64,000 nucleotides of DNA, taken from assembly GCA_016186115.1 (NCBI GenBank), contig JACPMK010000002.1, forward strand, positions 200,983 through 264,982, read 5' to 3'. Below the pieces are notes generated by a model. That model saw nothing but the letters and a program-made list of their open reading frames with translations, was not told where the DNA came from and made no database searches. The stretch is from Candidatus Wildermuthbacteria bacterium. GTDB taxonomy: Bacteria; Patescibacteriota; Minisyncoccia; Minisyncoccales; UBA10102. This document shows positions 1 to 64,000 of this stretch, piece by piece. The stretch's first letter is position 1. Each line of letters begins with the position of its first letter. The position numbers and the translations under genes were made by a program.

Positions 1-815
1 TTTTTCATTGCAATCATTCGCGCGGAATGTTCCGAAGCGTTGCTTTCAAAAATAAGATGCACAATTTCGACTTTCACCAGATCTCGTACTAAATTTTCAA
101 CAATTTCCTTGGCGGATGGCTCTAAAATATAAGGAATCTCGTTTCGATTATTTTTTTCCCCTCTGCGCAGTTCAGAATATTTTCCGGTTTTGGGCACAAT
201 ATTTTCAACGGTCCGGATCAGCTCTTCTCTGTCGAGCGGCAACACTTGGCGAATCTCTGCTTTCTGATTTAATGCTGAAATAAACTGCGTAGAGCAGAAA
301 AGAATTTTATCGTATTCCTTTTTTTCATAGGCATTCAATATCCAATCAGCAAGCGGCGCAATATCAGACAAGGTTACAATATCCGAAAAGCGATAAAATT
401 CTGCTACTGGTTTTAAACCCCTCTTCAGAAAAAAATCTCTGCCTTTTTTTCCCACTGCGACAATCTCAACTTCGCTCCCCTTTTCCTGAAGTTCTCTGGA
501 CAAATTCCATGCTTTTCGCAAAACTGAGCTGTTGAATGCTCCCGACAATCCCCTGTCACTCGTGGCCACCACCAGCCCTATTTTTTTCCCATCGCGGCTC
601 TCCCACAACGGGCTTGAAATATTTTCTAATTCTTTACTATATCGCAAAATTCGCGACAGCAACGCAAGAGCGCTTTTTGCATAGGGCCGTGCGCGCAACG
701 CAACCTCCTGCGCTTTGCGCATTTTTGCCGCGGCCACCATCTGCATTGCCTTGGTGATCTGCTTGATATTCCGTACCGTATGTATTTTACTTTTGAGCTG
801 TCGTTTCGATCTCAT
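1..815 (-). CDS. atpG: F1 ATP synthase gamma subunit; 3' end runs off the window
   Basis: Absent from the ORF track because no stop lies in the window. My minus-strand translation from the ATG at 815 reads [47 protein letters not shown]..., a canonical gamma N-terminus. It follows atpA in operon order and overlaps the atpA end by 29 nt. Confidence 0.85.
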
Positions 816-2355
816 GAGATTGTTTGAAATCTTCTGAAAATGCTTCGATGGCTTTTTGAAGCTCGCCCCGCGTTTCTTCGGAAAGATCCCGGCTCTCGTG
901 AATATTCTTGAGGATTTCGGGATGCTGATTCTTCAATTGCTCCAGCAATTTCGCTTCGAATTCTTTCACGCGCTCTAAAGGAATCTGATCGAGATACCCT
1001 CCTGTGCCGGCAAATAGTATTGCCACTTGTTCTTCAAAGGGCAGCACTTTGAATTGGGGCTGCTTGAGCAATTCCATCAAACGGGATCCTCGTGTAATCC
1101 TTTTTCTGGTTGCCTCGTCAAGGTCTTGCGCGAACTGCACGAACGCAGCCAATTCCTGATACTGGGCAAGTTCCAATTTCAATGGCCCTGCAACTTTTTT
1201 CATCGCTTTGGTCTGCGCCGCAGATCCCACACGCGATACCGAGATACCAATGTTTACTGCCGGCCTCTGGCCTTTCGCGAACAAATCAGCTTCCAAATAA
1301 ATTTGGCCATCAGTGATAGAAATCACATTCGTGGGAATATATGCCGAAACATCGCCTGCCTGCGTTTCCACAATTGGGAGTGCGGTCAAAGAACCTCCGC
1401 CATATTGAGAAGAAAATTTTGCTGCACGCTCCAAAAGCCGGGAATGAAGGTAGAAAATATCGCCAGGGTATGCCTCTCTGCCCGGAGGCCGTCGCAAGAG
1501 CAAAGAAATCTGACGCCACGCCCAGGCGTGCTTCGAAAGATCATCATAAATAACTAAAGCGTCTTTGCCTTTATCGCGGAAATACTCCCCAATCGTGCAG
1601 CCGGCATAAGGCGCGATATACCACAAGGGAGCCGGGTCAGATGCGCCCGCAGCAACCACAATAGTGTGCTCCATTGCTCCGCGCGATTTTAATTCTTGAA
1701 CCAGTTGGGCTACTTTGGAATATTTTTGCCCAACAGCAACATAGATACAAATAGGACGTTTTGCTTCTGGCTCATTGAGCTGATTAATAATCGTATCCAA
1801 AACGAGCGCTGTTTTTCCAGTTTGACGATCGCCAATAATAAGTTCGCGCTGGCCACGACCAATAGGGATCAAAGCATCAATAATTTTAAATCCCGTTGCC
1901 AGCGAAGCATGTACTGATTCTCGCTGAATAACCGGAGGAGCAGGTCTCTCAATGGGAAGCGTCTGCAAATTGCCGGCTGCCAAATGGCCGCGGCCATCCA
2001 ATGGCTGACCCAAAGGATTTACAACTCTTCCCAGCAGTTGCTCGCCTACAGGCACCGACAAAACTTTTCCCGTTCTTTTAACAATATCGCCCTCATGAAT
2101 TGCCGCGTCGCTGCCAAGAACAACCGCACCCACGGTGTACTCCTCAAGGTTTAATACCATTGCATAGGAAGGTTCAGTAGATACGGCTTGATTTTTCTCG
2201 ATGCGCACCATTTCAGAGAACATCACATTGGGCAAACCCTCAATCTGCACTACCCCGTCTCCCACGCTCGTGACCCTTCCCATTTCCTCCCCGTGAATGG
2301 GGGCCTCTGCGTGCTCTAATTGTTTTTTAAGAAGTTCGATAAACCCTTTGTCCAT
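787..2355 (-). CDS. atpA: F1 ATP synthase alpha subunit
   Basis: 522-aa ORF with P-loop GDRQTGKT and alpha-type sequence throughout; sits in the atp operon. Confidence 0.95.
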
Positions 2356-2362
2356 AAAAAAT

Positions 2363-2743
2363 TCAACGTAATTGTTGCCATATACTGCGCAATTTTCCTT
2401 TCACAGTTCCATCAATGACATATTCATTGCCCACAAAAATCGACATTCCCGCTCCTCTTCCCTTTTCTATTTTTTCTTCGATGGTTCCTTTCCCAACCAC
2501 ATGACGTATATTCGATTTCATATTCTCTGAAATCGGCTCCGAACTCACAACGGTAATTTTCTTTCCCTCCTCTTGCTCCTCCAATCGCTCGAATTCCTTG
2601 AGAATTTTCTCAAACATTCTTGTATCCCCATTCTTGCGCAAAACCATAACAAAATGCTTGAGCTGTTCTTTCTCGTTTTCCTTTGAAGCGGTGTGAGCAA
2701 TCTTTCTCAACACTTGGGCATATGCCTTAGCTTTGTTTTGCAT
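2363..2743 (-). CDS. atpH: ATP synthase delta (OSCP) subunit, short form
   Basis: 126-aa ORF between atpF and atpA. The C-terminal IDGTVKGKL-type motif fits delta, but the protein is shorter than typical delta subunits. Confidence 0.65.
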
Positions 2744-3245
2744 AGGTTTGCTTCAAAGAATCCACCACCTCCTTCATAAGACGTTGCCGATCGCTTTCGG
2801 CGATGGTTCTCTCCAATACTTTTTCTGCCGCCAAAAGCGCAAGATTCAAAATTGCTTCTTTTGCTTCCTGAATCGCACTCTCCTTTTCTCTCCCGATGTC
2901 CTCTTTTGCTCTTTGCAAAATTTTTTCTGCCTCTGCTTTTGCCAGTTGCACAATTTCTTGCTCTCTTTCTTGCGCCGATGCCTTTGCTTTGACAAACAAT
3001 TCCTCTGCTTCTTGTTTTGCCTGCGATAATGCACGCTTTCTTGCTTCTTTCACTCGCGCGAGTTCTTTCTCGGCATCTTCCCGCAGTTTCAATCCTTCTT
3101 CGATCTTCCGCTGTCTTTGCTCCATAAACGAAATCAATTTGCGGAAAACGAACTTATACAGCACAAATACAATAATAAGAAAATTGACCGTCTGGGCAAG
3201 CAGAAGTTTCCAATCGATCCCTAGTTGTGAAAATAATTCAGACAT
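2727..3245 (-). CDS. atpF: Fo ATP synthase subunit b
   Basis: One N-terminal TM helix followed by a long charged helix (KAEAEKILQRAKEDI...); operon position between c and delta. Confidence 0.85.
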   Translation of the reverse strand: MSELFSQLGIDWKLLLAQTVNFLIIVFVLYKFVFRKLISFMEQRQRKIEEGLKLREDAEKELARVKEARKRALSQAKQEAEELFVKAKASAQEREQEIVQLAKAEAEKILQRAKEDIGREKESAIQEAKEAILNLALLAAEKVLERTIAESDRQRLMKEVVDSLKQTYAKQS

Positions 3246-3260
3246 TTGACCCTGCTCCTT

Positions 3261-4249
<989 letters not shown>

Positions 4250-4304
4250 ACAATAACCTATCCTATTATAGAGAGAAAAATCAAATATGTAAATACCTTC
4301 GATT

Positions 4305-5060
4305 TTACCCCTTGCCCATCCCTCCCTTCCGCCATTTTGTGGCAGTAAGAACAGGAGCAAAAATATCGTCTTCTAAAGAGATATGAAGATCTCGGAGTTC
4401 TTTTGCGCTTGGATCGCGTTTTTGAAATTTTACAAAAGGGACATCTTCTACAATAGCAATTGGAGTTTGCTCTGACCCTTCGCCCATTGCCAACACAGCA
4501 GAAACCGCGAGCTCGTCGGCAATATTGCCAACCTGCATCTCAAATTTTCTTCCAAAAATATCCTTTTCTCCGATGTAATAATGAAGAGCCGCAAATCCGC
4601 TATACCCTATGCTTACTCCTATGGTACCCCTGCGCAAAGGAGCCAATCTGCTGTCGGTAATCACCACCCCAACATTTTTGAGTTGAAAACGTTTGAGCAG
4701 ATATTTCCGAATATTATTCGCGGTCTGTTGAGGATATTTTGGCCAAAGAATCAAATACCCATTTGCATTCGACTCATCAATTCCGGAGGAAGCAATAATC
4801 GTATTATTCTTGATCGTGAGGAGAACATTATATCTGTTGCTCGACCGCGGAAGGTAATACTCTGCTTCCTTCATAATAAGCTGATCCTTGTCGTGTTCTT
4901 TTGGATTTGCAATACGGCCTTCGCAAATTGCCACAATTTTTGAGGTTATAACCACAACAGACCGTTCTTTGATCGGCGGCAAATACTCATCCAAAATAAG
5001 GAACAAATTCCTATCCTTCCCCGGCAATATTTTTCTGGTCTTAATAGACGTAACAATCAT
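4305..5060 (-). CDS. CofE-like (F420-0:gamma-glutamyl ligase family) protein
   Basis: 251-aa ORF with family-typical segments (VVVITSKIVAICEGR, GIDESNA, VVITDS, ADELA..A.L..GEG). The substrate in a CPR-type host is unknown. Confidence 0.6.
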   Translation of the reverse strand: MIVTSIKTRKILPGKDRNLFLILDEYLPPIKERSVVVITSKIVAICEGRIANPKEHDKDQLIMKEAEYYLPRSSNRYNVLLTIKNNTIIASSGIDESNANGYLILWPKYPQQTANNIRKYLLKRFQLKNVGVVITDSRLAPLRRGTIGVSIGYSGFAALHYYIGEKDIFGRKFEMQVGNIADELAVSAVLAMGEGSEQTPIAIVEDVPFVKFQKRDPSAKELRDLHISLEDDIFAPVLTATKWRKGGMGKG

Positions 5061-5098
5061 ATTATAAAGCTAAAAGCGTACTTACTCGAGCTTATTAT

Positions 5099-5107
5099 AT
5101 TATACCA
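5099..5107 (-). promoter_or_regulatory. Candidate extended -10 promoter (TGGTATAAT) for the cofE-like/atp operon
   Basis: The minus strand reads ...gagaaatttGGTATAATataataag, about 40 nt upstream of the ATG at 5060 and just downstream of the terminator at 5137-5171. No good -35 box. Confidence 0.3.
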
Positions 5108-5136
5108 AATTTCTCAATAACGGAAGAGCTGGATGA

Positions 5137-5171
5137 TAAAAAAACAGGGGTTTGACCCCCTGCTTTTTTTT
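5137..5171 (-). terminator. Rho-independent terminator (A-run/T-run on both sides)
   Basis: CAGGGG-tttgac-CCCCTG stem flanked by an A-run and a T-run. On the minus strand the stem is followed by TTTTTTT. Confidence 0.6.
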
Positions 5172-5335
5172 ATCCTCTACGGGCAATGAGATAATAAAAG
5201 ACGGAGTCAATAATTGCAACGCATGCCTGCAATCATGCGGCTTAAAAACCATCAAGGCATACATAGGATGCTGCTGCATTAACTCCAATCCCAGAAGCCA
5301 ATGAAATTGCTGTCAAAGTGAACAATGTGAGCAGT

Positions 5336-5383
5336 AAAAAAATAAGGCGTCACTAAAGGGATTGTACCGCAATTAGCGACGCC
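5336..5383 (-). terminator. Rho-independent terminator downstream of tgt
   Basis: On the minus strand GGCGTCGCT...AGTGACGCC forms 9 bp including one G-U that would be an A-C mismatch on the plus strand, followed by TTATTTTTTT. Confidence 0.5.
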
Positions 5384-5410
5384 CAGCGGAAGGAAAGGAT
5401 GGACAGAAAA

Positions 5411-5466
5411 ATTCCATGGGAAGAAAACGTGGGGGTAGGTCACGTTCTCCTCCCAACCGATGGAAT
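5411..5466 (-). other. Long strand-specific hairpin in the tgt 3' region
   Basis: On the minus strand GGGAGGAGAACGTG pairs with CACGTTTTCTTCCC (14 bp, two G-U pairs, 8-nt loop). An outer TTCCAT/ATGGAA helix extends it. The G-U pairs become A-C mismatches on the plus strand. Confidence 0.45.
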
Positions 5467-5517
5467 GAAATTCTAACTTCACTCTACAATTAATAGCGGG
5501 GGGTTGTCAAGAAAAGT

Positions 5518-6672
5518 TCAGATTTCACCTTTCTGAATTTGTATTCGCAATTTCTTGAAAATCTGCTCAAGGAAATACAGATTGTGATAGGTTGCAAGAT
5601 AGTAACCCAACAGTTCGCGTTCTTTGAAAAGATGATGCAAAAACGATAAGGAAAAGATTTCACAGGTATAACACTGGCAATCTTTCTGAATCGGATTTTT
5701 ATCTTTTAGATATTTCGCTTTCGTAAGATCGATTCTATAGAATTGCTTCCCTTTGTTTTGGAACACAACGCCGTTGCGGGCAAGCCGGGTTGGCTCGACA
5801 CAGTCGAAGGTATCAATACCCAAGGGAACAAAATCCAGAATATCTTCTATTCTCCCAATTCCTAAAAGATGCTTTGGTTTTTCTTCGGGCAAAAATGGCG
5901 TAACCCACTTTACCTGTTCTCGCATTTCTTTTTTCGTCTCCCCCACCGAAACACCGCCAATCGCAATGCCGGGAGTATTTTGCTGCGCAACAAACTTCGC
6001 CGATGCAATTCGCAAATCCTTAAATACGCCTCCTTGCACAATTCCGTACAGGAATTGCTGCAATCCTGAGCGATCCCGAGCTTGTGGGGGGAGAGTCGAA
6101 GAGCTTCCTTTTGTTTGGATGCATCTCAAAAGCCAACGATGAGTCCGTTCGGTTGCTTCTGTTGTATATTGATGAGAAGCGCCGTAGTAAATGCACTCAT
6201 CAAAAGCCATGATAATATCTGCGCCGATTTTCTCTTGATAGCGAATGGACAGTTCCGGAGAAAATAAAAGTTCTCTGCCCGTACGCGGAGAACGAAAACG
6301 CACACCTTTTTCGGTAACTTTTACCAAAGGAATTCCTTCGCCTTCTCTTGTGCTTGCACGTTTCTCGGCCAATGAGAACACCTGAAACCCTCCGGAATCG
6401 CTCATCAAAGGAATAGAAAGGTTGGCATACGTATGAATTCCGCCGAATTTCTCAATTACATCAATTCCTGGATGATCCACTAAGTGAAAAATGTTCACAA
6501 ACGCAACTTGGATGCCGATTTCCCTAATATCTTTTGGCGGAATTGCTTTTAACGTTCCTTTCGTTGCCACGGGCACAAACGCCGGGGTCAAAATTTCCCC
6601 GTGCGAAGTCGTAATCTTTCCTAAGCGCGCCTGTGATCTCCTGCTTTTGTGCGTAATACAAAAAAATCGCAT
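5518..6672 (-). CDS. tgt: Queuine tRNA-ribosyltransferase (tRNA-guanine transglycosylase)
   Basis: 384-aa ORF with Tgt motifs (SDSGGFQV, MAFDEC, GIAIGGVSVGE) and a C-terminal Zn site CxCxxC...H. Confidence 0.9.
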   Translation of the reverse strand: MRFFCITHKSRRSQARLGKITTSHGEILTPAFVPVATKGTLKAIPPKDIREIGIQVAFVNIFHLVDHPGIDVIEKFGGIHTYANLSIPLMSDSGGFQVFSLAEKRASTREGEGIPLVKVTEKGVRFRSPRTGRELLFSPELSIRYQEKIGADIIMAFDECIYYGASHQYTTEATERTHRWLLRCIQTKGSSSTLPPQARDRSGLQQFLYGIVQGGVFKDLRIASAKFVAQQNTPGIAIGGVSVGETKKEMREQVKWVTPFLPEEKPKHLLGIGRIEDILDFVPLGIDTFDCVEPTRLARNGVVFQNKGKQFYRIDLTKAKYLKDKNPIQKDCQCYTCEIFSLSFLHHLFKERELLGYYLATYHNLYFLEQIFKKLRIQIQKGEI

Positions 6673-6746
6673 GCTATTCTTTACTCCGCAGATGATGCTT
6701 TAGCTCCCTACACAAGAATTATCTGATCGTCGCCAAGAACATATCT

Positions 6747-7730
6747 TCATGTCCGTATCTCTTTTTCTAACCAAGGGATCTTCTCCCCTTTCTTTCTTCT
6801 CCACCATAGATCTTCCCAGATGTAGTGAACGGCAAGCTGCTTGTATTCTCCGTATCGCTCAAAGTATTTCAACAGCCGCTTTACAGAAACAGGATTTTCC
6901 GGACTTTGGTTAAAGAATAGCTTTGAGTATATTTTCTGTTCCCATGGGGAAACGTGGTTGAAGAAGTCCCAGTGATGAAAAACATCAAACAAGAGGTACC
7001 ACACGGTGGCTGGTCCTACACCATAGAGTTTGAGGAGTTCTTGCATTTGCGTTTCTCTGTCTTGCTCACGGAGTTTTTCTTCATCAAGACCATTGATAAA
7101 CTGCTCATCTATCTTCTTTATGGATTTTGCTCGGTATCCTACCTTCAAAGCTCGCAGTTCTTGCTCATTTACATTCTTTAATCTTCCGGGCTCCCAGAAA
7201 CACCAAAGCTTCTTATCATCAAACTCAACTAAGGTGCCGTAGCACTCCAATAGGTTTTGGAACATTTGAATAGATCTTCTCACAGAAGCATTCTGCAAAA
7301 CAATGCCGATAATGAGGTACTCGTAGAGAGAGCTTGGATGGCCTGGGCGCATGCCTCTCAGTTTCTTGATGGCAGGCCCTACTAACCTGTCTTTGCTGAA
7401 TCTTCTGTAAAACTCTTTCAAATCAAGGTTTAAGTTGTAGCGGTACTCTACTTCTTTTTTCAACGAATCAATGAAACTTCTGCTTAACTTTTTTCCTGCA
7501 AAGATGGACAGGGCAATCAGGGGTTTGGCGACTGTGCCTTTATTCTCAAACTTTAACCCCAAACACTTTCCTTTCCACGCCCATGTCTGCCATCTTGTGC
7601 CCGGCTGCCAAAGATTATCTCCCGACGTGAAGTGGCCTGGTTTGTGAAAAGTAGGGTCAAAAGCAAAAGGAACTGTGGGCTTTATGCGAACAGTGGTTTT
7701 GTGAGTAAGTTTCTTTACCCTTTTGGCCAT
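6747..7730 (-). CDS. HhH-GPD superfamily DNA glycosylase-like protein (AlkA/Ogg-like)
   Basis: 327-aa ORF with a helix-hairpin-helix element LLKLYGVGPATVWYLL preceded by LKVGYRAKSIKKI. The exact specificity cannot be judged by eye. Confidence 0.5.
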   Translation of the reverse strand: MAKRVKKLTHKTTVRIKPTVPFAFDPTFHKPGHFTSGDNLWQPGTRWQTWAWKGKCLGLKFENKGTVAKPLIALSIFAGKKLSRSFIDSLKKEVEYRYNLNLDLKEFYRRFSKDRLVGPAIKKLRGMRPGHPSSLYEYLIIGIVLQNASVRRSIQMFQNLLECYGTLVEFDDKKLWCFWEPGRLKNVNEQELRALKVGYRAKSIKKIDEQFINGLDEEKLREQDRETQMQELLKLYGVGPATVWYLLFDVFHHWDFFNHVSPWEQKIYSKLFFNQSPENPVSVKRLLKYFERYGEYKQLAVHYIWEDLWWRRKKGEKIPWLEKEIRT

Positions 7731-8143
7731 GGGTAGTTGATAATCTCACGAAGCTTCAATCGCTCCAGTACTTTTCCATGCTCGTCTAGGAGAATAATCT
7801 CTGTATTGTGCCTTGAGCGCAAAGAACTTTCCCATAAAAGTTGCTTGCACATATGGCAGGGATAGATTGAGTCGTCTCCACCTGCGGGAGTATTCCCCAC
7901 AACGGCAATCGCCGCAATTTCATACTCTCCGTGGGCTGCCGCATGGGCGAGAACCGCCTGTTCTGCGTGAAGCGTCAGGGAGTAGGTATCTGAAAAGTAC
8001 TGGCCCGAGGAGTAAATACTGCCCTTCCCGGTTAACACCGCTGCGCCAATTCTAAAATCGCCTGGCTGATTGGTGCCGGTAAAAGCATTCCTCATTCCCT
8101 CTATCGCAGCTTGTATGAGTTTCTGTTCGATTGTTTGATCCAT
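7715..8143 (-). CDS. cdd: Cytidine deaminase family protein
   Basis: 142-aa ORF with zinc-site motifs HAEQ and PCHMCKQ (PCxxC) at the usual spacing. Confidence 0.7.
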   Translation of the reverse strand: MDQTIEQKLIQAAIEGMRNAFTGTNQPGDFRIGAAVLTGKGSIYSSGQYFSDTYSLTLHAEQAVLAHAAAHGEYEIAAIAVVGNTPAGGDDSIYPCHMCKQLLWESSLRSRHNTEIILLDEHGKVLERLKLREIINYPWPKG

Positions 8144-8149
8144 AACTCA

Positions 8150-8194
8150 ACTCTATCAAAAAATTTACCCCCACACCGTATTTTGGTTGTGGGG
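8150..8194 (-). terminator. Rho-independent terminator after the 83-aa gene
   Basis: CCCCACA...TGTGGGG stem followed on the minus strand by gtaaaTTTTTT. A second hairpin CCCCGAG-ataaa-CTCGGGG (8199-8217) precedes it. Confidence 0.5.
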
Positions 8195-8259
8195 CCCGCC
8201 CCGAGATAAACTCGGGGTAAATCTCCTTGATGATTCTTTGAAATTCAACAAAGACAAAG

Positions 8260-8511
8260 TTAGTACTCTAGTTTAATGCCCAGCTTCTCTGCGAGTTGCT
8301 GAATCCACTTTTCATGACGGTCAACCTTATGGCTCAGCATAACCATCTCTTGAAAGTAGGTATCGGCCTGCTTTGCATAGGCGTCAACAGAAGTAAGCAC
8401 ATCGGAAAACCCTTTCCTCATTTCGTCTCGAAAGGCCGCGAACTCTTCTTTTGTGGCAAAAACCGTTTGGTTTGCCTCAATGATTTGCTGGATATCCTCT
8501 TTCTCAAGCAT
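8260..8511 (-). CDS. Hypothetical small helical protein
   Basis: 83-aa ORF that fills its intergenic space and has its own terminator; no recognisable motif. Confidence 0.4.
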   Translation of the reverse strand: MLEKEDIQQIIEANQTVFATKEEFAAFRDEMRKGFSDVLTSVDAYAKQADTYFQEMVMLSHKVDRHEKWIQQLAEKLGIKLEY

Positions 8512-8589
8512 ACATTTATTGTAGAACTTCTAACTGGGGTGTCAAACAACTTCGCTTACCATCCGTCAAGTTTATGAACCCGAACAGCT

Positions 8590-8718
8590 CTAGAATAGTT
8601 TTCCTCCGAGTTTTGGATTTTTTGCGTCTGGAGTAATAAGAATCGCTCTCCCCTTTTCATCTTCAATGATTTTGCCTACGCGAATATCCAATTTTTCAAA
8701 ACCTTCAATGGTTGCCAT
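8590..8718 (-). pseudogene. Truncated CsaA/Trbp111-type tRNA-binding-domain remnant (42 codons)
   Basis: Hand translation gives MATIEGFEKLDIRVGKIIEDEKGRAILITPDAKNPKLGGKLF*. The first 17 residues match the CsaA N-terminus pattern (F.KLDIRVG.I) and the rest diverges before stopping. Below the ORF-track size cutoff. Confidence 0.4.
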
Positions 8719-8743
8719 AAGCATAGAAATCAAAAAACTTTGA

Positions 8744-9805
8744 TCAGCCGTGTTTTATTTCAATAACATCCCCGTCTCTAACAACGTATTCTTTCCCTTC
8801 GGTTCGAATCAATCCCTCTGCCATGGCTTCCGCAAGGCCGCCGGCTTCCAGCAATGCATCCCATTGAATTACCGCGGCCCGAATAAAATTTTTCTCAAAA
8901 TCGCTATGAATCACCCCTCCGGCTTGCGGCGCTTTTGCTCCCCGCACAATAGTCCATGCGCGTGTTTCATCGGGGCCGGTGGTAAAAAAAGTAATGAGAT
9001 TTAATATTTCGTACGCCCGTTGAATCAGTTCTGACAAATTCGATTGCATTCCAAGTTCTTGGCGTTCGTTGTCTGAAAGTCCGGCAATTTCTAATTCCTC
9101 TTGGAGATTTACCGCAACAAAAGAGCCGTGCGCCTTTTCTATGTTTTGTTTCAGTTCCAAAGGAATATCTTGGTTTTTTGAATTCAAAAGAAAAATAATT
9201 GGTTTGGCAGTAAGAAGCTGCAGTTCATGGAACACCGGCTCGCTTTCGGGATGCGATCTTTGATATTCCGTAGCTCGTACGCCCTGTTCAAAGAATTTTT
9301 TTGCATCCTGGAGAATTTGATTCTGCGCAATAGCTTCTTTTTTTCCCCCTCGCGCCTCCTTTTCCAAAGATAGAAGTCGTTTTTCTACTGTTTCCAAATC
9401 CTTCAGAAGCAACTCGGTGTGAATGGTATCAATATCGCGCAAAGGGTCAACGCTTTCCTCCACATGAATAATATCGGGATTCTCAAAACAGCGCACAACT
9501 TCTACAATTGCTGACACTTCTCGAATATGTGTCAAAAATTGATTGCCCAACCCTTCGCCCTTATTTGCGCCGCGCACTAACCCCGCAATATCAACAAATT
9601 CGATAACCGTAGGAATGATTTTTTGTGAATGAAAAAGCGCTGCGAGCTTTTGGAGCCGCTCATCGGGAACCTCCACTACCCCGACATTGGGATCAATCGT
9701 CGCGAACGGATAGTTGGCAATATTAACTTCTTTTTTTGTCAGCGCCTGAAATAATGTGGATTTCCCCACATTCGGCAGCCCCACAATTCCGACGGATAAG
9801 CTCAT
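8744..9805 (-). CDS. ychF: Ribosome-binding ATPase YchF
   Basis: 353-aa ORF with P-loop [11 protein letters not shown], motifs [10 protein letters not shown] and DIAGLV, and a C-terminal TGS-like end. Confidence 0.95.
   Translation of the reverse strand: MSLSVGIVGLPNVGKSTLFQALTKKEVNIANYPFATIDPNVGVVEVPDERLQKLAALFHSQKIIPTVIEFVDIAGLVRGANKGEGLGNQFLTHIREVSAIVEVVRCFENPDIIHVEESVDPLRDIDTIHTELLLKDLETVEKRLLSLEKEARGGKKEAIAQNQILQDAKKFFEQGVRATEYQRSHPESEPVFHELQLLTAKPIIFLLNSKNQDIPLELKQNIEKAHGSFVAVNLQEELEIAGLSDNERQELGMQSNLSELIQRAYEILNLITFFTTGPDETRAWTIVRGAKAPQAGGVIHSDFEKNFIRAAVIQWDALLEAGGLAEAMAEGLIRTEGKEYVVRDGDVIEIKHG
9738..9805 (-). repeat. Direct repeat copy 1 (first 68 nt of ychF)
   Basis: Identical at 66 of 68 positions (my count) to 14651-14718. 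Similarity drops sharply beyond that point. Confidence 0.85.
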
Positions 9806-9842
9806 AATTTTTACGCTATAAGGAGAAAATGTTATTGTCTAT

Positions 9843-10850
9843 TTAGTATACAGGTTTTTCTCCCAGCATCCAGTCAATCTCTTGTCGTAGTTTCTTCGTA
9901 TTACCATGGGTAATCATGCCAAGATACGATTGAACCGTTGCCATGTTCCTTCGTTTACGTTCTATGCCACGGAACATCCTTCGCTTCGTCACGGTTCGCA
10001 GTACCCGATGATCTGGGAAATGTACCCACCCGAGAAAATCTACTCCAGAAGCAACGGTTTGTATAAATGTTTTGTCGGGATGCAATTGAAGCCGCAAGTT
10101 GCTCCATAGAAAATCGCTGATTTTCGAGAGTATGTTTTCAAGCAATGTTCTATCTTTTGACAGAATAATAAAATCGTCAGCATAACGAATATAATATCTT
10201 ACCTTCAGTTTGTGCTTCAGAAACTGGTCAAACCTATTCATATATACATTCACCAAGAGCTGGGATGTAAGGTTGCCAAGCGGCAATCCAATTCCATTTC
10301 TGGTTGAATAAAAACTCCGAACGATTTGAGAAATAAGCCATACGGTATCTTCGTCTGGTATAAAACCTTTAATGATTCCCAAGAGTTTGCCTTGGTCTAT
10401 TGAGGCAAAGAACTTTTTTATATCAGATTTTAAGACCCACGCTGTTTTTGTATTATTTTTAGAAGCCCTATATGCAAAAACGCGAAACCTGTTGATTGCC
10501 CTATGTGTTCCTTTCCCAAGTCTGCAGGAATGAGAATCGGCTATAAAAGTTCTATCAAAGAACGGATATAATCTTCTGTAGAGAGCGTGGTGCAGCAATC
10601 TGTCTCTGACACTTGCCTTGTGAATGCTTCTTGGCTTCGGATCAGATATATTAAAGGCGTGATAAGGTGAATGTTTATACGTTTTGGCCACAAGGTCATC
10701 GTGGATAGAAATGATATTGCTCATCAAATTGTGTTCAAACTCTTGTACATCTTGGCGAGACCGTTTGCCAGTTACAAACTCTTTCCAAGCTTCAAGCAGA
10801 TTTTCAAGAGAAATGATATAATTATAGTTATGAGTGAATTGAACGTTCAT
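9843..10850 (-). CDS. Diversity-generating retroelement reverse transcriptase
   Basis: 335-aa ORF with RT motifs 1-7, including YIRYADDFIIL and the DGR-diagnostic motif 4 LPLGNLTSQ ([I/L]GxxxSQ). No maturase or endonuclease domain. The cognate TR/VR pair lies adjacent. Confidence 0.9.
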   Translation of the reverse strand: MNVQFTHNYNYIISLENLLEAWKEFVTGKRSRQDVQEFEHNLMSNIISIHDDLVAKTYKHSPYHAFNISDPKPRSIHKASVRDRLLHHALYRRLYPFFDRTFIADSHSCRLGKGTHRAINRFRVFAYRASKNNTKTAWVLKSDIKKFFASIDQGKLLGIIKGFIPDEDTVWLISQIVRSFYSTRNGIGLPLGNLTSQLLVNVYMNRFDQFLKHKLKVRYYIRYADDFIILSKDRTLLENILSKISDFLWSNLRLQLHPDKTFIQTVASGVDFLGWVHFPDHRVLRTVTKRRMFRGIERKRRNMATVQSYLGMITHGNTKKLRQEIDWMLGEKPVY

Positions 10851-11246
10851 AAAAAATCTTTTCAGGTAAGCCCCCCCCCACGCCTTTTACCGCTTCTTCA
10901 GAAATTGAAAGAGGCATATCTTGCGTGGTACGGCTACTACCAAATCTTACCTAAACTCCATCGCCATTCTCTTGGGCAAAGGATTGATACTCTTTTTGTC
11001 GAAATCATTGAAGCTGTTGCAATGGCAAGTTTTCTTTCTCCTCAACAAAAACATCCTTACGTGCGCCTTTCCATAAGAAAGCTTGATACATTAAAAATAC
11101 TCTTGATGGTTCTTTGGGAGACAAAATCTGTTGATGATAAAAAGTACATTGCTGTCTCTATAAAAATAAACGAGATTGGCAGAATGCTTGGCGGATGGAA
11201 CGGCCAATTACAGAAACAAAACTCTCCCGATAAGAGAGAGAAATGA
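10830..11246 (+). CDS. avd: DGR accessory variability determinant (Avd, four-helix-bundle protein)
   Basis: Avd-like pattern LP..QKLKEAYLAWYGYYQILPKLHRHSLGQRID and a C-terminal NEIGRMLGGW, comparable to EVGRILGSW of Bordetella phage bAvd. It lies on the opposite strand to RT, TR and target. The ATG at 10830 is the only canonical start, and it overlaps the RT start divergently by 21 nt, so the start is uncertain. Confidence 0.75.
   Translation: MSELNVHKKSFQVSPPPRLLPLLQKLKEAYLAWYGYYQILPKLHRHSLGQRIDTLFVEIIEAVAMASFLSPQQKHPYVRLSIRKLDTLKILLMVLWETKSVDDKKYIAVSIKINEIGRMLGGWNGQLQKQNSPDKREK
10871..10879. repeat. C9/G9 homopolymer tract
   Basis: Nine consecutive C residues encoding SPPP near the avd 5' end (codons 14-17 from ATG 10830), 21-29 nt upstream of the RT start on the other strand. 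Confidence 0.9.
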
Positions 11247-11252
11247 AGTAAG

Positions 11253-11389
11253 TTGCGGGGCAGGACGAAAGCCCACCGATTGTCAGGATTCCAGACATTG
11301 TCGGGATTGCCGTTGTTGCTGTTGAGCCATAGACCATTGTCATTGTGCTCGACATTGAACACGTTGAGGTTGCCGTCCGAGTCGGTTAT
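11253..11389 (-). repeat. DGR template repeat (TR)
   Basis: 137 nt aligning without gaps to 11739-11875 (offset 486). It reads as an Asn-codon-rich frame (ITDSDGNLNVFNVEHNDNGLWLNSNNGNPDNVWNPDNRWAFVLPRN). All but one difference from the VR are at A on the minus strand. Confidence 0.85.
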
Positions 11390-11734
11390 GCACAGAGTGT
11401 CATCTCTACCACTGCCCCTTGAATACTCTCGGGGCTGTATCGTATTCGGCATCTTTAATGCCCTAACACTCTATACCAAGTAGCTTCATTTTTTGAAGTT
11501 TCTGCGTACACCGCGCTATCTCAAACCGTAGTCGGAGATACTCTGGATGTATGGATACTGGGTTCGGCAGCAGAAAACCTTGATCTTCTGCGTATTCGCC
11601 TACTTCCATTTGTATTGTATCAAAGAAAAAGCCCCGCATCCATTCTTCGCTTGCGAGCGAAGACAGATACGGGGCTACAAACTCAAGGATCAAGTTTCGA
11701 GGATCCAAAAGATCCAAGATTCAAGACCCAAGAG

Positions 11735-12379
11735 CTACTTGCGGGGCAGGACGAAAGCCCACCGAAAGCCAGGATTCCAGACACGGTCGGGATCGCCGTT
11801 GCTGCCGTCGAGCCACAGACCACTGCCATCGTGCACGACAATGAAAACGCGGAGGTTGCCGTCCGAGTCGGTGATAGGATCCATTCCGATAAGGAACCAC
11901 TCGTCCATCGGCTGGTCAAGGTACTGCTCGCGCATGGCGGGACCAACTTCACCCGGACACCTCTGAAGACCAAGCTCCAAGGCACGCTTGTAGATGAGAT
12001 CCCGTCGCGTGGCAACCTTGAAGCCCAGCTGACTGCCAGTCACAAGCACCAGGTCCACCTCAACCACTTCCTGACTGCAGGAGGTCTTGTCGAGGATCTG
12101 GCTGGCATAGGTACCGATTTGGTACTTACCCTCGTCGAGGGCCTTGCGATACTCCCTGGGCGACTTGCGAAGACCAAGCTTGACGGTCTTCCAAATCTTG
12201 AACTCGGGGACAAGGACCTGCTGATCACGCCTTAGAATGGATGCGAAGTCCCGCTCTTCCTTGATGACCTGCAAGACATTGCAGACCTCGTCAGCGTCAC
12301 GCTTCCCGTCACGGATAAGCTCTAACACTCCCGTGGTCAGATCGAGTAACCTTGCCTTCTGCTTAGTTGTCGCAACCAT
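11735..12379 (-). CDS. DGR target (variable) protein
   Basis: 214-aa ORF whose last 46 codons are the VR. The C-terminal pattern ...NGDPDRVWNPGFRWAFVLPRK resembles FGE/C-type-lectin-fold DGR targets; the fold is an inference. Spot counts suggest higher GC than neighbouring genes. Confidence 0.8.
   Translation of the reverse strand: MVATTKQKARLLDLTTGVLELIRDGKRDADEVCNVLQVIKEERDFASILRRDQQVLVPEFKIWKTVKLGLRKSPREYRKALDEGKYQIGTYASQILDKTSCSQEVVEVDLVLVTGSQLGFKVATRRDLIYKRALELGLQRCPGEVGPAMREQYLDQPMDEWFLIGMDPITDSDGNLRVFIVVHDGSGLWLDGSNGDPDRVWNPGFRWAFVLPRK
11739..11875 (-). repeat. DGR variable repeat (VR)
   Basis: Counterpart of the TR with 19 mismatches, 18 at TR adenines. This changes 13 codons (for example N to R, I, D, S or F). 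The 3'-terminal 27 nt (11739-11765) are invariant and GC-rich, as expected of an IMH-like end. Confidence 0.85.
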
Positions 12380-12544
12380 CTTGAACCGTCCTTTCGCTCC
12401 GGTTTTCGCGGAGGATACAATGTGCTATGCGATAGATAGATCTACCGCATTCAAGATATATATAGCATAACTACTTAGAAAAGTCAAGCTTTTTGCGGTA
12501 CATTCTACTCCGAATCGCAAGTAATTTACCCAAGCCAGCCGCTA

Positions 12545-13552
12545 TTGGATACAATGGATGGCATGGTAAAACATATAACCGACAGCCAGAGAAATGAAAT
12601 CTCCGTGCTCAAACGGGCAGGACATACGCAAAAAGACATTGCCAGGATGCTTGGCAAAGATCCTTCAGCGATATCCCGAGAATTACAGAGAAACAAAAGC
12701 GACGCAGGCAGGTACTTAGCCAGAGGCGCTAAGCTGAAAACCAAGGAGCGAAGAATACAAGCGAACAAGAGGTTTAAAAAGATTGAACACAACACAAAGT
12801 TAAGAAAGTACGTTGTTAAAAAATTGAAGAAGTATCTATCTCCCGAGCAAATAGCTGGCCAATGGACCAAAAGCCATCAAAATCAGCGCATCGGCAAAGA
12901 CACCATCTACAAGTTTGTGTATGGAAAACGAAAAGACCTGGTAAAGTATCTGCGGTGTCAGAAAGGCAAGTACCGGCGCAGATATGGCACCAGGATCAGG
13001 GAAAAACAGCGAGAAGAGAGTAAAAAGCGAAGAATAGACGTGAGACCGGAAATAATCAACCTGCGCCAGAGAATCGGCGACTGGGAAGGCGATACGGTCA
13101 AGGGCAGCGGCAGATCAGGGCACATTATCACCTACGTAGAAAGAAAGTCGGGGTATCTAGTGGCCGGGGAAGCAGAGAATGCAACGGCAGAGAACATCAA
13201 CGCGTTTACCATGGGAGAGTTTAACAAGATTCCTCGCGGCAAGAGACTATCTATTACCTATGACAATGGGTCAGAGTTCGCGGGGTATGCTACCATAGAA
13301 CAAAAGACTGGAATGACCGCGTACTTCGCCTTTCCGTACCACTCATGGGAACGGGGAACCAACGAAAATACCAATGGATTGGTCAGACAGTACTTTCCGA
13401 AAGGAACCGACTTTACCGATGCGTCTCTTTCAGCAATCAGGGAAGCTGAACAGAGGTTAAACTCCAGACCAAGAAAAACGCTGGGCTTCTACACTCCATC
13501 AGAGAGGTTTTACCAACTAATCACCGGGAAGAAAATTGCGTTGGAAACTTGA
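12545..13552 (+). CDS. IS30-family DDE transposase
   Basis: 335-aa ORF with an N-terminal HTH (QRNEISVLKRAGHTQKDIARMLGKDPSAISRELQRN) and a DDE core (GDWEGD...DNGSEF...ENTNGL). I could not define the terminal inverted repeats by eye. Confidence 0.9.
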   Translation: MDTMDGMVKHITDSQRNEISVLKRAGHTQKDIARMLGKDPSAISRELQRNKSDAGRYLARGAKLKTKERRIQANKRFKKIEHNTKLRKYVVKKLKKYLSPEQIAGQWTKSHQNQRIGKDTIYKFVYGKRKDLVKYLRCQKGKYRRRYGTRIREKQREESKKRRIDVRPEIINLRQRIGDWEGDTVKGSGRSGHIITYVERKSGYLVAGEAENATAENINAFTMGEFNKIPRGKRLSITYDNGSEFAGYATIEQKTGMTAYFAFPYHSWERGTNENTNGLVRQYFPKGTDFTDASLSAIREAEQRLNSRPRKTLGFYTPSERFYQLITGKKIALET

Positions 13553-13572
13553 ATTCAGCTTGCGCAAGAAAA

Positions 13573-13595
13573 AGGGCAAGCAGGTACTGCTTGCC
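13573..13595 (+). terminator. Hairpin after the transposase gene
   Basis: Perfect 10-bp stem GGGCAAGCAG/CTGCTTGCCC about 20 nt after the stop. Only a weak T tract follows. Confidence 0.4.
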
Positions 13596-13807
13596 CTTAA
13601 TGGGGAAAGGGCTGTTCGCCTAGCGAGGTCCCCATATATCCACTATAGACGAATTCCAATATGAATGTCAAGTGCAACGTCAGGAATCAATGTCTCATAG
13701 CTTCCCTGCCTTGCCTTAGCGGGAGGCCGGAAACCATAATCCACTCCCCTTTGGAGCGGGGGCGGGAGCGCTATTTCAAACGAAAAGGGAACTAGCTTTG
13801 TCTCTGG

Positions 13808-13836
13808 ATGTCGGGTTGTGAGCTGACCATACCTAC
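13808..13836. repeat. Conserved site, copy A (ATGTCGGGTTGTG-agctga-CCATACCTAC)
   Basis: The 13-nt left arm and 10-nt right arm are identical to copy C; the 6-nt spacer differs at 2 positions. It lies 25 nt 3' of the DUF5615 toxin stop. Confidence 0.8.
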
Positions 13837-13860
13837 GGATAGTGCAGACATTAATATGGG

Positions 13861-14226
13861 TTACAGGAGGGGGCGCGAACGGACACTGCCCGGCTCGATT
13901 ACAATTATCCGTTTACGGAAGTCTTGTTCCTCCATTCCTTCAATCAACCTTTCAACTTCTTTATAAAGGGTAGTCACCGAAACTTCATTGGGAAATCGCA
14001 AAACAACCAAACCGAGCAGTTGAGTTAATGGGAACCTAGTGGGATTGGCAAATCCGAGATCTTTTGTAACAATAACGGCTTGCTTGGCGACCGCGTAGTC
14101 AAAAACGACTTCGTCGGGTTGACCGCGAAGTTCCTGTATGTTTTTTACGCATTCTGCCTCAAATCCTTTTTCTTCAAATAAAATCCTTATTGAAGATGTG
14201 ATATTTTCATCAATAAGAAAAATCAT
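13861..14226 (-). CDS. DUF5615-type (PIN-like) putative toxin
   Basis: 121-aa ORF starting MIFLIDENI..., with a 1-nt overlap onto an upstream DUF433-like gene, which is the usual pairing for this family. Confidence 0.65.
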   Translation of the reverse strand: MIFLIDENITSSIRILFEEKGFEAECVKNIQELRGQPDEVVFDYAVAKQAVIVTKDLGFANPTRFPLTQLLGLVVLRFPNEVSVTTLYKEVERLIEGMEEQDFRKRIIVIEPGSVRSRPLL

Positions 14227-14450
14227 TATTTGGCTATGAGCATTTCTTCGCCGACAAGCTTTGCGGCATATTTCAAAGCGGCTAAAACTTGCGCGCGGGT
14301 CAATCCATACTCTTTCATCACCGCTTCAGTTGTATCCCCTGCGGCAATATGGCCAACGACAACCTCCACCGGCACTCTTGTTCCGGTGATCACAGGTTTG
14401 CCAAACTGAACTTTTGCATCTACTGTAACTTGGGGGAAAATCTCCTTCAT
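14226..14450 (-). CDS. DUF433-type putative antitoxin
   Basis: 74-aa ORF with FGKPVITGTRVPVEVVV and a C-terminal HTH-like EYGLTRAQVLAALKYA, characteristic of DUF433. Confidence 0.7.
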   Translation of the reverse strand: MKEIFPQVTVDAKVQFGKPVITGTRVPVEVVVGHIAAGDTTEAVMKEYGLTRAQVLAALKYAAKLVGEEMLIAK

Positions 14451-14484
14451 ATAGGTTCATTGTATTCAAAACTTGCCGGAAAAG

Positions 14485-14718
14485 TCAAGCCAAACCCGCA
14501 ATATCATAAAATTCTACAATGGCAGGCACCACTTTTGCCGAATGAAAAAGCTGGGCAAGTTTATCAAGCCGTTCGTCTGGAACCTGAACCACGCCCACAT
14601 TAGGGTCAATGGTAGCAAAGGGATAATTTGCTATTGTTACCGGCTTTCTCGTCAGCGCCTGAAACAACGTGGATTTCCCCACATTCGGCAGCCCCACAAT
14701 TCCGACGGATAAGCTCAT
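14485..14718 (-). pseudogene. Truncated second copy of the ychF 5' end (77 codons)
   Basis: [51 protein letters not shown]...DIAGLA* is collinear with YchF residues 1-77 and stops right after the DxxG motif. The first 68 nt are nearly identical to ychF; the rest is diverged. Confidence 0.85.
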
Positions 14719-14751
14719 ATCATAAATATCCTATCATAAAACTCTCTTTCT

Positions 14752-14796
14752 CAAAAGAAAAGACCCTCTGCCCCGGTATAGAACCAGGACAGAGGG
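14752..14796 (-). terminator. Rho-independent terminator of purL
   Basis: On the minus strand CCCTCTGTCCTGG-ttctata-CCGGGGCAGAGGG forms 13 bp (two G-U pairs), followed by TCTTTTCTTTT, 29 nt after the purL stop. Confidence 0.65.
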
Positions 14797-14824
14797 CTTT
14801 ATTCAGCAAGACCACATATGGCTG

Positions 14825-17800
14825 CTACTTAGCGCACCATTCGTAGGCGTTGCTAAACATTTTGAGCCAAGGGCTTACCTCCATTCTCCGCCATTCCTCT
14901 GGCATCCAGGGCCACTGCCACAAACGGAAACAACGTTCTGGATGAGGCATCATCGCAAGATGACGTCCGTCCGGAGAGCACAGAGCCGTAATCCCGAGTG
15001 GCGAACCATTCGGATTGTACGGATACACTTCCGTTCGATCGCCGTATGGATCGATGAATGCGAGAGGCGAAAGCTTGCGCTCTGAAACCTCCTGCGCGAC
15101 CGACTGATCAGGGTAGACCAGCAAGCCTTCACCATGAGCGACCCACACACCGAGCTTCGTCCCTTCCATGCCGGCAAGAAGCACCGACGGGCTAGGCAGA
15201 ACTTCCACCTGTACCCATCGAGACTCAAACCGGCCCGAAGTGTTGTGAACGAATCTCGGCTGCTTTTCACCGGCGATCCCTTTCCATGGAACCCATCCGA
15301 GCAGCGCCATCAGCTGACAGCCGTTGCACACGCCGAGCGAGAACGTATCCTTGCGGGCGTAGAAGCGGTCGAACATCTCCCTCAGCTTCTCATTGAAAAG
15401 AATTGTCCCTGCCCATCCTTTCGCGCTATCGAACACGTCCATGTAGGAGAAGCCACCGGCAAAGATTATGCCCTGGAATTGATCCAGATCGATCCTGCCT
15501 TCAAGGAGATCACTCATCGTGACATCCCATGGAGCAAAACCGGCAGCTGCACATGCAGCCTGCATTTCTCTGTCGCCGTTCGTGCCTTCCTCGCGCAATA
15601 CTGCAACGCGAGGCTTGTCCGACGCCTCCAAAACTTCCGGAAGCGTTGCCACTGGAGTAAACGAGAGCTGATACGACGGAGCCGTACCGATGCCGGGAAG
15701 CTGGTCATCGTGACCAGAATGTTCTTCTTCGGCACACGCAGAGTTCATCTGCAGCCCTTCGATCTTGGCACTTGTCGCCTCCCACCAGCACCGGAGTTCC
15801 ATCGTCGTACTTCTGAACAGTTCTCCGGTATCTTTCGCATCGACGCTGCATGCTGTGCTGTCGAGGGTGATTCCGATCATCGAGATCGGCACTCCGAACG
15901 ATTCGCAGATTTCAAAAACCCGCTTTTCATTCTCGGTCCCGAGTTCAATGACGAACCCGAGCTCCTCGCCAAACAGACTCGCCAGAGCTTCAGCAGCATA
16001 AGGGATGCTCACGCTGAATCCGCACCGACTCGCCATACACATCTCGGCAACTGCGGTTATGAGGCCGCCATCGCTTCGATCATGTAGAGACAGAATCAAC
16101 CTTTCGTCGATCATCTGCTGCACCGCAAGAAACTCGTTCTTGAGGAGTTTGGGATTTTCAACGTCAGGCGACTCATCGCCGAGCTGGTCGAACGCTTGAG
16201 CCAAAGCTGAACCGCCGAGGCGATTTTTACCCTGTCCAAGATCGATGAGTGCCAACGCACTTCGCCCTGGTTTCTTAATGTCCGGCGTGACCTTCTTCGT
16301 GATGTCGGGCACGGGTGCGTATCCGAGCATCACCAAACTTCCGGGAGCCTTTACGAGCTCTCCCGAAATCGTCGCAGCCATTGAAAGGCTATCCTTTCCG
16401 CCATCAACCGCGATACCGAGCCCGACCATGAGGTCAGACATAGCAACCGCAGCGTCATAGAGGAGGGCACCTTCGTGAGGCAGCTTCGCAGGCCACATCC
16501 AGTTTGCACGGCACCGGATTTCTCCGATGTCGCTGATCCGAGCCGAAGCCATGTTGGTCAGCATTTCTGCCACCGCCATTCGGGCTCCGGCTTTTGCATC
16601 GATGAGCATCTTGATCGGCTGTTCGCCGACCGCAGAAGCACTTCCTGTAAGAGCGAAGTGACTCTGCGCATTGATGCTGACATTCGCAATCGGAATCTGA
16701 GCGATCCCGCAGCATTGCTGCTGCGCTACGAGCCCAGTGACACTACGATCCACCTTGTGAACCAAGAATCCCTTAGAGCCCACGCCAGGAAGTTTGAACA
16801 CCGCCTGGATTGCTTCGCCGACAGTGACATCCGGCAAACAGAGAGGTTTGAAGCCTTCGGTCCGCCGTGTTGACTCGAACGTCTTCTGAGGCATGTTCGT
16901 GAGAATCTGCTCCAGGTTCAGTTCGACGGACGTTGTCCCGTTTTTAGTGTCTTCGACAACAACGTTTCCACTGCCATCAATTTCACCGAGGACTTCGCAG
17001 TTGACGCGCTCGCGTTTGCAGACCGACTTGAAAAGCTCGATCTGCTCCGCCCTGATCAGGAGTCCGTATCCCTCTTGGAATTCGGCGCTCCAGATTTTGA
17101 GGACGGACATCGTCTTATCGCCAAGCACGATGCCACGAATGTCGATCTTGCCGCCAAGTGGCTCAAGCAACTCCGTGAGGACATTGCTCGGACCGCCGGC
17201 GCCTTGATCGTGAATGCTCGAGATGGGATTCTTGTCTCCCATTTCGACGCAGGCCCGAATTACTCGGTTCGCACGATTCTCCATCTCCGCGTTGCCGCGT
17301 TGAACGGAGTTGAAATCGAGGTCCTCGGTATTCTCGCCCTGCATCATGCTTGAGGCTGAGCCTCCGCCTACTCCGATGGGGTAAGCAGGACCGCCGATGC
17401 GCACGATGAGCATTCCAACTTCAGACTTCTCCTTCGCAGTATGTCCGTCGAACAGATGTCCAACGCCACCGCTGTAAAGGATCGGCTTACGTGGCTCGCG
17501 CCATTCGCTTCCGAGTGTCTGACCGAAAGTTCGGGTAAAGCCCAGTGTGAGGGGTTCGCCGAACTGATTGCCGTAGCTCGATACGCCGTTGCTGCCCTCG
17601 ATGAGAATCGAAAGCGGCGAAGCGTACTTCGACGGCTTGTCCTTGCCGACAACCTCGCCCGGAATTTGATATCCAGGAATGAAAAGGTTCCCGACAAAGT
17701 AACCGGCGACGCCGATGCCAACGATGCCTCCGCGTCCGACCGCACTGTTGTCGCGTATCCGTCCGCCGGAACCCGTTTGGGCTCCAGGGAAAGGCGCGAC

Positions 17801-18646
17801 GAAGGTCGGATGGTTATGCGTTTCCGCGGTGCAGGTGATGTGAACCACCTTATCGAGAATTCGCATTTCCGAAGGCTTGCCCGGAGTGACTGGAAGGATC
17901 AGGCGTGTGTCAAATCCCTTGATCACGCCGGCGTTGTCTTTGAAGGCAACGAGGCTGCAGTTGTCACTGCCGAGACTTTTCAGCGGTCGCTGAACGATCT
18001 CAAACAACGTCTCCTGCATTGGTGTTCCGTCGATGACGATTTGGCCTTTGAAGTACCAATGCCGGCTGTGCTCGCTGTTTGCGTTGCCCAGCTGGAACAA
18101 TTCGACATCGGTCGGATTCCTGCGAAGGACTTCCGCAAAGAGATGTTGATAGTACTCAAGATCCCGGGCATCCATGCCAAGGCCAAAAGCACCGTTCATC
18201 TCCTCGAGCGCGACTTTTCCGCGACCCATGAGGTCGATCACTCGGACATCTTCCGGCGTGGTACCGGTGTCAAAGCTCTCGATCCCGTTCGGGTAGTGCT
18301 GCTCGGTCATCCGATCAAAACGAGTCTTGAGGATGTCTGCCGACTGGCCGTTTCCGGCAGCGTAGCGGTGAGTGCGTTCAATGCGCGTGATCTGCCAAAG
18401 CCCCATGGCCTGACAAATCGATACGGCATTCGACGAGAACGGAGTCTCGATCGAAAGCCGGGGTCCGATTTCCACAGCTTCCGAAGCTGAGATGTAAGGT
18501 TCGATTCCGGTGTTACCGGGCTCGAACGTTTCTGCGATGAGCCATTGGAGCTGCTTGAGCTCCGGCTCGGACAACTGATCTATGGTCTCGATGTAGAAAC
18601 CAAGATCCAAGCCGTCATTGATCTGGCGGTACATGCGATAGATCAT
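14825..18646 (-). CDS. purL: Phosphoribosylformylglycinamidine synthase, single-chain large form
   Basis: 1273-aa ORF with an N-terminal domain, duplicated PurM-like synthetase domains, and a C-terminal glutaminase domain (GVCNGCQLM nucleophile, HGEG, PHPER). It appears intact. Sampled lines run 55-60% GC. Confidence 0.95.
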   Translation of the reverse strand: MIYRMYRQINDGLDLGFYIETIDQLSEPELKQLQWLIAETFEPGNTGIEPYISASEAVEIGPRLSIETPFSSNAVSICQAMGLWQITRIERTHRYAAGNGQSADILKTRFDRMTEQHYPNGIESFDTGTTPEDVRVIDLMGRGKVALEEMNGAFGLGMDARDLEYYQHLFAEVLRRNPTDVELFQLGNANSEHSRHWYFKGQIVIDGTPMQETLFEIVQRPLKSLGSDNCSLVAFKDNAGVIKGFDTRLILPVTPGKPSEMRILDKVVHITCTAETHNHPTFVAPFPGAQTGSGGRIRDNSAVGRGGIVGIGVAGYFVGNLFIPGYQIPGEVVGKDKPSKYASPLSILIEGSNGVSSYGNQFGEPLTLGFTRTFGQTLGSEWREPRKPILYSGGVGHLFDGHTAKEKSEVGMLIVRIGGPAYPIGVGGGSASSMMQGENTEDLDFNSVQRGNAEMENRANRVIRACVEMGDKNPISSIHDQGAGGPSNVLTELLEPLGGKIDIRGIVLGDKTMSVLKIWSAEFQEGYGLLIRAEQIELFKSVCKRERVNCEVLGEIDGSGNVVVEDTKNGTTSVELNLEQILTNMPQKTFESTRRTEGFKPLCLPDVTVGEAIQAVFKLPGVGSKGFLVHKVDRSVTGLVAQQQCCGIAQIPIANVSINAQSHFALTGSASAVGEQPIKMLIDAKAGARMAVAEMLTNMASARISDIGEIRCRANWMWPAKLPHEGALLYDAAVAMSDLMVGLGIAVDGGKDSLSMAATISGELVKAPGSLVMLGYAPVPDITKKVTPDIKKPGRSALALIDLGQGKNRLGGSALAQAFDQLGDESPDVENPKLLKNEFLAVQQMIDERLILSLHDRSDGGLITAVAEMCMASRCGFSVSIPYAAEALASLFGEELGFVIELGTENEKRVFEICESFGVPISMIGITLDSTACSVDAKDTGELFRSTTMELRCWWEATSAKIEGLQMNSACAEEEHSGHDDQLPGIGTAPSYQLSFTPVATLPEVLEASDKPRVAVLREEGTNGDREMQAACAAAGFAPWDVTMSDLLEGRIDLDQFQGIIFAGGFSYMDVFDSAKGWAGTILFNEKLREMFDRFYARKDTFSLGVCNGCQLMALLGWVPWKGIAGEKQPRFVHNTSGRFESRWVQVEVLPSPSVLLAGMEGTKLGVWVAHGEGLLVYPDQSVAQEVSERKLSPLAFIDPYGDRTEVYPYNPNGSPLGITALCSPDGRHLAMMPHPERCFRLWQWPWMPEEWRRMEVSPWLKMFSNAYEWCAK

Positions 18647-18662
18647 GGCTCTCCCCTTTCTT

Positions 18663-19031
18663 TTAGCCGCGTGGGAAAAGTATCCCCGCGACCTGTTTTG
18701 CTACCGCGAGGATTGCGTGCTCTCCCTCACGCACGAGGGGTTCGGAACGTATCAGTTCGCGAACTCGGCTCTCTGAGAACGCAAGGAGCGTCTCAATTTG
18801 CAGCCTGTGTTCTTGCGGGAGAACTCTCTCTTGGAGTGTTGCCACATTGTCGTCAGGATTGATGGAGATTGTGATCCGTTGTCGAACTCAGGCGCCACCC
18901 GCATCCGGTTTTGACGCAATGACGAGCACCGGTTCGACTCGCGAGAGGAACCCGGACTTCACCGCCCGGAGAATCTCACGCATAGTCGTTCCGCCGCCTG
19001 AAACGAGCATAGCAATACGCAGTTTGTCCAC
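18663..19031 (-). pseudogene. purN: Decayed phosphoribosylglycinamide formyltransferase remnant
   Basis: A GTG start at 19031 follows an AAGGAG SD and gives VDKLRIAMLVSGGGTTMREILRAVKSGFLSRVEPVLVIASKPDAGGA, a PurN N-terminus. An in-frame TGA at 18888-18890 follows. The same frame then continues ...ITISINPDDNVATLQERVLPQEHRLQIETLLAF, the PurN C-terminal RV..QEH region. The catalytic middle (roughly 100 codons, including the NIHPSLLP region) is missing. Confidence 0.7.
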
Positions 19032-19145
19032 GCTCTTCTTCTCCTTCTTATTTAGTTGGGAATGTGCGACTCTGCTTCTCTATTAACAGATTCCAGTTAA
19101 GAAAACAACTGACAAGAAAATCTGTAAATCGCTGTGGGTATAAAC

Positions 19146-19176
19146 AAAAAAAACCGCCAATTTGGCGATTCTTTTA
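19146..19176 (-). terminator. Weak-stem terminator with a long U tract
   Basis: A short CGCC...GGCG stem is followed on the minus strand by nine T residues. It lies downstream of the NYN gene and site B. Confidence 0.4.
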
Positions 19177-19208
19177 AACGGGCTACTCCTGCGAAACTTA
19201 AACCCTTT

Positions 19209-19286
19209 CAGAAAGTTGGATTTTGAACTCAAAGAGTACCAAGCTCTGGCTTTCTTCGTGTCGGGTTGTGTTCCAACCATGCCGCA
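19209..19286. repeat. Conserved site, copy B (extended element)
   Basis: 19209-19283 aligns without gaps to 20943-21017 at 61 of 75 identities (my count). The core is GTGTCGGGTTGTG-ttccaa-CCATGCCGCA at 19258-19286. Confidence 0.8.
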
Positions 19287-19433
19287 AGAAAGCTTCCTAA
19301 CGAAAACATCTTAACACAAAATGTCCTCATGTAAATCAGTGGCTCAGAAACCTAACCACTTGACAGGAAAAACGAGGGGTGTATACTAAAAATACTAGAC
19401 CTGAACGGCATCCTTCGTGGGTGCCGTTCGCTT

Positions 19434-20078
19434 TTATAGGCCGCTACTCTCCCTATCTTCGTATTCCAGATATGTCCGCAAATATTCAAAGTCGAGAAAC
19501 TTACTCCCCGCGAAGCGCTTGATTTCTTTAGCCGTACGCGGCCCGCGAGCGAGCACCAAGACCTCTCTGCCGCTCTCGCATAGGTACTTGAACACCGGCA
19601 AGAAGTCGCCGTCGCCAGAGAGTACAATGGCACGATCGAAAGAATCTTTTTCGGTCGCCATCATCAAAGTCATATCTACATCGCAATTCGCCTTACGGAG
19701 CGGGTTGCCATCCATATCGTTGTAGGTCTTAACCGGCTTCAAGACGAGTGTGTATCCAAACGATTCCAGTTTGAGGAAGAAACACACGCGATTGTGATGG
19801 CGCGCGACAAGCTTGAGCTCGGCGTCGTTCATCTGATCACCGCGTTCCTTGACGTACCTGGAGAGATACTGGTCGAGCTTACGGACATTGACTGTCTTTT
19901 CAGTAAGATAGTCAAACGGAAAGTGATGGATCTCCACGCCGCCGAAATAGTAGAGCTGCGAGACGCCGTACTTCCGTTCCAAATAGCCGCGCAGTTTTTC
20001 ATAATCAATCTTCCAACCAAGGGATTTCTCGCCGCCGTAAAAAAGATTTGAAGCATCAATAAATGCAAATGTCTTCAT
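19434..20078 (-). CDS. NYN (LabA/DUF88-like) domain nuclease-fold protein
   Basis: From internal Met MKTFAFIDASNLFYG..., with later acidic motifs CDVDM and LSGDGDF typical of NYN/PIN-like domains. The longer ORF-track start (20333) would overlap the upstream gene. Confidence 0.65.
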   Translation of the reverse strand: MKTFAFIDASNLFYGGEKSLGWKIDYEKLRGYLERKYGVSQLYYFGGVEIHHFPFDYLTEKTVNVRKLDQYLSRYVKERGDQMNDAELKLVARHHNRVCFFLKLESFGYTLVLKPVKTYNDMDGNPLRKANCDVDMTLMMATEKDSFDRAIVLSGDGDFLPVFKYLCESGREVLVLARGPRTAKEIKRFAGSKFLDFEYLRTYLEYEDRESSGL

Positions 20079-20172
20079 GGATTTATCATAGCAAAAGATA
20101 GTTTCTTTGGCGATTGGTGCAAAAGAAAAGGCCGCTTGGCGAACCATGCGGCCTGAATAGGATACATCCTCG

Positions 20173-20529
20173 TTATTCGACTGGCTTATGTTCCACGAAC
20201 TCGTTCTTGGCGTGGGTTTTGAGCCAGATGCCAAAGTGGTAGGTCTTGATTCCAGGACATCTCTGAATGAGAAGCTCCTTGATGCGCTCGGCGCATTCCT
20301 TTTCTTGATCGATCGTGCGAACGCCAGAGTCAATCACGATCTCCAGAGGCAATGCGTTATCGGTGAACTCCGGGTCCTCAACAGAAGAGTAGAAGGCCAC
20401 ATCTTCAGCGGGATATCCTAACGCTTCAGCAATGGTCGTTCGAATTCGACTCTTCTGAAACCGGAGCAAATCCTTGAGATTTTGGGTACCGGTACCGCTC
20501 GCGAGGAATCTTGCTGTTATCTGTGGCAC
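20173..20529 (-). CDS. Hypothetical protein; possible tautomerase-superfamily member (Met-Pro start)
   Basis: 118-aa ORF starting MPQITARF. A Pro-1 start is suggestive of a tautomerase, but no other motif can be verified by eye. Confidence 0.3.
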   Translation of the reverse strand: MPQITARFLASGTGTQNLKDLLRFQKSRIRTTIAEALGYPAEDVAFYSSVEDPEFTDNALPLEIVIDSGVRTIDQEKECAERIKELLIQRCPGIKTYHFGIWLKTHAKNEFVEHKPVE

Positions 20530-20560
20530 TGCACACCTCCTTCAAAATAACCTTGGGAAT

Positions 20561-20857
20561 CTACTTGAGAAGACCCATCTGACGCCTCCAATAAAGATCT
20601 CGAATCTTCTCAATCATCAAGGGGCATACTGTATTTGAGTGGGTAACCTCGGCCCGCGTTTCCGGAAGATCAGAGGATTGGATCTCTTGACCCAGAGCTT
20701 TAGCTTCCACATCGGTTAGATTTCCAGCATCTTTATGCTGGAGAACATCCTCATAACCCATATCTCGTGCCCATACCTCACGACTCTCCGAACTATCAGA
20801 GAAAACGATCCTCCCATGAGCTTTGCATTGAGGGCAAACCTCAAAATGAATATCCAC
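20561..20857 (-). CDS. Hypothetical protein with a CPQC motif
   Basis: I prefer the GTG start at 20857 because AGGAGG lies 7 nt upstream. The ORF track starts at a TTG at 20932. No family recognised. Confidence 0.4.
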   Translation of the reverse strand: MDIHFEVCPQCKAHGRIVFSDSSESREVWARDMGYEDVLQHKDAGNLTDVEAKALGQEIQSSDLPETRAEVTHSNTVCPLMIEKIRDLYWRRQMGLLK

Positions 20858-20942
20858 GGGCTTTCCTCCTTGGAGCCAGATTTGTTGTTCTAATGCTGGT
20901 GATATGATATAGCAAATCGTCGCTTTTGTCAAACTGCCGCGT

Positions 20943-21020
20943 CAGAAAGTTGGATTTTGAACTCGAATGGTATCAAGCTCTCCCCTTCTTCATGTCGGGT
21001 TGTGAACTGCCCATACCTAC
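20943..21020. repeat. Conserved site, copy C (extended element)
   Basis: Core ATGTCGGGTTGTG-aactgc-CCATACCTAC at 20992-21020, beginning 9 nt 3' of the pyrH stop. The extended part matches copy B. Confidence 0.8.
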
Positions 21021-21028
21021 AGACAAAG

Positions 21029-21748
21029 TCATGATATGAGAGTTCCGGTAAATTCTTTGCCTTCAATGGCTTTTTTCAAATTCTCAAGATCGGTTCCCTT
21101 TACGGTTTTTACCACAAGGTGGATTTCTTCAGCCAACCTTGCCGCCACGGGGTCAATGGGCGAAGCAAGCCCCGGCTTCCATTTAGCAGGAATGAGTTTC
21201 CGGTATGTTTGCCAAGAGATTTCCGAAAATGGTTTTGCGTCTTTGTAGATCTTTGGATCTTTATCGTATACGAACGGAGTATCTCCGGCATCAATCATTT
21301 CTTTGGCATGGAATTTTTGCGCCAGCCGCACCGCAACATAGTCGGTGGACCAGCCCGGCCTCCAACCAGAAGCGATAAATAGTTTCGCCTTTTCCGCTTT
21401 CAGATCGAGGGCTTCCCCAAACGACGGGTCGTGATCAATCACAACCGGATGCGCTTCTTTTACAAAAATAGTGCGCATCAAATGGGCGTTCAAGCGAGTC
21501 GCGTGGATTCCAATCCAGTCCAAGTCCTCATCGGTCATCTTCACCACTTCTGCCGCAGAGCGATTATATACCCGCGCAGTTTTCCCTCCTCCGATTATCA
21601 AAATAAATCTTCTCCCATTGTTAAGCTCCTGTAATAAAAATCTCCGAAACTCTCGGAGAAATGAAACATTAATACCATCCTCGTCTGTCAAATGCGGAAC
21701 CACGATGGAACCCCCAAGCGCTATAACAACGAATTTTGAGTTGTCCAT
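21029..21748 (-). CDS. pyrH: Amino-acid-kinase family protein, archaeal-type UMP kinase-like
   Basis: From Met MDNSKFVVIALGGS, with IIGGGKTAR, GIHATRLNA and GWRPGWSTDYVA, matching the archaeal PyrH pattern. The ORF-track start at 21841 is less likely. Confidence 0.6.
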   Translation of the reverse strand: MDNSKFVVIALGGSIVVPHLTDEDGINVSFLREFRRFLLQELNNGRRFILIIGGGKTARVYNRSAAEVVKMTDEDLDWIGIHATRLNAHLMRTIFVKEAHPVVIDHDPSFGEALDLKAEKAKLFIASGWRPGWSTDYVAVRLAQKFHAKEMIDAGDTPFVYDKDPKIYKDAKPFSEISWQTYRKLIPAKWKPGLASPIDPVAARLAEEIHLVVKTVKGTDLENLKKAIEGKEFTGTLIS

Positions 21749-21885
21749 ACCCTGCCAGCCATTATATCCGCTTTTGCTCCCCGTGTCTATACCTCTATGA
21801 ATAAGAATATCCTCCGCGACAAACGCACAGAGGATTTTCATATTATTCCCCTATCACTGCGCAGAGTCCTGAAAATTTCCAGGAG

Positions 21886-21916
21886 ATAAAAAAGAAACGC
21901 CAGCATTGCTGACGCC
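21886..21916 (-). terminator. Rho-independent terminator/attenuator immediately upstream of pyrH
   Basis: On the minus strand CGTCAGC-aat-GCTGGCG (one G-U pair) is followed by TTTCTTTTTTAT. It lies about 140 nt upstream of the preferred pyrH start. Confidence 0.6.
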
Positions 21917-21946
21917 TTTCTGTCGATAACGGCCCGATTGAGGTGT

Positions 21947-22086
21947 GGGAGCGTCCCAAAATGGGACGCTCCCACTGCCCGGGTCTTCTTACCACCAGAA
22001 GACCCACATAAGAATAAACGAAACTAGCAACTGACGCATAACCGCCTCCTTTCCACCCTCCTGTTAGGGTAACTTCCACAGGAGGG
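21947..22086 (-). promoter_or_regulatory. Cluster of three strong hairpins (structured leader or ncRNA)
   Basis: Perfect stems of 12 bp (21947-21973), 9 bp (21981-22005) and 9 bp (22056-22086) lie between the nuclease stop and the terminator. Confidence 0.45.
21989..22039 (-). CDS. Candidate 16-codon sORF MRQLLVSFILMWVFWW
   Basis: The ATG lies 5 nt after AAGGAGG (ggaAAGGAGGcggttATG). The last codons TGG-GTC-TTC-TGG-TGG-TAA form the 5' arm and loop of the 21981-22005 hairpin. Too short for the ORF track. Confidence 0.3.
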   Translation of the reverse strand: MRQLLVSFILMWVFWW

Positions 22087-22126
22087 TTAAGATCGGCGTT
22101 TATGCTAAGCTATCTCGCTGAACTTG

Positions 22127-23014
22127 TCAAGAGCGAGTTTTGTATCGCCAACGCCGAGTTTGTTTTCGGGGCGATCCTGCGTATTTGGCCATAAAGGCGG
22201 GAAATCCGATTCTTTTGAGCTCCTGATGAAACTTGTAGTAGCCGCACCATTCTTTTGAACAGATCCAGCTATCAGCCGGGTGCAAACAATAAAAAATATT
22301 TCTTTGAATGGCGTCCATAATAGTGGCAACGTTTCTTAGAACAGTTTTTTTATCAATAAATGGGCGCACCACACGGAATCGCACAATTTTTGAATTATTT
22401 TTGGAGAGCACAATAAAATCCTTTGAAATACCCCTGGACGCCTGCCCGGTGATGCTTTGATAGCCAACTTGATAAATCGCAAGTTGAGGATCGGTCCGGA
22501 CATCTTGCGTATTTGGAGTTACCCTTGTTGTTTTGAGTTCATGGATAACTCCTTTGGTATCGGTCATATCGATACGGCCAACCAGTTCCAGGTTTGGCCG
22601 CACAGCAAAAGCGAAAGATGCCTCAACTAAGTCGGGCTCAATGTAGGGGTTTAAACGTTTGAAATATGTTTCGAGCCCCTGCAAACCCGTGTCAATCATG
22701 TCGCCAACTTTTATATTCCTTTCTTTGGAAAGATATTCTCTGGTAAGAAAGGGGCGCGCCTGCTCCAACTCCTGTTTGTATTCTTCCAAAGCATTCCCAA
22801 ATGATTCCACAAAAAATTCTTGCGCTTCAACCAATTTCAGCCCATTCCCGTCTTCTTTTTTCTGTTCAAAGTGATACTGCAGCGTTTCGTGCAAAGCAAA
22901 ACCATGCTTAAACACTTTGCGCGGAGATTTCACTACGCCAAGCACATAGTGAAAAAGATAATGCTCCGGACATCTGATATACGTCATGAGTCCAGAGAAA
23001 CTAATTTGTTTCAT
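22127..23014 (-). CDS. PD-(D/E)XK nuclease, Cas4/RecB-like with Cys cluster
   Basis: 295-aa ORF with an N-terminal Cys (IRCPEHY), a GRIDMTD...ELKT core, QLAIYQ, and C-terminal Cys residues (C...C..WC). Confidence 0.65.
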   Translation of the reverse strand: MKQISFSGLMTYIRCPEHYLFHYVLGVVKSPRKVFKHGFALHETLQYHFEQKKEDGNGLKLVEAQEFFVESFGNALEEYKQELEQARPFLTREYLSKERNIKVGDMIDTGLQGLETYFKRLNPYIEPDLVEASFAFAVRPNLELVGRIDMTDTKGVIHELKTTRVTPNTQDVRTDPQLAIYQVGYQSITGQASRGISKDFIVLSKNNSKIVRFRVVRPFIDKKTVLRNVATIMDAIQRNIFYCLHPADSWICSKEWCGYYKFHQELKRIGFPAFMAKYAGSPRKQTRRWRYKTRS

Positions 23015-23078
23015 AGCATTACAAAATCATACCGAAAAATAACGCACTTAACAAATTAAATAATATTTTCAAATAAAA

Positions 23079-23118
23079 TGTACATCAACTTCATCCCATC
23101 GCATAAAGTTGATGTACA
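23079..23118. repeat. Perfect 13-bp inverted repeat with a 14-nt spacer
   Basis: TGTACATCAACTT (23079-23091) and AAGTTGATGTACA (23106-23118) lie between the Zn-ribbon gene terminator and the nuclease gene start. Confidence 0.85.
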
Positions 23119-23121
23119 GTA

Positions 23122-23166
23122 GTAGAAAGAAAAAGAAAGGGCCCCTGGCTATGTTGGGCCAGGGGC
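23122..23166 (-). terminator. Terminator overlapping the end of the second Zn-ribbon gene
   Basis: 9-bp stem GCCCCTGGC/GCCAGGGGC, followed on the minus strand by CTTTCTTTTTCTTTC. A T-run also follows on the plus strand. Confidence 0.5.
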
Positions 23167-23463
23167 TTTTTTCTTGGATCGTGGAATGCGATACTCTTCC
23201 GGGTAAAGCGTACGGCGGCGGCTTTTCCTTGCGCTTGGATCCCTTTGAGCAGTAGCAAAAGTTGGGAGGGTCGGCCTGCTTATGGGATTATCCGTGGGAT
23301 TGGGATTATCCATGGGATGATGAACAATCTGTTTTCCAGTCGCATCAAGATAAACGTAATACCCGCACTGGATACAATTGTAGTAAACATCAGACCCATC
23401 GGCCTGGATTGTTAAGTCACCACAACATCGCCGGCATCCGCGGAAAATAACTGACTGCATCAT
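23149..23463 (-). CDS. Zn-ribbon small protein, paralogue 2
   Basis: From Met MMQSVIFRGCRRCCGDL...YYNCIQCGYY. The ATGA overlap with the upstream paralogue's stop suggests translational coupling. The tail is basic and proline-rich. Confidence 0.5.
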   Translation of the reverse strand: MMQSVIFRGCRRCCGDLTIQADGSDVYYNCIQCGYYVYLDATGKQIVHHPMDNPNPTDNPISRPTLPTFATAQRDPSARKSRRRTLYPEEYRIPRSKKKAPGPT

Positions 23464-23699
23464 TGTTCTCTCCTTGCAGGATCGAAACGTTTTACAGTAG
23501 CTTCTTCTGTCTCCGTCAGATAATACCCGCACTGAATACAATAGATATAATTCCCATACCGGTCACGATCTGGCGTAAGATCGCCATTACACCGTGGGCA
23601 CCCTTTAAGCCATACCGCGCAAGGGTGCGCATCTGTCGAGAATCCAACAAACTCTACAATTTTTTGGGGCAGATTGCGAAACCTCGAAACAGTAATCAT
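23460..23699 (-). CDS. Zn-ribbon small protein, paralogue 1
   Basis: 79-aa ORF with GCPRCNGDL...YIYCIQCGYY, the same CxxC...CxxC motif as the downstream gene. Confidence 0.5.
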   Translation of the reverse strand: MITVSRFRNLPQKIVEFVGFSTDAHPCAVWLKGCPRCNGDLTPDRDRYGNYIYCIQCGYYLTETEEATVKRFDPARREQ

Positions 23700-23768
23700 T
23701 CCTACCCCTCCTTTTTGTATTTAGCGCAACAATACCATGAAAATAGAAAAACTGCAAGCTAATCTTTT

Positions 23769-24530
23769 TCACATGCGAAGCTCTGCCTCCGCAGTACATT
23801 TGCGGTAGCGGCAAAAATCGCATTGAGCAGCTGCTGCGGGCAATGCGTCTGATATAAGGCAGGCATGCGCTTTTGCAAGCGCGTCCTCAACCCATGAATC
23901 ATTCCCCTCGTACGGAATAATCTTCACATCGAATTTCAATTTGCCGTCGAACGCTTTTGCGTCGGTTTTCCCGTTCACGTATACAAAATATCCAATCTCT
24001 GAAACATCGAATCCATTCTTTCGAAAAAGCCATTGATAAATTTCTATCTGCCGCCTGTATCCCTCTTGCCAGTCAGCATCAATGCCAATTTCTCCGTTTT
24101 TTGCAGTGGCCTTGTAATCAACAATGTGGAGTTTGCCTTGAGAATTAATCCAGACATCATCAATTCCTCCCCGAACAATAAAATTAGCTGCCTCGTAAAA
24201 AAATCTAATTCCGGCGGTGCGCGCATCGCGCCATTCTTCCATTTTTTCATGCTGAAAAGGAATCGCATCAATGCCGTACGTTTCCACCAAAGGATGCTTC
24301 GTACCCTCTGCGCGGTGAATATCAAATTCTTTTTTGAGTAAAATATCCACTGCATTATTCAAACTGAATGGAAATCCCGGCGGCTGGGCTATGCCTAAAC
24401 GCTGATCAAAATAAAAACAGCGGGCGCAGTTCATAAAAAGATCAAGCTTGGTCCGGCTTAGCACAAATGGCTCTTTTGATTTTGGGTCGAATAGTCCTCT
24501 TACCCGTTGTCCTGAATAATATTGCGACAT
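23769..24530 (-). CDS. PD-(D/E)XK nuclease, Cas4-like with Cys cluster
   Basis: 253-aa ORF with N-terminal CARC, GGIDD...IVDYK, RRQIEIYQ, and C-terminal CDFCRYRKC. Confidence 0.65.
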   Translation of the reverse strand: MSQYYSGQRVRGLFDPKSKEPFVLSRTKLDLFMNCARCFYFDQRLGIAQPPGFPFSLNNAVDILLKKEFDIHRAEGTKHPLVETYGIDAIPFQHEKMEEWRDARTAGIRFFYEAANFIVRGGIDDVWINSQGKLHIVDYKATAKNGEIGIDADWQEGYRRQIEIYQWLFRKNGFDVSEIGYFVYVNGKTDAKAFDGKLKFDVKIIPYEGNDSWVEDALAKAHACLISDALPAAAAQCDFCRYRKCTAEAELRM

Positions 24531-24533
24531 AAA

Positions 24534-24923
24534 TTACGCGCAATGCACAGTAATATTTCTTTCCCTGGGCCCGCCCAATTCAATCAGAATTACTTTCTGC
24601 CATGGCCCGAGCATCAACTCGCCTTTCTCGACCGGGATGCACAACGATGGCCCTATAATAGAAGTGAGAATATGATACTTCACGTGCTCTGGTTTATGGG
24701 GATGGCGATATTTTAAAGCAGGCACCACCAGTTCAAAAGCATCAAGCATGTCCAGATCAGTTCCTTCATCAAGATCTGCCGTAGTAAGCGCGGCTGATGT
24801 ATGCACAACAAATAAATGACAGACACCATCTTTAATTCCCTTTTCCCCCACGATCTTCTGAACTTCAGCAGTGATATCAACAATTTCCCTTTCTTTTTTC
24901 GTTTTGATGATAATCTCTTCCAT
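24534..24923 (-). CDS. yjbQ: YjbQ/UPF0047 family (secondary thiamine-phosphate synthase-like)
   Basis: 129-aa ORF with HTSAALT..ADLD, RHP..PEH and ELGGPRER motifs typical of the family. Confidence 0.8.
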   Translation of the reverse strand: MEEIIIKTKKEREIVDITAEVQKIVGEKGIKDGVCHLFVVHTSAALTTADLDEGTDLDMLDAFELVVPALKYRHPHKPEHVKYHILTSIIGPSLCIPVEKGELMLGPWQKVILIELGGPRERNITVHCA

Positions 24924-24924
24924 A

Positions 24925-25593
24925 TCAGAATGCTCCTTTCTCTTCAGAGAAGGGCGGCTTTTTTGTTTCCGGGCGCACGGGCTGGCGCACTTTTGGGATA
25001 ATCAACGGACGAATAGGAAACAGAAGAATCACTGCGAACATCGTGAACGCGCTCACGAAAATAAATACAGCAGAAAACCCAAATGTACTTGCCATCCATC
25101 CTCCCAGGGCACCTGCGACTCCAGCGCCAAATCCAAGGGCCGTGCTTTCGATACTCCAATCAAATGCCTCCTGCCCTTTGTCGATATGCCTCGTAAAAAT
25201 GCCGGCCCATGTTGGCACCGCACAAGCCATGGCTATGCCATGAATAAATTCAAGCGCATACAACTGCCATGCAGAATTAATAAACAGATACCCAAGCGGC
25301 ACAAGACCCGAGAGAAATAAACCCCACACAAGAAAATAAAAATCATCGATTTCTCCATGATTCTTATCCACATGGCGCGCGATAAAAGGTTGAGCTATAG
25401 ATTTCGTTATCCAATACAGGCCCGCTGAAAATCCCACCACTCGGAGATCGCCATCTGCAATTTGCTCTGTCACAAAAACAGCAAAAATTGGGGCAATAAA
25501 TCCCCAACCCATCGAAAGCGAAAGATCACTCGTAATTAAAAAACGAACTACTTTATTGAGCGAAATTCGAAAGGTAAATTTAATCGTCTTCAT
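24925..25593 (-). CDS. Six-TM MFS-like membrane protein (half-size)
   Basis: 222-aa hydrophobic ORF resembling one MFS half. No partner half is adjacent, so it could be a truncated or a genuinely half-size transporter. Confidence 0.45.
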   Translation of the reverse strand: MKTIKFTFRISLNKVVRFLITSDLSLSMGWGFIAPIFAVFVTEQIADGDLRVVGFSAGLYWITKSIAQPFIARHVDKNHGEIDDFYFLVWGLFLSGLVPLGYLFINSAWQLYALEFIHGIAMACAVPTWAGIFTRHIDKGQEAFDWSIESTALGFGAGVAGALGGWMASTFGFSAVFIFVSAFTMFAVILLFPIRPLIIPKVRQPVRPETKKPPFSEEKGAF

Positions 25594-25661
25594 ATGGTAT
25601 GCACTACCCGAATATTACTTCAGCATACACTCGAACCTTCCCATCCGCAATATCCTTCCGA

Positions 25662-26228
25662 TTATTTTGGCAAAAGTTTCTGATACTCTTTCAAAAGAAA
25701 ACGCCAATGGCGGCGGGACCAATAAGGGCCGGCGTATGCAATGCCAATGCGAGGAGTCGCAATAATACCCGACGGTTTTATCTCTACTCCCCTATCTTCC
25801 AACCAAACTTTCTTGCTCATCACCAAATTCTCGCCATAAAAACTCTTGTCGAGTTTTAGATGCCTGCAAAGTTTACCGGGCCCGTTCGCCTCGCTAATCT
25901 TCCCGTCCACTGCCAAAGCGCGAATCAACACGCATTCTGGCGCCCCCGCTTTATAGGTAGAGATATTGAATTGCCAGTACATTCCGTATACGAGATAAAT
26001 ATAGATATGCCCGCCTTCCAGCCACTCGGCTTTGTTGCGAAGAGTCACCTTTCCCCTATACGCATGGGAGGCCTTATCGCGGGGCCCGATGTAGGCCTCT
26101 GTCTCAATAATTTTGCCCTCAATCTGCTTTTTGCCAATTTTCCTGATGATATATTTTCCGAGCAAATCTTTTGCAACCTGCAGCGTGGGCCGGATATAAA
26201 ATTTTCTTGCGAGGCGCTTGCTTTTCAT
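25662..26228 (-). CDS. mpg: DNA-3-methyladenine glycosylase (Mpg/AAG family)
   Basis: 188-aa ORF with VAKDLLGK, ETEAY and SHAYRG motifs and YIYLVYGMY. Confidence 0.85.
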   Translation of the reverse strand: MKSKRLARKFYIRPTLQVAKDLLGKYIIRKIGKKQIEGKIIETEAYIGPRDKASHAYRGKVTLRNKAEWLEGGHIYIYLVYGMYWQFNISTYKAGAPECVLIRALAVDGKISEANGPGKLCRHLKLDKSFYGENLVMSKKVWLEDRGVEIKPSGIIATPRIGIAYAGPYWSRRHWRFLLKEYQKLLPK

Positions 26229-27376
26229 TTTTTCACCAAGCGATGCAAAGCTCTGTTTTTCTCGCTCGCTGGAATCTTGGTCTGCCTGACCGCCTTTGCC
26301 AACATCTCAATCGTGTGGTCATAAGTTTCGCGATCAACCGGATAAGGAATTTCATCTTTGCCCCCATGGGCAAAACTGTATCTGGCTGGATCTTCATAGG
26401 ATGGCCGCGCGCCATAGATCACTTCTGACACCAAGGCCAAAGCGCGCATTGTTTTTGGCCCCACGCCTTCTAACGCCAGAAGTTTTTCGTATGTCGTGGG
26501 TTTATAGTAAGAAATTTTTGCAAAAATCTTATCAAGATATTTGCTCCTCGAAAAATCCTCCTCTGCAACGGGATGCCACATGGGCTCTTTGCCTTCGAGC
26601 TTTAAAAGCGTAAGCTGATCATTGCCTTGTTTTAAGGCAGCCATTTTTGAAAATTCTGTTGAGTGTTTCCTCATTAATTCCAAATCCTGTTTCAAAGTTT
26701 GATACCCCTGCTGCGCAAGTTCAGTTGAAATCTTGCGGGTATTGCCGCTTTGCTTAGCGGTAAGATTGAGCACATATTTTTGAAATTGCTGCGAGGCAAT
26801 TCCAGTATGTGGCTCTTCTACCAGCTCGTGCACGTTTTCTGAAAACCAGTGATAACGCCGGGCGGTTTGATCTGCAATATTCATCCCCTGCTGCACTACC
26901 GACCATACGCCATTTCTAGAGAAGAAAAAACTATGATGATAAATCTGGTAGCCATCTTGCACTAAAGCACTGTCTACCTTTGCCGCCATTCTCGAATTAT
27001 ATTCAAGATTCTGCGTATACTCTGCCGGAAGATATAATCTTTCGCCCCATTCATGAATTTGCTCTGGAGTTTTACGCGATGTTTTGCCTTTACCGCCGCA
27101 AATAAAAATTTCGAGCTCCCGCTCCTGCCCGCGGATGGCTTCTTTGAGCGCCGCGGTCAAAATAGTGGTCAAACCCGAAGCATTCCAATCAAACGCCAGC
27201 ACCGTTCCCAACGACTGAAACCACACCGGGTCTGCAATTCTCTTGATAAATTCATCTGGGCCGTACTCTTCCACCAATACCCTTGTCATCTCGCGACCAA
27301 GTCGAACCATCCGCTCAAAGAGCCATTTTGGACATTTCCCATAGTCGAGTGTAAATGTGGCGATGCCGCGATACAT
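26225..27376 (-). CDS. DUF763 family protein
   Basis: 383-aa ORF with KCPKWLFERM and DPVWFQSLGTVLAFDWNASGLTT, characteristic of DUF763. Confidence 0.7.
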   Translation of the reverse strand: MYRGIATFTLDYGKCPKWLFERMVRLGREMTRVLVEEYGPDEFIKRIADPVWFQSLGTVLAFDWNASGLTTILTAALKEAIRGQERELEIFICGGKGKTSRKTPEQIHEWGERLYLPAEYTQNLEYNSRMAAKVDSALVQDGYQIYHHSFFFSRNGVWSVVQQGMNIADQTARRYHWFSENVHELVEEPHTGIASQQFQKYVLNLTAKQSGNTRKISTELAQQGYQTLKQDLELMRKHSTEFSKMAALKQGNDQLTLLKLEGKEPMWHPVAEEDFSRSKYLDKIFAKISYYKPTTYEKLLALEGVGPKTMRALALVSEVIYGARPSYEDPARYSFAHGGKDEIPYPVDRETYDHTIEMLAKAVRQTKIPASEKNRALHRLVKK

Positions 27377-27497
27377 ACCTTAATAAAATTCTTAATTTTT
27401 AATGGAAAAGAGCCCACAAGTTCATTATACCAAAATACCAAAAATAAATTGGGCTTCATTGAAAAGCCCATACATGAGACAGGCTAATCCTGTCTAG

Positions 27498-28412
27498 CTA
27501 TTGTGTTGCGAGATGATATTTTGGCGCGGTTTGGGCGTATAAACTCTGAATCTCCCCTGCCGTCAAAATCTTTCCATAAATTTTCAGATCATCTATAGCA
27601 CCCTTAAACATAATATCGGCGTAGCCACCGAGTCGCAAACACGAGTCAATAGGATCTATGGGAATGATTCCCTCCTTTTGAGAATTACTGACTCCATCAA
27701 CATAAATTTTCCCGTCATTCATTGACGCGTCCCATGTCATAGCAACAAAATGCCACTCACCTGTCTGCCAATTGCCGACCGATGTAAAGATATTAGCACC
27801 TCCACCTACTATGCCGGTTCGCCATGTCATTTGAAGCCTTCTGACATTACCGGACTCATTCTTTAGCGTCACTGACCAGCGTTCTGATTGAGGATTACTC
27901 CTCATGCGAAAGACACCAATCGAAGTTCCGCTAGCTCCCCATGTAGCAAATCCTCGTTTAATCCACATAGTGACAGTCCCTTTTTGACGATCAATTGCAG
28001 AGGAGGGCAATACCACATAATCATTGGTACCGTCAAATTCGAGCGCAAAACTGTTTTTGGCATTGTCTTCATAGTATGTCGGGCAATTTCCATTGCCAGA
28101 AGTACAATTAATGGTATTGCAACTCGCGCCCGTACCTCCAAGCGTTCCATTCTGATTGTTTCCCGATGTATCCAATGCGGTGCTGCCCGAACCTTCGTCG
28201 AATTTCCATTCGGCTCGCAAATCAGTTCTCAACACACTATCAAAAGCAGAGCTGACTTCTTTTAATCCGCCCACTCTGCCGCGTTCTCTCATTGTTTTGA
28301 GGCCAAGCACAACAACTCCTGCCAGAATGCCAATAATAACAACGACCACCAAAAGCTCCATCAATGTGAATCCTTGAGATGCAGCTCTGTTCTGCTTTAT
28401 GGTTTCGGCCAT
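27498..28412 (-). CDS. Type IV pilin-like protein with a LamG/concanavalin-like domain
   Basis: From Met MAETIKQNRAASQGFTLMELLVVVVIIGILAG, a prepilin-type N-terminus. The following WKFDEGSGSTALDTSGN... region is typical of LamG-like jelly rolls. Confidence 0.6.
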   Translation of the reverse strand: MAETIKQNRAASQGFTLMELLVVVVIIGILAGVVVLGLKTMRERGRVGGLKEVSSAFDSVLRTDLRAEWKFDEGSGSTALDTSGNNQNGTLGGTGASCNTINCTSGNGNCPTYYEDNAKNSFALEFDGTNDYVVLPSSAIDRQKGTVTMWIKRGFATWGASGTSIGVFRMRSNPQSERWSVTLKNESGNVRRLQMTWRTGIVGGGANIFTSVGNWQTGEWHFVAMTWDASMNDGKIYVDGVSNSQKEGIIPIDPIDSCLRLGGYADIMFKGAIDDLKIYGKILTAGEIQSLYAQTAPKYHLATQ

Positions 28413-29065
28413 ATATGTGCGGCAGCTGGATAAATTTTTGTTAAGGGATGATTTTTGCAATCGTGTTTTCTCGCTGGGCAAATCTGTCGGCCGTACTCAA
28501 TCATGAGATACGTAAAGTCCTTCCATTCTTCTCTCGGCAAAAGCTCCATAAGGTCTTTCTCAATCTTTTCGGGAGTATTATATTCTGTAAGCCCAAATTT
28601 TCGGCAAAGCCGCTTCACATGTGTATCCACCGCAACGCCTTCCACAAAGCCATACACCGTACCTTGGATAACGATTGCACTTTTTCGCCCAACTCCCGGA
28701 AGCGTAATCAATTCTGCTACTGTTTTTGGCACTGTCTCGCCAAACCTCTCTTTCACAATTTTTGCTGCTGCAAGAATATTCTTTGCCTTGTTTTTGTAAT
28801 AATTAATGCTTCGAAGATCCTGCTCAAATTCTTTTGGACTCACTTTCACATAGTCTTCAAGCGTTTGATATTTCTGGAATAATTTTTCTGTTACTTCGTT
28901 GACTTTTTTATCGGTATTCTGCGCAGAAAGCACAACCGCAACCAACAGTTCCCACGGACTTGAAAATTTGAGAGCAATTGTGGCCTTTGAAAAAAGTTTT
29001 TCGAGTGCCTTGACAATCTTTGCAACCCGCTGGCGCCTTACTGCAGCTGACTCATTCGTTTTCAT
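28397..29065 (-). CDS. nth: Endonuclease III
   Basis: 222-aa ORF with HhH (LPGVGRKSA), a catalytic region, and a C-terminal Cys cluster. Confidence 0.9.
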   Translation of the reverse strand: MKTNESAAVRRQRVAKIVKALEKLFSKATIALKFSSPWELLVAVVLSAQNTDKKVNEVTEKLFQKYQTLEDYVKVSPKEFEQDLRSINYYKNKAKNILAAAKIVKERFGETVPKTVAELITLPGVGRKSAIVIQGTVYGFVEGVAVDTHVKRLCRKFGLTEYNTPEKIEKDLMELLPREEWKDFTYLMIEYGRQICPARKHDCKNHPLTKIYPAAAHIWPKP

Positions 29066-30242
29066 TTTTCTCTACCTTTTCTGGAGTTGGGGATGAGGAG
29101 AGTTTTCGCAAAATATTCCTTGCATTTGCTTCTGCTGCTGTTGCCTGGCCAAATGCCTCGCCGTACTTCATTTGAGCAAATGCTTCTTTTGCTTTTTGAA
29201 GATGCTGCTCTACGCCAGCTTGCAAAACCTTCATTGACTGCGGAACTTCCTTTAACTCACTCATTTTCTTCTTTGCTTCTGCCAATTTCTCCTCTGCATG
29301 TTCTATTTGTTCTGCCGCTTTCGACTTTCTCTCGGCTTCATCCCCCAACTTCTCTTCTACCTGTTTTTTTGCCCTTTCAATAGCTTCTCCTGCACCAGTC
29401 GAAACATTCTTTTTTATCTCTTCAAGAATTACGGCTCTTTTCGCCGGATCGCCCGGAATACGCTTGACCATCTCCGATAACCCCTCTACGCTTTTATCTC
29501 CTTTCGCAGCCTTTTCTTCTATTTTCTCTTCCAAGCGATCCTGCAGTTCGATTCGCAACTCTTCGAGTCGCTCTTTTTTCTCTGCAGGCAAATTGGGAGC
29601 AATGCGATCGATCATCTCAATAGCGCGCAATTCTTTTAATGCGCTGCCCTTTGATTTTTCAAATGCATTTTTCATTCTCTGCTGAAACTTTTGTGAAGTA
29701 TCTTTTTCGGCTGCTTTCTCAATCGTATCCGCGATCTTTTCTTTTACTGCCTCTAATGATGCTGCACGGTCTTGATGCTTTTCTTGCAATTGTTCGAAAA
29801 GCTTTTCATGAACTACACTCTTTTCCGCAAGCCGATCCAGCAGCCGATCGATATTTGGATTTTGCGATGTTTCTTTCAGTGCCTCCAATCTTGCTCCCAA
29901 ACGCTCGTGGGATTTTTGATAATTCGTCAAAGCACGCGTAATCGACTTCTCATCGTTTTTTGTTTCCAAAATTTGTTTTGCTTCAGCTGCCTTTTCATCA
30001 GCAATACGCAACTCTAATTCTGCCTTCTTTTCTGAATTGAAAGTGAATATCCGCTGCAAACCCCTCCCCCATTCCTTGAAGAAATAGAGCCGACTGGTAG
30101 GAAGAGTCCCGGGATCTGTAACGCCTAAATCTGCATTGGTTATTGTTTCTTCCTGAACCGCTGTTTGCACTTCTACATCCGCAAACGCAATTCCCACGAA
30201 CATAAAAACTCCTACGAAAACAAAAAGAAAATATGCCTTCAT
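29052..30242 (-). CDS. Secreted Lys/Glu-rich coiled-coil protein
   Basis: 396-aa ORF with a signal peptide followed by long charged helical sequence; no catalytic motif. Confidence 0.5.
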   Translation of the reverse strand: MKAYFLFVFVGVFMFVGIAFADVEVQTAVQEETITNADLGVTDPGTLPTSRLYFFKEWGRGLQRIFTFNSEKKAELELRIADEKAAEAKQILETKNDEKSITRALTNYQKSHERLGARLEALKETSQNPNIDRLLDRLAEKSVVHEKLFEQLQEKHQDRAASLEAVKEKIADTIEKAAEKDTSQKFQQRMKNAFEKSKGSALKELRAIEMIDRIAPNLPAEKKERLEELRIELQDRLEEKIEEKAAKGDKSVEGLSEMVKRIPGDPAKRAVILEEIKKNVSTGAGEAIERAKKQVEEKLGDEAERKSKAAEQIEHAEEKLAEAKKKMSELKEVPQSMKVLQAGVEQHLQKAKEAFAQMKYGEAFGQATAAEANARNILRKLSSSPTPEKVEKNENE

Positions 30243-30256
30243 AATTTTATTATTAG

Positions 30257-30493
30257 CTACTTCACCTCTTGTTTTTTAAAAATGGCGAACTTTCCTTTGC
30301 TGAAGACAAAGATATACAAAATCTCAAGAATCGCAAAAGTGTTTAAAATAAGAATTGCAATAAACCAAATTTTTTCTTCGCGATGAGCTGCTTTCCATAG
30401 GGCAATTCCTTTCCAAGGCAATGTCCATAGCGCAATAACGAGAAGAACGAGAGAATCCGCCCACGAATTCACAAAAGATAATTGCTGCGACAT
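30257..30493 (-). CDS. Small two/three-TM membrane protein (DUF5652-like)
   Basis: 78-aa ORF with WKGIALWKAAHREEKIWF and ILNTFAILEILY. The family assignment is from memory of CPR genomes and is unverified. Confidence 0.45.
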   Translation of the reverse strand: MSQQLSFVNSWADSLVLLVIALWTLPWKGIALWKAAHREEKIWFIAILILNTFAILEILYIFVFSKGKFAIFKKQEVK

Positions 30494-30505
30494 ATATGTA
30501 CAAAA

Positions 30506-30994
30506 TTATCTGATAGGAGAAGATTGAGGAATTGCCGGTGCCGCACTTTCGACAGAAATCCGAACTTGTCTCGTAAAGCACTGCCGCCCTATTCCGTGAT
30601 CCCACGACTCTTCAAAAAATGGTTTTGGCATGCCCATTTCTTCTGCTTCTGACGATGTATCAGTTGCAAATGCCGCACAGAGCTCATAGGTAGTGGCATT
30701 CTGAACGCGATATTCATACAGTTCACCTGTTAAGGGATCCCTTATGGATGACACATACGTATAGGGCTGCTGATTTCTTAAATCCTCCAAGCTCGAAGGG
30801 AGCTCTTTGTTCCGTTGCCAATAAGAGTCGATCGCATAGGAAATACCCTGAAGATCAGAAATCCTTCGCTGGTCGAATTGAACTGCGCGTTGTTGAGAGG
30901 GCGAGCCAACCAAAACAAGCCCGTATACTACCGCGCCAACGACAAGTACGATCACGACGACAAAAAATATTTTTAGCCAAAGAGGAGTTCTCAT
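30506..30994 (-). CDS. Membrane-anchored hypothetical protein
   Basis: From Met MRTPLWLKIFFVVVIV (ATGA overlap with the upstream stop). One TM helix followed by a soluble domain. Confidence 0.45.
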   Translation of the reverse strand: MRTPLWLKIFFVVVIVLVVGAVVYGLVLVGSPSQQRAVQFDQRRISDLQGISYAIDSYWQRNKELPSSLEDLRNQQPYTYVSSIRDPLTGELYEYRVQNATTYELCAAFATDTSSEAEEMGMPKPFFEESWDHGIGRQCFTRQVRISVESAAPAIPQSSPIR

Positions 30995-31629
30995 ACGGCT
31001 ATTTCTTCTTTTTCTGCTTGTCTTAATTTCCAAAGGTAATATCCAAAAATACTTCCCGTAATCACGAGCACGGTCAAGGCCTTGAGAGTAAAGCGAGGGG
31101 TCAGTTCTCCGCCCAAAAGATTTGTCAAAAGCGTAATGAGATCGCCAATGATAATTCCGGCTCCGATAACCAGAGTAAGATATGTCAGCCATTTTGCGAT
31201 CCTCGATTTCTTTCGTTCGGGATCCCGTGCTTCGCTTTTGGTAAGCTGCCAGATTAAAGCCAAATAGATCGGAAACGCAACAATAATAGCGGAGATGGCT
31301 GCCCGCAAACCCGAAGAGTAAAATCTCCCTCCCACAGCCAATGGATCTGGAAATGCCCTGTCGATAAAAGCAAAAACAAGCGCCCCAAAGCTAAACGCCG
31401 TAATGTAGAGGGTGATAAAAGAAACGAGATAGAGAAATGCTTCCCTTGCCTGAAGATAGGGCTTGGGTTTGGGGACTGGCACAGGAAAATTCAATTCGGC
31501 AAAAGAGGACAATGCTTGTTTCACTTCTTCCTTTTGCCACCCGGCCCTGATTAATGCCTCTTCAATTTCTCTTCTTCCAGCCCCTTTTTCTAAGGATTCT
31601 TTTACGAATATATAGAGTTCGTTAGTCAT
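30991..31629 (-). CDS. Multi-TM membrane protein (DUF5671-like)
   Basis: 212-aa ORF with a small N-terminal soluble domain followed by four TM helices. Family assignment unverified. Confidence 0.45.
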   Translation of the reverse strand: MTNELYIFVKESLEKGAGRREIEEALIRAGWQKEEVKQALSSFAELNFPVPVPKPKPYLQAREAFLYLVSFITLYITAFSFGALVFAFIDRAFPDPLAVGGRFYSSGLRAAISAIIVAFPIYLALIWQLTKSEARDPERKKSRIAKWLTYLTLVIGAGIIIGDLITLLTNLLGGELTPRFTLKALTVLVITGSIFGYYLWKLRQAEKEEIAV

Positions 31630-31639
31630 AAAATTAAAA

Positions 31640-33361
31640 TCAGTCCTGAATAAATAGCACTTGAGCCATAAACCGCAGAGCTTTTCTTAAGATACTCTGC
31701 GATTGCGGCTGTTCTTGAGGCGCAGATGGTGCCTGCTCCTCTGCTGGAGGAGGCGCTACTTCTTGTGGTTGAAGTTGCTCTTGGGGTTGCTCTTGAAATT
31801 GGAGAGGTGCTTGCATCTCTTGCTGCTCTTGAGGAAATCCTTGATTCATCATTTGTTCTTTGCATTCTTCTTCTGAAGTGCACCCTCCCGGACCCTGAAA
31901 CGGCACGGGCATATTTTCGGGAGGCCTGTTTTCGCCCTCCATTTCATGCCTTTCTTCTCTTGGCCCCATTTCCTCACGAAATTCCTGCGGCATTTGTTCT
32001 CCTCCTTGCGAACCTCCGAAATTCATGCACGTTTCCTGATTCGCGGAATCAGAACAAAATGCTCTACACTCTTCTTCTGACGTACAGCCACCCGGCCCAG
32101 TGAAGCCCGGCGGCATTTGCCCTTCGCCTCCAGCGCCGGGAGGCATCGGCCCCTCCCCGTTTGGACCTTGCTGGGGCATAAATTGCTCAAAACATACTCT
32201 CATCTGATCCCCTATTTGAGAGCCCGGAAGCAAGGTTCCTGCCTGAATTTTCTCTATTGTTTCTGTGCCCAAAGAATCGCGAAGACAATTGGTAACTTCA
32301 GGCGGCGCGTTTTGCAGTCCTTCTTTCAAGCTGCTCATGCCTTCTTGCATTTTCTGCAATTCTTCTTCTGAAATGAGGCCGTGCTCTTTTGCAAAATTGA
32401 AACATGTCTCTTGATTTGCAGGATCATTACAAAATGCTTCGCATTCTTCCTTGCCCTTGCAATCGCCCGGCCCTTTGCCACCGGTTTTCTTAAACATTTC
32501 GAGTTCTTCCTGTGTCATAAAACCTGCCTTTGCAGCAAACTCTGCGCATTCTTCTATATTTGCATCCTCTGAGCAATATGCCTCACACTCCTTTTTTTCT
32601 CTACACCCTCCAGGCATTTCTCCGCTTATCATCAAGGGAAGAATTTTCCGTGCTTCGGCAGCCTCTTCGGCAGAAATGAAGCCGGCTTGTTCTGCGAAAT
32701 TCAGACATGCTTCCATATTGGTGGGCTCGGCACAATATGCCTCACACTCATTCTTGGTTCTGCATCCGCCCGGCAATTGCGCGCCCGCCTCCAGAGCCGC
32801 AGCCACCTGTCTTGCCTCCTGTAGTTCTTCCGGGGGAATCAAACCTGCCTTTTCCGCAAAATCCAAACACTCTCCTATATGTGTACCATCCTCACAATAT
32901 GCATCGCATTCCTCTTTTGTGCGACATCCGCCCGGCAATTGCGCGCCTTCTTGAAGGACTTTTGCCACTGCTCTCGCCTCCTCTATCTCTTTAGACGACA
33001 ATAACCCATTCTCACTTGCAAAAACGAGGCATTCTTCAATATTGGAAATATCTTCACAATATCCTTCACATTCCTCTCGGCTCTTGCAGCCGCCGGGTCC
33101 TTCCTTTACTGCATCTACAATTTTTGCCTTTTCAATCTCATCTTCAGAAAGAAGACCGTGCTTTTCGGCAAAATCAAGACATGCTGTTTTATTGTCGGGA
33201 TTGTCGCAATAGCTCTTGCATTCTTCCTGATTGGCACAGTTGCCAAGTTCTTCAATAGGATAGAGAATATCATCTTGACTTTGGGCAAAAGCAATATATC
33301 CTGCGAACAACCCAAAGCTCAAAAGCATGAATGAAATAAAATAAATAAAGCGTGAATTCAT
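31640..33361 (-). CDS. Secreted Cys-rich modular repeat protein with a Q/E/P-rich tail
   Basis: 573-aa ORF with a signal peptide, then seven or more modules of pattern GGC-x5-C-x3-C-x8/9-C-LxFAxxxGL, then a low-complexity tail. Confidence 0.6.
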   Translation of the reverse strand: MNSRFIYFISFMLLSFGLFAGYIAFAQSQDDILYPIEELGNCANQEECKSYCDNPDNKTACLDFAEKHGLLSEDEIEKAKIVDAVKEGPGGCKSREECEGYCEDISNIEECLVFASENGLLSSKEIEEARAVAKVLQEGAQLPGGCRTKEECDAYCEDGTHIGECLDFAEKAGLIPPEELQEARQVAAALEAGAQLPGGCRTKNECEAYCAEPTNMEACLNFAEQAGFISAEEAAEARKILPLMISGEMPGGCREKKECEAYCSEDANIEECAEFAAKAGFMTQEELEMFKKTGGKGPGDCKGKEECEAFCNDPANQETCFNFAKEHGLISEEELQKMQEGMSSLKEGLQNAPPEVTNCLRDSLGTETIEKIQAGTLLPGSQIGDQMRVCFEQFMPQQGPNGEGPMPPGAGGEGQMPPGFTGPGGCTSEEECRAFCSDSANQETCMNFGGSQGGEQMPQEFREEMGPREERHEMEGENRPPENMPVPFQGPGGCTSEEECKEQMMNQGFPQEQQEMQAPLQFQEQPQEQLQPQEVAPPPAEEQAPSAPQEQPQSQSILRKALRFMAQVLFIQD

Positions 33362-33367
33362 ACAATA

Positions 33368-33652
33368 CTACTTTTCAAAAGGATTGGTATAGGTATCTTT
33401 GAAGGGATTGGTTTTTGCCTCGCCAAAAGGATTGGTTTTTGCATCGAAGGGGTTTGTTTCGGGAATTTTTTCTCCGGGATTTTGCACCTGCTGATAAATT
33501 TCACTCCCTAATCCTCTGGCTGGCGCTTGAGGAGAAGCAGCTGGTGCTTTCTCGCTTTTAGAACGAATAAAAAACGCGTAATAAAGCGCTGCGGTAGCCA
33601 ATAGGATAACAAAAACAAGAAAGAGAAGGAAAAAAATCTTTTTCTTCGCCAT
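33368..33652 (-). CDS. Small membrane-anchored protein with four TNPF repeats
   Basis: 94-aa ORF with an N-terminal TM helix. The C-terminus reads ETNPFDAKTNPFGEAKTNPFKDTYTNPFEK. Confidence 0.5.
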   Translation of the reverse strand: MAKKKIFFLLFLVFVILLATAALYYAFFIRSKSEKAPAASPQAPARGLGSEIYQQVQNPGEKIPETNPFDAKTNPFGEAKTNPFKDTYTNPFEK

Positions 33653-33708
33653 AGTACATTATACCTATTCTCTTTAGCTCAAGCGAATGTACTTTTCCAC
33701 AAGGCACT

Positions 33709-34674
33709 TTAAGCAATGAGGCGTTTAAATTCCTCGACCATGGGGACTTTTTCTGGCTCTACCCCGTAATAAAGAGCAAGGTGGTATGCTGCCCAATCAG
33801 CGCAAAGCAATGAAGAAAAAGTTCTTTCCATCGTGGAAAGGCCCTCCATGTTTATATTTTCCACCGACAATCCCCTTGCTGCGTAAAGTTTTTGAAGAAT
33901 ATCCATTCTCTTGAGAATTTTCGGATGATCCAAGCGATCCCGAAGAATAATGCAATAAAAATTATGGGAAAGTTGTCTCGTGTTTTCTTTCGCGTCAAAT
34001 CCAGTCATTTCGTTGTGATTGAGTTCCGGGAATACGTTATAAAACGCAGGAATTTTTCCTGTTTCATTGAATTTAATTTTCCAGTTATAAGCAATTGCAT
34101 AATTTCGCTGGGAAGAATACATAAGAGGAATCTTCCCCTTGAGTCGCTCGGCCAATGCCTTCCCTTTCTGCTCTAGGGAATCCACTTCAAGCTTTGAGGC
34201 AAGCGCCGCGGCCTGTTCCTCAACATCTCTTTGACCCATCACGCGCGCCAATGCCTTGAAACTAAATCCGAGAGCCATACGCGGCTGAATTCCCGTATCG
34301 GGCATCTGAATAAAAGGGACACGATATTGTTTGGCAAGATCAAGCAATTGCCCCCCAATTGAAATCGCTGCTACCGGCACGCCTTTTACGATTGCTTCCC
34401 GAAAAACGCTCAAGGTCTCCTCGGTATTGCCGGAATAGGAACTGGCGATAACCAATGCCTTTTCCAAAACTTCCATTGGCCAGCTCGGAAGCCCGTAATC
34501 CTGATGCACGGATAAATCAAATCCGGGCACAATAGTTTGAAAAAGATCGCCCTGCAAATGCGATCCACCCATTCCAGCCAGAATATACTTTCCTGTTCGG
34601 CGAAGTTTATGCTCATTTTCGATAAATGGCTCCCATGCAAATTGTTTTGCAAATTCTCGTATCGCCTTTTCCAT
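33709..34674 (-). CDS. Bifunctional phosphoglucose/phosphomannose isomerase (SIS domain)
   Basis: From Met MEKAIREF, with ILAGMGGSHL and SYSGNTEE SIS motifs and a PGI/PMI-type C-terminal half. Confidence 0.7.
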   Translation of the reverse strand: MEKAIREFAKQFAWEPFIENEHKLRRTGKYILAGMGGSHLQGDLFQTIVPGFDLSVHQDYGLPSWPMEVLEKALVIASSYSGNTEETLSVFREAIVKGVPVAAISIGGQLLDLAKQYRVPFIQMPDTGIQPRMALGFSFKALARVMGQRDVEEQAAALASKLEVDSLEQKGKALAERLKGKIPLMYSSQRNYAIAYNWKIKFNETGKIPAFYNVFPELNHNEMTGFDAKENTRQLSHNFYCIILRDRLDHPKILKRMDILQKLYAARGLSVENINMEGLSTMERTFSSLLCADWAAYHLALYYGVEPEKVPMVEEFKRLIA

Positions 34675-34706
34675 GTTTGTATTATAGCTCACCCAAAGTA
34701 AGAGCA

Positions 34707-35063
34707 CTAGCCGGTAATATTTTCGTAATGGTCGATGCGAATGAGATTGCCGCTTTCATCGAGAACGATACAAACAGCATCGATGCGATAGGGTTTGGAA
34801 ATGCGGCGTATCGCGGCATAGGCATTTGCATTACGCATCAATCTTTGCATTTTTCTATAGTTGAGTGTCTCTTCTGGCAGCCCAAATTGCTCCCCGATCT
34901 TTGTCCGCACCTCGATAAGAACGCACCATTCCTTGTTCTCGGCGACTAAATCGATCTCACCATATTTCGTATGCCAGTTCTGTTCAATAATTTTGTATCC
35001 TTTGCCGCGGATATATTTTTTTGCAAGCTCTTCTCCCCTTTTGCCTACTTCGATATGGTTCAT
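34707..35063 (-). CDS. yraN: YraN family (UPF0102) endonuclease-fold protein
   Basis: 118-aa ORF with GKRGEELA..YI and GEIDLVA...IEVR motifs. Confidence 0.8.
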   Translation of the reverse strand: MNHIEVGKRGEELAKKYIRGKGYKIIEQNWHTKYGEIDLVAENKEWCVLIEVRTKIGEQFGLPEETLNYRKMQRLMRNANAYAAIRRISKPYRIDAVCIVLDESGNLIRIDHYENITG

Positions 35064-36595
35064 ACGGCATCGTATACTCTCGAACGATACTGAAGGGCTT
35101 CTGCAAGATGCGGGACGCCAATCGAAGACGCGCCTTCGAGATCTGCAATCGTTCTGGCGATTTTAATCAGTTTAAAGTAGCTTCTCGCCGAAACATGAAA
35201 TGCCGCAGCCGCTTTTGCCAGCATCTGCTGCGCTTCCAAAGGAAGAGAGCAATGCTTTTTGATATGAACATTTTTCATTTCGGCATTGGTATGAATACGA
35301 TCGCTATGAAATCTTTTTTCTTGGAGATGCCGGGCTTTCATGACTCTGTCTTTGATGACATCTGACGCTTCAACGAATTTTGCCGCCCGGCTGTCTTGGG
35401 CGAGATCGCGAATGTCAACATCGGGAACCTCAATGTGAATATCGATCCGATCGAGAATGGGCCCGGAAACGCGTTTTCGATATCGTTCGATTTCCCTTGG
35501 CGAACAAATGCACGGCTTCTTTGAATGATTCAGATAGCCGCACGGGCAGGGATTTGCCGAAGCAACAAGCATAAATCTGCTGGGGTATGTAACCCGTTCT
35601 CTGCTGCGGGAAATGGTCACTTCGCCATCTTCCAATGGCTGTCGCAACGATTCCAATACAGACCGCGGAAATTCGTTGAACTCGTCAAGAAAAAGCACGC
35701 CACGGTGAGAGAGGGTAATTTCTCCGGGCTGTGGTCTGCTCCCTCCGCCCGTAAGCCCGATCTGGGAAATGGTATGGTGAGGCGCGCGGAAAGGTCGCAG
35801 TCGAACCAACGAACCTCCGGGCGGAATAATGCCAGCAGCAGAACAAATTTTCGTGACTTCGAGCGACTCTTCTTCGGAAAGCAACGGCAAAATCCCGGGA
35901 ATTGCTCTTGCGAGCATGGTTTTCCCTGCGCCCGGACTCCCCATCAAAAGAATATTGTGGCCGCCTGCTGCTGCAATTTCTACTGCTCGTTTTGCTTTTT
36001 CCTGCCCCAAAATCTCCTCCATATTAAATTCTGCCTGCGGAATTATCTCTGAAAAATCATCTTGATATTCGATGGGGCTAATTTCATTCTCCCCCTTGAG
36101 ATGAACAACAATTTCCTGCAAATTCTCCACGGGATGAACATGAATTCCGCGAATAATTGCTGCTTCGTTCGCAGATGGAAGTGGCAGAAAAAGATGTTCA
36201 AAACCCGCTTTTCTCGCAAAAAGCGCAAAAAGCAAAGCGCCCTTTGTATGGCGCAACGAACCATCGAGAGATACCTCACCGAAAAATAAACTTCTGGACG
36301 GAATCTCGAATTGCAATATTGCTGCCAATATCCCAACCGCAATCGGAAGATCGTAAAAAGAACCTTCTTTGGGAATATCAGCCGGGGCCAAGTTCACCGT
36401 AATTTTCTTTTGCGGAAATTCAACGCCAGAATTAATGATCGCGGTGCGCACCCGCTCTTTGCTTTCGTCAACTGCCTTATCGGGCAATCCGACAATATCA
36501 AAACCTGGCAATCCTCTGTTTGCAAGATTTATTTCTACCTCCACCCCAATAGAATCCAGTCCAAAATGCGAAGCCGAGGGAACCTTGATCAACAC
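35060..36595 (-). CDS. yifB: YifB/ComM Mg-chelatase-like AAA+ ATPase
   Basis: 511-aa ORF (GTG start) with a Lon-like N-terminal domain, Walker A GSPGAGKT, LFLDE, and a C-terminal ChlI-like domain. Confidence 0.9.
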   Translation of the reverse strand: MLIKVPSASHFGLDSIGVEVEINLANRGLPGFDIVGLPDKAVDESKERVRTAIINSGVEFPQKKITVNLAPADIPKEGSFYDLPIAVGILAAILQFEIPSRSLFFGEVSLDGSLRHTKGALLFALFARKAGFEHLFLPLPSANEAAIIRGIHVHPVENLQEIVVHLKGENEISPIEYQDDFSEIIPQAEFNMEEILGQEKAKRAVEIAAAGGHNILLMGSPGAGKTMLARAIPGILPLLSEEESLEVTKICSAAGIIPPGGSLVRLRPFRAPHHTISQIGLTGGGSRPQPGEITLSHRGVLFLDEFNEFPRSVLESLRQPLEDGEVTISRSRERVTYPSRFMLVASANPCPCGYLNHSKKPCICSPREIERYRKRVSGPILDRIDIHIEVPDVDIRDLAQDSRAAKFVEASDVIKDRVMKARHLQEKRFHSDRIHTNAEMKNVHIKKHCSLPLEAQQMLAKAAAAFHVSARSYFKLIKIARTIADLEGASSIGVPHLAEALQYRSRVYDAV

Positions 36596-36756
36596 AGTAT
36601 TTAGTATCTAGTATTTAGTAGAAAAACAAAGAGCGAGAACCGCCTCTGACGTGGCGAGAGTAATTGATTTTTTCGCAGACGCGTAGGTGCCCACGTTGAG
36701 TTCCGCCGCAGGCGGAGCGAAATGTGGGGTAAAGCGCAAGAAAAAATAAATTACTC

Positions 36757-36796
36757 GAGCTATCAATTCTTGATATGAGCTATCAATTCTTGATAT
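36757..36796. repeat. Perfect 20-bp tandem duplication spanning the dprA stop
   Basis: GAGCTATCAATTCTTGATAT occurs twice back to back (36757-36776 and 36777-36796). The second copy holds the last codons and the TGA of dprA. Confidence 0.9.
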
Positions 36797-37676
36797 AATA
36801 CTTTCCATTCTCTTCGGCGATCAGACCATTCAATTGCATTAAAGAAAGCACCGTGCCGATTTGAGCGGCAGAAATTCCAAGCGTTCGCGCAAGATTGTCA
36901 ATTTCCATCGGCTCTCTTTGTAAATATTCAAGGATATTTCGCTCGATTTTTTTCTGCGGCGTGTCGCGCTCCGGAGCTACAGCTTTTTCTCTTCCTTGCG
37001 CTCTTTGCGAAAGTTCCGGCACGTTTTCTTTGTACCACGAAATAATCCTTTGGGCATTTTTTACTACGGTCGCTCCCTCTTCCAAAAGTTTTAGAGTTCC
37101 TTGCGAAACACTGCTGGTTACAGGGCCGGGAACTGCAAAAAGTTTTCTGTGAAATTTCTTTGCAAAATTTGCTGTAATTAAAGATCCGCTTTTCTCCCCT
37201 GCTTCAATCACTAATGTTGCTTGGGATAATCCCGCAATAATTCGATTCCTGCGCGGAAAACTCCACAATGTTGGAACGAAACCACCCTCGTATTCAGAAA
37301 CAATAAGACCATCTTGCTTCATAATTGCTTCATACAAATCCTTTTGATACTCGGGATGAATAACATCGATACCGCAGGGCATGACTGCAATTGTTTTCCC
37401 TCCCACGCCCACAGCCGACTTGTGCGCGGTGGCATCAACCCCATACATAAACCCAGAGACAATCGTAACGCCAGCCGCGGCAATTTCTCCCACCAGTTCC
37501 TCGGCAACTCTTTTCCCATATCCTGTCATTCTTCTTGTCCCCACCACCGCGAGACATGCCCGAAACAATGACGGATCCCATGTGCCTTTGTAATACAATT
37601 TTTTCGGCGCGTCAGAAATTGTTTTCAACAACGCAGGATACCGTTCATCTTCTTTCGCAACAACACCTCTGTTCAT
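36783..37676 (-). CDS. dprA: DNA processing protein DprA (Smf)
   Basis: 297-aa ORF with a Rossmann-like DprA core (VVGTRR.T.YG, SG.A.GID..AH, VEA...SG) and a C-terminal winged-helix domain. Confidence 0.9.
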   Translation of the reverse strand: MNRGVVAKEDERYPALLKTISDAPKKLYYKGTWDPSLFRACLAVVGTRRMTGYGKRVAEELVGEIAAAGVTIVSGFMYGVDATAHKSAVGVGGKTIAVMPCGIDVIHPEYQKDLYEAIMKQDGLIVSEYEGGFVPTLWSFPRRNRIIAGLSQATLVIEAGEKSGSLITANFAKKFHRKLFAVPGPVTSSVSQGTLKLLEEGATVVKNAQRIISWYKENVPELSQRAQGREKAVAPERDTPQKKIERNILEYLQREPMEIDNLARTLGISAAQIGTVLSLMQLNGLIAEENGKYYIKN

Positions 37677-38620
37677 TTGCCTAACAATACATCAATGATG
37701 TTTTTTGCGGCGAGCTCTGACATTTTGGAACGGGCTTCGAAAGTTGCGGAAGCGATATGAGGAGTAAGCACAACATTGGAAATTCTTCTTAACCCTGAAG
37801 TAATTGCCGGCTCATTTTCGAATACGTCGAGCGCTGCTCCCGCAATCCATTTCTGTTCCAAAGCCGTGAGAAGGGCTTTTTCATTAACCACTGGTCCCCG
37901 CGCAGTGTTGATAAGATATGAGGTTGGTTTCATCATTTTCAATTGCTGTTCCCCTATCAAATGACGAGTTTCAGGAAGCAATGGAACATGAATGCTCACG
38001 ACATCGGACTGCTGCAGCAATTCCTCAATAGAAGCGTACTTTGCATTGCACGCCTTCTCAACTTCTGCCCTTGGATTTTTGTCATAATACAATATGCGCA
38101 TTCCGAATGCCAGAAACATTTTTTTTGCCACTTCAAAACCAATTCTTCCGCACCCCAAAATCCCAAGCGTTTTCTCTTGGAGCTCTGCTCCCAAAAACAA
38201 TTCCGGCTCCCATCCTTTGTACTTTCCCGCTCGGGTAAAGGCGTCTGCCTCAACAATTCTTCTCGCAATCGCCAGGATCAAAGCAACCGCATGCCCCGCG
38301 ACTGCTTCGGTAAGCACATCCGGAGTATTGCCCACAATAATATTTCTCTTTTTTGCCTCGTCCAATGCAATATTGTCTAACCCGACCGCATAATTGGAAA
38401 TGACCTTCAGCTGTGGCCCGATTGCATCCATAACCTCGCCATCAATTTTATCGGTCAGCAAACAAAGAAGCGCATCTGCCCCGGTTGCTTTTTGCATAAT
38501 ATCTTTTTGCGACGGGCTCTTATTCCCCGACCAAACTTCAACGTCATATCCCCGCTGTTTTAACATCGCAATGCCCTGCCCCGGAATCTTTCTCGTAACA
38601 AATACCCGAAATGTTTTCAT
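37673..38620 (-). CDS. D-isomer-specific 2-hydroxyacid dehydrogenase (glyoxylate/hydroxypyruvate reductase-like)
   Basis: From Met MKTFRVFVTRK, with NAD motif GILGCGRIG and a catalytic R...E...H arrangement (NTARG, TPHIAS). Confidence 0.8.
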   Translation of the reverse strand: MKTFRVFVTRKIPGQGIAMLKQRGYDVEVWSGNKSPSQKDIMQKATGADALLCLLTDKIDGEVMDAIGPQLKVISNYAVGLDNIALDEAKKRNIIVGNTPDVLTEAVAGHAVALILAIARRIVEADAFTRAGKYKGWEPELFLGAELQEKTLGILGCGRIGFEVAKKMFLAFGMRILYYDKNPRAEVEKACNAKYASIEELLQQSDVVSIHVPLLPETRHLIGEQQLKMMKPTSYLINTARGPVVNEKALLTALEQKWIAGAALDVFENEPAITSGLRRISNVVLTPHIASATFEARSKMSELAAKNIIDVLLGK

Positions 38621-38636
38621 TGTTTTGGAAATTTCT

Positions 38637-39278
38637 TTAGTAATACACTTTATTCTCCAAATATTCCAGAAAAGATTTATATTCCTCTTTTTGAAGATTC
38701 GAGGAATACTCACGCGAAAGAACTTTTTGTTTATTTATGCATGCCTTATCCATCTGATCTTTTTCTATCACGGTAAATTTCTCTCGTACGGAAGCGCTAT
38801 ATAAATGAAAGGTTGTCGTACATTGCGTACATGGATTTGTGCAACTGCGCGCTGCCCAGTAGACCTCTTCTTTTTTGTCGCCATTCACATCTTCCACCGA
38901 AGGGCCGTTATAGTCCTTGGCAAATTCATCCTGCACCACAATCTTGCCATTTTCATCAAAAATATAGAGCACGCGCTTTTGCGGCGGAGTAGCAGTCGCG
39001 GTTCCGCAGAACATAAGGTCACCGGCTCCACCAGGAGATTGATTGGCAAACCGGATGGGTACAAGGCCAAGCACGTCAAGATTATTCTCTTTGCAAATAG
39101 TGCTCGGATTTTTTCCTGCATTCTGCGCAGTTGGCAATACTACTGTATTTTCGATTTGGGTTGAAGTAGGAGTAGGGCTCGGCATACCGTTGCGAATCTT
39201 CAACCACAATGCATCTCCTCCAATCACAAGAAGTAAAATAATAAGAGCGCTGCCTACAATAAAAAGAGAACGTTTCAT
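38637..39278 (-). CDS. Membrane-anchored secreted hypothetical protein
   Basis: From Met MKRSLFIVGSALIILLLVIGG, just after the upstream gene's stop; no family recognised. Confidence 0.4.
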   Translation of the reverse strand: MKRSLFIVGSALIILLLVIGGDALWLKIRNGMPSPTPTSTQIENTVVLPTAQNAGKNPSTICKENNLDVLGLVPIRFANQSPGGAGDLMFCGTATATPPQKRVLYIFDENGKIVVQDEFAKDYNGPSVEDVNGDKKEEVYWAARSCTNPCTQCTTTFHLYSASVREKFTVIEKDQMDKACINKQKVLSREYSSNLQKEEYKSFLEYLENKVYY

Positions 39279-39292
39279 AAAAAGAATGAAAA

Positions 39293-40276
39293 CTACAGCG
39301 AGGCGGGCTGGAAATCGGGATGCTCTTCTAAAATTTTCCCCATTGCTGGTTTCGATAACAATCCCTCGCGAGCGCCGATATATTGAATTACTGATGCAGA
39401 ATTTACTGCGCCCCAACGCATCGCCTCTTTTGTATCGCATCCATAGGCAAGTGCAGAAATAAATCCCGCAGAATAAGCATCTCCTGCTCCTGTCATTTCT
39501 ACCACGGGAACGCGGAAAATATCAAGATAGTAGTAATTCTGCCCATCGAAACAATACGAACCCTTCCCATCGTCGGTGATCACCACGGTCTTTGGACCTC
39601 GCTGGCGCAACTCATGCAAAAGTTTTTTCACATCACTCGAATTTCCCAACAAGGTCTGCGCTTCATCCTTGTTTACCAGAAACACGGCCGTAACATCCAA
39701 AATTGGCTGCAAAACTTGCAGTCCTTCTTTCAATTGATGACTGCCGGGATTAAATCCTAATTGAGTTCCTGATTTTTTGATATACTCCGGGATCTGGGTA
39801 TGCAGTTTTTCGTGTTCAGGAGCAAGAGAACTAAAATACATCCACCTTGCAGGAGCAAGATTTGGCAAATCATAATCCCTTGGCTCATGATGCACAATAA
39901 TAGTGCGTTCGCCCTTGTAATTCAACACCGCAGAAAAATTGCTGCCATGCTTTTTGTCCCAAATAATATAATCAGTCGCAACTTTTTCTTTTTTGAAAAC
40001 TTCCCACTCTTCTTTGCCAACTCCGTCATGCCCAAGATGCGTATAGAACGCTGCTTTCAGCCCTAGGCGCGAGGCACCAATTGCAACGTTTGCCGAATTT
40101 CCCACTGCCGCAACCACGGTATATTTTTTCGCCGGCATTTTCTCTGCAAAAATCAACCCCAAATATTGTCGTCCATCTTCGGGGTCAGTCAAAACCTTTG
40201 TTTCTTCCTCCAATTCCAAGAACACGTCGTACTGCGTATCTCCCACTGAAATTAAATCAAACTTTGGCTTGGACAT
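39293..40276 (-). CDS. PfkB-family carbohydrate/nucleoside kinase
   Basis: Contains GGSAxN-like VGNSANVA and the C-terminal signature DTTGAGD-like EMTGAGDAYSAGF. Confidence 0.75.
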   Translation of the reverse strand: MSKPKFDLISVGDTQYDVFLELEEETKVLTDPEDGRQYLGLIFAEKMPAKKYTVVAAVGNSANVAIGASRLGLKAAFYTHLGHDGVGKEEWEVFKKEKVATDYIIWDKKHGSNFSAVLNYKGERTIIVHHEPRDYDLPNLAPARWMYFSSLAPEHEKLHTQIPEYIKKSGTQLGFNPGSHQLKEGLQVLQPILDVTAVFLVNKDEAQTLLGNSSDVKKLLHELRQRGPKTVVITDDGKGSYCFDGQNYYYLDIFRVPVVEMTGAGDAYSAGFISALAYGCDTKEAMRWGAVNSASVIQYIGAREGLLSKPAMGKILEEHPDFQPASL

Positions 40277-40301
40277 AATAAAAAATATTCTTGGCAATCT
40301 T

Positions 40302-41309
40302 TTATACCTTGCGTTTCAAAACCTTTTTTACTGCTTTGATAATGTGGGGATGGGTTAGGCCAAAGGCATCCATTAATTCGTCGGGGGAGCCGGACTCGCC
40401 AAAACGGTCTTGCACGCCAATACATTCTACTGGCACGGGACATTCTCGGCTAAGCAATTCCGCAACCGCCCCTCCCAATCCTCCAGCGATCTGATGTTCT
40501 TCAACCGTCACTACTGCTTTTGTTTTACTCACCGATTGCAAAATTGTTTTTTTATCAAGCGGTTTCACCGTATGGCTGTTTAATACTTCAACCGATACTC
40601 CCTGTTTTTCGAGCAAGTGCGCGGCAAGCAATGCCTCGTAGAGCACTGGGCCGCAGGCAATAATTGTTGCATCTTTACCTTGCAAAAAAATTTCGGCCCG
40701 TCCAAATTGAAATGGGGTCTGAAGAGTTGTAAACAAAGGCGTCTTTTCTCTTGCGAAACGAAGATACACAGGGCCTTCGATTGCGGCAGCGGCCACGGTT
40801 GCTTTTTTTGCTTCAATCGCGTCGCACGGAACAATCACCCGCATGTTGGGTAGTACACGCATCAACGCAATATCCTCGAGCGCCTGATGGGTTGCGCCGT
40901 CAGGCCCCACAGAAATACCAGCGTGCGCCCCTGCTATTTTCACATTGGCATTGTTCAACGCAACGGTCGTGCGAATCTGTTCATTGTTGCGGCCGGGAGA
41001 AAACGCTGCATAAGACGAGATGAAAGGAACTTTTCCAGCCAAGGCCATTCCCGCGGCAAGCGAGGCCATGTTTTGCTCTGCAACGCCAACTTCAACGAAG
41101 CGCTCCGGAAACTTTTTCTGGAAATATTCAGATCGAGTTGACTCTGACAAATCTGCGCACAGCACCAAAATTCTTTTGTCTTTCTCCCCTGCCTCAACCA
41201 ATCCCTCTCCATACCCATTTCTCGTTGGGATTTTTTCGATATCTTTCTCAAAAATTTTTTCCGCCAAATGCGCTTTTGAATTACTCATGTTCTGAAACAA
41301 TTTTGCCAT
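40302..41309 (-). CDS. Transketolase, C-terminal (pyrimidine-binding) subunit
   Basis: 335-aa ORF with FVEVGVAEQNM and the remainder typical of split transketolase subunit B. Confidence 0.9.
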   Translation of the reverse strand: MAKLFQNMSNSKAHLAEKIFEKDIEKIPTRNGYGEGLVEAGEKDKRILVLCADLSESTRSEYFQKKFPERFVEVGVAEQNMASLAAGMALAGKVPFISSYAAFSPGRNNEQIRTTVALNNANVKIAGAHAGISVGPDGATHQALEDIALMRVLPNMRVIVPCDAIEAKKATVAAAAIEGPVYLRFAREKTPLFTTLQTPFQFGRAEIFLQGKDATIIACGPVLYEALLAAHLLEKQGVSVEVLNSHTVKPLDKKTILQSVSKTKAVVTVEEHQIAGGLGGAVAELLSRECPVPVECIGVQDRFGESGSPDELMDAFGLTHPHIIKAVKKVLKRKV

Positions 41310-42171
41310 GCAATGTTCGCAATTCTTTCAAGGCAATCTTCACCTGCTGATTTTTGGGCGGCTCGCCCGGAATATCCGAAATGCCGGGCGGAACGCCGTG
41401 CCACTTGAAATCGTTTTCCATATAACTCACGCCCTTGCCGGGAATCGTTTGCGCAATGATAATTGTTGGCTTTTGGTGAATGGCCTTGGCCTGATTGCAG
41501 GCATCAATAATCTGTTCCAGATTGTGCCCGTCAATTTCAAGCACATGCCAATTGAATGCCTCGTATTTTGCTTTTAACGGCTCAAGGGGCATGACATCTT
41601 CCGTGCAGCCATCGATTTGAATATTGTTGCGATCGATAATCGCGGTGAGATTGTCGAGCCGGTTTTTCCCTGCAAACATTGCTGCTTCCCAAATTTGGCC
41701 TGATTCCTGCTCAGCATCAGACATTGCGCAGTACACCCGCCAGCGGGTTTTGTCGATATACTTTCCCACATAGGCCATACCTGCTGCTTGCGACAAACCA
41801 GAGCCCAAAGGTCCCGACGTGGTTTCAACTCCGGGGAGTTTTTCCCGCTCCGGATGCCCCTGCAATCGAGATCCGAATTTTCGCAAGGTCATAAGCTCTT
41901 TCAATGGAAAATAGCCGGCCCGGGCCATGGTTGCGTATCGCACAGGGCAAATATGCCCATTGGATAAAATCAAGCGATCTCGTTCTTCCCACGCTGGATT
42001 TTTGGGGTCGTGGTTCATTACGGCAAAATACAACGCGCAAAAAACATCGGCCATGCCCAAAGGCCCGGCTGAATGCCCCGATCCCGCCTCGACCAGCATC
42101 TTTATAATATCCTGCCGTATCTCGTTTGCGATTTTCTCTAGCTCCTCAATAGAGTACTGTCTCTTTATCAT
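41281..42171 (-). CDS. Transketolase, N-terminal (ThDP-binding) subunit
   Basis: 296-aa ORF with GSGHSAGPLG, GHPE and SDAEQESGQ(I)WEA motifs; overlaps the partner subunit gene. Confidence 0.9.
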   Translation of the reverse strand: MIKRQYSIEELEKIANEIRQDIIKMLVEAGSGHSAGPLGMADVFCALYFAVMNHDPKNPAWEERDRLILSNGHICPVRYATMARAGYFPLKELMTLRKFGSRLQGHPEREKLPGVETTSGPLGSGLSQAAGMAYVGKYIDKTRWRVYCAMSDAEQESGQIWEAAMFAGKNRLDNLTAIIDRNNIQIDGCTEDVMPLEPLKAKYEAFNWHVLEIDGHNLEQIIDACNQAKAIHQKPTIIIAQTIPGKGVSYMENDFKWHGVPPGISDIPGEPPKNQQVKIALKELRTLHGKIVSEHE

Positions 42172-42241
42172 AGAAATAAGCGATTCCCTTATTATACCAA
42201 ACCTCCCCGCTTTAGAGGAGATTGGATATTAACAGATAATT

Positions 42242-42901
42242 TTACTCCACGAACCGAAATGTGGAAAGAATTTGCTGATAAATATCCTGCGGGAAATCTC
42301 CCCATCCGCTGCTAATTGCATCAATTCTGTATACCCTTTCTAAATCTCCCTGAATAATGGTAGTAGAGGTCATATCGCTTACCGAAATAAATTCTACCTT
42401 TGCAGCATTTCTTCCATTGAAGAGTATCTCCTGGAGATTCCTGTGGCCCACTGCTGGCTCGCCAGAAGGTACTTGTGATATAGGTTCTCTATATGCCTTA
42501 ACCCAATCATAAGGAGCGAGGTCAGTGTGTATGACACTAATAGTCAAAACTGGATAGTGTCCCGTTGTCCATTTCTGATCATGGAACTTTATTCCAAATT
42601 CTTCCCCGCTACGAAGTCCAGGAGGGTATTCTTCGCTAACAAAATCATCTGGATACCTTACCTCAAACCCATACTCTTCATTGCGATAGGTTTGCCACCC
42701 TGAAGTATTGATCGATGACGTAGGTGTGGACGTATGCACCGTAATTTGACTCTCTGCCAATTGCTGGATTTCTTGGATAAGACGCTTCTCTTGCGTCTTT
42801 CCGAACCACCATACTCCCCCGCCCGCAAGGACGGCAATAATAAAAACAACACATATGAACTTCCAGTTAATTTTGCTTGATATATCAATAAGTTTCATCA
42901 T
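42242..42901 (-). CDS. Membrane-anchored hypothetical protein (paralogue of 43443-44093)
   Basis: An N-terminal TM helix is followed by WQTYRNEEYGFEVRYPDDF. The same architecture and motif occur in the gene at 43443. Confidence 0.5.
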   Translation of the reverse strand: MMKLIDISSKINWKFICVVFIIAVLAGGGVWWFGKTQEKRLIQEIQQLAESQITVHTSTPTSSINTSGWQTYRNEEYGFEVRYPDDFVSEEYPPGLRSGEEFGIKFHDQKWTTGHYPVLTISVIHTDLAPYDWVKAYREPISQVPSGEPAVGHRNLQEILFNGRNAAKVEFISVSDMTSTTIIQGDLERVYRIDAISSGWGDFPQDIYQQILSTFRFVE

Positions 42902-43176
42902 TATTTTCGAAATCGTTTATATACTCTACTGCGGTGTTCAACGCCATAAAGGGTAATCTCTTTCCTTGAATGGTCGACCCAAAATAAAACTCGCCAATCA
43001 CCTACTCTGTATTTCTGGAGATTAGCAAGGTCTTGAGGAAGATATTTTAAAGTATGTCTCAAAAGTTTTGGACTGTCAGCAAGCTGCTCTACCTTATCGA
43101 TAATTCTTTTTGCAATTGGGCGATCTAACTTTTTGATATATGCATCGAAGGTGAGAGTAGTACGAATACGATACAT
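42901..43176 (-). CDS. RelE/ParE-family toxin
   Basis: 91-aa ORF with KYRVGDWRVLFWVDHSRKEITLYGVEHRSRVY, the typical RelE/ParE C-terminal pattern. Confidence 0.75.
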   Translation of the reverse strand: MYRIRTTLTFDAYIKKLDRPIAKRIIDKVEQLADSPKLLRHTLKYLPQDLANLQKYRVGDWRVLFWVDHSRKEITLYGVEHRSRVYKRFRK

Positions 43177-43182
43177 AAAAAG

Positions 43183-43440
43183 CTAGAGTTTTCTCTTGAG
43201 TTCTGCCAAGCTGTGAGTTCGTCCTTTCACATGCTCTCTTCTGGCTTTTCTCATCTTTTTGATAAACTCGGGGTCGCTTGCGAGGGCAAAATCTTCCAAC
43301 TCATCACGAAATTTCTCCCACTTATCGTAGGCCTCCAACATAGAATCTACCACGCGTTTTGGCACCTCAACTGTTTTTATCCCATTTCTTTTAATCATAG
43401 TTCTATGATAGTTCCTCTTACTCTTGATGTCAAAGAACAT
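43183..43440 (-). CDS. Putative cognate antitoxin
   Basis: Small charged ORF immediately upstream of the RelE-like gene. The start could be the internal Met at 43398. No family recognised. Confidence 0.4.
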   Translation of the reverse strand: MFFDIKSKRNYHRTMIKRNGIKTVEVPKRVVDSMLEAYDKWEKFRDELEDFALASDPEFIKKMRKARREHVKGRTHSLAELKRKL

Positions 43441-43442
43441 AT

Positions 43443-44093
43443 CTACTCAATAAATCGAAATGTGAAAAGGATATGGTTAAGGGTAAAGAGGAGTTGCTGC
43501 TTAGCTTCGGCGTCGCGACGCTCAAGATCACGGATTTTTTCCTCGTCGACGTAGAAATTTCCAGCATTGCCAAGGTGCGTTTGAAGAGTGATGCGATAAC
43601 ATGCATTTTCTTTTTTCGCGGTATAAACAGTGCCCTCGTAGATATTTCCGGCTGCTGACCCCGTCCATTCGCTTTGTTCAAAACTCATGCCATTCTTTAC
43701 GACAATTTTTTTGACGGGAAAATTGGGGCATACATTGTTTCCAACCAAAATATTGATATTTGCATCAAAAAAATTCTCCACCGGAATATATTTTTTGGGA
43801 AATACCAAAGCAGCGCCTTTTGCCTCTACATCTTGCGCAATAATATCGCTATTTTCCTTGAGAAAAAAATCTGAAGGATAAGAAATTTGGTAGCCGTGTT
43901 CCGCGTTACGATACGTTGCCCAACCTTGAGGAATTTTTTCTCGCGATAGAGAAAAGATATTTGTCGGCACTTCCTGAATTTGCTTTTTGGTCATCTGAAA
44001 ATACCCTGCCATTCCCCCTCCCACCACAATCCCCAGCGCAAGGATTATCGCGATAAACTTCCAATTGGTTTGGGGATTAGAAAATAAATTCAT
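43443..44093 (-). CDS. Membrane-anchored hypothetical protein (paralogue of 42242-42901)
   Basis: An N-terminal TM helix is followed by WATYRNAEHGYQISYPSDFF. Confidence 0.5.
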   Translation of the reverse strand: MNLFSNPQTNWKFIAIILALGIVVGGGMAGYFQMTKKQIQEVPTNIFSLSREKIPQGWATYRNAEHGYQISYPSDFFLKENSDIIAQDVEAKGAALVFPKKYIPVENFFDANINILVGNNVCPNFPVKKIVVKNGMSFEQSEWTGSAAGNIYEGTVYTAKKENACYRITLQTHLGNAGNFYVDEEKIRDLERRDAEAKQQLLFTLNHILFTFRFIE

Positions 44094-44102
44094 ATTGTTA
44101 AG

Positions 44103-44741
44103 TTATTGCACGATTTCCTGTAATTTTTTTAAAGAATCGGCTGGATCGTGCGATTTCCAGATGCCGCTGCCGACCACAGCGTAATCCGCGCCTGCGGCAA
44201 AAATATCTCTGATATTTTCTTCTTTTACTCCCCCATCCATTCCGACAAGGATATCTCTTCTCTGGAAACGAATCTGCGGGATTTTTTGCATGGTGTCGGG
44301 AATAAATTCTTTTCCCTGAAATCCAGGGTCAATGCCCATGCAAAGCGCAGAATCAACTTGAGACAAATAAGGTTGAACTTTCTCAACCGTTGTTTCTGGA
44401 TTCAATGCCATTCCAATATGAAATTGACACTGATGAGCTTTCTCCAAAACCGTGTCGATACTTTGAGATGCTTCGTAATGAAAAATGACCCGCTTTGCTC
44501 CAACCTCGTCGCAGTCGCGAAAGTATTTTTCCGGCTCCAATACCATCAAATGAAATTCAAGATTAAACACTTCGTATACGCCGCTCAATTCAAAAATGCT
44601 TACCGAATTATTCGGCACAAAATACCCGTCCATGATATCGATATGAACCCAATTGGTGTGGCCCTTCAATATCTCGAGTTTGCCGCGCAAATCAGCAGGA
44701 TCAGCCGTTAGAATTGCAGGGATGACTTTTTGCATTGCCAT
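44103..44741 (-). CDS. rpe: Ribulose-phosphate 3-epimerase
   Basis: 212-aa ORF with VHIDIMDG, H.M and GMDGG motifs. Confidence 0.9.
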   Translation of the reverse strand: MAMQKVIPAILTADPADLRGKLEILKGHTNWVHIDIMDGYFVPNNSVSIFELSGVYEVFNLEFHLMVLEPEKYFRDCDEVGAKRVIFHYEASQSIDTVLEKAHQCQFHIGMALNPETTVEKVQPYLSQVDSALCMGIDPGFQGKEFIPDTMQKIPQIRFQRRDILVGMDGGVKEENIRDIFAAGADYAVVGSGIWKSHDPADSLKKLQEIVQ

Positions 44742-44750
44742 CGCTAAAAA

Positions 44751-45209
44751 CTAAGCTTCTAAGTCCTCAATTTTCTTTAGACGGCGTTCATGCCTTCCGC
44801 CCTCAAAAGGTGTCTCGAGCCATACCTTCACGGCTTCGAGCGCTTCGTTCTTGGAAAGAAACCTTGCGCCCAAAGCAAGAATATTTGCATTATTATGCTG
44901 GCGCGAAAGTTTCACGATATCAATAGGACCCCCATAATATACCACGGCACGGATGCCATTTATCTTATTTGCCGCAATGGCCTCGCCCTGACCCGAGCCG
45001 CCAAGCACAATACCGAGAGTATCGTCCTTGCCCTGAGTCCATCGAAGGGCAACAGCTTCAGCAGCTGGGCGAACGAAATCCGGATAATCGTCATCCGGAT
45101 TCAATGCAAAAGCTCCCATGTCTTCCACTTCAAAACCATTTTTCTGGAGATATTTCTTTATCTCCTCTTTGAGTTCAAACCCTGCGTGATCCGCGCCAAG
45201 ATAAATCAT
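44751..45209 (-). CDS. rpiB: Ribose 5-phosphate isomerase B
   Basis: 152-aa ORF with MIYLGADHAGFELK, GSGQGEAIAANK and RQHNNANILALGAR. Confidence 0.9.
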   Translation of the reverse strand: MIYLGADHAGFELKEEIKKYLQKNGFEVEDMGAFALNPDDDYPDFVRPAAEAVALRWTQGKDDTLGIVLGGSGQGEAIAANKINGIRAVVYYGGPIDIVKLSRQHNNANILALGARFLSKNEALEAVKVWLETPFEGGRHERRLKKIEDLEA

Positions 45210-45291
45210 ATTCTTCCAGTATACAAGATGACAAAGATTCCAACAATCCGTTTACATCCCCGGAGTTTACACCCCCGGGGTGTAAGTGGGG

Positions 45292-45765
45292 TTATTGACC
45301 CTCTTTGTTGCCGGTGCGTTTCCAAAGAACGCGGTCGCCGCCTTTGAGAATATACTGGCTTGCGCCGACTTGCGCGTATTCATCATTCACCCAGAATTGC
45401 CAATACATAGTATTGGTATTGCGCACTCCATTGATACCTTCGATAAATATGCCAACGCCAGGAAAATTTCTTGTATCCAGCTGCACTCCGTGGCGTTGTT
45501 CGACTGCTTTCAATAAATCGAATACAGTGTTTCTCTCCAATACAATTTCTCTGGGAAACGCCTGAACATCACCATTGCCATAGTCGACTTCCAAATCAAC
45601 CGCAATATCACGGCCAAGAAGATTGGCATCCGAATGTGCACCGAGCGGCACTGCTCCAGTGCCAGACACAACAATACCAGTTATCATTCCTGCAGCAAAT
45701 ATTCCCATGAAAGAAACTGCTGCAAGAACATATGGCGAGCGAAATGCATTCGTTACCCTGTTCAT
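45292..45765 (-). CDS. DUF4430-domain protein (transcobalamin beta-domain-like), membrane-anchored
   Basis: From Met MNRVTNAF (ATGA overlap with the upstream stop). The C-terminal part FIEGINGVRN....YWQFWVNDEYAQVGASQYILKGGDRVLW fits DUF4430. Confidence 0.6.
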   Translation of the reverse strand: MNRVTNAFRSPYVLAAVSFMGIFAAGMITGIVVSGTGAVPLGAHSDANLLGRDIAVDLEVDYGNGDVQAFPREIVLERNTVFDLLKAVEQRHGVQLDTRNFPGVGIFIEGINGVRNTNTMYWQFWVNDEYAQVGASQYILKGGDRVLWKRTGNKEGQ

Positions 45766-46343
45766 AAAAATTTTGCAAAATACAAAGATAACCGATGAAT
45801 AGCAAAAAGAAGCACGCCAATGAAAATGCCCAGCCATACCCATTGCATTGCGCTTCCAAAAACGAAATCAGCCGCAGCAAGGAGAACGCTCTGACGCTGT
45901 TCCGCCGCAATTCGGTTTTCGTTTGCAACTGCGTATGGTATTTCCAAACCCGTGCCCGTTGCCAATCCTTCTGGCGAGACGCGCTTTGCAACAATTCTGA
46001 TTTTGCCGGATTCTTCCTGACGCTGCGGTTCTGCCATTGTCAAAAGGATCACCTTTCTTTCTTTTGCATAAAGCGCAAAACGCGCCGGCTGCGCCGAAAT
46101 ATCATACGGCGCGTCTTTTGCAACAGTTACTTCGATCCACTCGGCATCAGAAGAAAAATTAGTCACCAATACTTTTTCTGTATGGGGCCACGACTCTGCC
46201 TTCTGCACCCGAATCTTTGAAGGCGTTACTCCAATGCCGCGTTCTGCAGCATTAACTTTAAAAAATCCAAAAACCAAAAGCAATGCCAATACGCCAACCA
46301 ATACCACTTTCTGTTCTTTCTTTATTCTGTTGGCGTACCCCAT
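45762..46343 (-). CDS. Hypothetical protein with a signal peptide and C-terminal TM helix
   Basis: 193-aa ORF between the two DUF4430-containing genes; no family recognised. Confidence 0.4.
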   Translation of the reverse strand: MGYANRIKKEQKVVLVGVLALLLVFGFFKVNAAERGIGVTPSKIRVQKAESWPHTEKVLVTNFSSDAEWIEVTVAKDAPYDISAQPARFALYAKERKVILLTMAEPQRQEESGKIRIVAKRVSPEGLATGTGLEIPYAVANENRIAAEQRQSVLLAAADFVFGSAMQWVWLGIFIGVLLFAIHRLSLYFAKFL

Positions 46344-48166
46344 AAGATGAGTGTCCCCTGCTTTGACCCAAACGAACTAAACCCAGCGGGAATAGACAAC
46401 GACACATCAAGATGCTCTGACGCGTCGATATCGAGCATTCTTTCAAACGCAGACCAAAGCATTCCTGCAATCTTCAAAAAGAGAAATACGGAATCGCCCT
46501 CCACCTCAGAACGCATCTTCAATTTCTTTTGCCCGGTATTGGTAAGGGTAACTTGCTTTGCCGCGCTGCTGCCGGGATTAAGTTTTCCGAATGCCAAGAA
46601 AGACGGCGATACAGAAAAACCAACATCTGACTTTTCTGGCTCCTCGGGGATATCTCCGAGTTCTGACACCTCAACTGACATCGCAACTGCTCTTGAGACC
46701 CCACCAACAATAACTGAAATAGAATCAGAACGTACACTACCCTCTTTTGTTGCAACAAACTCAAATACGCCATCTTTGGATAACGGAATTTCAAAAGATC
46801 CGTCTTCCAAGGCAATCCATTCTTTTCCATCGAACCAAAGCCGTGAGGCGCCTGCGCCATTCCATTGCGTTCCATCGAATTCTTTCACTACGCCCGACAT
46901 ACTCTCCCCTGTTTTGTATGAGGATTTCCCTTCGGTGAGCTGTATGCGCAAAGGGTTAATTCCCCATTCGCCGTAATACCACAACACCTCTTCACCCACG
47001 GAAAGAGCATATTCTGCTGCTCCGACAGCAGGAGAAACCCACTCGACAAAGTACATCCAGCCCGACATTCCCTGTGCTGCGTCGTTGCCAATACGAGAGA
47101 GATACGGGCCGAAATCCGTTTGTTCAATGCTGTAGGTATAGCCACATTGCTCTGATGCGTTTTTCACCACATCCATTGCGGTTGCCGCATGAACCACGCC
47201 CCTACAGAACAAAGCGCTGGAACCCTCAATCCGAAACGAAACTTCCTGCAACAAGGGCTGCCCCGGAGTTGCAATTTTTTTGATTGGAAAACTATTGCCG
47301 CTCAGTGCAATGAGTGCATCAGCGGTAGCTGCTTTATTATTAAAGTCAGAAGTCTCGGGCTGCACCCACCAAAATCCTCCATCTTGATCTTGGAGCGACA
47401 AAAGATGCTCAACGGGATTGTGCCCATTTATAGTCCATGAATACGGATCTTCACCAAGTTTATTGATGGCAACAATAACCCACGCATCACTGTTTGCATC
47501 AGAAGGCCTCCCAAATTTACTCTGGGGATCATAGGGAAAGCCGCCGTCATCATTTTGGGCACTTTTTATATATGAAATTGCCTTCTGAATCGCGGGGTCT
47601 TCTTTTGCCAGCCCCGCTTCCAAGAGCGCCACTATGGCAATTGCCGCATCATTGGTGTCGCTTGTTCCGCCAACGTTCCACCCCCAGCCGCCATCGCTGT
47701 TTTGATGATCAAGAATAAACTGTTTGGAATTTGCAATGATGAAATCATCCGCCGAAGTTCCCGCAGAACTCAACGCTAAAATTCCCCAGAAATCATCATT
47801 CAACTGATTTGGATCTCCCAGTTGGGTTGTACCTGCAAAGCCCCTGATTTTCTCAATGAAATTTTCTTTTGGGTATGTACGGGGATCTTTCTCGGCGGCA
47901 ACAAGCGCGAGAATTGGTTTTGCATAAGCAATTGCTGTGCTTGCAGAAAAATCTTTGAGATACGAAACATCGACGTCCTCATTCTGATCAACCGCGACAA
48001 ACGCCAATGTAATTCCGGGAGATGTCTCCTGTACGCGCAGATACGCGACCGCATCCGCGACATCGCCGTCAATGGCATCTGCTCTTGTGTCGCCCAACCC
48101 GGCAAACGATGTGCTGATGATAATGAGTATTACAACTATGAAACGAACGAAATACAATGTGTTCAT
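46322..48166 (-). CDS. Secreted alpha/alpha-toroid (prenyltransferase/terpene-cyclase-like repeat) + DUF4430 + Ig-like protein
   Basis: Repeated DGGWGW, DDGGFPY and DQDGGFWW motifs are followed by a DUF4430-like segment (GPYLSRIGNDAAQGMSGWMYFVEWVSPAVGAAEYALSVGEEVLWYYG). The start at Met MNTLYF is preferred but uncertain. Confidence 0.6.
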   Translation of the reverse strand: MNTLYFVRFIVVILIIISTSFAGLGDTRADAIDGDVADAVAYLRVQETSPGITLAFVAVDQNEDVDVSYLKDFSASTAIAYAKPILALVAAEKDPRTYPKENFIEKIRGFAGTTQLGDPNQLNDDFWGILALSSAGTSADDFIIANSKQFILDHQNSDGGWGWNVGGTSDTNDAAIAIVALLEAGLAKEDPAIQKAISYIKSAQNDDGGFPYDPQSKFGRPSDANSDAWVIVAINKLGEDPYSWTINGHNPVEHLLSLQDQDGGFWWVQPETSDFNNKAATADALIALSGNSFPIKKIATPGQPLLQEVSFRIEGSSALFCRGVVHAATAMDVVKNASEQCGYTYSIEQTDFGPYLSRIGNDAAQGMSGWMYFVEWVSPAVGAAEYALSVGEEVLWYYGEWGINPLRIQLTEGKSSYKTGESMSGVVKEFDGTQWNGAGASRLWFDGKEWIALEDGSFEIPLSKDGVFEFVATKEGSVRSDSISVIVGGVSRAVAMSVEVSELGDIPEEPEKSDVGFSVSPSFLAFGKLNPGSSAAKQVTLTNTGQKKLKMRSEVEGDSVFLFLKIAGMLWSAFERMLDIDASEHLDVSLSIPAGFSSFGSKQGTLILWGTPTE

Positions 48167-48299
48167 AAAAATAAAAAACTCCTGGGATGGGAGTAGAGAC
48201 ATTTCCAAATTCACGCCTTCGCTGAATTGGGCTACATGCCTTCGTCCCTCCCTCGAGGGGCGAAAAACAAATCGTGTCTTTCGCGAACCCGCTTTTTGC

Positions 48300-48450
48300 G
48301 GGCTATTCAATGGATAGTGAACAACCGCCAGTCGACCAGACTTACCCTTGCATGCTCTTATACATGAAAGAGATCACTGTTACGGGGTAGTGTGGGAATA
48401 CTTGCAGACCGTATCTGCAAGGTCACCTACTTCCTCTGGCTCGTTATTAT
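48300..48450 (-). promoter_or_regulatory. Candidate cobalamin-riboswitch-like aptamer in the operon leader
   Basis: The minus strand contains AGGAAGUAGGUGA, ACGGUC, CCCACACUAC and AAGUCUGGUCGACUGGCGG. These resemble but do not exactly match the GGGAAG..GGUGA, CACGGUC, CCGCCACUG and B12-box AGUCAGGAGACCUGCC elements. The DUF4430 genes downstream fit the context. Confidence 0.3.
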
Positions 48451-48535
48451 TTTTCGACGTTCTGTATACTGAACCTGTATTTTTATTTGTATTCTGTTCA
48501 GTAACCGTTGTCAAGAACTCCAGAACACATCCCTT

Positions 48536-48997
48536 CTATTCTTTTTTTGTTTTCATGAGCTTTTTCTCGAAGAATCGGAAAGGAGAAAATATCAACAGCG
48601 CCAGCAAAGCAACAAACACCGCAATAATATAGAGTTGAAATCCAACCGCAACTCCTATAGCTGCTACCACCCAAAGTCCTGCAGCTGTTGTAATACCCTC
48701 AACATGAGATTCTCGATGAAGAATAGCTCCTGCGCCGATAAACCCGATGCCAATTGCAACTGCGTAGATCACTCTGCTTGGATCAAAACTCACTCCCGGG
48801 CTTGTGCCCAACGCTTTTAATATTTCGATACCCACAATGGTGAACAGCGCAGACCCCAACGCCACCAAGGCATAGGTTCGCATTCCTGCTTCCTTTCCCT
48901 TCAATTCTCTTTCGATACCTACAAGTCCGCCAAGAACCACGGCCAAAAGCAATTGCAAGAATAGTTCGGGAGACGTTTGCGTAAAAAGATTGGCCAT
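48536..48997 (-). CDS. MgtC/SapB family membrane protein
   Basis: 153-aa ORF with VLGGLVGIERE and GMRTYALVALGSALF motifs. Confidence 0.8.
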   Translation of the reverse strand: MANLFTQTSPELFLQLLLAVVLGGLVGIERELKGKEAGMRTYALVALGSALFTIVGIEILKALGTSPGVSFDPSRVIYAVAIGIGFIGAGAILHRESHVEGITTAAGLWVVAAIGVAVGFQLYIIAVFVALLALLIFSPFRFFEKKLMKTKKE

Positions 48998-49009
48998 AAA
49001 AATAAAGTA

Positions 49010-50653
49010 TCAGTTATGATGCATGATATGAGATATTGCGTATTGCAAGGATGTGCCGACCTTTTTTCGCGGATTAAAAATTCCCTTCGGATCAAAGATT
49101 TCTTTGGTTTTGCGAAAAAGATTGCATACTTCTTTTCCATACATTTGTTTCAAGAATGGCGTACGAATCAATCCATCATTATGTTCTGCGGTAATCGATC
49201 CCCTGTAGCGCATCACCAGATCATACACTTTTTTTGAGAGCGACGGGATGCTGTTTCTCACTTTTGCATCAGTGAGGTCCATCAATGGAATAATATGAAA
49301 ATTCCCATCGCCTGCATGCCCCGCAACGGTGTAAATCAAATCTGGATATTTGGCGAGAATAACATTTAGCTCGGGAAGAAACTTCGGCAGTAGTTCGGGG
49401 CGCACAATGATATCATCAATAAAAGGCGAGCTCTTTTTGTTCTTAACATGATGACGCAAGAGATTGAAGCTCTGTCTGCGAATGGTAAGATATTTTTGCA
49501 CATCGAGGGGTTTTGCTGCGATCCGCGTTTGGATATGAAAATCCGCGATATTCTGCTGCGCTGCCCTTGCCATCTCTTTGGCATTCTTGAGCGAATCAGC
49601 AGTAAACTCTGCCAAGAGTACAAGCTTGGGTAATCCTCCGCTGATCAACATCCGCAATTCCGGCAAAAATTGCCATAATAATGCCAGTATATTTTTTGCT
49701 CCCAAAAGCGAAACGAATTCCAGGAGAAAGCGCAGAACAAGTTTTAGAGTATGATCATCGTACGACTCAAAACTTTCCGGCTTTGATTTAAGAACTCTTC
49801 CTACAATGTCAGCAAGCGGAGATAAATTTTTCAAAAAGATAACCAAAAGCACAGAATGTCTTTTTGCGTCAACAAGCCGTACTTTTGCCTCGGTAATAAT
49901 TCCAAGAGTTCCTTGAGAACCCACCAGAAGTTTCGTCAGGTCGAATATCTCTTTTTCTTTATCCCATACATTCCACAAGAAATATCCTGCGGAATTCTTT
50001 GAAACATTGGGTTTTGCTTTCTGCAAAAGATCCCAGTTCTCATTGATAAGCTTATATATCTTGCTGTAAATTTCTCCTTCCAATCCTTTTTTCCGCAACT
50101 TGGCAGACAATTCTTTTTTTGTGAGAGGGCGGAAGACATATTCGTTGCCGTCGCGCAAAATCACCTTGAGCTCTTCCACGTAGTTTTCTGTTTTTCCGTA
50201 CACCAAACTCTTTTCCCCTCCCGAGTTATTGGCGAGTATGCCGCCGAAAGCGCACATGTCTTTTGAAGCAGGGTATGTTGGAAATAACAAATGATGCCGG
50301 CCGGCCTCTTTTTCAAACACGCGATACAGCAATCCCGGCTCCACTACCGCAGCATGCCCCTCGATTTCTTTCAATTGATTCATGTAGCGGCTGACATCAA
50401 TAATAATCCCTTCATTCAGGGGCCCTCCCGACATATCACTCCCAGCAGATCTGCAGGTTACTGAAAGCTTTTCTTTTGGATGAACATCAATAAAATGGAT
50501 AATCGCTTTGATATCCTCTTTGCCCTTTGGGAACACAACAAGACGCGGCCTGACCTCGAAAATGCTTGCGTCGGTACTGTATTTTTTGAGAGTATTCTCG
50601 TCATCTACAACCTCTCCCCGCACCACACGCTGCAGTTCTTCTTTGATATTCAT
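49010..50653 (-). CDS. FAD-linked oxidase (GlcD/D-lactate dehydrogenase-like)
   Basis: 547-aa ORF with an FAD-binding PCMH-type N-terminal domain (RSAGSDMSGG) and a C-terminal HAGDGNFH motif. Confidence 0.8.
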   Translation of the reverse strand: MNIKEELQRVVRGEVVDDENTLKKYSTDASIFEVRPRLVVFPKGKEDIKAIIHFIDVHPKEKLSVTCRSAGSDMSGGPLNEGIIIDVSRYMNQLKEIEGHAAVVEPGLLYRVFEKEAGRHHLLFPTYPASKDMCAFGGILANNSGGEKSLVYGKTENYVEELKVILRDGNEYVFRPLTKKELSAKLRKKGLEGEIYSKIYKLINENWDLLQKAKPNVSKNSAGYFLWNVWDKEKEIFDLTKLLVGSQGTLGIITEAKVRLVDAKRHSVLLVIFLKNLSPLADIVGRVLKSKPESFESYDDHTLKLVLRFLLEFVSLLGAKNILALLWQFLPELRMLISGGLPKLVLLAEFTADSLKNAKEMARAAQQNIADFHIQTRIAAKPLDVQKYLTIRRQSFNLLRHHVKNKKSSPFIDDIIVRPELLPKFLPELNVILAKYPDLIYTVAGHAGDGNFHIIPLMDLTDAKVRNSIPSLSKKVYDLVMRYRGSITAEHNDGLIRTPFLKQMYGKEVCNLFRKTKEIFDPKGIFNPRKKVGTSLQYAISHIMHHN

Positions 50654-50698
50654 AATGTATCTCTTCCATTGTATAAAGAAATCAGATTTTTTTCTACA

Positions 50699-51256
50699 TT
50701 ATGAATTTTTCAACTGAAATGATTCGAAAATGCGCTGCAATTCTTTTTTACCGTCGGTGCTTTCTGCAAATGCTTTATATGCGACCACCTGAATGATATA
50801 GAGATTGCCTTGTTCCGGATGCTCCCCAAACCCTGACGTGCCATATAACGCATATCCTTCGTTTCCAAACTCCTCGGGAACCGAGATTCCCAGAGGATTT
50901 TCGCAACTATCAACCCTTTCTCCAAACGCAGTAATAAGAGTGGTAAAAAGCACTTCTTTATCTAGTGCTTTACAATCAAATGAAGTGCCGCTCGATTCGG
51001 GAACTTTTGGAAAAATCCCTACAGAGATGAGACGGACTGGAGTATTTTCTCTGCTTGCAACGTAAGTAACCAATGCGGCATTGGAACGGACTTCCTGCGT
51101 TTCCTCTGGTAAAAAAATAGAAAATGTTTTCCCATCGATAACTCCTTGATGGTATCCGGATGAAAGAATCGGCTTTGATCTATACAAAAGATACCCCACT
51201 CCTCCGAGCAGGAAAATTGTGCAAAGAATAAATACGATGGCGTATCTGCGAGACAT
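50699..51256 (-). CDS. Membrane-anchored hypothetical protein
   Basis: 185-aa ORF with an N-terminal TM helix; no family recognised. Confidence 0.4.
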   Translation of the reverse strand: MSRRYAIVFILCTIFLLGGVGYLLYRSKPILSSGYHQGVIDGKTFSIFLPEETQEVRSNAALVTYVASRENTPVRLISVGIFPKVPESSGTSFDCKALDKEVLFTTLITAFGERVDSCENPLGISVPEEFGNEGYALYGTSGFGEHPEQGNLYIIQVVAYKAFAESTDGKKELQRIFESFQLKNS

Positions 51257-51264
51257 AGAAAATA

Positions 51265-51471
51265 TTATTGTTGTATTTCCAATTCTGCTTTCAGTTTTTT
51301 GAATTCATTTTCTGTTTTTTGAAGCTGAGCGCGAATAAATGTAATGAGCTCCACCCCTTCTTTAAATTTCTCCAATCCAAGCTCCACGTCCACATCTTTT
51401 CTGCTCAATTCTTCAATAATTTGTTCGAGCCGCTTTTTCGCTGCTTGAATGGTCTCTTTCTCTTTCGTCAT
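51265..51471 (-). CDS. xseB: Exodeoxyribonuclease VII small subunit
   Basis: From Met MTKEKETIQAAKKRLEQIIEEL...LEKFKEGVEL, an XseB-like helical pattern directly downstream of xseA. Confidence 0.75.
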   Translation of the reverse strand: MTKEKETIQAAKKRLEQIIEELSRKDVDVELGLEKFKEGVELITFIRAQLQKTENEFKKLKAELEIQQ

Positions 51472-51487
51472 ATTTTTCGAATACACA

Positions 51488-52744
51488 TCAATTGGTATCA
51501 ATAATATTCTCGACCTGCGAGCCAACTTCCCCTTGCGAAAATTTCGTAAAAATCTTATCCCCCTTCTTTACATCAGACGCACGCTTGATCACTTTTCTAT
51601 CTTCGCTATATACCACACTGTACCCTCTTTGCAAGATATTCTCGGGATTCAAAGACAAAAGCAAAGAATGAGCTGTCTTGAGTTCGCCTTCAAGTGATTG
51701 AAGGATCGCCTCTTTTGCATAGATCAACTGCATGAAATTATTTTCTATGCGGTGAAACTGCTCGAGAATGCCTCCGAATGTATGATGGAGCCGTTCACCC
51801 ATAGTAGCAATAAGAGAAAGACGTTCCTCAAAAATCTCTTCCGTACGACTCGCGCATGCGCTTGCCAGCTCTTCAACAGTACGCATCAATTCTTCTCTGC
51901 TGGTGCGTAAAAATACCGCGGCTGCTGTGGGAGTAGAACAATTTTTATCGGCAACATCGCCTGCGATTGTTTCATCCTTTTCATGGCCAATGCCGCAAAG
52001 AACAGGGATACGCGAGGTTATAATCGCTTCGGCAATTTTCTCTGAATGAAACACCTTGAGATTTTCAAACCCTCCGCCGCCGCGGATCAATACCAGTACA
52101 TCCATATCCGGCCTGTTTTTATTGAACCATTCAAATGCAGAAGCGATACTTTCCTCTGCCTTCTCCCCTTCCACCCATACGCCGTAGAAAAAAATCTGGA
52201 ATCCGTATTCGCCCAGATTGGTTTTGAAATCAAAAATTGCATCCCCATCTTCGGAAGTAATCAATCCGATCTTTTGTATAAATTCAGGAAGTGCACGTTT
52301 TCTTGCCGGATCAAAATATCCTTTTGCGGCCAGTTTCTTTTTTAACTCTTCCAGCGCTCTTTTCCATGCACCTTCTCCATAGGGTTCAATAGCGTCTAAT
52401 ACAATACTAAAATTGCCAGTTTTGTATAAATTTGGCTTTCCCGTAATCACAACTTCCATGCCTTCTTGCAGTAAATGGTTGAATCTGCCGAATTGCCAGC
52501 CGAATAAAGCGCATTTCAACACAAACTCTTTGCCATTGGAATCTTTCAAATCAAAAAAGGCCATTGCTCCCTTTCTTTTTGCGATGTTGCTTATCTCGCC
52601 CCTCACCTTGAGAATGCCGAGTTTTGAAACCGCTTCATTCACAAGGAAATGGCACTCCTCCACCGACAAAATAACCCGGCCATCCGCATCAACCTCGGGC
52701 TTTCGATACGAACTTGGAACAGATTGAGGAAAATTCTCTTCCAT
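51488..52744 (-). CDS. xseA: Exodeoxyribonuclease VII large subunit
   Basis: 418-aa ORF with an N-terminal OB fold (VRGEISN), RGGGS-like IRGGGGFENL, and a GHE.D motif. Confidence 0.9.
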   Translation of the reverse strand: MEENFPQSVPSSYRKPEVDADGRVILSVEECHFLVNEAVSKLGILKVRGEISNIAKRKGAMAFFDLKDSNGKEFVLKCALFGWQFGRFNHLLQEGMEVVITGKPNLYKTGNFSIVLDAIEPYGEGAWKRALEELKKKLAAKGYFDPARKRALPEFIQKIGLITSEDGDAIFDFKTNLGEYGFQIFFYGVWVEGEKAEESIASAFEWFNKNRPDMDVLVLIRGGGGFENLKVFHSEKIAEAIITSRIPVLCGIGHEKDETIAGDVADKNCSTPTAAAVFLRTSREELMRTVEELASACASRTEEIFEERLSLIATMGERLHHTFGGILEQFHRIENNFMQLIYAKEAILQSLEGELKTAHSLLLSLNPENILQRGYSVVYSEDRKVIKRASDVKKGDKIFTKFSQGEVGSQVENIIDTN

Positions 52745-52851
52745 TTTTTTATTTTCTCATGATTACGCAATACAGGTCAAATGGAAAGAACGCATTTGAC
52801 TAATTGAACGCTATAGCATATAAACCAAGCAGCATAAGAAGGAGGCACAGC

Positions 52852-53757
52852 ATGGTATTTTTTGTATTCACCGCATATCTTGCCGTGGCAGGAAGCGGCC
52901 AGATTTTAATGAAATCCGTAGCCGACGAACTTCCGAGAGCGAAGGCGTTGGCTGTGCAATTCCTATGCGCTGCAATCCTTGGGTGGGCTATAGCCCTTTT
53001 CATGCGCGATATCCGACTAGAACGGGAACTGCTGATCATTGTAGGGGTGGGGTTTATAAACGCATTCGGGGCTTTTGCGCAATGGGAGGCGATAGGAATC
53101 AGTTTGTCAAAAACCGCGATTCTCTATCCCCTCTCGGGGGTTCTTACTGCTGCGCTCGCTGCCTTGTTCTTGAAAGAGGCCGAACTTTACGCAAACAGCT
53201 GGCTTGTCGGAGGAGTTCTATTGCTCTTCGTCGCTGCCTTCTTACTCAACCTAGGCAAGAAAAACAAAAAAAGTAAAGAGGCGAGTGACGAAATTCCTGC
53301 TAAAAAGCGTGTGATCAAGTGGGCCATTGCTATCGCGGCAATGGTGGCGATCTTCGGAATAGTCCAGTTTATGATGAAGGCCTTTGCTGTAGACGGCATT
53401 GGCAAGGTTGCCTTTATTAGCCATTGGTATTCCGGCGCATTTTTGGGATCTCTTGGAATACTGGCTATTGCAGCACTTCGAAAGCAAAAGGATCAAAGAA
53501 AGTTCTTTGGGGAGCATACTTGGAAACTTCCGCTGTTGGCAACTTTTATCTTCCTAAACCTTGGGGCAACCTATTGGGCATTCCAAGTAGCTCCGGCTGG
53601 AGTGGTGGCACCGCTATTCAACTTTGCACAGGCAGTGCTACCAATTGGCATTGGCCTCTTGATTTTTCACGAGAGAAAAGGGCTGAAAATCAGCCATACC
53701 CTTGGATTTCTGCTCGGATTAATGGGAATTCTGGCGATTGCCATCGGATTCTATTGA
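52852..53757 (+). CDS. EamA/DMT-family transporter
   Basis: Ten-TM-like ORF. The ATG at 52852 lies 6 nt after AGGAGG; the ORF-track start at 52804 is less likely. Confidence 0.65.
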   Translation: MVFFVFTAYLAVAGSGQILMKSVADELPRAKALAVQFLCAAILGWAIALFMRDIRLERELLIIVGVGFINAFGAFAQWEAIGISLSKTAILYPLSGVLTAALAALFLKEAELYANSWLVGGVLLLFVAAFLLNLGKKNKKSKEASDEIPAKKRVIKWAIAIAAMVAIFGIVQFMMKAFAVDGIGKVAFISHWYSGAFLGSLGILAIAALRKQKDQRKFFGEHTWKLPLLATFIFLNLGATYWAFQVAPAGVVAPLFNFAQAVLPIGIGLLIFHERKGLKISHTLGFLLGLMGILAIAIGFY

Positions 53758-53775
53758 ATAAGAACCAGCCAAGAA

Positions 53776-53797
53776 GGGCGCATCCAAGGATGCGCCC
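53776..53797. terminator. Bidirectional hairpin between convergent genes
   Basis: GGGCGCATCC-aa-GGATGCGCCC, a perfect 10-nt palindromic pair, lies between the EamA stop and the prmC stop. Confidence 0.55.
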
Positions 53798-54571
53798 TTA
53801 TGATTTATGGTCTTCGGCAACAGCATACCTCCATTTGCCGTATTGGTCGCGGAAGAATGCAAAATGCTCCCAGCCGAATTTATGCAACAATTTTGCGATG
53901 GCATTTTTCTGAAAAGAATCAAATTCCATGTATAATTTGCCCCCCGGCGCGAGATGGTCCTGTGCCCTCTGCAACAGTACACGTATATAGCGCAAACCGT
54001 CTTTACCGCCAAAGAGCGCGCTCTTTGGCTCCCATTGCAATACTGATTTTTGCACTCTGTTTTTTCTTGATTCTGCAATATACGGCGGATTTGCAAAAAT
54101 ATAATCGTATTTTCCGGCTATATTTGAAAAAACATTTGATTGCAAAATTCTATATCTCTTGGAATCAATGCGATTTATCTCTGCATTGATCTTTATTTGT
54201 TCTCCAAATTTCTTGCTCTTCTCCACAAAATCCAATACTGCATGAGGAACGTGTTTGAGTATCGCAATGCCAACACAGCCAGAACCAGCGAACAAATCCA
54301 AAACTTGTATTTTGTATTTAGTGTTTGATATTTGGTATTTTATCTCTTCAACAACTCGCTCAACCCAGTATTCGGTTTCGGGGCGAGGAATAAAAGGCCC
54401 TTTCGATAAATCGATTTTACAGCCGAGAAACTGTACAGAGCCAATAACATAATCAAGCGGCTCCCCTGCTTTGAGCCGCTCTATATCTTTTTGGGCTTCT
54501 CTCGTCATTCTGCCGCCGTATTTCTCTTCCAGAAGCCAACAAATCTCTCGCTGTAAATTTCTTTTGCTCAA
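53798..54571 (-). CDS. prmC: Release-factor glutamine N5-methyltransferase
   Basis: 257-aa ORF with a SAM motif (LDLFAGSGC) and the NPPY motif (FANPPYI). Confidence 0.85.
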   Translation of the reverse strand: MSKRNLQREICWLLEEKYGGRMTREAQKDIERLKAGEPLDYVIGSVQFLGCKIDLSKGPFIPRPETEYWVERVVEEIKYQISNTKYKIQVLDLFAGSGCVGIAILKHVPHAVLDFVEKSKKFGEQIKINAEINRIDSKRYRILQSNVFSNIAGKYDYIFANPPYIAESRKNRVQKSVLQWEPKSALFGGKDGLRYIRVLLQRAQDHLAPGGKLYMEFDSFQKNAIAKLLHKFGWEHFAFFRDQYGKWRYAVAEDHKS

Positions 54572-54757
54572 TTATTTAATACCCAGATACTCCCCGGCAT
54601 GAAGATGAGGGGCAATCCGGCCGAGCTTTTTTACTACATCCTCTTTTTGTTCCTTGGTCTTTGCAGCAGCAAACTGCTTTCGTAGTTTTCGCAGTTTTGC
54701 CTTAAGCTGCTGCTTGCGACGAATGACGAATTTTCTTCTTCTAACAGATATTTTCAT
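54572..54757 (-). CDS. Small highly basic protein
   Basis: From Met MKISVRRRKFVIRRKQQLKAKLRKLRKQF... (61 aa), abutting the prmC start; function unknown. Confidence 0.4.
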   Translation of the reverse strand: MKISVRRRKFVIRRKQQLKAKLRKLRKQFAAAKTKEQKEDVVKKLGRIAPHLHAGEYLGIK

Positions 54758-55120
54758 ACTTGTTGTATACCAGAGGAGCTCGAAAAAATCAAGACATAAA
54801 AAAATCCCGCCCCGGTTCCTCTGAAAGGAAAGGCCGAAGCGAGATTGCATAGTAACCAGTACCTAGCAAAACCTTGGAAGGTTTTTGAGAGATATGAAGT
54901 TGTAGAATAATGAGTATTTTCCGTCTTAAGTATCGTCGTACAGATAAAGCATTGCAGAAAAACTTCTGCGGTATTGCGCCAAACGTATTGCGTTGCGCAG
55001 TATTTCCAAAATTCGCTTTACCATAAATAAATACATTAATTGAGTATAGAAACGACCTTGAAAGAAGCAGCACTTCTTATCCCTATCTATCTTTACTAAC
55101 CAATCTCCATAAAAAAGGTT

Positions 55121-55672
55121 TCATTTTAAAAGCGCGGTTTCTTCCAAACGTCTCCGCGCCCTGAAAAGCAAAAGTTTGATTGCATTCTCGCTTTTCGCCA
55201 TTGCGTGGGCAATTTCTTTCACCGGAAGCTCCTCGCGATAATATCTGGTCACAACCTCTTTCTCTCTCAAGGGAAGCACCTCAATTGCCTTTGTGACAAT
55301 TTCTGCTTCCAGTTTTCGCTCGACCTTCTCGGCAACGTTTTCCTTATCGTCTTTGATATATTCTTGGAGCGATTCATCAAGCGGTACATACCCCTTTCTG
55401 CGGTAGTGATTAACCAACAAATTATGAGCAATACGGAGTAGATATGTTAGATAAGAATACCCTTGAGCGTGAAATTTTGGCAGGCCCCGAAACGCCCGCA
55501 AAAAGGTCTCCTGCATTAAATCCTCTGCCAGTTCTTTTTTCCTTCCTATCCTCCGCCACAGATAGCCGTATACTCTTTTGGTATATTTCGAATAAAGGCC
55601 GCCAAACATCTCTTTATTGCTCTTTGCTGCAGCAATAAGGCGAGAATCTTCGTGGTTTTGCTTCGCGCTCAT
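55121..55672 (-). CDS. Sigma-70 family (ECF-like) RNA polymerase sigma factor
   Basis: Region 2 (DLMQETFLRAFRGLPKF) and a region 4 HTH (ELPVKEIAHAMAKSENAIKLLLFRARRRL). Confidence 0.8.
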   Translation of the reverse strand: MSAKQNHEDSRLIAAAKSNKEMFGGLYSKYTKRVYGYLWRRIGRKKELAEDLMQETFLRAFRGLPKFHAQGYSYLTYLLRIAHNLLVNHYRRKGYVPLDESLQEYIKDDKENVAEKVERKLEAEIVTKAIEVLPLREKEVVTRYYREELPVKEIAHAMAKSENAIKLLLFRARRRLEETALLK

Positions 55673-55773
55673 AAGATTGGAGACGCATAGGAAAAACAAT
55701 TCTTTCAGCCGAGAATTAAAATAGACAGGCTAAGCCTGTCTAATGAATAAAATGATCAATAAATGATCAAGAT

Positions 55774-56448
55774 TCAGAAGCACTTGGTCTGATCTGGATT
55801 AGAGGCAGGATCTTGCGCGCAGTTTAAGCAATATCCCGGATAATTCATGGGCCTTTTGTGATGAGAACGACACGGTCCGGAAATGCAGTAATAAATAGAA
55901 CTATTGGCCTTAAAATTTGCTGCCCAGTCAAGTTTGGGTATCGTACAGCCCGTAAGATTATTGTCATCATCTCTATACTCGGGGCAAAAACGAAGACCCA
56001 CTTGATACACTTCTTCGCAAGGGACATACCATGTTGCTGTTCCATTGGGCGGAGGATCATTGGGATCCGCAAAATCCCAGTCATACAAAGTTCCCGGCCA
56101 AGGCCCCACAGGCCAACCGCCCAAGTACTTGTTCCCAAAGTTTGCTGGATCAGGATCAATACCCCTGTCAGCATCAGAAGGATACTTCCCATTCTGTTCC
56201 TTATAGAGATACGCCGCAAGAGCAATTGAGCGAAGCTCTTGTTTTGCCCTTGCGAAATATGCTTTCTCTTTTGCGCTGCTCAAATTTACAAAAACAATGT
56301 TTGCGAGAATCCCAAGAACGGCGATCACAATCAACAATTCAATAAGCGTAAAGCTCCTCTTTTTTCGCTTTCGCCAAGCATGACTCGACTTTCGCTTAAA
56401 AAACGAATGGACTAATCTCCAAAGATTTAACTTTCCAAAGATGAGCAT
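55774..56448 (-). CDS. Type IV pilin-like protein
   Basis: Prepilin-type N-terminus RSFTLIELLIVIAVLGILANI followed by a Cys-containing globular domain. The start at Met MLIFGK is uncertain. Confidence 0.6.
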   Translation of the reverse strand: MLIFGKLNLWRLVHSFFKRKSSHAWRKRKKRSFTLIELLIVIAVLGILANIVFVNLSSAKEKAYFARAKQELRSIALAAYLYKEQNGKYPSDADRGIDPDPANFGNKYLGGWPVGPWPGTLYDWDFADPNDPPPNGTATWYVPCEEVYQVGLRFCPEYRDDDNNLTGCTIPKLDWAANFKANSSIYYCISGPCRSHHKRPMNYPGYCLNCAQDPASNPDQTKCF

Positions 56449-56455
56449 TGTTTTA

Positions 56456-56962
56456 TTATATACCGCTCTCCGCCCTTGTCCACTTGCAGCCGATTTTCCT
56501 TTCCATTGCGTCTTTTTCCGCCTGCACAATTTCATCTCTATACTTTGCCTGCTCTGAATAAAAGCGCACGATTACGAGCCCTTCCTCGGCAAGCTGTGTG
56601 CTCGCGTTCCGACTACCGACAAAAAGAAATCTTAAATATCGCTGATACTGATCCTTGTCTTCCGTATCTTTTTCGAGCCCAACCTCTTTGTTGAGAACAA
56701 GTTCTTCGAGACGCTTTTTTGCTGCTTCATAGCATGGATATCCTTTTTCATCAGCATCAATTCCTAAAAGGCGTATGGCGCGGCCTCCTTGCCCAATAAC
56801 AGTATCGCCATCAATAATTTTTGTAATAAAGATGCGAGAAGGAACTCCCTCTGATTCCCTCACGTTTTCCTCGCTGGACCCGCTAAGATATATTCCTGCG
56901 ATTGAAACAAAGGCGATAAAAACAATGAAAACGACGGGTTGCGTATGGAATAAATTTTTCAT
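56456..56962 (-). CDS. Thermonuclease (staphylococcal nuclease-like), secreted
   Basis: Signal/TM segment, then IDGDTV...IRLLGIDADE and later YLRF...LAEEGL, a SNase-like pattern. Confidence 0.75.
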   Translation of the reverse strand: MKNLFHTQPVVFIVFIAFVSIAGIYLSGSSEENVRESEGVPSRIFITKIIDGDTVIGQGGRAIRLLGIDADEKGYPCYEAAKKRLEELVLNKEVGLEKDTEDKDQYQRYLRFLFVGSRNASTQLAEEGLVIVRFYSEQAKYRDEIVQAEKDAMERKIGCKWTRAESGI

Positions 56963-57072
56963 AGTTACTTTCTCCTATTATTGCACAATGTAAGAAATCC
57001 TTCCTCCTCTCGTCTTTGCAAAATGCATACTCTCCGCTTGATCTGTTTTTTAAAAATTATACAATAAAACTT

Positions 57073-58065
57073 ATGTACCGCATCTTATCTTCTGTCCTTA
57101 CGCTTGCCATTCTGCTCCTCCTTGTGGGGGCAAGCAGTTTTTATATTGGCACTGGATTGATGATGAAAAAGTTATCGAGTCAGGAGACCTCGTTCAATGA
57201 AAAAATCGCCTCATTGGAACAACAGCTCAACGACGTAAACAGCCAATTGCAAAATGGACAGAAACAAATAACGCAACTAAGCATAGACACCCTCAACTCT
57301 CATATCCCCACAGCTGAACTACAGCGACGACAAGAGGTTATCGTACAACAGTCAAAAGAGGACACTCTTACAAATATAGTAGAGCGAACTACGCCGGGAG
57401 TTGTTTCGATTGTGGTATCAAAGGATGTCCCACAGCTAGAGGTTGTATACCAGAATCCTTTTGGCGATGATCCCTTTTTCAAGAATTTTGGTTTTCAGGT
57501 TCCCGTATATCGCCAGAAAGGAACAATTCGTCAAAAAGTAGGGGCCGGCACAGGATTCCTGATCACGCGTGACGGATATATCCTGACAAATAAACATGTC
57601 GTTGATGATTCTGCCGCAATCTATACCGTTCTTCTCGCCAATGGAGATCAAAAACAGGCCAAAGTAATATACAGAGATTCAAACCAAGATATCGCTCTCA
57701 TCAAAATTGACGGGTCCCATACTCCTCTCATGCTTGGCGACTCAACCACTTCCAAGCTTGGAGAGACGGTTGTAGCAATTGGAAATGCATTAGGCGAATA
57801 CAATAACTCCGTGTCGGTTGGTATTATCTCGGGACTCGATCGTACGATTCAGGCAGCCGATTCTCGCGGCCGCATCGAGACCATTAAAGGTGTCATTCAA
57901 ACCGATGCTGCCATTAACCGCGGAAATTCTGGAGGGCCTTTAATCAATCTCGAAGGCAAGGTCATCGGAATCAATGTCGCGACTGTTGCGGGCTCCAATA
58001 ATATCAGTTTTGCCATTCCGATCAACATAGCAAAAAGCATCCTTGTTTCAGTGCTCGAAAAATAA
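57073..58065 (+). CDS. Trypsin-like serine protease (S1C/HtrA-like, no PDZ seen)
   Basis: An N-terminal TM helix with the catalytic triad in context: TNKHVV, DIALIKI and GNSGGPLIN. Confidence 0.85.
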   Translation: MYRILSSVLTLAILLLLVGASSFYIGTGLMMKKLSSQETSFNEKIASLEQQLNDVNSQLQNGQKQITQLSIDTLNSHIPTAELQRRQEVIVQQSKEDTLTNIVERTTPGVVSIVVSKDVPQLEVVYQNPFGDDPFFKNFGFQVPVYRQKGTIRQKVGAGTGFLITRDGYILTNKHVVDDSAAIYTVLLANGDQKQAKVIYRDSNQDIALIKIDGSHTPLMLGDSTTSKLGETVVAIGNALGEYNNSVSVGIISGLDRTIQAADSRGRIETIKGVIQTDAAINRGNSGGPLINLEGKVIGINVATVAGSNNISFAIPINIAKSILVSVLEK

Positions 58066-58094
58066 AACGTGCAAGTTTTGTATTGTTATTTTCC

Positions 58095-58859
58095 CTAGGA
58101 ATTTTCTTTGAGAAATTTAAGAATCGCCTGCGCAATACCCTGTGCGGCCATAGCAGGGTTTGTCACGAGAATTGCCCGATCGCGAGGATTCGAAAGATAC
58201 CCAGTTTCGATAATCGCAGCCGGGGTTGTGGGATGAACTGCGTACAGAAACTTTTTCCAATTGAATGCGTAATAGTAAGGCATGGTCGCTGGAATATACC
58301 TTTCTTGATTGAGCCAAGTTGCTGTACGGTATTCTTTATTGAGCAGTTGCGCAAGTTGTTTTGCTTTGCCGCTTTGATCATACGCAGAAGCCGCGGCTTT
58401 AAATCCCGAGGCATAAGGCAAAAGCGGATTTTGATCCGCATGAATTGCGACAAAGACATCCGCCTTGTACACGCCTGGCAAAACAGCCGGCAGCAATGTA
58501 ACTCCAATTCCCTCTTTTTCAAGAAGCGCTGCCGTTTTTTGGGCAATTTCAAGATTCACTTCCCATTCTATTTTTCCTCCGCCTCGCGCCTGTCTCGACT
58601 GATACAATCTCTGCAATTCCCAAGGAATTCCTTCTAACTTCCAATGCCCCACCTGCAAAGCCACCTGCCAGCGTTTGCCAGAAGCAGAAGACGCTTTGAC
58701 CGGATTCTCAAAAGCGAGCGCTCGCACCTGTTCCCTCAATAAAAGAGCCTGCTGCTGGATTTGTGCAAGTTGATTCTTGATTCCCGTATCTGCGGAAACA
58801 AAAAAAGGGGCAAGCCCAATCGCTACTACTCCTAATCCAATCAGAAGAGGTTTTTTCAT
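58095..58859 (-). CDS. N-acetylmuramoyl-L-alanine amidase (amidase_3-like)
   Basis: Signal peptide from Met MKKPLLIGLG, with VAIHADQN and ETGYLSN motifs. Confidence 0.75.
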   Translation of the reverse strand: MKKPLLIGLGVVAIGLAPFFVSADTGIKNQLAQIQQQALLLREQVRALAFENPVKASSASGKRWQVALQVGHWKLEGIPWELQRLYQSRQARGGGKIEWEVNLEIAQKTAALLEKEGIGVTLLPAVLPGVYKADVFVAIHADQNPLLPYASGFKAAASAYDQSGKAKQLAQLLNKEYRTATWLNQERYIPATMPYYYAFNWKKFLYAVHPTTPAAIIETGYLSNPRDRAILVTNPAMAAQGIAQAILKFLKENS

Positions 58860-58964
58860 GCTATCTATGGTATCTCCTCCATGCTTCCTGTACAAGCTCT
58901 TCTTCAGGAAGAATAAAAATTTCTTATACTCTGCGAAATAAATTTCGCAGAGCGAAAGAAACTT

Positions 58965-59168
58965 CTATTTTGCAAATTTCTTTGGAAGTATCGTGACAGC
59001 CATGTAAAGGGCGGAGAGTCCCACCAAAACATAAACTACACGCGCGACGATGGACTCTTCTCCTCCAAAAATTGTTGCAACGATATCCAAGTTCAAAAGA
59101 CCAACCAGCCCCCAGTTCAAACCGCCGATAAGAACAAGAATGAGTGCGACCAATTCCAACATCTTCAT
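58965..59168 (-). CDS. DUF378 family small membrane protein
   Basis: 67-aa ORF with LILVLIGGLNWGLVG and VYVLVGLSALY, typical of DUF378. Confidence 0.75.
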   Translation of the reverse strand: MKMLELVALILVLIGGLNWGLVGLLNLDIVATIFGGEESIVARVVYVLVGLSALYMAVTILPKKFAK

Positions 59169-59256
59169 ATATGATGTATAAAAATAAGCATCTATTTCTT
59201 AACCGACCTTTTATGTATTGTACCATGCCCAGCCAATAAAATAATCCACAGCCGCG

Positions 59257-59478
59257 CTATTGCTGAATGTCAAGAATTTTACTTTTCGAGGTAAACCCGG
59301 AAATAATTCGTATATTCGACGGCGAAATCAGAAAATACAATGCCAAAACTTTAATAATAGCCGCATTTGCCCTCCCCTGCACCGGCGGCTCTTTTACCGA
59401 AACGATAAAATGTTCCTCATCAATTTTTTCCAGTTTCTCTTCTTTCGCATTCGGTTTTGCCTTCACGAAAATTTTCAT
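59257..59478 (-). CDS. DUF167 (YggU) family protein
   Basis: 73-aa ORF with VKAKPNAKEEKL, PPVQGRANAAIIK and GFTSKSK. Confidence 0.75.
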   Translation of the reverse strand: MKIFVKAKPNAKEEKLEKIDEEHFIVSVKEPPVQGRANAAIIKVLALYFLISPSNIRIISGFTSKSKILDIQQ

Positions 59479-59484
59479 CTTTTT

Positions 59485-60081
59485 CTATGCCAACACCTTC
59501 TCGATCAGTTGCACTAATTCTGGAAAATGTTCTTGACTAAAATGCCCACGATTTTTAAAGACGTGCGGCTCTATCTCGGGTAACTTTGCTTTGTATTTTT
59601 CGGCCTCTTTTGGCGACACCACCGGATCGTCCAAACTTTGATATACATGAATACTCTTGCATTGCTTTGCTATTTTTTGCAAAGAACCCTTGGGCGCAAA
59701 ATCTCCGTAATCGTAGGGCGGAGCTACCAAAAGAAGTCCTGAAATTTTCTTTGGGAAAGAATTTTCCGATAAGTATTTCGCAAGAAACGCTCCTCCCAAA
59801 GAATGCCCTACGAGCACCACGCCATTTTTCAAATACGGAAACATGCGCTCGAACCAGATTTTCCATTCCACGTATCGGGCATTCGTCCTATTTGGCATCC
59901 GCGGCATCAATACGTCATATTTCTTCCCGAGATCCTTCGATAAATTGCCCTTCCAGTCCGTCTTGGCTCTAAACGAACCAATCGAAACTTTCCAATGCTT
60001 TAAAGACCTAACATACTCTTTATAAGTATGAAAAGAATCCCCTCCATGTATCACCACCACTTGTTTTATCTTCTTTACCAT
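59485..60081 (-). CDS. Alpha/beta hydrolase (YdeN/RBBP9-like serine hydrolase)
   Basis: 198-aa ORF with nucleophile elbow GHSLGG, and a later D and H in context (SLDDPVV, GHF). Confidence 0.65.
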   Translation of the reverse strand: MVKKIKQVVVIHGGDSFHTYKEYVRSLKHWKVSIGSFRAKTDWKGNLSKDLGKKYDVLMPRMPNRTNARYVEWKIWFERMFPYLKNGVVLVGHSLGGAFLAKYLSENSFPKKISGLLLVAPPYDYGDFAPKGSLQKIAKQCKSIHVYQSLDDPVVSPKEAEKYKAKLPEIEPHVFKNRGHFSQEHFPELVQLIEKVLA

Positions 60082-60485
60082 TTTTATTTGTGGCGAGTTA
60101 TTTGAATGATCTCTTTTTTTTAAATCTCCAATCTAGTGTCATGTATTCCCGTCGAGAAATTGAATGCTCAAAACCTCGCCCTGCTTAAACGGAGCAGCTT
60201 TTTTGCTGATTTTAGAAATACAATGCGTAACTCCATATATTACTTTACTCTACCGTTTTGACAAATTCGGCGCAAGATTCAAAAAATCAAGCAACATATT
60301 GACAAATTTATTAATTGGACGCAGATCGCATAGGCAATAACCTATCACAACAAGGGTGGTCTCCAAAAGAGATAGACCTCGTCAAAGAAGCAATAAAGAA
60401 GCTCCCAGCAAAAGCACAACAAAAGAAGTTATGAAGGAGTTATGAAGGAAGTTTAACTTCCTTCTTCGCATCCTTCATGAAAAAT

Positions 60486-60517
60486 AAGAGAGCGGCACTT
60501 GTCGCTCTCTTTTATTT
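60486..60517. terminator. Bidirectional rho-independent terminator
   Basis: 9-bp stem AAGAGAGCG/CGCTCTCTT with an 8-nt loop, flanked by an A-run and a T-run. Confidence 0.6.
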
Positions 60518-60585
60518 AAGGACGCAGCTCTGAATCATCAGAACCAAGGTACTAGATAAGATAATCGATGTATACCTCCTTGAAT

Positions 60586-60759
60586 TTATGAAATCCCGTG
60601 AGAGCAGAAAGGGCGTTTGCAGTACGTTCCAGTGAAAATACTGCCATGTCCAGAATCATGAAATCCCCACTGATGAAACCCCATCCAACAAAGGATGATG
60701 CCCGGAATTTCCCACACTCCAACAACGGCCGCCATTAAAATCCTATCGAACCAGACCAT
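60586..60759 (-). CDS. Candidate 57-aa small membrane protein with a His/Cys-rich tail
   Basis: The ATG at 60759 follows AAGGAGGGAG. The sequence is MVWFDRILMAAVVGVWEIPGIILCWMGFHQWGFHDSGHGS..., with a terminator downstream. Confidence 0.35.
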   Translation of the reverse strand: MVWFDRILMAAVVGVWEIPGIILCWMGFHQWGFHDSGHGSIFTGTYCKRPFCSHGIS

Positions 60760-61103
60760 CGCTCCCTCCTTTGAATTTACTACCACTCTAGCACATCTCT
60801 ACAATTTTTCCAGCATCATAAAAAAGCACCGCGTGATGGGACGCGGTGCGGACCCTTGTTATGGCTACGATGATCGAAGAAATTTGCCCAATCGATCGCT
60901 CCTCTTGGGATGACGCAATCTGCTAAGTCCGACCTTTAGAAAATCAAGTACAAAGCTCTCTGGCATATTCATATTTCGCTACCTCGTCTTGCAATGGAAT
61001 ATCCGTTGTGGAAAATACAAGAGATAAAAGAATTTCAAATCAAGCTCTTGACCATTGCAATCGATGAGATATAATAGAAGCAACAACAAGAGGGAGGTGC
61101 ACA

Positions 61104-61265
61104 ATGATGCCGTGGGTCCTACTGGGAACGGGGCTTGGAGCAATTGTTTGGATCGTAGGGCTCGTTTATCTGCTTCGTCTTCTTCATTGGGTAGCTTGTC
61201 TCGACCAAGACGCTCAATACCAATACATGGAAGGGCGAAATCTCTCCCATCCTGCAGCTGACTAA
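61104..61265 (+). CDS. Candidate 53-aa single-TM protein
   Basis: The ATG follows GGGAGGTG. The sequence is MMPWVLLGTGLGAIVWIVGLVYLLRLLHW..., and the stop lies inside a strong terminator. Below the ORF-track size cutoff. Confidence 0.45.
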   Translation: MMPWVLLGTGLGAIVWIVGLVYLLRLLHWVACLDQDAQYQYMEGRNLSHPAAD

Positions 61266-61285
61266 AATCAGCTGCAATTTTTATT
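61254..61285 (+). terminator. Rho-independent terminator
   Basis: 8-bp stem GCAGCTGA/TCAGCTGC with a 6-nt loop, followed by AATTTTTATT. Confidence 0.7.
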
Positions 61286-61324
61286 GCATCAAATTTTCGC
61301 CTTATAAAAAACTAAGCTGCCATC

Positions 61325-61558
61325 TCACGATGACAGCTTTTCTGCGATCTTTTTACGCCTGGAGCGACGGTAACGTGCAATAAAACTTCCTGGAAGAAAC
61401 ACATCCGTGCAATGCCTACTTGCCCTCTTTCGAATGGCCTCATACAATTTGTTCACTTGATGCATAGGCCATAGATGCAAGACCCTAAGATGTATCAGCT
61501 GATTCGGACCCCTCGGCTTCCCTCCGCATTCATTACAAACCCACCATACTGTTGCCAT
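61325..61558 (-). CDS. Hypothetical basic protein with a CxxC motif
   Basis: 77-aa ORF (WWVCNECGG..., Arg/Lys-rich tail) directly downstream of ybaB; no family recognised. Confidence 0.3.
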   Translation of the reverse strand: MATVWWVCNECGGKPRGPNQLIHLRVLHLWPMHQVNKLYEAIRKRASRHCTDVFLPGSFIARYRRSRRKKIAEKLSS

Positions 61559-61569
61559 TATACTCCTCC

Positions 61570-61815
61570 TTACATCATCCCGCGGAATTTTTGGGCCATG
61601 GCAAGCTGCGCCTTCTTAATCACCTCATTGAAACATTCCTGCAAAATTCTTTGCTGCTGCTCTTGCGAAATTTCTGGGTTGAGAATTATTTCTTCTACCA
61701 TAAAAGCGCCGTTCATGACAACTTTTACGCCTTCCTTTTCTGATTCAAATTTTTCTTTGGCAACCTCGCCCTGCAAATCCCGCAACTGTTTCAATTGTTT
61801 TATTTTCTCAAACAT
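61570..61815 (-). CDS. ybaB: YbaB/EbfC family nucleoid-associated protein
   Basis: From Met MFEKIKQLKQLRDLQ..., with GVKVVMNG and a later LILNPEI-type segment typical of YbaB. Confidence 0.8.
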   Translation of the reverse strand: MFEKIKQLKQLRDLQGEVAKEKFESEKEGVKVVMNGAFMVEEIILNPEISQEQQQRILQECFNEVIKKAQLAMAQKFRGMM

Positions 61816-61822
61816 ATACTCT

Positions 61823-63850
61823 CTATAATTCCAACGTTTTAATTTTTTGCCAATTGGTTTCGTCAAATACAGTAATTTCCTGCTCCCCTATCAGATAAAG
61901 ATACTCATCAAGATAGATTGCCCGTTTCACTGCGGTTTGGCTTGCCGCCTTTACAAGTTTCAATTGATCCTGATCATACGAGAATATGTAGCCGCCCCTT
62001 CCTCCGGGCAGGAAAAATATCTTATGTTTGGTATCAAGCAAAAAGGCATGGTGAGTAGAAAGCACTTCCGACCATGACTCGTCGAGCGTATATTTTGCAA
62101 TCTCTTTTGGATTTGCTACATTTGATACATCAAAAAGTGAAACCTTCACCTTCCAATCGTCCTGACCAATGCCGAGAATCCTGTCTTTGGTAATGGGCTC
62201 CAGATACGAAGAATACCCCGGAATTTTCAGCTCTCCTTTGAGCTGGGGGTTCTTGGGATTGGAAAGATCAAGCACGTAGAAAGGATCGATTTGTCTAAAG
62301 GTAACAAGATACCCCTTGTCTTCCACAAAACGCACTGAATAGATACGTTCTGAAAGTCCAAGGTCCTTTACCGATCCCTGAATTTCCAAATCATTATTAA
62401 GAATATACACATCATTCGCGCTCTTTTGCCCCTGCGAATGAAAGCCGTAGCCAAAGCCAAACCATTGTTCTCCCACTGTTGTGGCAATGCGAAGATTGCG
62501 TTGATATTCGTCGAGCGAAAATTGATTGAGAGGCCGCCCCGGAACATTGCCCACTGCCCGCACGATAAAACTACCCAATGGAATTTGGACAATTCCTGTT
62601 TTTTCTAAATCTCGCTTATGGGCTTGGTAGAAATCGCTCATGCGATTGGCAATTTCATTCTGCAATCTCAAAACCTCATCTTGATCGAGCGAGGCGAAAT
62701 ATCGTTCAAGAATCACTTGCAATTCTGTTGTCTTTGCCTGATCGCTCAAATCATACGCGGCAAGCCGGGTGATCTTGGTTCGTATCGATTCCGGGAAAAG
62801 ATCTTTCCCCTTTTCTTCGATAAATTTTACAATAAAAGAAAATGTGCTCTCGCTCAAAGAATAGGTGATATACAGCGCATGCTCTGACATATAGAGAACC
62901 GAGAGATCCGCGGATCCAACAAAAGAAACTTTCTTGTTTACTGCTCCAGTGCGAGGATCAATATTCATTGCAACAAATGTCGAATCAACCAGCGCCGAGG
63001 CAACAGGGTGATAAATTTCCCTGCAAGGAATAATCAAATCGGTTCCCCTGCTCGATAAAGGCTTCAAAGGGCACGGATGAATCGTATTCACCGTGTCTCT
63101 CGTCACAACATACAAAGCGCCGTTATACATTCTCGCATCAACAAGCATGGTGCGATCGCTCAATGTAATATCCCAAAGTTTTTTCGGAGCAGCTGGATCT
63201 GCAACGTCATAGCCAAGAATTTCCTGCCCCGCGAACACGACAAGAATGTTATCAGACAAAAGCAGGTTTCCATTCTTTTCAATTTCAGAATCTAACTTAA
63301 GATCGGCCACCGGAAATGCCTTGATCACCTTTGTCTTTGCCTGATATTCGGGATAAGGCGGCATAATACCGATTTCCCCCTCGCGAAGAGGCATGGGCTT
63401 GGGCATTGCGTAGTACACAAGGGGCTGCGAAGAAAAATAAATTTCTTTGCCATCGGTTTTTACGATATCGGGCTCATCGATCCCTTTCACCTGCACGGTT
63501 GTTTCAGAAACACGGGAAGGAACGGACGTTTTTGCGCCCTGATCAATTGATGGCGCTGGAGTCATAAGAGGAGCTGGCGCTTCCATGGCACCCCGCCCCA
63601 TTCCAGACAAGAATTGAGACGATGATTTTGCGAGATACGCTTTAAATTCCTCTTCACTTTGGAAAAGCGCAAGCTCGGAAGCGCTCGCCAAAGGAAGAGA
63701 AATATTCTGCACGAGAACTTGCGTAGAGGAAAACTCTTGCAATACTCGAAAAGATGCATATCCTATCACAAGAAGCGCCAGCAGGAATACGCCCAAAAGA
63801 GTAGAGATGGCGAACTTCCGATCGATGGGACGGGTAAGTAATGCTTTCAT
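61823..63850 (-). CDS. Secreted beta-propeller-domain protein (COG4880/PF09826-like)
   Basis: 675-aa ORF with an N-terminal TM helix. The motifs SRVSETTVQVKGIDEPDIVKTDG and later FYVLDLSNPKNPQLKGELKIPGYSSYL are characteristic of this family, as I recall it. Confidence 0.6.
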   Translation of the reverse strand: MKALLTRPIDRKFAISTLLGVFLLALLVIGYASFRVLQEFSSTQVLVQNISLPLASASELALFQSEEEFKAYLAKSSSQFLSGMGRGAMEAPAPLMTPAPSIDQGAKTSVPSRVSETTVQVKGIDEPDIVKTDGKEIYFSSQPLVYYAMPKPMPLREGEIGIMPPYPEYQAKTKVIKAFPVADLKLDSEIEKNGNLLLSDNILVVFAGQEILGYDVADPAAPKKLWDITLSDRTMLVDARMYNGALYVVTRDTVNTIHPCPLKPLSSRGTDLIIPCREIYHPVASALVDSTFVAMNIDPRTGAVNKKVSFVGSADLSVLYMSEHALYITYSLSESTFSFIVKFIEEKGKDLFPESIRTKITRLAAYDLSDQAKTTELQVILERYFASLDQDEVLRLQNEIANRMSDFYQAHKRDLEKTGIVQIPLGSFIVRAVGNVPGRPLNQFSLDEYQRNLRIATTVGEQWFGFGYGFHSQGQKSANDVYILNNDLEIQGSVKDLGLSERIYSVRFVEDKGYLVTFRQIDPFYVLDLSNPKNPQLKGELKIPGYSSYLEPITKDRILGIGQDDWKVKVSLFDVSNVANPKEIAKYTLDESWSEVLSTHHAFLLDTKHKIFFLPGGRGGYIFSYDQDQLKLVKAASQTAVKRAIYLDEYLYLIGEQEITVFDETNWQKIKTLEL

Positions 63851-63900
63851 AGTGTTTTATTCTAGCACACCCCATCCCATCTCGTAAATTGATTTTCCCC

Positions 63901-64000
63901 CTACTTTTTTTCGTTCTTGCGGATCTGTTCAATAAGATACGCTAACTTTCGTTCTGCTCTGGTCTCGTAGATACTGCGCAAAATGTGATTGCTCACGTAG
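63901..64000 (-). CDS. 3' end of an unidentified gene that enters from beyond the window
   Basis: The minus-strand frame reads ...YVSNHILRSIYETRAERKLAYLIEQIRKNEKK* with the stop at 63901-63903. Only 32 codons are visible. Confidence 0.3.
   Translation of the reverse strand, partial: YVSNHILRSIYETRAERKLAYLIEQIRKNEKK

What the first reader, a model, noticed from the sequence alone, without database searches (positions are those of the whole stretch)
9738..14718. ychF 5'-end duplication brackets a ~4.8-kb island carrying the DGR, IS30 and a TA pair
The first 68 nt of ychF (9738-9805) recur at 14651-14718 with 66 of 68 identities. Beyond this core the second copy continues as a diverged, truncated YchF N-terminus, roughly four-fifths identical by eye over 77 codons and ending right after DIAGL. 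A near-identical core with a diverged flank is the pattern left by an element that integrates into the 5' end of a conserved gene and brings its own replacement gene segment, leaving attL- and attR-like copies. Everything between the copies is accessory. No integrase is present, so the element may be decayed or may have been mobilised in trans.
Basis: partly seen in the sequence, partly recalled or inferred. Interest (0 to 1): 0.6.

Follow-up and report, generated by a model that had tools for sequence, protein, structure and literature searches.

The report
Serine-recombinase insertion hotspot at ychF start
The duplicated start of the ychF gene is real, but it is one scar among several in an 11-kb pile-up of decayed mobile elements that a family of serine recombinases repeatedly inserted into the first codons of ychF in these ultra-small (CPR) bacteria.

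Summary
ychF nt 1-68 (9738-9805) recur at 14651-14718 with 66/68 identities, followed by a diverged, in-frame 77-codon fragment.

In five related Wildermuthbacteria-like genomes, ychF directly abuts an amino-acid-kinase gene (window 21029-21841). In the window, 11.2 kb lies between them.

Each is a ychF-like start (about 17-20 nt) fused to a conserved sequence that encodes the C-terminal tail of a large serine recombinase (LSR).

Elsewhere I found:
- an 8.4-kb circular element whose LSR gene contains the attachment site;
- complete integrated elements whose LSR gene reads straight into ychF, with the tail left at the far end;
- 77 of the 120 best LSR homologues ending in frame-shifted ychF sequence.

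So the region is an accretion of LSR-element remnants. Their cargo is NYN nuclease; purN'/purL; a toxin-antitoxin pair; and IS30 plus the DGR. No recombinase remains in the window.

R3 splits the proposed "4.8-kb island" in two. LSR chemistry duplicates only about 17-20 nt, so the 77-codon fragment needs a separate illegitimate join. Its origin remains unresolved.

The parts
21029..21841 (-). Amino-acid-kinase-family gene (AAK). It is the ancestral upstream neighbour of ychF and the left anchor of the accretion zone.
   Evidence: Pfam AA_kinase. In L002-L006 its orthologue ends 0-50 nt before ychF (825 nt in L006). In L003 the AAK stop overlaps the ychF ATG as ATGA.
20929..21032 (-). R1, an attL-type junction. 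An orphan native ychF start (21032-21016, ATGACTTTGTCTGTAGG = MTLSVG) overlaps the AAK stop as ATGA. It is fused to a serine-recombinase tail (...RYGQFTTRHEEGESLIPFEFKIQLSDAAV*).
   Evidence: 39/46 identity to the AAK-end/ychF-start of L003 at the homologous position. nhmmer E = 2e-23 to the R model. Tail peptide. Coordinates.
19299..20928 (-). Block E1 cargo. It holds a promoter-like site at 20932-20904, two small ORFs (20561-20857 and 20173-20529), a NYN-domain nuclease (19434-20147), and a right end carrying an outward promoter (19335-19308).
   Evidence: Pfam NYN and PADLOC NYN. The NYN gene plus right end (19287-20154) is 93.1% identical at the nucleotide level to L096, whose core genes are only 63-71% identical. 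Promoter scan.
19198..19298 (-). R2, an internal junction. The decayed ychF-start mimic of E1 (19298-19282, AGGAAGCTTTCTTGCGG) is fused to a second recombinase tail (RHGWNTTRHEESQSLVLFEFKIQLSERV*), followed by a terminator at 19175-19147.
   Evidence: It sits exactly where the intact ychF of L096 begins after the same NYN block. nhmmer E = 9e-22. 87% identical to R1 over 63 nt.
14763..19031 (-). Block E2 cargo. It holds a truncated purN remnant (18888-19031, 47 codons), an intact large purL (14825-18646, 1273 aa, GC about 56% against about 44% for the genome), and the purL terminator (14797-14763).
   Evidence: ORFs, Pfam, composition, terminator scan, PDB matches to FGAM synthases.
14485..14718 (-). 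ychF' fragment: 77 codons plus a stop. nt 1-68 match ychF at 66/68 and codons 23-77 are diverged. It looks like the 5' part of a once-functional ychF from a related lineage.
   Evidence: Its N-terminus is as close to other family members (up to 46/54) as that of the full copy (up to 47/54). There are no stops or indels despite saturated synonymous change.
13861..14488 (-). Block E3 remnant. A toxin-antitoxin pair with its own promoter (TTGACT-18-TACAAT, 14488-14459) that starts exactly at the ychF' breakpoint. DUF433 antitoxin-like gene at 14226-14450; DUF5615 PIN-like gene at 13861-14226.
   Evidence: Pfam, promoter scan, alignment end-point.
13643..13851 (-). R3, an internal junction. A P-arm-like ychF start mimic (13851-13832, ATGTCTGCACTATCCGTAGG) is fused to a long recombinase tail (RYGQLTTRHPETKLVPFSFEIALPPPLQRGVDYGF...).
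   Evidence: tblastn gives 58% identity over 50 aa to the tail of LSR P0284 (E = 6e-12). nhmmer E = 5e-18. Translation. Coordinates.
12545..13552 (+). IS30-family transposase gene, inside block E4 and in opposite orientation. No terminal inverted repeats were found.
   Evidence: Pfam HTH_38 plus rve. Inverted-repeat search was negative.
9843..12379 (-). The DGR, cargo of block E4. Target gene at 11735-12379 with VR 11739-11875; TR 11253-11389; bAvd at 10860-11246 (plus strand); reverse transcriptase at 9843-10850.
   Evidence: Pfam RVT_1 and bAvd. TR/VR are 137 nt with 19 mismatches, 18 at TR adenines.
8744..9805 (-). Full-length ychF (353 aa). Its first ~17 nt form the current attR-side start (P arm) and nt ~18-50 form the attB right half.
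   Evidence: Pfam MMR_HSR1 plus YchF-GTPase_C. Downstream synteny with TGT and F420-ligase-like genes matches the relatives.

Best explanation
The stretch between the kinase gene (AAK) and ychF is an accretion zone. It was built by repeated integration of mobile elements that use a large serine recombinase (LSR) whose chromosomal target is the P-loop-coding start of ychF.

**How the element works (shown in relatives).**
- The element's attachment site (attP, about 50 bp, with outer inverted ATGTCG...CGACAT) lies inside the 3' end of its own recombinase gene.
- The left half of attP encodes the recombinase C-terminal region in one frame. In another frame it encodes a start codon plus the first 6-9 YchF codons.
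- Crossover occurs at about ychF nt 17-18 (...ATC GG|).
- After integration the recombinase body sits directly upstream of ychF and reads into it out of frame. ychF is rebuilt with an element-supplied start.
- The old ychF start is stranded at the far end, fused to the cut-off recombinase tail (HRHGxNTTRH...LIPFxFxIKLP...).

**What the window holds.** The window has three such stranded junctions and no recombinase body. I read it as four stacked remnants, in gene direction:
1. R1 | small ORFs + NYN nuclease
2. R2 | purN' + purL
3. ychF' fragment + toxin-antitoxin pair
4. R3 | IS30 + DGR, followed by the working ychF.

Later elements integrated into the rebuilt start left by earlier ones. The recombinase genes were then lost.

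**The 77-codon fragment (inferred, not shown).** It is not an LSR product. It is the 5' 231 nt of another, once-functional ychF allele, joined to the toxin-antitoxin promoter by one illegitimate recombination. Two routes are possible. Donor DNA "purL-ychF(1-231)" may have come in upstream of the toxin-antitoxin pair. Or donor DNA "TA-ychF" may have replaced the resident gene from nt 232 onward.

**The near-identical first 53-68 nt (inferred).** I attribute this to P-loop codon conservation, similar element-supplied starts, and possibly a short gene-conversion patch.
For: **Synteny.** AAK-ychF are adjacent in L002-L006. None of the window's intervening genes occurs there.

**The R repeat.** R occurs three times in the window, only in this zone and all in one orientation.

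**R in metagenomes.**
- The R motif found 15 metagenome contigs. In all 15 it directly follows ATG-nnn-CTn-TCn-ATn-GG.
- Where a full ychF lies within the retrieved DNA, it is 1.5-10.6 kb downstream of R, with varied cargo.
- L102 and L103, from one sample, share identical upstream DNA through CCATCGG and then diverge. Different elements therefore occupy one site.

**R is coding.** It matches the C-termini of LSRs.

**Complete elements.**
- L103 is a 10.6-kb element with a Prim-Pol primase and a 543-aa LSR (Resolvase + Recombinase + Zn_ribbon_recom). The LSR ORF ends inside ychF.
- L110/L100, the closest relative by YchF (70% identity), has AAK-R...HTH_17-LSR-ychF. L011 has the same LSR-ychF junction.

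**Episomal form.** L109 is an 8,429-bp circle. It has a 16-nt terminal overlap, and joining the ends rebuilds an HTH_17 gene. Its LSR has an intact tail, and its attP left arm encodes MSSHSLSIG in the ychF frame.

**LSR family survey.** Of the 120 best LSR homologues, 36 have intact tails and 77 end in frame-shifted ychF read-through.

**Intermediate state.** L096 has AAK-R-...-NYN-intact ychF. The window's R2 sits exactly at that ychF start.

**Fragment origin.** The fragment has saturated synonymous change but conservative protein change, with no stops or indels.
Against: - No recombinase gene is present in the 64-kb window, so every step is inferred from scars and relatives.
- No excision circle or empty site was seen in about 11 independent contigs of this genome.
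- The 77-codon fragment, which is the actual finding, is not produced by the LSR mechanism. It needs an extra ad hoc event whose direction I could not determine (87 against 87 matches at the 13 informative sites).
- The starts of ychF' and ychF are identical over 53 nt, although the neighbouring tails R2 and R3 belong to different subfamilies. Independent element-supplied starts would not predict this, so I have to invoke gene conversion or conservation.
- Unanchored alignment of R against ychF starts is not significant. The link rests on position, the 15/15 context, and the protein match.
- E1 is mosaic relative to L096: only the NYN gene and right end are shared at 93%.
Confidence: 0.75

Rival explanations
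1. A single ~4.8-kb element (TA + IS30 + DGR, carrying a captured ychF 5' piece) integrated Campbell-style by crossover within the near-identical 68-nt core. That would leave the fragment as attL and the gene start as attR. The integrase was then lost, or acted in trans.
For: There is a direct repeat with a 66/68 core and a diverged flank. The excess identity exceeds what orthologues show. All enclosed genes are accessory.
Against: - An LSR junction (R3) lies inside the segment and shows that its two halves arrived separately.
- The family's crossover is at nt ~17-18 and duplicates no long sequence.
- A single crossover between diverged copies does not create an identical core.
- The accessory zone extends a further 6.3 kb to AAK, with two more junctions.
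- No circle or empty-site contigs were found.
Confidence: 0.12
2. Homologous exchange at a hot spot. The fragment and the core identity come from general recombination or gene conversion between ychF alleles of co-occurring Wildermuthbacteria, for example after natural transformation. The LSR scars would be old and unrelated to how the TA/DGR segment arrived.
For: The fragment looks like a functional allele from a related lineage. The identical 53 nt are best explained by conversion. The NYN block is 93% identical between genomes whose core genes are 63-71% identical, which shows recent horizontal exchange here.
Against: R3 keeps a long, well-preserved tail (58% identity over 50 aa to a live LSR). 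It sits exactly between TA and the DGR block, so at least that block arrived by LSR integration. Homologous exchange alone does not make a truncated duplicate.
Confidence: 0.1
3. An in-situ tandem duplication of the ychF 5' end, followed by decay, with the accessory genes inserted later.
For: The copies are in direct orientation and close together.
Against: Synonymous sites are saturated (26/41). Yet the fragment has only 14/55 mostly conservative replacements and no stop or indel. Its N-terminus is as typical of the family as the full copy's. A dead copy of that age would have decayed.
Confidence: 0.02
4. An assembly artefact that joins two strains at the conserved P-loop sequence.
For: A 53-nt exact repeat could mislead short-read assemblers. 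Logan contigs L083-L085 break inside the core.
Against: L001 spans purL end, whole fragment and TA at 100% identity. Contigs from several runs agree with the window everywhere else.
Confidence: 0.01

Closest known systems
Large-serine-recombinase integrative elements and prophages (phiC31, Bxb1, A118 in comK, SPbeta, skin)
   Same: The recombinase architecture is the same: Resolvase + Recombinase + zinc ribbon. The att sites are short (about 50 bp) with outer inverted motifs. The target lies inside a conserved gene. The recombinase gene sits at one end of the integrated element, and a small HTH protein is encoded next to it.
   Different: Here attP lies inside the recombinase's own 3' coding region, so integration cuts off and replaces its last roughly 30-55 residues. 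The attP left arm also encodes a new start for the target gene, so ychF is restored rather than disrupted. That the classic examples differ on both points is from my own knowledge, not tested here.
Pipolins with LSRs integrated at ychF in Actinomycetota (PMC11551731)
   Same: ychF is named there as an integration site for LSR-encoding elements with defence-type cargo.
   Different: The host phylum and element type differ: no piPolB is seen here. The paper gives no junction detail that I could compare, so I could not test whether the recombinases are related.
Tandem accretion and cis-mobilizable elements (CIMEs) at ICE att sites, e.g. Streptococcus thermophilus ICESt3 (from my own knowledge)
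   Same: These are arrays of recombinase-less remnants, each still bounded by att-type junctions. They stack at one chromosomal site because a new element integrates into the hybrid site left by the previous one.
   Different: Those systems use tyrosine recombinases with identical direct-repeat cores at a gene's 3' end. Here a serine recombinase acts at a gene's 5' end. Trans-mobilisation is not shown.
SXT/R391 ICEs in the 5' end of prfC (from my own knowledge)
   Same: The element integrates into the 5' coding end of an essential translation-related GTPase gene and supplies a new start and promoter.
   Different: SXT uses a tyrosine recombinase and a 17-bp core.
attP inside a gene whose product changes on integration: SSV1-type integrase partition, Mx8 intP/intX, mycobacteriophage integration-dependent immunity (from my own knowledge)
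   Same: Integration splits or re-tails a phage gene, so the protein differs between the free and integrated states.
   Different: Those cases involve tyrosine integrases or repressors. I found no report of this for a serine recombinase, though the search was limited.
Pneumococcal prophage next to ychF (PMC6375853)
   Same: The integrase gene lies directly upstream of ychF, and the integration state alters ychF expression.
   Different: The site is a 14-bp core in the promoter, not the coding start.

Membership tests
Large-serine-recombinase (LSR) integrative element | Encodes a recombinase with Resolvase, Recombinase and zinc-ribbon domains | tested here: not met
   tblastn of six family members against the whole window found no body, only the three tails. 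The feature is met in relatives L103, L110, L011, L108 and L109. The window therefore holds remnants, not a live element.
Large-serine-recombinase (LSR) integrative element | Hybrid attL/attR junctions that recombine back to attP and attB, without long direct repeats | tested here: met
   R junctions equal a ychF start plus the attP right arm. LSR-ychF junctions equal the attP left arm plus the rest of ychF. An intact attP is seen in circular L109, and an intact attB in L002-L006.
Large-serine-recombinase (LSR) integrative element | Recombinase-catalysed attP x attB recombination at a central dinucleotide | not testable with these tools
   The crossover is placed only to about nt 17-18, from L102 against L103 and from attL/attR comparisons.
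Tandem accretion / CIME-like array | Several blocks lacking a recombinase, each bounded by att-type junctions at one chromosomal site | tested here: met
   R1, R2 and R3 plus the ychF start bound the blocks. L096 shows the one-block state.
Tandem accretion / CIME-like array | Blocks can be excised or mobilised in trans by a related recombinase | not tested
   The only indirect hint is the NYN block at 93% identity in a distant genome. No circles were seen.
   R3 lies inside at 13851-~13643.
Integron | intI tyrosine integrase with attI and cassettes ending in attC hairpins | tested here: not met
   No tyrosine recombinase was found among the annotated genes of the zone and its flanks. R is coding sequence rather than an attC-type hairpin, and has no Rfam match.
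Diversity-generating retroelement | Reverse transcriptase, an accessory Avd, and a TR/VR pair differing at TR adenines | tested here: met
   RVT_1 and bAvd. 18 of 19 TR/VR mismatches fall at TR adenines.
IS30 insertion sequence | DDE transposase flanked by terminal inverted repeats and a short target duplication | tested here: inconclusive
   A transposase with HTH_38 plus rve is present. No inverted repeats were found around it.

The most novel reading that the evidence does not exclude
This LSR family carries its attP inside its own 3' coding end. Integration would then act as a protein switch: the free circle makes a full-length recombinase with the conserved HRHGxNTTRH...LIPFxFxIKLP tail. 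The integrated copy makes a re-tailed enzyme whose end is ychF read out of frame. That difference could set the direction of recombination. Tail-bearing, recombinase-less blocks (NYN, toxin-antitoxin, DGR, purL) might also be moved in trans. If so, the start of ychF would work as an integron-like cassette platform and the main gene-acquisition site of many CPR/Patescibacteria.
Probability: 0.3. Interest if true: 0.8.

Novelty: new variant of a known kind. Interest (0 to 1): 0.6.

Why it matters
CPR/Patescibacteria have tiny genomes, and few of their mobile elements have been characterised.

**A hotspot for new genes.** A recombinase family with more than 1,700 detected relatives mostly sits in one defined site at the start of ychF. 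That marks a major, easily recognised hotspot where these organisms pick up defence genes, toxin-antitoxin pairs, DGRs and even foreign metabolic genes such as purL. It also gives a simple rule for finding island boundaries in metagenome bins: look for an orphan ychF start fused to the recombinase tail.

**A possible genetic tool.** The attP/attB pair and the small circular element would be an obvious starting point for site-specific integration in organisms that still lack genetic tools.

**For this window.** The DGR is cargo of a decayed integrative element rather than a native feature. The "duplicated ychF" is a by-product of traffic at this site.

Tried and rejected
- **Recurrent 77-codon break.** A 77-aa YchF in another contig (P0010/L082) looked like a second case. 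It is a nanopore frameshift, because the gene continues in another frame. Short YchF N-terminal fragments in the protein database end at scattered positions, mostly contig ends, so there is no recurrent break at codon 77.
- **Which copy is native.** I compared both N-termini with 119 homologues. At the 13 informative sites, the 20 closest relatives give 87 matches for each copy. The question is undecidable.
- **R as a structured RNA or tRNA remnant.** ARAGORN found no tRNA. Rfam gave no hit at gathering thresholds over the window, and no hit at E <= 1 over 9000-22000 apart from one weak CRISPR-repeat match at E 0.81. Folding gave only a modest hairpin. The idea was dropped once R proved to be coding.
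- **R as a decayed ychF 5' end.** Unanchored local alignment against ychF starts was not significant. Only the first ~17-22 nt are ychF-like. The rest is recombinase tail, and attP partly resembles attB.
- **An intron or intein in the P-loop.** Rejected because the downstream ychF is complete with its own start, and the ychF-frame reading of R hits early stops.
- **LSR integration at a look-alike site near codon 73-77 (DIAGL resembles GIVGL).** Rejected because no tail follows the fragment, and the downstream gene restarts at nt 1.
- **IS30 as the mobiliser.** No inverted repeats were found, and the gene sits in the middle of block E4.
- **Empty-site or circular forms.** Exact-protein look-ups returned only contigs identical to the window.
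- **Island genes near ychF in the 80 GTDB loci.** None were found, apart from a NYN gene next to ychF in L022 and an LSR in L011.

Full report
**1. The observation**

On the minus strand, ychF runs 9805->8744 (353 aa; MMR_HSR1 + YchF-GTPase_C). Its first 228 nt recur at 14719->14492, 4913 nt upstream in the same orientation.
- The first 68 nt match at 66/68. The first 53 nt, plus one base before the ATG, are identical.
- Codons 23-77 are 68.5% identical at the nucleotide level and 41/55 at the amino-acid level.
- The second copy is an open 77-codon ORF. It stops immediately after DIAGLA, exactly where homology ends.
- Among codons whose amino acid is conserved, 2/22 carry synonymous changes in the core against 26/41 in the flank (Fisher P = 4e-5).

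Two qualifications apply.
- The same 68 nt are also the best-conserved DNA among orthologues: 81-88% against 66-77% in L002-L006. Only part of the contrast is special.
- The junctions are not assembly artefacts. Logan contig L001 spans purL end, fragment and antitoxin at 100% identity. Ten other contigs from several runs match the window exactly.

**2. Whose genome, and what the ancestral arrangement was**

The fragment and the full protein are both recorded from a Candidatus Wildermuthbacteria MAG with a 395-kb contig. The nearest YchF in 5.8 billion proteins is only 71% identical.

Five related genomes (L002-L006) share long synteny with the window on both sides. In all of them, the amino-acid-kinase gene corresponding to window 21029-21841 lies directly before ychF. 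The gap is 0-50 nt in four and 825 nt in L006.

In the window, 11.2 kb separates the two genes. None of the intervening genes occurs near ychF in those relatives.

**3.

Repeat finding turned up a ~37-80-nt family with three copies, all in this zone and all in one orientation: near 21000, 19250 and 13820. I call them R1, R2 and R3.
- R1 starts exactly at the kinase stop codon, with the same ATGA overlap as the ychF start in L003. It matches L003 across that junction at 39/46.
- Read in the ychF frame, R1 begins MTLSVG and R3 begins MSALSVG, against MSLSVG for YchF.
- Unanchored alignment of R to ychF starts was not significant, so I sought outside evidence.

**4. R in metagenomes**

An exact-pattern scan with the conserved R motif (GGYATGGNNNGNNCACAACCCGACA) returned 15 contigs.
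- In every one the motif directly follows a ychF-type start, ATG-nnn-CTn-TCn-ATn-GG.
- A profile built from these copies scores them at E = 1e-18 to 1e-25. It finds only the three window copies in the window.
- Where enough DNA was available, a complete ychF lies 1.5-10.6 kb downstream, with unrelated cargo in between.
- L102 and L103 come from the same sample. They have identical upstream sequence through ...CCATCGG and then different R variants and cargo. Different insertions therefore occupy one site, with the break at about ychF nt 17-18.

**5. What R is**

In the frame shifted relative to ychF, all R copies encode a conserved peptide: HR(H/Y)G-x-(N/D)TTRH, a short variable stretch, then LIPFxFxIKLP....

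In L103, the gene immediately upstream of ychF is a 543-aa large serine recombinase (Resolvase + Recombinase + Zn_ribbon_recom). Its ORF runs into the ychF start and ends ...ELKTIHRY-RRTA.

I joined that protein to the R-encoded peptide from the other end of the same element and searched with it. The search found more than 1,700 relatives, mostly from CPR bacteria. Among the best 120:
- 36 carry exactly this tail, for example ...HRHGANTIRH...IPFTFTIKLPPPQYERMITARNSQGRILQS;
- 77 end instead in ...R(N/Y)RRP(P/A)(E/K)(C/R)..., which is the ychF P-loop DNA read out of frame;
- 7 end in other ways.

L109 is an 8,429-bp circle. It has a 16-nt terminal overlap, and joining the ends rebuilds a 61-aa HTH_17 protein homologous to those beside the recombinase in L108 and L110. 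Its recombinase has the intact tail. The DNA around the HRHG codons reads ATGTCGAGTCACTCCCTCTCCATCGG|CATGGAGTGAACACAACCCAACAT. That is a ~50-bp site with outer inverted ATGTCG/CAACAT (perfect ATGTCG...CGACAT in the attP reconstructed from L103). Its left arm encodes MSSHSLSIG in the ychF frame.

The closest relative by YchF (L110/L100, 70% identity) has kinase - R - about 15.6 kb - DUF5659 - 402-aa protein - HTH_17 - recombinase - ychF. L011 also has recombinase-ychF.

**6. Mechanism**

*Shown:*
- free circles with attP inside the recombinase gene;
- integrated elements with the recombinase body abutting ychF and the tail at the other end;
- empty sites in relatives.

*Inferred:* the recombinase catalyses attP x attB at the ychF start. 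The attP left arm supplies a new ATG and the first codons, so ychF stays intact. The old start is stranded with the tail as attL.

A later element can integrate into the rebuilt start, because it mimics attB. That leaves an internal junction made of the previous element's start mimic plus the new element's tail.

L096 shows the one-block state: kinase - R - ... - NYN - intact ychF. The window has the same NYN gene and right end (93.1% nucleotide identity over 871 nt, against 63-71% for core genes). In the window, however, R2 sits exactly where the L096 ychF begins.

**7. Reading the window**

In gene direction (coordinates):
- Kinase gene | R1 (21032-20929).
- E1: promoter-like site, two small ORFs, NYN nuclease, and an outward promoter at 19335-19308.
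- R2 (19298-19198), followed by a terminator.
- E2: a 47-codon purN remnant, then an intact purL of 56% GC and its terminator.
- ychF' (14718-14485).
- The toxin-antitoxin pair, whose promoter TTGACT-18-TACAAT begins at the breakpoint.
- R3 (13851-~13643). Its left arm ATGTCTGCACTATCC... looks like an element P arm, and its tail is 58% identical over 50 aa to a live recombinase.
- E4: the IS30 gene and the DGR (TR/VR with 18 of 19 changes at TR adenines).
- ychF.

R1 and R2 share a short-tail subfamily with L096 and L100. R3 belongs to a P0284-like subfamily. No recombinase body exists anywhere in the 64 kb. The array is therefore made of remnants, comparable to cis-mobilizable elements left by tandem accretion.

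**8. The 77-codon fragment itself**

Serine-recombinase integration duplicates nothing beyond the short start mimic, so the fragment is not an attL.

Its sequence behaves like part of a working gene from a related lineage. Synonymous sites are saturated, yet there are only 14/55 mostly conservative replacements and no stop or indel. It also sits at a typical distance from other family members. This rules out an old in-situ duplicate.

The simplest account is one illegitimate join at nt 231, anchored by homology on the other side. Two routes fit.
- Donor DNA ending in "purL - ychF(1-231)" entered upstream of a resident toxin-antitoxin remnant.
- Donor DNA starting at the toxin-antitoxin promoter and continuing through ychF replaced the resident gene from nt 232.

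I could not tell which copy is native.

The identical first 53 nt are not predicted by either route. I attribute them to three things: the strong DNA conservation of this stretch (for example, roughly 1-2 mismatches to L005 in nt 23-53, by my reading of the alignment), similar element-supplied starts, and possibly a conversion patch. This part of the explanation is the weakest.

**9. Comparison with what is known**

- ychF has been named as an integration site of LSR-bearing pipolins in Actinomycetota (PMC11551731).
- A pneumococcal prophage integrates in the ychF promoter through a 14-bp core (PMC6375853).
- I found nothing on CPR bacteria, and nothing on a serine recombinase whose attP lies in its own coding end. 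The searches were limited to open-access text.
- From my own knowledge, the nearest analogies are SXT in the 5' end of prfC (a new start supplied), SSV1/Mx8 (attP inside int), mycobacteriophage integration-dependent immunity (a protein re-tailed by integration), and ICE/CIME accretion.

I therefore rate this a new variant of a known kind.

**10. Verdict**

The locus is a serine-recombinase integration hotspot at the ychF start, holding four stacked remnants. The DGR, IS30 and toxin-antitoxin pair are cargo of two different remnants. The ychF fragment is collateral damage from a separate recombination event. Confidence is about 0.85-0.9 for the hotspot mechanism and about 0.5 for the origin of the fragment.

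Noticed in passing
window 14825-19031: An intact 1273-aa single-chain purL of about 56% GC sits in a genome of about 44% GC. It is preceded by a 47-codon purN remnant, so a fragment of a foreign purine operon rides as cargo in a CPR genome. Its best solved-structure match is the 1369-aa chain 9n9w (1171 bits), well above Salmonella PurL (876 bits).
   Followed up: partly
window 6747-8733: Between ychF and TGT the window carries a cytidine-deaminase-like gene, a HhH-GPD glycosylase-like gene and two small ORFs. In relatives L002, L003 and L006 TGT follows ychF with no window gene detected between them (5-475 nt gap). The downstream side of ychF is therefore also variable.
   Followed up: no
window 12545-13552: The IS30-type transposase gene has no detectable terminal inverted repeats within about 150-300 nt on either side. 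It may be a decayed or atypical copy.
   Followed up: partly
window 10860-11246 versus 9843-10850: The DGR accessory bAvd gene lies on the opposite strand to the RT, TR and target gene. A long upstream extension of its ORF overlaps the RT start.
   Followed up: no
L108 2434-4352, L110 8087-11629, L109: Elements of this family share a conserved module: DUF5659 protein, a ~370-400-aa protein without Pfam hits, a small ORF, an HTH_17 protein, then the recombinase. The HTH_17 protein is a candidate directionality factor or regulator.
   Followed up: partly
P0304, P0307, P0311: Close homologues of this mostly CPR recombinase family (62-64% identity, with the intact tail) occur in Bradyrhizobium chromosomes. 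This suggests a much wider host range, or transfer between phyla.
   Followed up: no
L093/L106, L101, L022, L096: NYN-domain (LabA-like) nuclease genes recur right next to the ychF integration site in several unrelated contigs, in either orientation. They match a PADLOC NYN defence-associated model.
   Followed up: partly
L082 10001-10505: A 77-aa 'YchF' in a nanopore-polished contig is a frameshift artefact. The ATP synthase alpha gene on the same contig is also split.
   Followed up: yes
window, whole: Almost all long ORFs lie on the minus strand, and no tRNA gene or Rfam family was detected in the 64 kb.
   Followed up: no

Follow-up and report, generated by a model that had tools for sequence, protein, structure and literature searches.

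Composition of the DGR locus

The window, a 64,000-nt stretch of DNA from Candidatus Wildermuthbacteria, contains a complete DGR with all parts present (Table 1). The reverse transcriptase (RT) carries the DGR-type motif LGNLTSQ at residue 191, the pattern [ILV]GxxxSQ being the criterion of a DGR-type RT, and it scores below the cutoffs of all group II, retron and DRT models in NCBIfam. The avd product scores 43.2 bits with the Pfam family bAvd, whose gathering score of 40 it passes, and matches the NCBIfam model DivGenRetAVD with an E-value of 5e-17 and 62 bits, below the model cutoff of 80. No other ORF on either strand between 10850 and 11740 has a Pfam match that would make it a second Avd. 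On the Pfam and NCBIfam results we rejected a minus-strand Avd and any other identity of the plus-strand ORF, which the initial annotation had named as Avd.

The template repeat (TR) and the variable repeat (VR) align over 137 nt with 86% identity, and 18 of 19 mismatches fall at TR adenines in the minus-strand reading. Their final 27 nt past the last adenine mismatch are identical and GC-rich, forming a common IMH-like end, and VR ends with the stop codon of the target gene. Searches of the target protein against Pfam and NCBIfam gave no match; a homologous target is present in 14 related loci. Across the locus alignment a hairpin with a T run is found at the same position 3' of the target gene, the GC hairpin itself being variable. 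The CTTNG short repeats have a density of 4.0 per 100 nt after VR and 0.7 elsewhere in 59 loci.

All coordinates in the initial annotation were confirmed, with RT, TR, VR and target on the minus strand and avd on the plus strand between TR and RT. The same is true of the relations it described between these genes: the avd stop codon (11244-11246) and the TR 3' end (11253) are convergent and 6 nt apart, and the divergent avd and RT genes overlap at their 5' ends by 21 nt (ATG codons at 10830 and 10850, respectively). The 402 nt from the RT start to the TR end are occupied by avd.

Three further contigs, each from a different sequencing run, are 100% identical to the locus, including VR; as consensus assemblies they would mask minority variants. 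With an identical RT and an identical VR, these contigs give no sign of current DGR activity. The adjacency of the DGR and ychF was considered as conserved context and rejected, as none of the 80 relatives has it.

Table 1. Features of the DGR locus and predicted RNA elements (positions in the window; elements read on the minus strand are given 5' to 3' where written with a hyphen).
Feature	Position	Strand	Remarks
DGR reverse transcriptase gene	9843..10850	-	335 aa; RVT_1 domain, E 1.6e-23
Extended -10-like box TGATATAAT	10814..10822	+	7 nt before avd ATG, inside RT codons; read from sequence
avd accessory gene	10830..11246	+	138 aa; divergent from RT, convergent with TR
C9 simple-sequence repeat	10871..10879	+	Avd codons 14-17; G9 on RT strand
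Intrinsic-terminator-like hairpin and U tract	11214..11240	-	terminator scan; antisense in last avd codons
Post-TR hairpin arms	11240-11234, 11228-11222	-	
U tract	11221-11214	-	
a' strand of predicted helix P0, CUUCAUUU	11241..11248	-	directly 3' of TR
Template repeat (TR)	11253..11389	-	137 nt; direct repeat of VR
Structured 5' leader of predicted TR RNA	11390..11607	-	covariation across loci
Leader P5	11435-11414	-	
Leader P4	11461-11449	-	
Leader P3	11475-11465 with 11401-11391	-	
Leader invariant ACUUGGU	11481-11475	-	
Leader a strand (helix P0)	11492-11484	-	
Leader P2	11551-11507	-	
Leader P1	11591-11570	-	
Extended -10-like box TGATACAAT for predicted TR RNA	11614..11622	-	aligned consensus TGnTAnA(A/C)T
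Terminator-like hairpin and T run	11622..11676	-	3' of target gene; arms 11676-11670, 11636-11630; read from sequence
CTTNG short repeats	11680..11733	-	period 7-8 nt; directly 3' of target stop codon and VR
Target gene	11735..12379	-	214 aa; VR is its 3' end
Variable repeat (VR)	11739..11875	-	3' end of target gene

Gene order and its distribution

Wu et al. 2018 (NAR 46:11, PMC5758913) described the DGR architecture B3, TR-(avd)-RT with avd on the reverse strand, which makes up 90% of that survey's CPR DGR set, and one DGR clade (clade 2) is restricted to Patescibacteria (Roux et al. 2021, PMC8144416). The window coordinates give the same core order of TR, reverse-strand avd and RT. The 80 closest RT loci, 59-74% identical, come nearly all from Patescibacteria/CPR MAGs, and avd is inverted next to RT in each of the 76 informative relatives, that is, those with upstream DNA. 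The TR end lies between -6 and +27 nt from the avd stop codon in 54 of 59 loci. The inverted avd is the family norm in Patescibacteria DGRs, and the locus is an ordinary CPR-lineage DGR with the order target(VR) - TR - avd (opposite strand) - RT; its initial description as non-canonical does not stand. As a layout already catalogued as usual among CPR DGRs it brings nothing new, and the leader RNA and the junction repeat are the parts that deserve attention.

The layout is nevertheless unlike that of Bordetella phage BPP-1, as had been stated initially. BPP-1 has the order mtd-avd-TR-Sp-brt, and both the primer and the elements that bind RT and Avd lie in its 140-nt non-coding TR-brt spacer (Handa et al. 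2018, PMC6182149; bioRxiv 10.1101/2023.10.23.563531). This spacer is essential in BPP-1, and B3 elements have an opposite-strand gene there. The known DGR biochemistry and structures all come from BPP-1. A survey comparison showing the layout to be both common and functionally characterised had been named as what would refute the initial reading; the layout is common and catalogued, whereas the literature searched contained no functional study of it. B3, the most abundant environmental DGR lineage, is a norm for which that literature offered no mechanistic account. The main text of the Wu et al. 2018 survey makes no mention of a promoter for TR, of a leader RNA, of a terminator past TR or of an avd/RT repeat.

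Putative promoter and structured leader upstream of TR

In most loci an extended -10-like box is found 228-245 nt upstream of TR. Its column counts in 59 loci are T53 G46 T55 A55 A50 T53, and the window has the variant TGATACAAT. The region between the box and TR could fold into a structured 5' leader. The consensus structure obtained with RNAalifold has 44 pairs, of which 40 show compensatory changes. Paired cells make up 94.1% in the leader versus 39-49% in slid controls, the covariation score is 0.80 versus 0.14-0.20 in these controls, and none of 500 shuffles reaches the observed values. G-U pairs are abundant (one pair is UG in 55 of 59 sequences), so that only the TR/RT-sense strand fits. 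The predicted window RNA (11607-11212) has a fold z of -3.55, and its fold recovers P1-P5 and the terminal hairpin.

A profile of the leader (nhmmer) finds a single copy in the window and in each of 68 loci, always abutting TR. The leader has no match at E<=1 in Rfam, including the RT-1 to RT-19 motifs (Weinberg et al. 2017). A covarying primer-template duplex between the leader and the TR 3' end was also looked for. No cognate-specific complementarity was seen between leader segments and the last 30 nt of TR, in a test that a 4-bp duplex would escape.

Predicted long-range helix and hairpin downstream of TR

The segment CUUCAUUU directly 3' of TR, which spans the avd stop codon in antisense, potentially pairs with the a strand of the leader to form the long-range helix P0. 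The duplex energy is -6.6 kcal/mol for cognate and -4.3 kcal/mol for non-cognate combinations (permutation p<1e-4), and among the leader segments only the a strand gives a signal. The upstream strand of P0 lies ~95-103 nt before TR. Another pairing of the post-TR segment, with the RNA 5' end, appears in the single-sequence MFE fold of the window and is unsupported across loci (p = 0.65).

P0 is followed by a hairpin that is present in 58 of 59 loci with 50 distinct 5' arms and a stem of 7-13 bp. Its arms form duplexes of -13.4 kcal/mol in cognate and -7.3 kcal/mol in non-cognate combinations (p<1e-4). A conserved UUUUGUUU tract comes next to it in nearly all loci, on its 3' side; a GC-containing hairpin with a U tract directly 3' is the sequence pattern of an intrinsic terminator. 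Because the U tract also codes for residues of Avd, protein constraint could account for some of its conservation. We infer the TR promoter, terminator and RNA ends from consensus signals, and little is established about promoters in CPR bacteria.

Simple repeat at the avd/RT junction

The box TGATATAAT upstream of avd hints, by its placement, at a leaderless avd mRNA; a promoter scan near the avd start chose a weaker site that overlaps this box. For RT the window itself offers no convincing promoter, and its -10-like hexamer past the G run is poor.

The C9 repeat lies 20 nt upstream of the RT start. A simple-sequence repeat (SSR) occupies the same junction position in 71 of 76 relatives, and in a few of them the C run is replaced by (CA)n, (AG)n or (CT)n. 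Two metagenome contigs (L086 and L089) differ by C10 versus C9 and otherwise show 0 mismatches in 2384 nt; this one-C difference, for which an assembly error is possible, flips the avd reading frame. In the population of the window itself no polymorphism of the C9 tract or of VR was seen: the three further contigs do not differ from the window, and scanning metagenomes with the window flanks returned nothing. SSR contingency loci are marked by a simple repeat, in a promoter spacer or a 5' coding region, whose length is polymorphic between otherwise identical sequences; the junction repeat shows this pattern and appears hypermutable.

Proposed organization of the TR transcript

The -10 box, the leader, P0, the hairpin and the unstructured antisense avd together make TR look like a self-contained RNA of ~0.4 kb. 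We consider it probable, from the comparative sequence evidence, that the locus is a known B3 DGR whose TR is expressed as such a separate RNA. Conserved signals suggest that TR would not be co-transcribed with RT and would have its own non-coding RNA. Its transcription could start from the extended -10 promoter just past the target-gene terminator, and the RNA would comprise the structured leader (P1-P5, ~220 nt) followed by TR. In P0, the 8 nt immediately 3' of TR would pair with the leader, enclosing P3-P5 and TR. The 3' end would lie at the hairpin and U tract, antisense to the final ~11 codons of avd, which is convergent. Of the two possibilities raised by the initial annotation, separate TR and RT transcription units or antisense regulation of avd, the former is favoured by the -10 box, the structured leader and the post-TR hairpin with its U tract.

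Antisense avd as a spacer of about 400 nt was initially thought to be needed in any TR-to-RT transcript. Such a read-through RNA would bind RT-Avd and prime in the way of BPP-1, whose TR-brt spacer provides both the primer and the elements that bind the proteins. The window indeed has no clear independent RT promoter, and intrinsic terminators are often leaky. The conserved signals suggest that this spacer is not required: 150 nt of antisense avd past the U tract yield 0 consensus pairs in 59 sequences, and the way they are conserved seems to fit coding constraint and not RNA structure. Moreover, the conserved hairpin and U tract stand directly 3' of TR, and the strongly covarying RNA is found upstream of TR instead. 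Taken together, this makes read-through very unlikely as the source of the functional RNA. A different role for the hairpin would place the RNA 3' end elsewhere, the hairpin being only an Avd-binding stem-loop and not a terminator. Stem-loops of this kind were predicted just past TR in 207 of 278 Avd-containing DGRs, CPR included (Handa et al., bioRxiv 10.1101/2023.10.23.563531), and they resemble the hairpin here, with its stem of 7-13 bp, in length. The UUUUGUUU tract after the hairpin in nearly all loci and the lack of structure past it speak against an exclusive Avd-binding role; in addition, relative to the downstream strand of the flanking duplex, the stem-loop comes first in BPP-1 and the hairpin comes second here. 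We find this role on its own unlikely, and the terminator and Avd-binding functions are compatible with each other.

The convergent arrangement could also be regulatory, with the tail of the TR RNA or read-through from either side controlling avd, or avd transcription controlling the TR RNA. The predicted TR RNA covers the last ~33 nt of avd (11214-11246), and no obvious terminator belongs to avd, whose transcription would run antisense through TR. The overlap is short, however, and its sequence is explained by P0 and the hairpin, both of which covary as RNA; such regulation seems quite unlikely. Finally, the interval between VR and TR contains an 84-aa ORF (11463-11717) that might encode a small accessory protein, and tblastn finds similarity to it in 34 related loci with E-values down to 1e-22. 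ORFs across the leader region are not conserved among relatives, which read the same nucleotides in other frames or with stops; the 84-aa ORF has no Pfam or NCBIfam match, its 5' part spans the terminator-like hairpin and the -10 box, and the conservation is explained by base-pair covariation. We therefore rejected this ORF as an accessory protein, and a coding role for the interval is scarcely credible.

For the self-contained TR RNA we speculate further that the leader could supply most of the elements found in the 140-nt spacer of BPP-1, which there hold the RT-Avd complex and set up priming, and that the RNA may have a permuted topology resembling that of retron msr-msd RNA. The avd and RT genes might be expressed back to back, from promoters within each other's first codons and with the mutable repeat between them. 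Extended to B3 DGRs in general, we tentatively suggest, as a possibility that we hold with some doubt, a permuted retron-like RNA that dispenses with a BPP-1-like spacer 3' of TR and in which the leader recruits RT-Avd and sets up priming, P0 closes over TR and the terminator lies within avd, combined with an SSR that gates the retroelement. The gating repeat would belong both to the 5' coding region of avd and to the RT promoter/5' region.

Together, leader, closing helix and hairpin delimit a specific predicted RNA of ~0.4 kb, which makes the question of cDNA priming directly testable with the cognate RT-Avd. If the junction repeat does switch avd or RT on and off, bacteria with tiny genomes would have in it a simple means of limiting the cost of hypermutation. 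If an SSR gates the retroelement, mutagenesis itself would be phase-variable.

Comparison with known systems

In comparison with B3 elements (Wu et al. 2018; clade 2 of Roux et al. 2021), the locus has identical order and orientation with the target upstream, and there is no difference in layout. Avd, adenine-specific TR/VR mismatches, the IMH-like end and relatives among Patescibacteria MAGs are common to both.

With BPP-1 the locus shares RT and Avd, adenine mutagenesis from TR to VR, a flanking duplex in the form of the predicted helix P0, and a stem-loop near the TR 3' end. The avd gene of BPP-1 lies upstream of TR and shares its strand, whereas here it is on the opposite strand and fills the TR-RT interval. 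A non-coding TR-RT spacer with conserved structure is absent here (0 consensus pairs over 150 nt in 59 sequences), and a large covarying RNA domain is found 5' of TR instead. The P0 geometry is mirrored, with the downstream strand abutting TR and the upstream strand ~95-103 nt before it, and the RNA appears to terminate ~40 nt past TR.

Retron msr-msd RNAs have a structured RNA 5' of the template, and inverted repeats enclose both so that the template 3' end is near the 5' strand. The likeness of the predicted TR RNA to them is in topology only, with P0 predicted to enclose a leader domain and TR. The Rfam search gave no match, and a branched priming G was not identified. The RT here is of DGR type and scores 20-61 bits with the retron NCBIfam models versus cutoffs of 235-450, and its product serves mutagenic homing into VR.

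SSR contingency loci include poly-G/C tracts in promoters and 5' coding regions of Neisseria or Bordetella. The junction repeat resembles them in being an 8-11 nt homopolymer or a dinucleotide repeat at a fixed place in a 5' coding region/promoter spacer, and in its length variation between close relatives, including a 1-nt frame flip. It differs in what it would gate, a system of mutagenesis and not a surface antigen.

Composition and layout of the DGR locus

The window holds a complete diversity-generating retroelement (DGR), composed of genes for a reverse transcriptase (RT), a target protein and the accessory protein Avd, together with a template repeat (TR) and a variable repeat (VR). Domain, repeat and ORF searches bore out all element positions and strands in the initial annotation, including the identity of the plus-strand avd gene. 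The NCBIfam model DivGenRetAVD also matches this ORF with an E-value of 5e-17, under the model cutoff, and no other ORF in 10850-11740 on either strand, hence no rival Avd-like one, has a family match. Eighteen of the 19 differences between TR and VR fall at TR adenines in the minus-strand reading. A gap of 6 nt separates the avd stop codon (11244-11246) from the TR 3' end (11253), the ATG ends of avd (10830) and RT (10850) overlap by 21 nt, and the TR end is 402 nt from the RT start.

Features of the DGR locus in the window
Feature	Position	Strand	Evidence or description
RT, 335 aa	9843-10850	-	RVT_1 domain, E 1.6e-23; LGNLTSQ motif at residue 191
avd, 138 aa	10830-11246	+	Pfam bAvd, score above gathering score
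C9 run	10871-10879	+	At avd/RT junction
Terminator-like hairpin	11240-11222	-	Terminator scan; U tract 11221-11214
TR	11253-11389	-	137-nt repeat pair with VR, 86% identical
Leader RNA	11390-11607	-	~220 nt, very strong covariation, upstream of TR
Putative extended -10 box	11622-11614	-	Consensus TGnTAnA(A/C)T; T53 G46 T55 A55 A50 T53 of 59
VR	11739-11875	-	3' end of target gene
Target gene, 214 aa	11735-12379	-	Ends in VR

The initial annotation called the inversion of avd between TR and RT non-canonical, which holds relative to the Bordetella phage BPP-1 DGR (mtd-avd-TR-spacer-brt) but not relative to the literature. Wu et al. 2018 (PMC5758913) class DGR cassettes according to how TR, RT and the accessory genes follow one another; their architecture B3 is TR-(avd)-RT, where parentheses mark the reverse strand, and makes up 90% of their CPR set. 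They add that a cassette with parts on separate strands needs two or more transcription units. A Patescibacteria-restricted DGR clade has also been described (Roux et al. 2021, PMC8144416). With the window RT we fetched 80 loci from species-representative genomes (59-74% identity), nearly all labeled as Patescibacteria/CPR MAGs. For 76 of them the sequence extends upstream of RT, and in every one avd is on the strand opposite to RT and adjoins or overlaps the RT start. An adenine-biased TR/VR pair is detectable on the RT strand in 58 of these 76 loci, which together with the window constitute a 59-locus set; TR ends -6 to +27 nt from the avd stop in 54 of the 59, and VR lies another 240-480 nt upstream of TR. 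The inverted avd is the norm of this DGR family and was already known. As to whether the layout is common and functionally characterized, a question raised with the initial annotation, it is common, and no functional characterization was found in the literature searched.

A full-length ychF GTPase gene (8744-9805, minus strand) abuts the RT 3' end, and a 77-aa N-terminal ychF fragment (14485-14718, minus strand; identical to the full gene at 63 of 77 amino acids and 177 of 231 nucleotides) lies 4.7 kb from it, beside a 1273-aa ORF (14825-18646). Between the two copies are the DGR, an IS30-like transposase (12545-13552) and a DUF5615/DUF433 pair (13861-14450), an arrangement that suggests insertion of an island at ychF; in none of the relatives does ychF adjoin the DGR. 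Just beyond ychF (6747-8143, minus strand) lie two further genes, one whose HhH-GPD match is weak and below cutoff, the other encoding a cytidine/deoxycytidylate deaminase domain.

Structured leader RNA upstream of TR

A tblastn search showed nucleotide-level conservation of the VR–TR interval in 34 loci. A protein-coding gene was ruled out, as relatives read the same bases in other frames or meet stops. A 131-aa ORF (11057-11452, minus strand) that runs from the leader 3' end across TR into antisense avd is an annotated gene in public assemblies; it has no family match and is most likely an artefact of TR preserving the target reading frame. Starting from VR, the aligned interval contains CTTNG repeats, a GC hairpin with a T run, the TGnTAnA(A/C)T box, and about 220 nt leading to TR. 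The variable GC hairpin and T run form the putative terminator of the target gene. The CTTNG repeats, with a period of 7-8 nt, directly follow the target stop codon in the window (11680-11733, minus strand) and occur at the same post-VR position in 58 related loci, with a density of 4.0 per 100 nt after VR versus 0.7 elsewhere. Since TR has no such repeats downstream, they could help to mark the VR site.

For the leader, RNAalifold predicts five helices (P1–P5) with 44 pairs, 40 of them with compensatory changes. In the predicted structure 94.1% of cells are paired and the covariation score is 0.80; sliding the partners by 1-3 columns lowers these values to 39-49% and 0.14-0.20, and none of 500 shuffles reached the observed values. 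Many pairs are predominantly G-U and would become A-C mismatches if the opposite strand were transcribed, which places the structure on the TR/RT-sense transcript. Invariant unpaired motifs are UUGGU, GAUACAG, GUGG and AGAUGG. A profile search found exactly one leader copy per locus in 68 loci and the window, always abutting TR, and Rfam 15 contained no match at E<=1. We regard the leader as a candidate for a new, CPR DGR-specific RNA family.

In unrelated loci, the loops of P1 and P2 repeatedly carry small GC-rich hairpin insertions. In alignments A1/A2, GCCTGCC...GGCAGGC hairpins are inserted in L004, L019, L065 and L075, and CCACAGTAGGTGATTCTACTGAATCAGG-like hairpins in L058 and L069; they resemble miniature mobile insertions that the loops can accommodate. 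Locus L056 has a second, partial leader copy (P1–P2 only; 7481-7641, plus strand) downstream of RT, after a second target-like gene (6809-7369), which may be a remnant of another cassette.

Post-TR hairpin and long-range helix P0

On the TR/RT strand, essentially every locus has a short conserved segment 3' of TR (consensus CTCTTCATTT), followed by a hairpin and TTTTGTTT. Of the 59 loci, 58 have the hairpin, which is antisense inside the final avd codons, and its 5' arm comes in 50 versions. Cognate arms pair at -13.4 kcal/mol; when arms are exchanged among loci, the value is -7.3 (p<1e-4). A stretch of 150 nt of antisense avd past the U tract served as a negative control and yielded no consensus pairs in 59 sequences.

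The post-TR segment CUUCAUUU (11248-11241) is complementary to the leader sequence AAAAUGAAG (11492-11484), approximately 95-103 nt upstream of TR. This duplex, termed P0, is predicted at -6.6 kcal/mol for cognate and -4.3 for non-cognate strands (p<1e-4), and other leader segments gave no signal with the post-TR segment. P0 would therefore enclose the P3–P5 domain and TR. No covarying duplex between the leader and the TR 3' end, of a kind that might hold the priming nucleotide, was found.

Simple repeat at the avd/RT junction

The start codons of avd and RT overlap, so each gene's promoter must sit within the first codons of the other. The sequence TGATATAAT (10814-10822, plus strand) is 7 nt ahead of the avd ATG, a proximity that hints at a leaderless avd mRNA. 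Where the window has its C9 run, 71 of 76 relatives (L002–L079) have an equivalent simple repeat. It is usually a C/G run of 8-11, with lengths of 6-14 in most relatives, and the (CA)n, (AG)n or (CT)n variants in a few loci argue for selection on repetitiveness, not on proline codons. On the RT strand, a TAnnAT-like hexamer typically comes directly after the G run, and the RT ATG most commonly starts 13 nt past the run (23 loci).

On the avd strand, the repeat stands between an upstream ATG and the Avd core. In the window and in only 27 of the 71 relatives this ATG is in frame with the core; in the other 44 relatives it is out of frame, near the random expectation. Over 2384 nt, metagenome contigs L086 and L089 differ only in the run itself, C10 in L086 (~1081-1090) against C9 in L089 (~7025-7033), and avd is in frame in just one of them. 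These observations fit slipped-strand phase variation of avd, RT or both, by which the junction repeat may exert phase-variable control of the DGR; homopolymer assembly error and an unrecognized start codon are possible alternatives. Three further contigs, from the window's own population, are invariant.

Proposed TR RNA and comparison with known systems

From the conserved signals we infer a self-contained TR RNA, apart from RT. TR would be transcribed as its own ~0.4 kb RNA, roughly from 11607 to 11214 on the minus strand, starting at the extended -10 promoter and ending at the intrinsic-terminator-like hairpin. With a self-contained TR RNA, RT would therefore be a separate transcription unit, and an antisense-avd spacer would be unneeded. 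The signals favor one alternative of the initial annotation, separate TR and RT units; its puzzle, a spacer of about 400 nt of antisense avd, would fall away, given a hairpin and U tract right after TR and zero consensus pairs beyond.

Neither Rfam nor the literature searched contains the leader RNA, P0, the terminator-like hairpin or the junction repeat; an earlier description is possible.

In the BPP-1 RNP, Avd binds a stem-loop after TR and RT binds a distal one, with TR flanked by an upstream:downstream duplex (Handa et al., bioRxiv 10.1101/2023.10.23.563531). The folding in that study was of single sequences and covered no more than 40 nt on the upstream and 100 nt on the downstream side of TR, limits that would have missed the leader and the upstream strand of P0. 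Its authors would likely read the post-TR hairpin as an Avd-binding stem-loop, a reading that does not conflict with a role as terminator. By analogy, the 5' leader and P0 could stand in for the BPP-1 spacer and play its roles with the order of elements permuted.

The window locus agrees with architecture B3, and with the DGR family as such, on every feature that could be tested, and departs from the BPP-1 RNA arrangement in its defining feature, the spacer. In retron msr-msd RNA, a structured RNA is followed by the template, with inverted repeats around both. We speculate that the predicted TR RNA is alike in topology, with a structured RNA, a template and enclosing inverted repeats.

Follow-up and report, generated by a model that had tools for sequence, protein, structure and literature searches.

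A run of nine C residues lies at the 5' end of avd, immediately upstream of the RT start, in a DGR cassette of Candidatus Wildermuthbacteria, and the question it raises is whether such a homopolymer could act as a switch on a mutagenic retroelement. A sequence-only reading had proposed that slipped-strand mispairing at this run turns Avd, and with it the DGR, on and off. We examined the locus in its genomic context (a stretch of 64,000 nucleotides, referred to below as the window), among its relatives in Patescibacteria, and in contigs from nearly identical strains. The features of the cassette are as follows:

9843 to 10850, minus strand: DGR RT, 335 aa (RVT_1, E=1.6e-23), divergent from avd
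10830 to 11246, plus strand: avd, 138 aa plus stop (Pfam bAvd PF22296, E=6e-11, residues 24-124)
10830 to 10850, both strands: 21-nt head-to-head overlap of the avd and RT starts (ATG...CAT), read from the sequence
10871 to 10879, plus strand: C9 SSR (G9 on the RT strand), read from the sequence; part of the Avd leader, S14-P15-P16-P17
11253 to 11389, minus strand: TR, a 137-nt repeat 86% identical to the VR
11739 to 11875, minus strand: VR, at the 3' end of the target gene
11735 to 12379, minus strand: DGR target gene, 214 aa, with the VR at its C-terminus and no Pfam match

The cassette is a genuine DGR with past activity. The TR and VR differ at 19 positions, 18 of which are TR adenines, and the VR ends 4 nt ahead of the stop codon of the 214-aa target. 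More than 8,000 homologues of the RT are found at E<1e-50; they are annotated as RT or retron-type RT and sit in cassettes with Avd and TR/VR. The avd gene (accessory variability determinant) is identified by a bAvd score of 43.2, against a gathering score of 40, and the identical 138-aa Avd (P0001) is part of the NCBI annotation of a Candidatus Wildermuthbacteria MAG. At both starts, that of avd and that of the RT, the codon is antisense to the His7 codon of the other protein, an arrangement whose 21-nt overlap is kept in the major class of relatives. No structured RNA was matched in Rfam at E<=1, either at the junction or in the interval between TR and RT, and the region 3' of the TR folds no better than shuffled sequence (z=-0.9).

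The tract itself, flanked by G10870 and A10880, is exactly where the sequence-only reading placed it, and its description as the longest G/C homopolymer noticed turns out to be an understatement: no run of any base is as long in the 64-kb window, where the next longest G/C runs (four of them) are 6 nt and the A/T maximum is 8. Translation from ATG 10830 runs through it as AGC CCC CCC CCA, which gives S14 P15 P16 P17 and confirms the SPPP assigned to codons 14-17. The coordinates proposed on the other strand are also correct, with G9 located 21-29 nt ahead of the first base of the RT ATG, which leaves 20 nt between the two. The tract is outside the RT ORF, because a TAA occurs just upstream in the RT frame with no canonical start following it. 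Inside the 5' coding region of avd, it is an SSR long enough for slippage (about >=7 nt for G/C).

The simplest account of such a run is that it has no function and is a by-product of a PPP motif, of mutational bias, or of an error in sequencing or assembly. Homopolymers are error-prone in sequencing, and a chance C9 in 64 kb is not negligible if bases are independent: about 0.2 C runs of at least nine are expected in the window under an iid or first-order Markov model, versus about 0.02 when the decay of run lengths is extrapolated. An independent check on the sequence is provided by four Logan assemblies of the same strain (SRR4343430, SRR12113430, SRR12113385 and SRR12113424), which carry an identical RT and match the window at 100% identity over 1.6-4.1 kb. 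C9 and an identical VR are present in all five assemblies (the window and these four), a comparison made at the consensus level. Because the four independent assemblies agree, C9 is a reproducible consensus and not an assembly accident. The same five consensus assemblies contain no length variation, and a search of JGI metagenome contigs for further tract alleles with the window's own flanks returned 0 matches.

We collected relatives with an RT scan, taking one genome per species, which produced 80 Patescibacteria loci with RT identity of 59-81%; 76 of the 80 had upstream DNA, and the tract counts rest on these 76. In every one of the 76, avd is divergent from the RT and directly adjacent to it. 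The homologous site is a pure poly-C run of 6-14 nt (mode 9-10) in 66 relatives and a dinucleotide repeat, (CA)10, (AC)8, (AG)11, (GA)10 or (CT)7, in 5 more. The comparison of orthologous DGRs that the sequence-only reading had suggested therefore places a hypervariable SSR of some kind at this position in 71 of the 76 loci (approximately 93%); only five relatives lack a repeat, and one of these is a doubtful match. Across the 67 C tracts, including that of the window, the lengths are 6 nt (1 tract), 7 (3), 8 (9), 9 (24), 10 (19), 11 (9), 13 (1) and 14 (1). G/C runs of >=8 nt are concentrated at the avd/RT junction, which holds 62 of them versus 4 elsewhere in 542 kb of loci. Together with the run-length statistics and the five concordant assemblies, this enrichment rules out chance or artifact as the origin of the tract.

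The aligned Avd N-termini share a PPP(R) consensus, which would be expected if the C run merely followed from the protein sequence. Run lengths from 6 to 14 nt that are not multiples of three argue otherwise, as does the need for every Pro codon to be CCC (P ~0.018 for three). In the window only 26% of Pro codons are CCC, so few PPP motifs would be expected to come out as a pure C run. Moreover, the loci with dinucleotide repeats encode THTHTH, RERERE or LSLSLS in place of PPP. The non-triplet lengths, the dependence on CCC alone and the existence of (CA)n, (GA)n and (CT)n lineages rule out a by-product of the PPP motif, and the comparative data as a whole largely refute the absence of any function, which we consider very improbable. 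What is conserved is some repeat at that place, rather than a particular sequence or length.

We also examined 80 viral contigs with Avd relatives, which supplied an outgroup. Two close viral-contig relatives have (GA)19 and C8 at the site. The repeat is absent from all 12 of the more distant viral-contig cassettes with a divergent layout (RT 45-55% identical), and among 62 canonical same-strand DGRs on viral contigs only one has even a G7. Because these outgroup DGRs do without it, the repeat is a clade-specific addition that neither DGRs in general nor the divergent layout require; its absence from cassettes of the same layout likewise disfavors a role as a fixed cis-element.

For a change in tract length to affect Avd, the tract must be translated. 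The claim that ATG 10830 is the only canonical avd start held in part: homologues and the NCBI annotation back 10830 as the start, but TTG 10839 and ATG 10671 are also in frame. In the aligned relatives, the residues directly after the tract, (L/I)LP(V/L)LQK, are kept via synonymous codon changes, and we conclude from this pattern of conservation that they are translated. Between the tract and residue 33, no column contains a conserved start codon in the 34 well-aligned loci. Among the outcomes that would count against it, the sequence-only reading had named a start of Avd downstream of the tract, for example at TTG 10905. This start finds no support and we rejected it: the column is start-capable in 15% of the 34 loci, so it is not a family feature, and initiation there would cut six residues off predicted helix 1. 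Judging from these alignments, translation of Avd must cross the tract.

The AlphaFold2 model of Avd is a four-helix bundle (pLDDT 83.6) with helices at residues 20-37, 42-66, 71-97 and 103-130. Residues 1-16 have pLDDT <50, and the bundle begins at L20. The protein is thus predicted to consist of a disordered leader (residues 1-19), which hosts the repeat, and a four-helix bundle (residues 20-130). The leader looks like a carrier for the repeat because it is predicted to be disordered and is variable in sequence.

We looked for length polymorphism by comparing the DNA of contigs that encode identical RT proteins, all of them consensus assemblies, which fall into seven groups. Translated from the upstream ATG, the length variants toggle Avd between full length (125-147 aa, here termed ON) and truncated products (16-53 aa, OFF). 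The alleles of each group are:

RT group P0125: C9 and C10; ON with C9 (138-aa Avd), OFF with C10 (44 aa)
RT group P0167: C10 and C11; ON with C10 (133 aa), OFF with C11 (frameshifted)
RT group P0181: C9 and C10; ON with C10 (125 aa), OFF with C9 (16 aa)
RT group P0235: interrupted C9, C10 and C12; ON with C10 (138 aa), OFF with C12 (24 aa) and interrupted C9 (39 aa)
RT group P0236: (CA)15, (CA)16, (CA)17 and (CA)18; ON with (CA)16 (137 aa) and (CA)17 (147 aa), OFF with (CA)15 and (CA)18
RT group of the window strain: C9 in all five assemblies; uniform
RT group P0141: C9 in all three contigs; uniform

Repeat length differs within five of the seven groups, where it varies among close strains between identical flanks; the window's own strain is not among the five. 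In several of these comparisons the repeat is the only difference between contigs: over 3,250 nt for L089 and L090, 2,323 nt for L094 and L095, 4,041 nt for L099 and L100, 1,128 nt for L084-86 and L088, and 3.3 kb for L106, L107 and L108. Three contigs (L087, L096 and L097) end exactly in the tract. The other alleles, too, are found repeatedly in assemblies of separate origin (NCBI, JGI, ENA and Logan), which, like the C9 found in five assemblies, is hard to reconcile with error, and the dinucleotide-repeat alleles are not attributable to homopolymer sequencing error because they are not homopolymers. The multi-step series (9, 10 and 12 nt; 15 to 18 units) suggest that length has changed in repeated events. 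Within the identical-RT groups, VR differences are limited to L093 vs L094, the differences between L099 and L101 being located between VR and TR; with a single VR-differing pair, we draw no link between the ON or OFF state and VR differences. The RT call P0227 has an N-terminal extension, and its group, with one location, was uninformative.

The nearest distinct relative of the window, L111 (Avd >=90% identical, RT 79%), provides a direct comparison. Its tract has the window's flanks (GTAAG-Cn-ACGCC) but is C10, which gives a 41-aa product and therefore an OFF allele; as a consequence, its Avd is called from a downstream TTG as 120 aa. By the same translation the window's C9 is the ON allele, encoding the 138-aa Avd. 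The prediction that slippage by one nucleotide in either direction would frameshift Avd is thus borne out, both by the allele pairs, with their full-length and truncated products, and by the closest relative, OFF at C10 where the window is ON at C9.

Across species, the phase of the tract is not fixed. A conserved upstream ATG is in frame with the Avd core in 15 of 53 loci and in the other two frames in 18 and 20, a split that is indistinguishable from one third each (p=0.47). Considering any start upstream of the tract and in frame, 26 of the 67 loci have an ATG, 6 have only a GTG or TTG, and 35 have none. Since phase is not fixed by selection, these data fit frequent switching with OFF alleles common; the 15:18:20 split agrees with this and not with purifying selection in favor of a single phase. 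An OFF share of 35/67 is surprisingly high if Avd is needed, and it could be that the frame does not matter because slippage takes place at the RNA level. Chance TTG or GTG codons are present in codons 19-27 of 14 of 18 OFF loci, so that weak internal initiation might supply a slightly shortened Avd.

We kept RNA-level recoding as the main rival explanation, although we regard it as unlikely. Under this alternative, RNA polymerase or the ribosome slips at the C run or at CCC-C and produces constitutively low Avd at any DNA length, and the length variation in DNA is a neutral by-product. A uniform distribution of upstream ATG frames across species is what one would expect if the frame is unselected, and the DGRs of the loci without an in-frame upstream start (about half) still look intact, with TR/VR pairs present. 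Known properties of such sequences also count in its favor: CCC-C in the P site is prone to +1 shifts, ribosomes stall at PPP, and transcription can slip on long homopolymers. On the other hand, G/C runs are generally less slippery than A/T runs, and the site is occupied by dinucleotide repeats of 14-38 nt in five loci as well as in P0236 and L112; such repeats are not known to make ribosomes slip. Programmed frameshifting normally holds one fixed frame relation, which is not seen at these loci. Finally, P0236 has evolved two ATGs in different frames, the 147-aa Avd of its (CA)17 allele being read from the second ATG in another frame, and this is sensible only if the frame of the DNA matters.

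A second alternative concerns the RT side of the junction, where the G run may belong in the first place to the RT promoter or 5' UTR, as a spacer or an upstream element whose length modulates RT transcription, with the overlap with the avd leader secondary. In 26 of the 67 loci the G run, read on the RT strand, is followed at once by a TAnnnT hexamer, versus a background of 1.6% (p ~5e-29). Of the 19 loci with a spacing of exactly 13 nt between tract and RT ATG, 15 have this hexamer. The hexamer and the 13-nt spacing look like a -10 box, 7 nt and a leaderless RT start. The narrow range of tract lengths (61/67 at 8-11 nt) also speaks for this reading. The avd side has a possible counterpart, which in the window is the following:

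10814 to 10822, plus strand: TGATATAAT, resembling an extended -10 element, with 7 nt between it and avd ATG 10830

The pattern TAnnnT-N7-ATG is recognized on the avd side in 53 of the 67 loci, and TGATATAAT is a possible avd promoter that would give a leaderless avd mRNA; we infer this role with caution because the same bases encode conserved RT residues 10-13.

Several observations make it quite unlikely that RT transcription is the primary role of the tract. The window has CTTACC at the TAnnnT position and a 20-nt gap to the RT ATG, and a scan of the window for sigma-70-type promoters performs at chance level, for which reason we assert no promoter in the window itself. A 17-bp spacer would not accommodate the dinucleotide repeats of 30-38 nt found at this site, and the 12 outgroup DGRs with the same divergent layout have no repeat. 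The frame effect on Avd, moreover, is real whatever the RT promoter does. A promoter role is compatible with a switch acting on Avd, as a second output of that same switch: given its location in the RT upstream region, the tract may possibly also tune RT transcription.

We consider it likely that slipped-strand mispairing at C9 makes Avd translation phase-variable, and DGR activity with it. The on/off switch on Avd that the sequence-only reading put forward is supported by the conservation of the site, the polymorphism in five of seven groups and the effects on frame. In this model, C9 would be the local copy of a conserved hypermutable SSR that resides in the short disordered leader of avd throughout a large clade of Patescibacteria DGRs. 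Slipped-strand mispairing during replication would change the tract by one nucleotide, or by two for the dinucleotide repeats, and so decide whether the upstream start shares the frame of the four-helix-bundle body of Avd. The DGR of Bordetella phage requires the RT-Avd complex to make cDNA (PMC6182149), and for this reason an OFF tract should silence mutagenic retrohoming and an ON tract enable it. The two states of retrohoming would be heritable and reversible, and switching would presumably proceed at a high rate within clonal populations. That loss of Avd silences DGRs of the window's type is expected by analogy, the requirement being known from the Bordetella phage DGR, which belongs to another clade.

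A broader version of phase-variable Avd is tentative, and we think it rather doubtful in full. Here the locus would be a two-tier evolvability device, in which a clade-wide repeat under second-order selection serves as a stochastic, heritable master switch of targeted hypermutation, setting both Avd translation (through frame) and RT transcription (through promoter geometry). The mutator would be silent in most cells, and a small, regenerated subpopulation would diversify the target. The reason for supposing that one repeat sets both genes is its location where two divergent genes, both probably leaderless, overlap.

Translational phase variation by SSRs is well documented, for example in the poly-G/C tracts of Campylobacter jejuni, in Neisseria hmbR/hpuAB/pilC and in the C run of Bordetella pertussis bvgS (PMC6321876, PMC3786947, PMC5084427, PMC1891110). 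Like these contingency loci, avd carries, close to its 5' end, a G/C run of about 8-12 nt in which a change of one nucleotide switches frame; in-frame and out-of-frame alleles occur among near-identical strains, and position is fixed while length is hypervariable. On these sequence-level attributes the avd tract would belong to the SSR contingency class. It differs in that the gene encodes an accessory protein of a mutagenic retroelement and not a surface antigen, uptake receptor or restriction-modification enzyme, in that its hosts are environmental Patescibacteria and not host-adapted pathogens, and in that the repeat sits in a dedicated disordered leader, with dinucleotide repeats substituting in some lineages.

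The DGR of Bordetella phage BPP-1 has the order avd-TR-brt and forms a bRT-Avd complex (PMC6182149, PMC5758913). The window's cassette shares with it an RT, a four-helix-bundle Avd and adenine-specific TR/VR, and an Avd-RT complex is expected. Unlike in BPP-1, avd lies between TR and RT on the other strand, its start sharing 21 nt head-to-head with that of the RT, and its product has an N-terminal leader that bears a hypermutable repeat. Neither for BPP-1 nor in the accessible DGR surveys is an on/off device of this sort described.

Two further kinds of switch invite comparison. Phasevarions, which depend on phase-variable Mod methyltransferases, and repeat-mediated switching of mutL or mutS are reversible switches in which, as proposed here, a stochastic repeat controls an enzyme that alters many phenotypes or the supply of mutations; the avd device would instead govern targeted hypermutation of one protein region, not methylation or the global mutation rate. 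Repeat tracts are also known from promoters, as in the (TA)n of Haemophilus influenzae hifA/hifB and the poly-G and poly-C spacers of Neisseria porA and opc, respectively. As in those systems, the avd tract lies between divergent genes; in 26/67 loci the RT strand has a -10-like hexamer right next to it, so that one repeat could set the expression of both. Unlike in hif, porA and opc, the clear effect here is on the avd reading frame, and the window itself gives no evident sign of a promoter role. Related work on repeat tracts in promoters is available (PMC12721329).

A repeat switch, homopolymers, avd frameshifts and DGR phase variation go without mention in PMC5758913, PMC8144416, bioRxiv 2024.11.15.621889 and PMC11661182. 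We found no description of a repeat switch in DGRs in the accessible full-text literature, a scope that does not include Paul et al. 2017 (a survey of CPR DGRs). What is new is the combination of an SSR contingency switch with a DGR, each part being known already.

The results also bear on annotation. In OFF alleles, avd was overlooked or called too short by gene-finding programs, which reported an antisense ORF in the TR instead, and DGR catalogs may for this reason under-count Avd or label cassettes defective.

A repeat switch on Avd, if true, would be a simple and testable answer to the questions of what controls DGRs and how a host keeps the cost of its own mutator in check, and this for a very large DGR clade, in a group that is among the phyla contributing the most DGR-containing genomes (Patescibacteria; PMC11661182). 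It would predict that the phase of the tract foretells VR diversity in metagenomic time series, with OFF populations having frozen VRs. It may also be a first indication of classical contingency-locus behavior in ultra-small, uncultivated bacteria.

The repeat that stands at the proposed phase switch varies in kind as well as in length among the relatives. At the locus of P0236, a group of four contigs with identical RT protein (L106-L109) that carries (CA)n in place of the poly-C tract, two ATGs lie upstream of the repeat in different frames, and therefore two of the three repeat phases yield a full-length Avd, of either 137 or 147 aa. The double ATG thus raises the fraction of ON alleles and gives Avd leaders that differ in length. 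In the allele of L099 (tract region, approximately 1485-1497) the run is broken by a G-to-T change and reads GTGT-G9 as against GT-G10 or GT-G12, perhaps a case in which point mutation stabilises a repeat or lets it decay. The tracts of L004, L034, L035 and L080 also seem to have decayed.

We compared the VR of the window (11739-11875) with the same strain in other assemblies (L001-L003). Despite the ON avd allele, it is identical in every assembly of the strain that reaches it. Either the DGR is rarely active, or one VR variant is dominant, or the samples are closely linked. Two other contigs with identical RT, L093 and L094, differ at three VR positions (547-550, within a VR at 447-577), and these differences show apparent VR diversification among near-identical strains. 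The tract length of the pair differs as well, C10 (ON) versus C9 (OFF).

The start codons of avd and RT overlap head to head by 21 nt (ATG...CAT, window 10830-10850), so that the His7 codon of Avd is antisense to the RT ATG and the His7 codon of RT is antisense to the avd ATG. This spacing is kept in the major class of relatives. In many loci TAnnnT plus 7 nt precedes both ATGs, which suggests two leaderless, back-to-back transcripts overlapping by 21 nt.

An antisense ORF running through TR is often called in place of avd (in the window, 11057-11452, minus strand, 131 aa), and in OFF alleles gene callers shorten avd to 98-120 aa or miss it altogether. Such miscalls concern this window ORF, L001-L003, L089, L100 and L101. 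Automated DGR catalogues may therefore record these cassettes as lacking Avd.

Directly 3' of TR is a terminator-like hairpin (window 11222-11242, minus strand), which reads CTCTCTC...GAGAG on the TR strand and is followed by a T-rich tail. It is antisense to the strongly conserved C-terminal tail of Avd, KQNSPxKxGEK. The fold was no better than that of shuffled sequences (z=-0.9), and the terminator count was at chance. The DGR RNA might carry an element here that accounts in part for the unusual conservation of the tail.

In the window, the DGR is flanked by two copies of ychF and adjoined, at its target gene, by a transposase:

9579-9806, minus strand, ychF 5' end
12545-13552, plus strand, IS30-like transposase (HTH_38 + rve)
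14492-14719, minus strand, ychF 5' end

One ychF copy is a full gene and the other a 77-codon 5' fragment; their 5' ends share 78% identity across 228 nt and match fully over the first ~47 nt. The ~4.7 kb between them holds the DGR, its target gene, the transposase and a few small ORFs. All Logan contigs (assemblies from SRA runs) of the window strain stop at 9762-9777, within the ychF repeat. The region looks like an island, apparently inserted along with a foreign ychF 5' piece.

Elsewhere, Transposase_mut plus a resolvase/recombinase lies next to the DGR in L084-L086, and a phage-type integrase in L106-L109. Two close relatives, L112 and L113, lie on IMG/VR viral contigs. Mobile elements may be the vehicle of this DGR clade.
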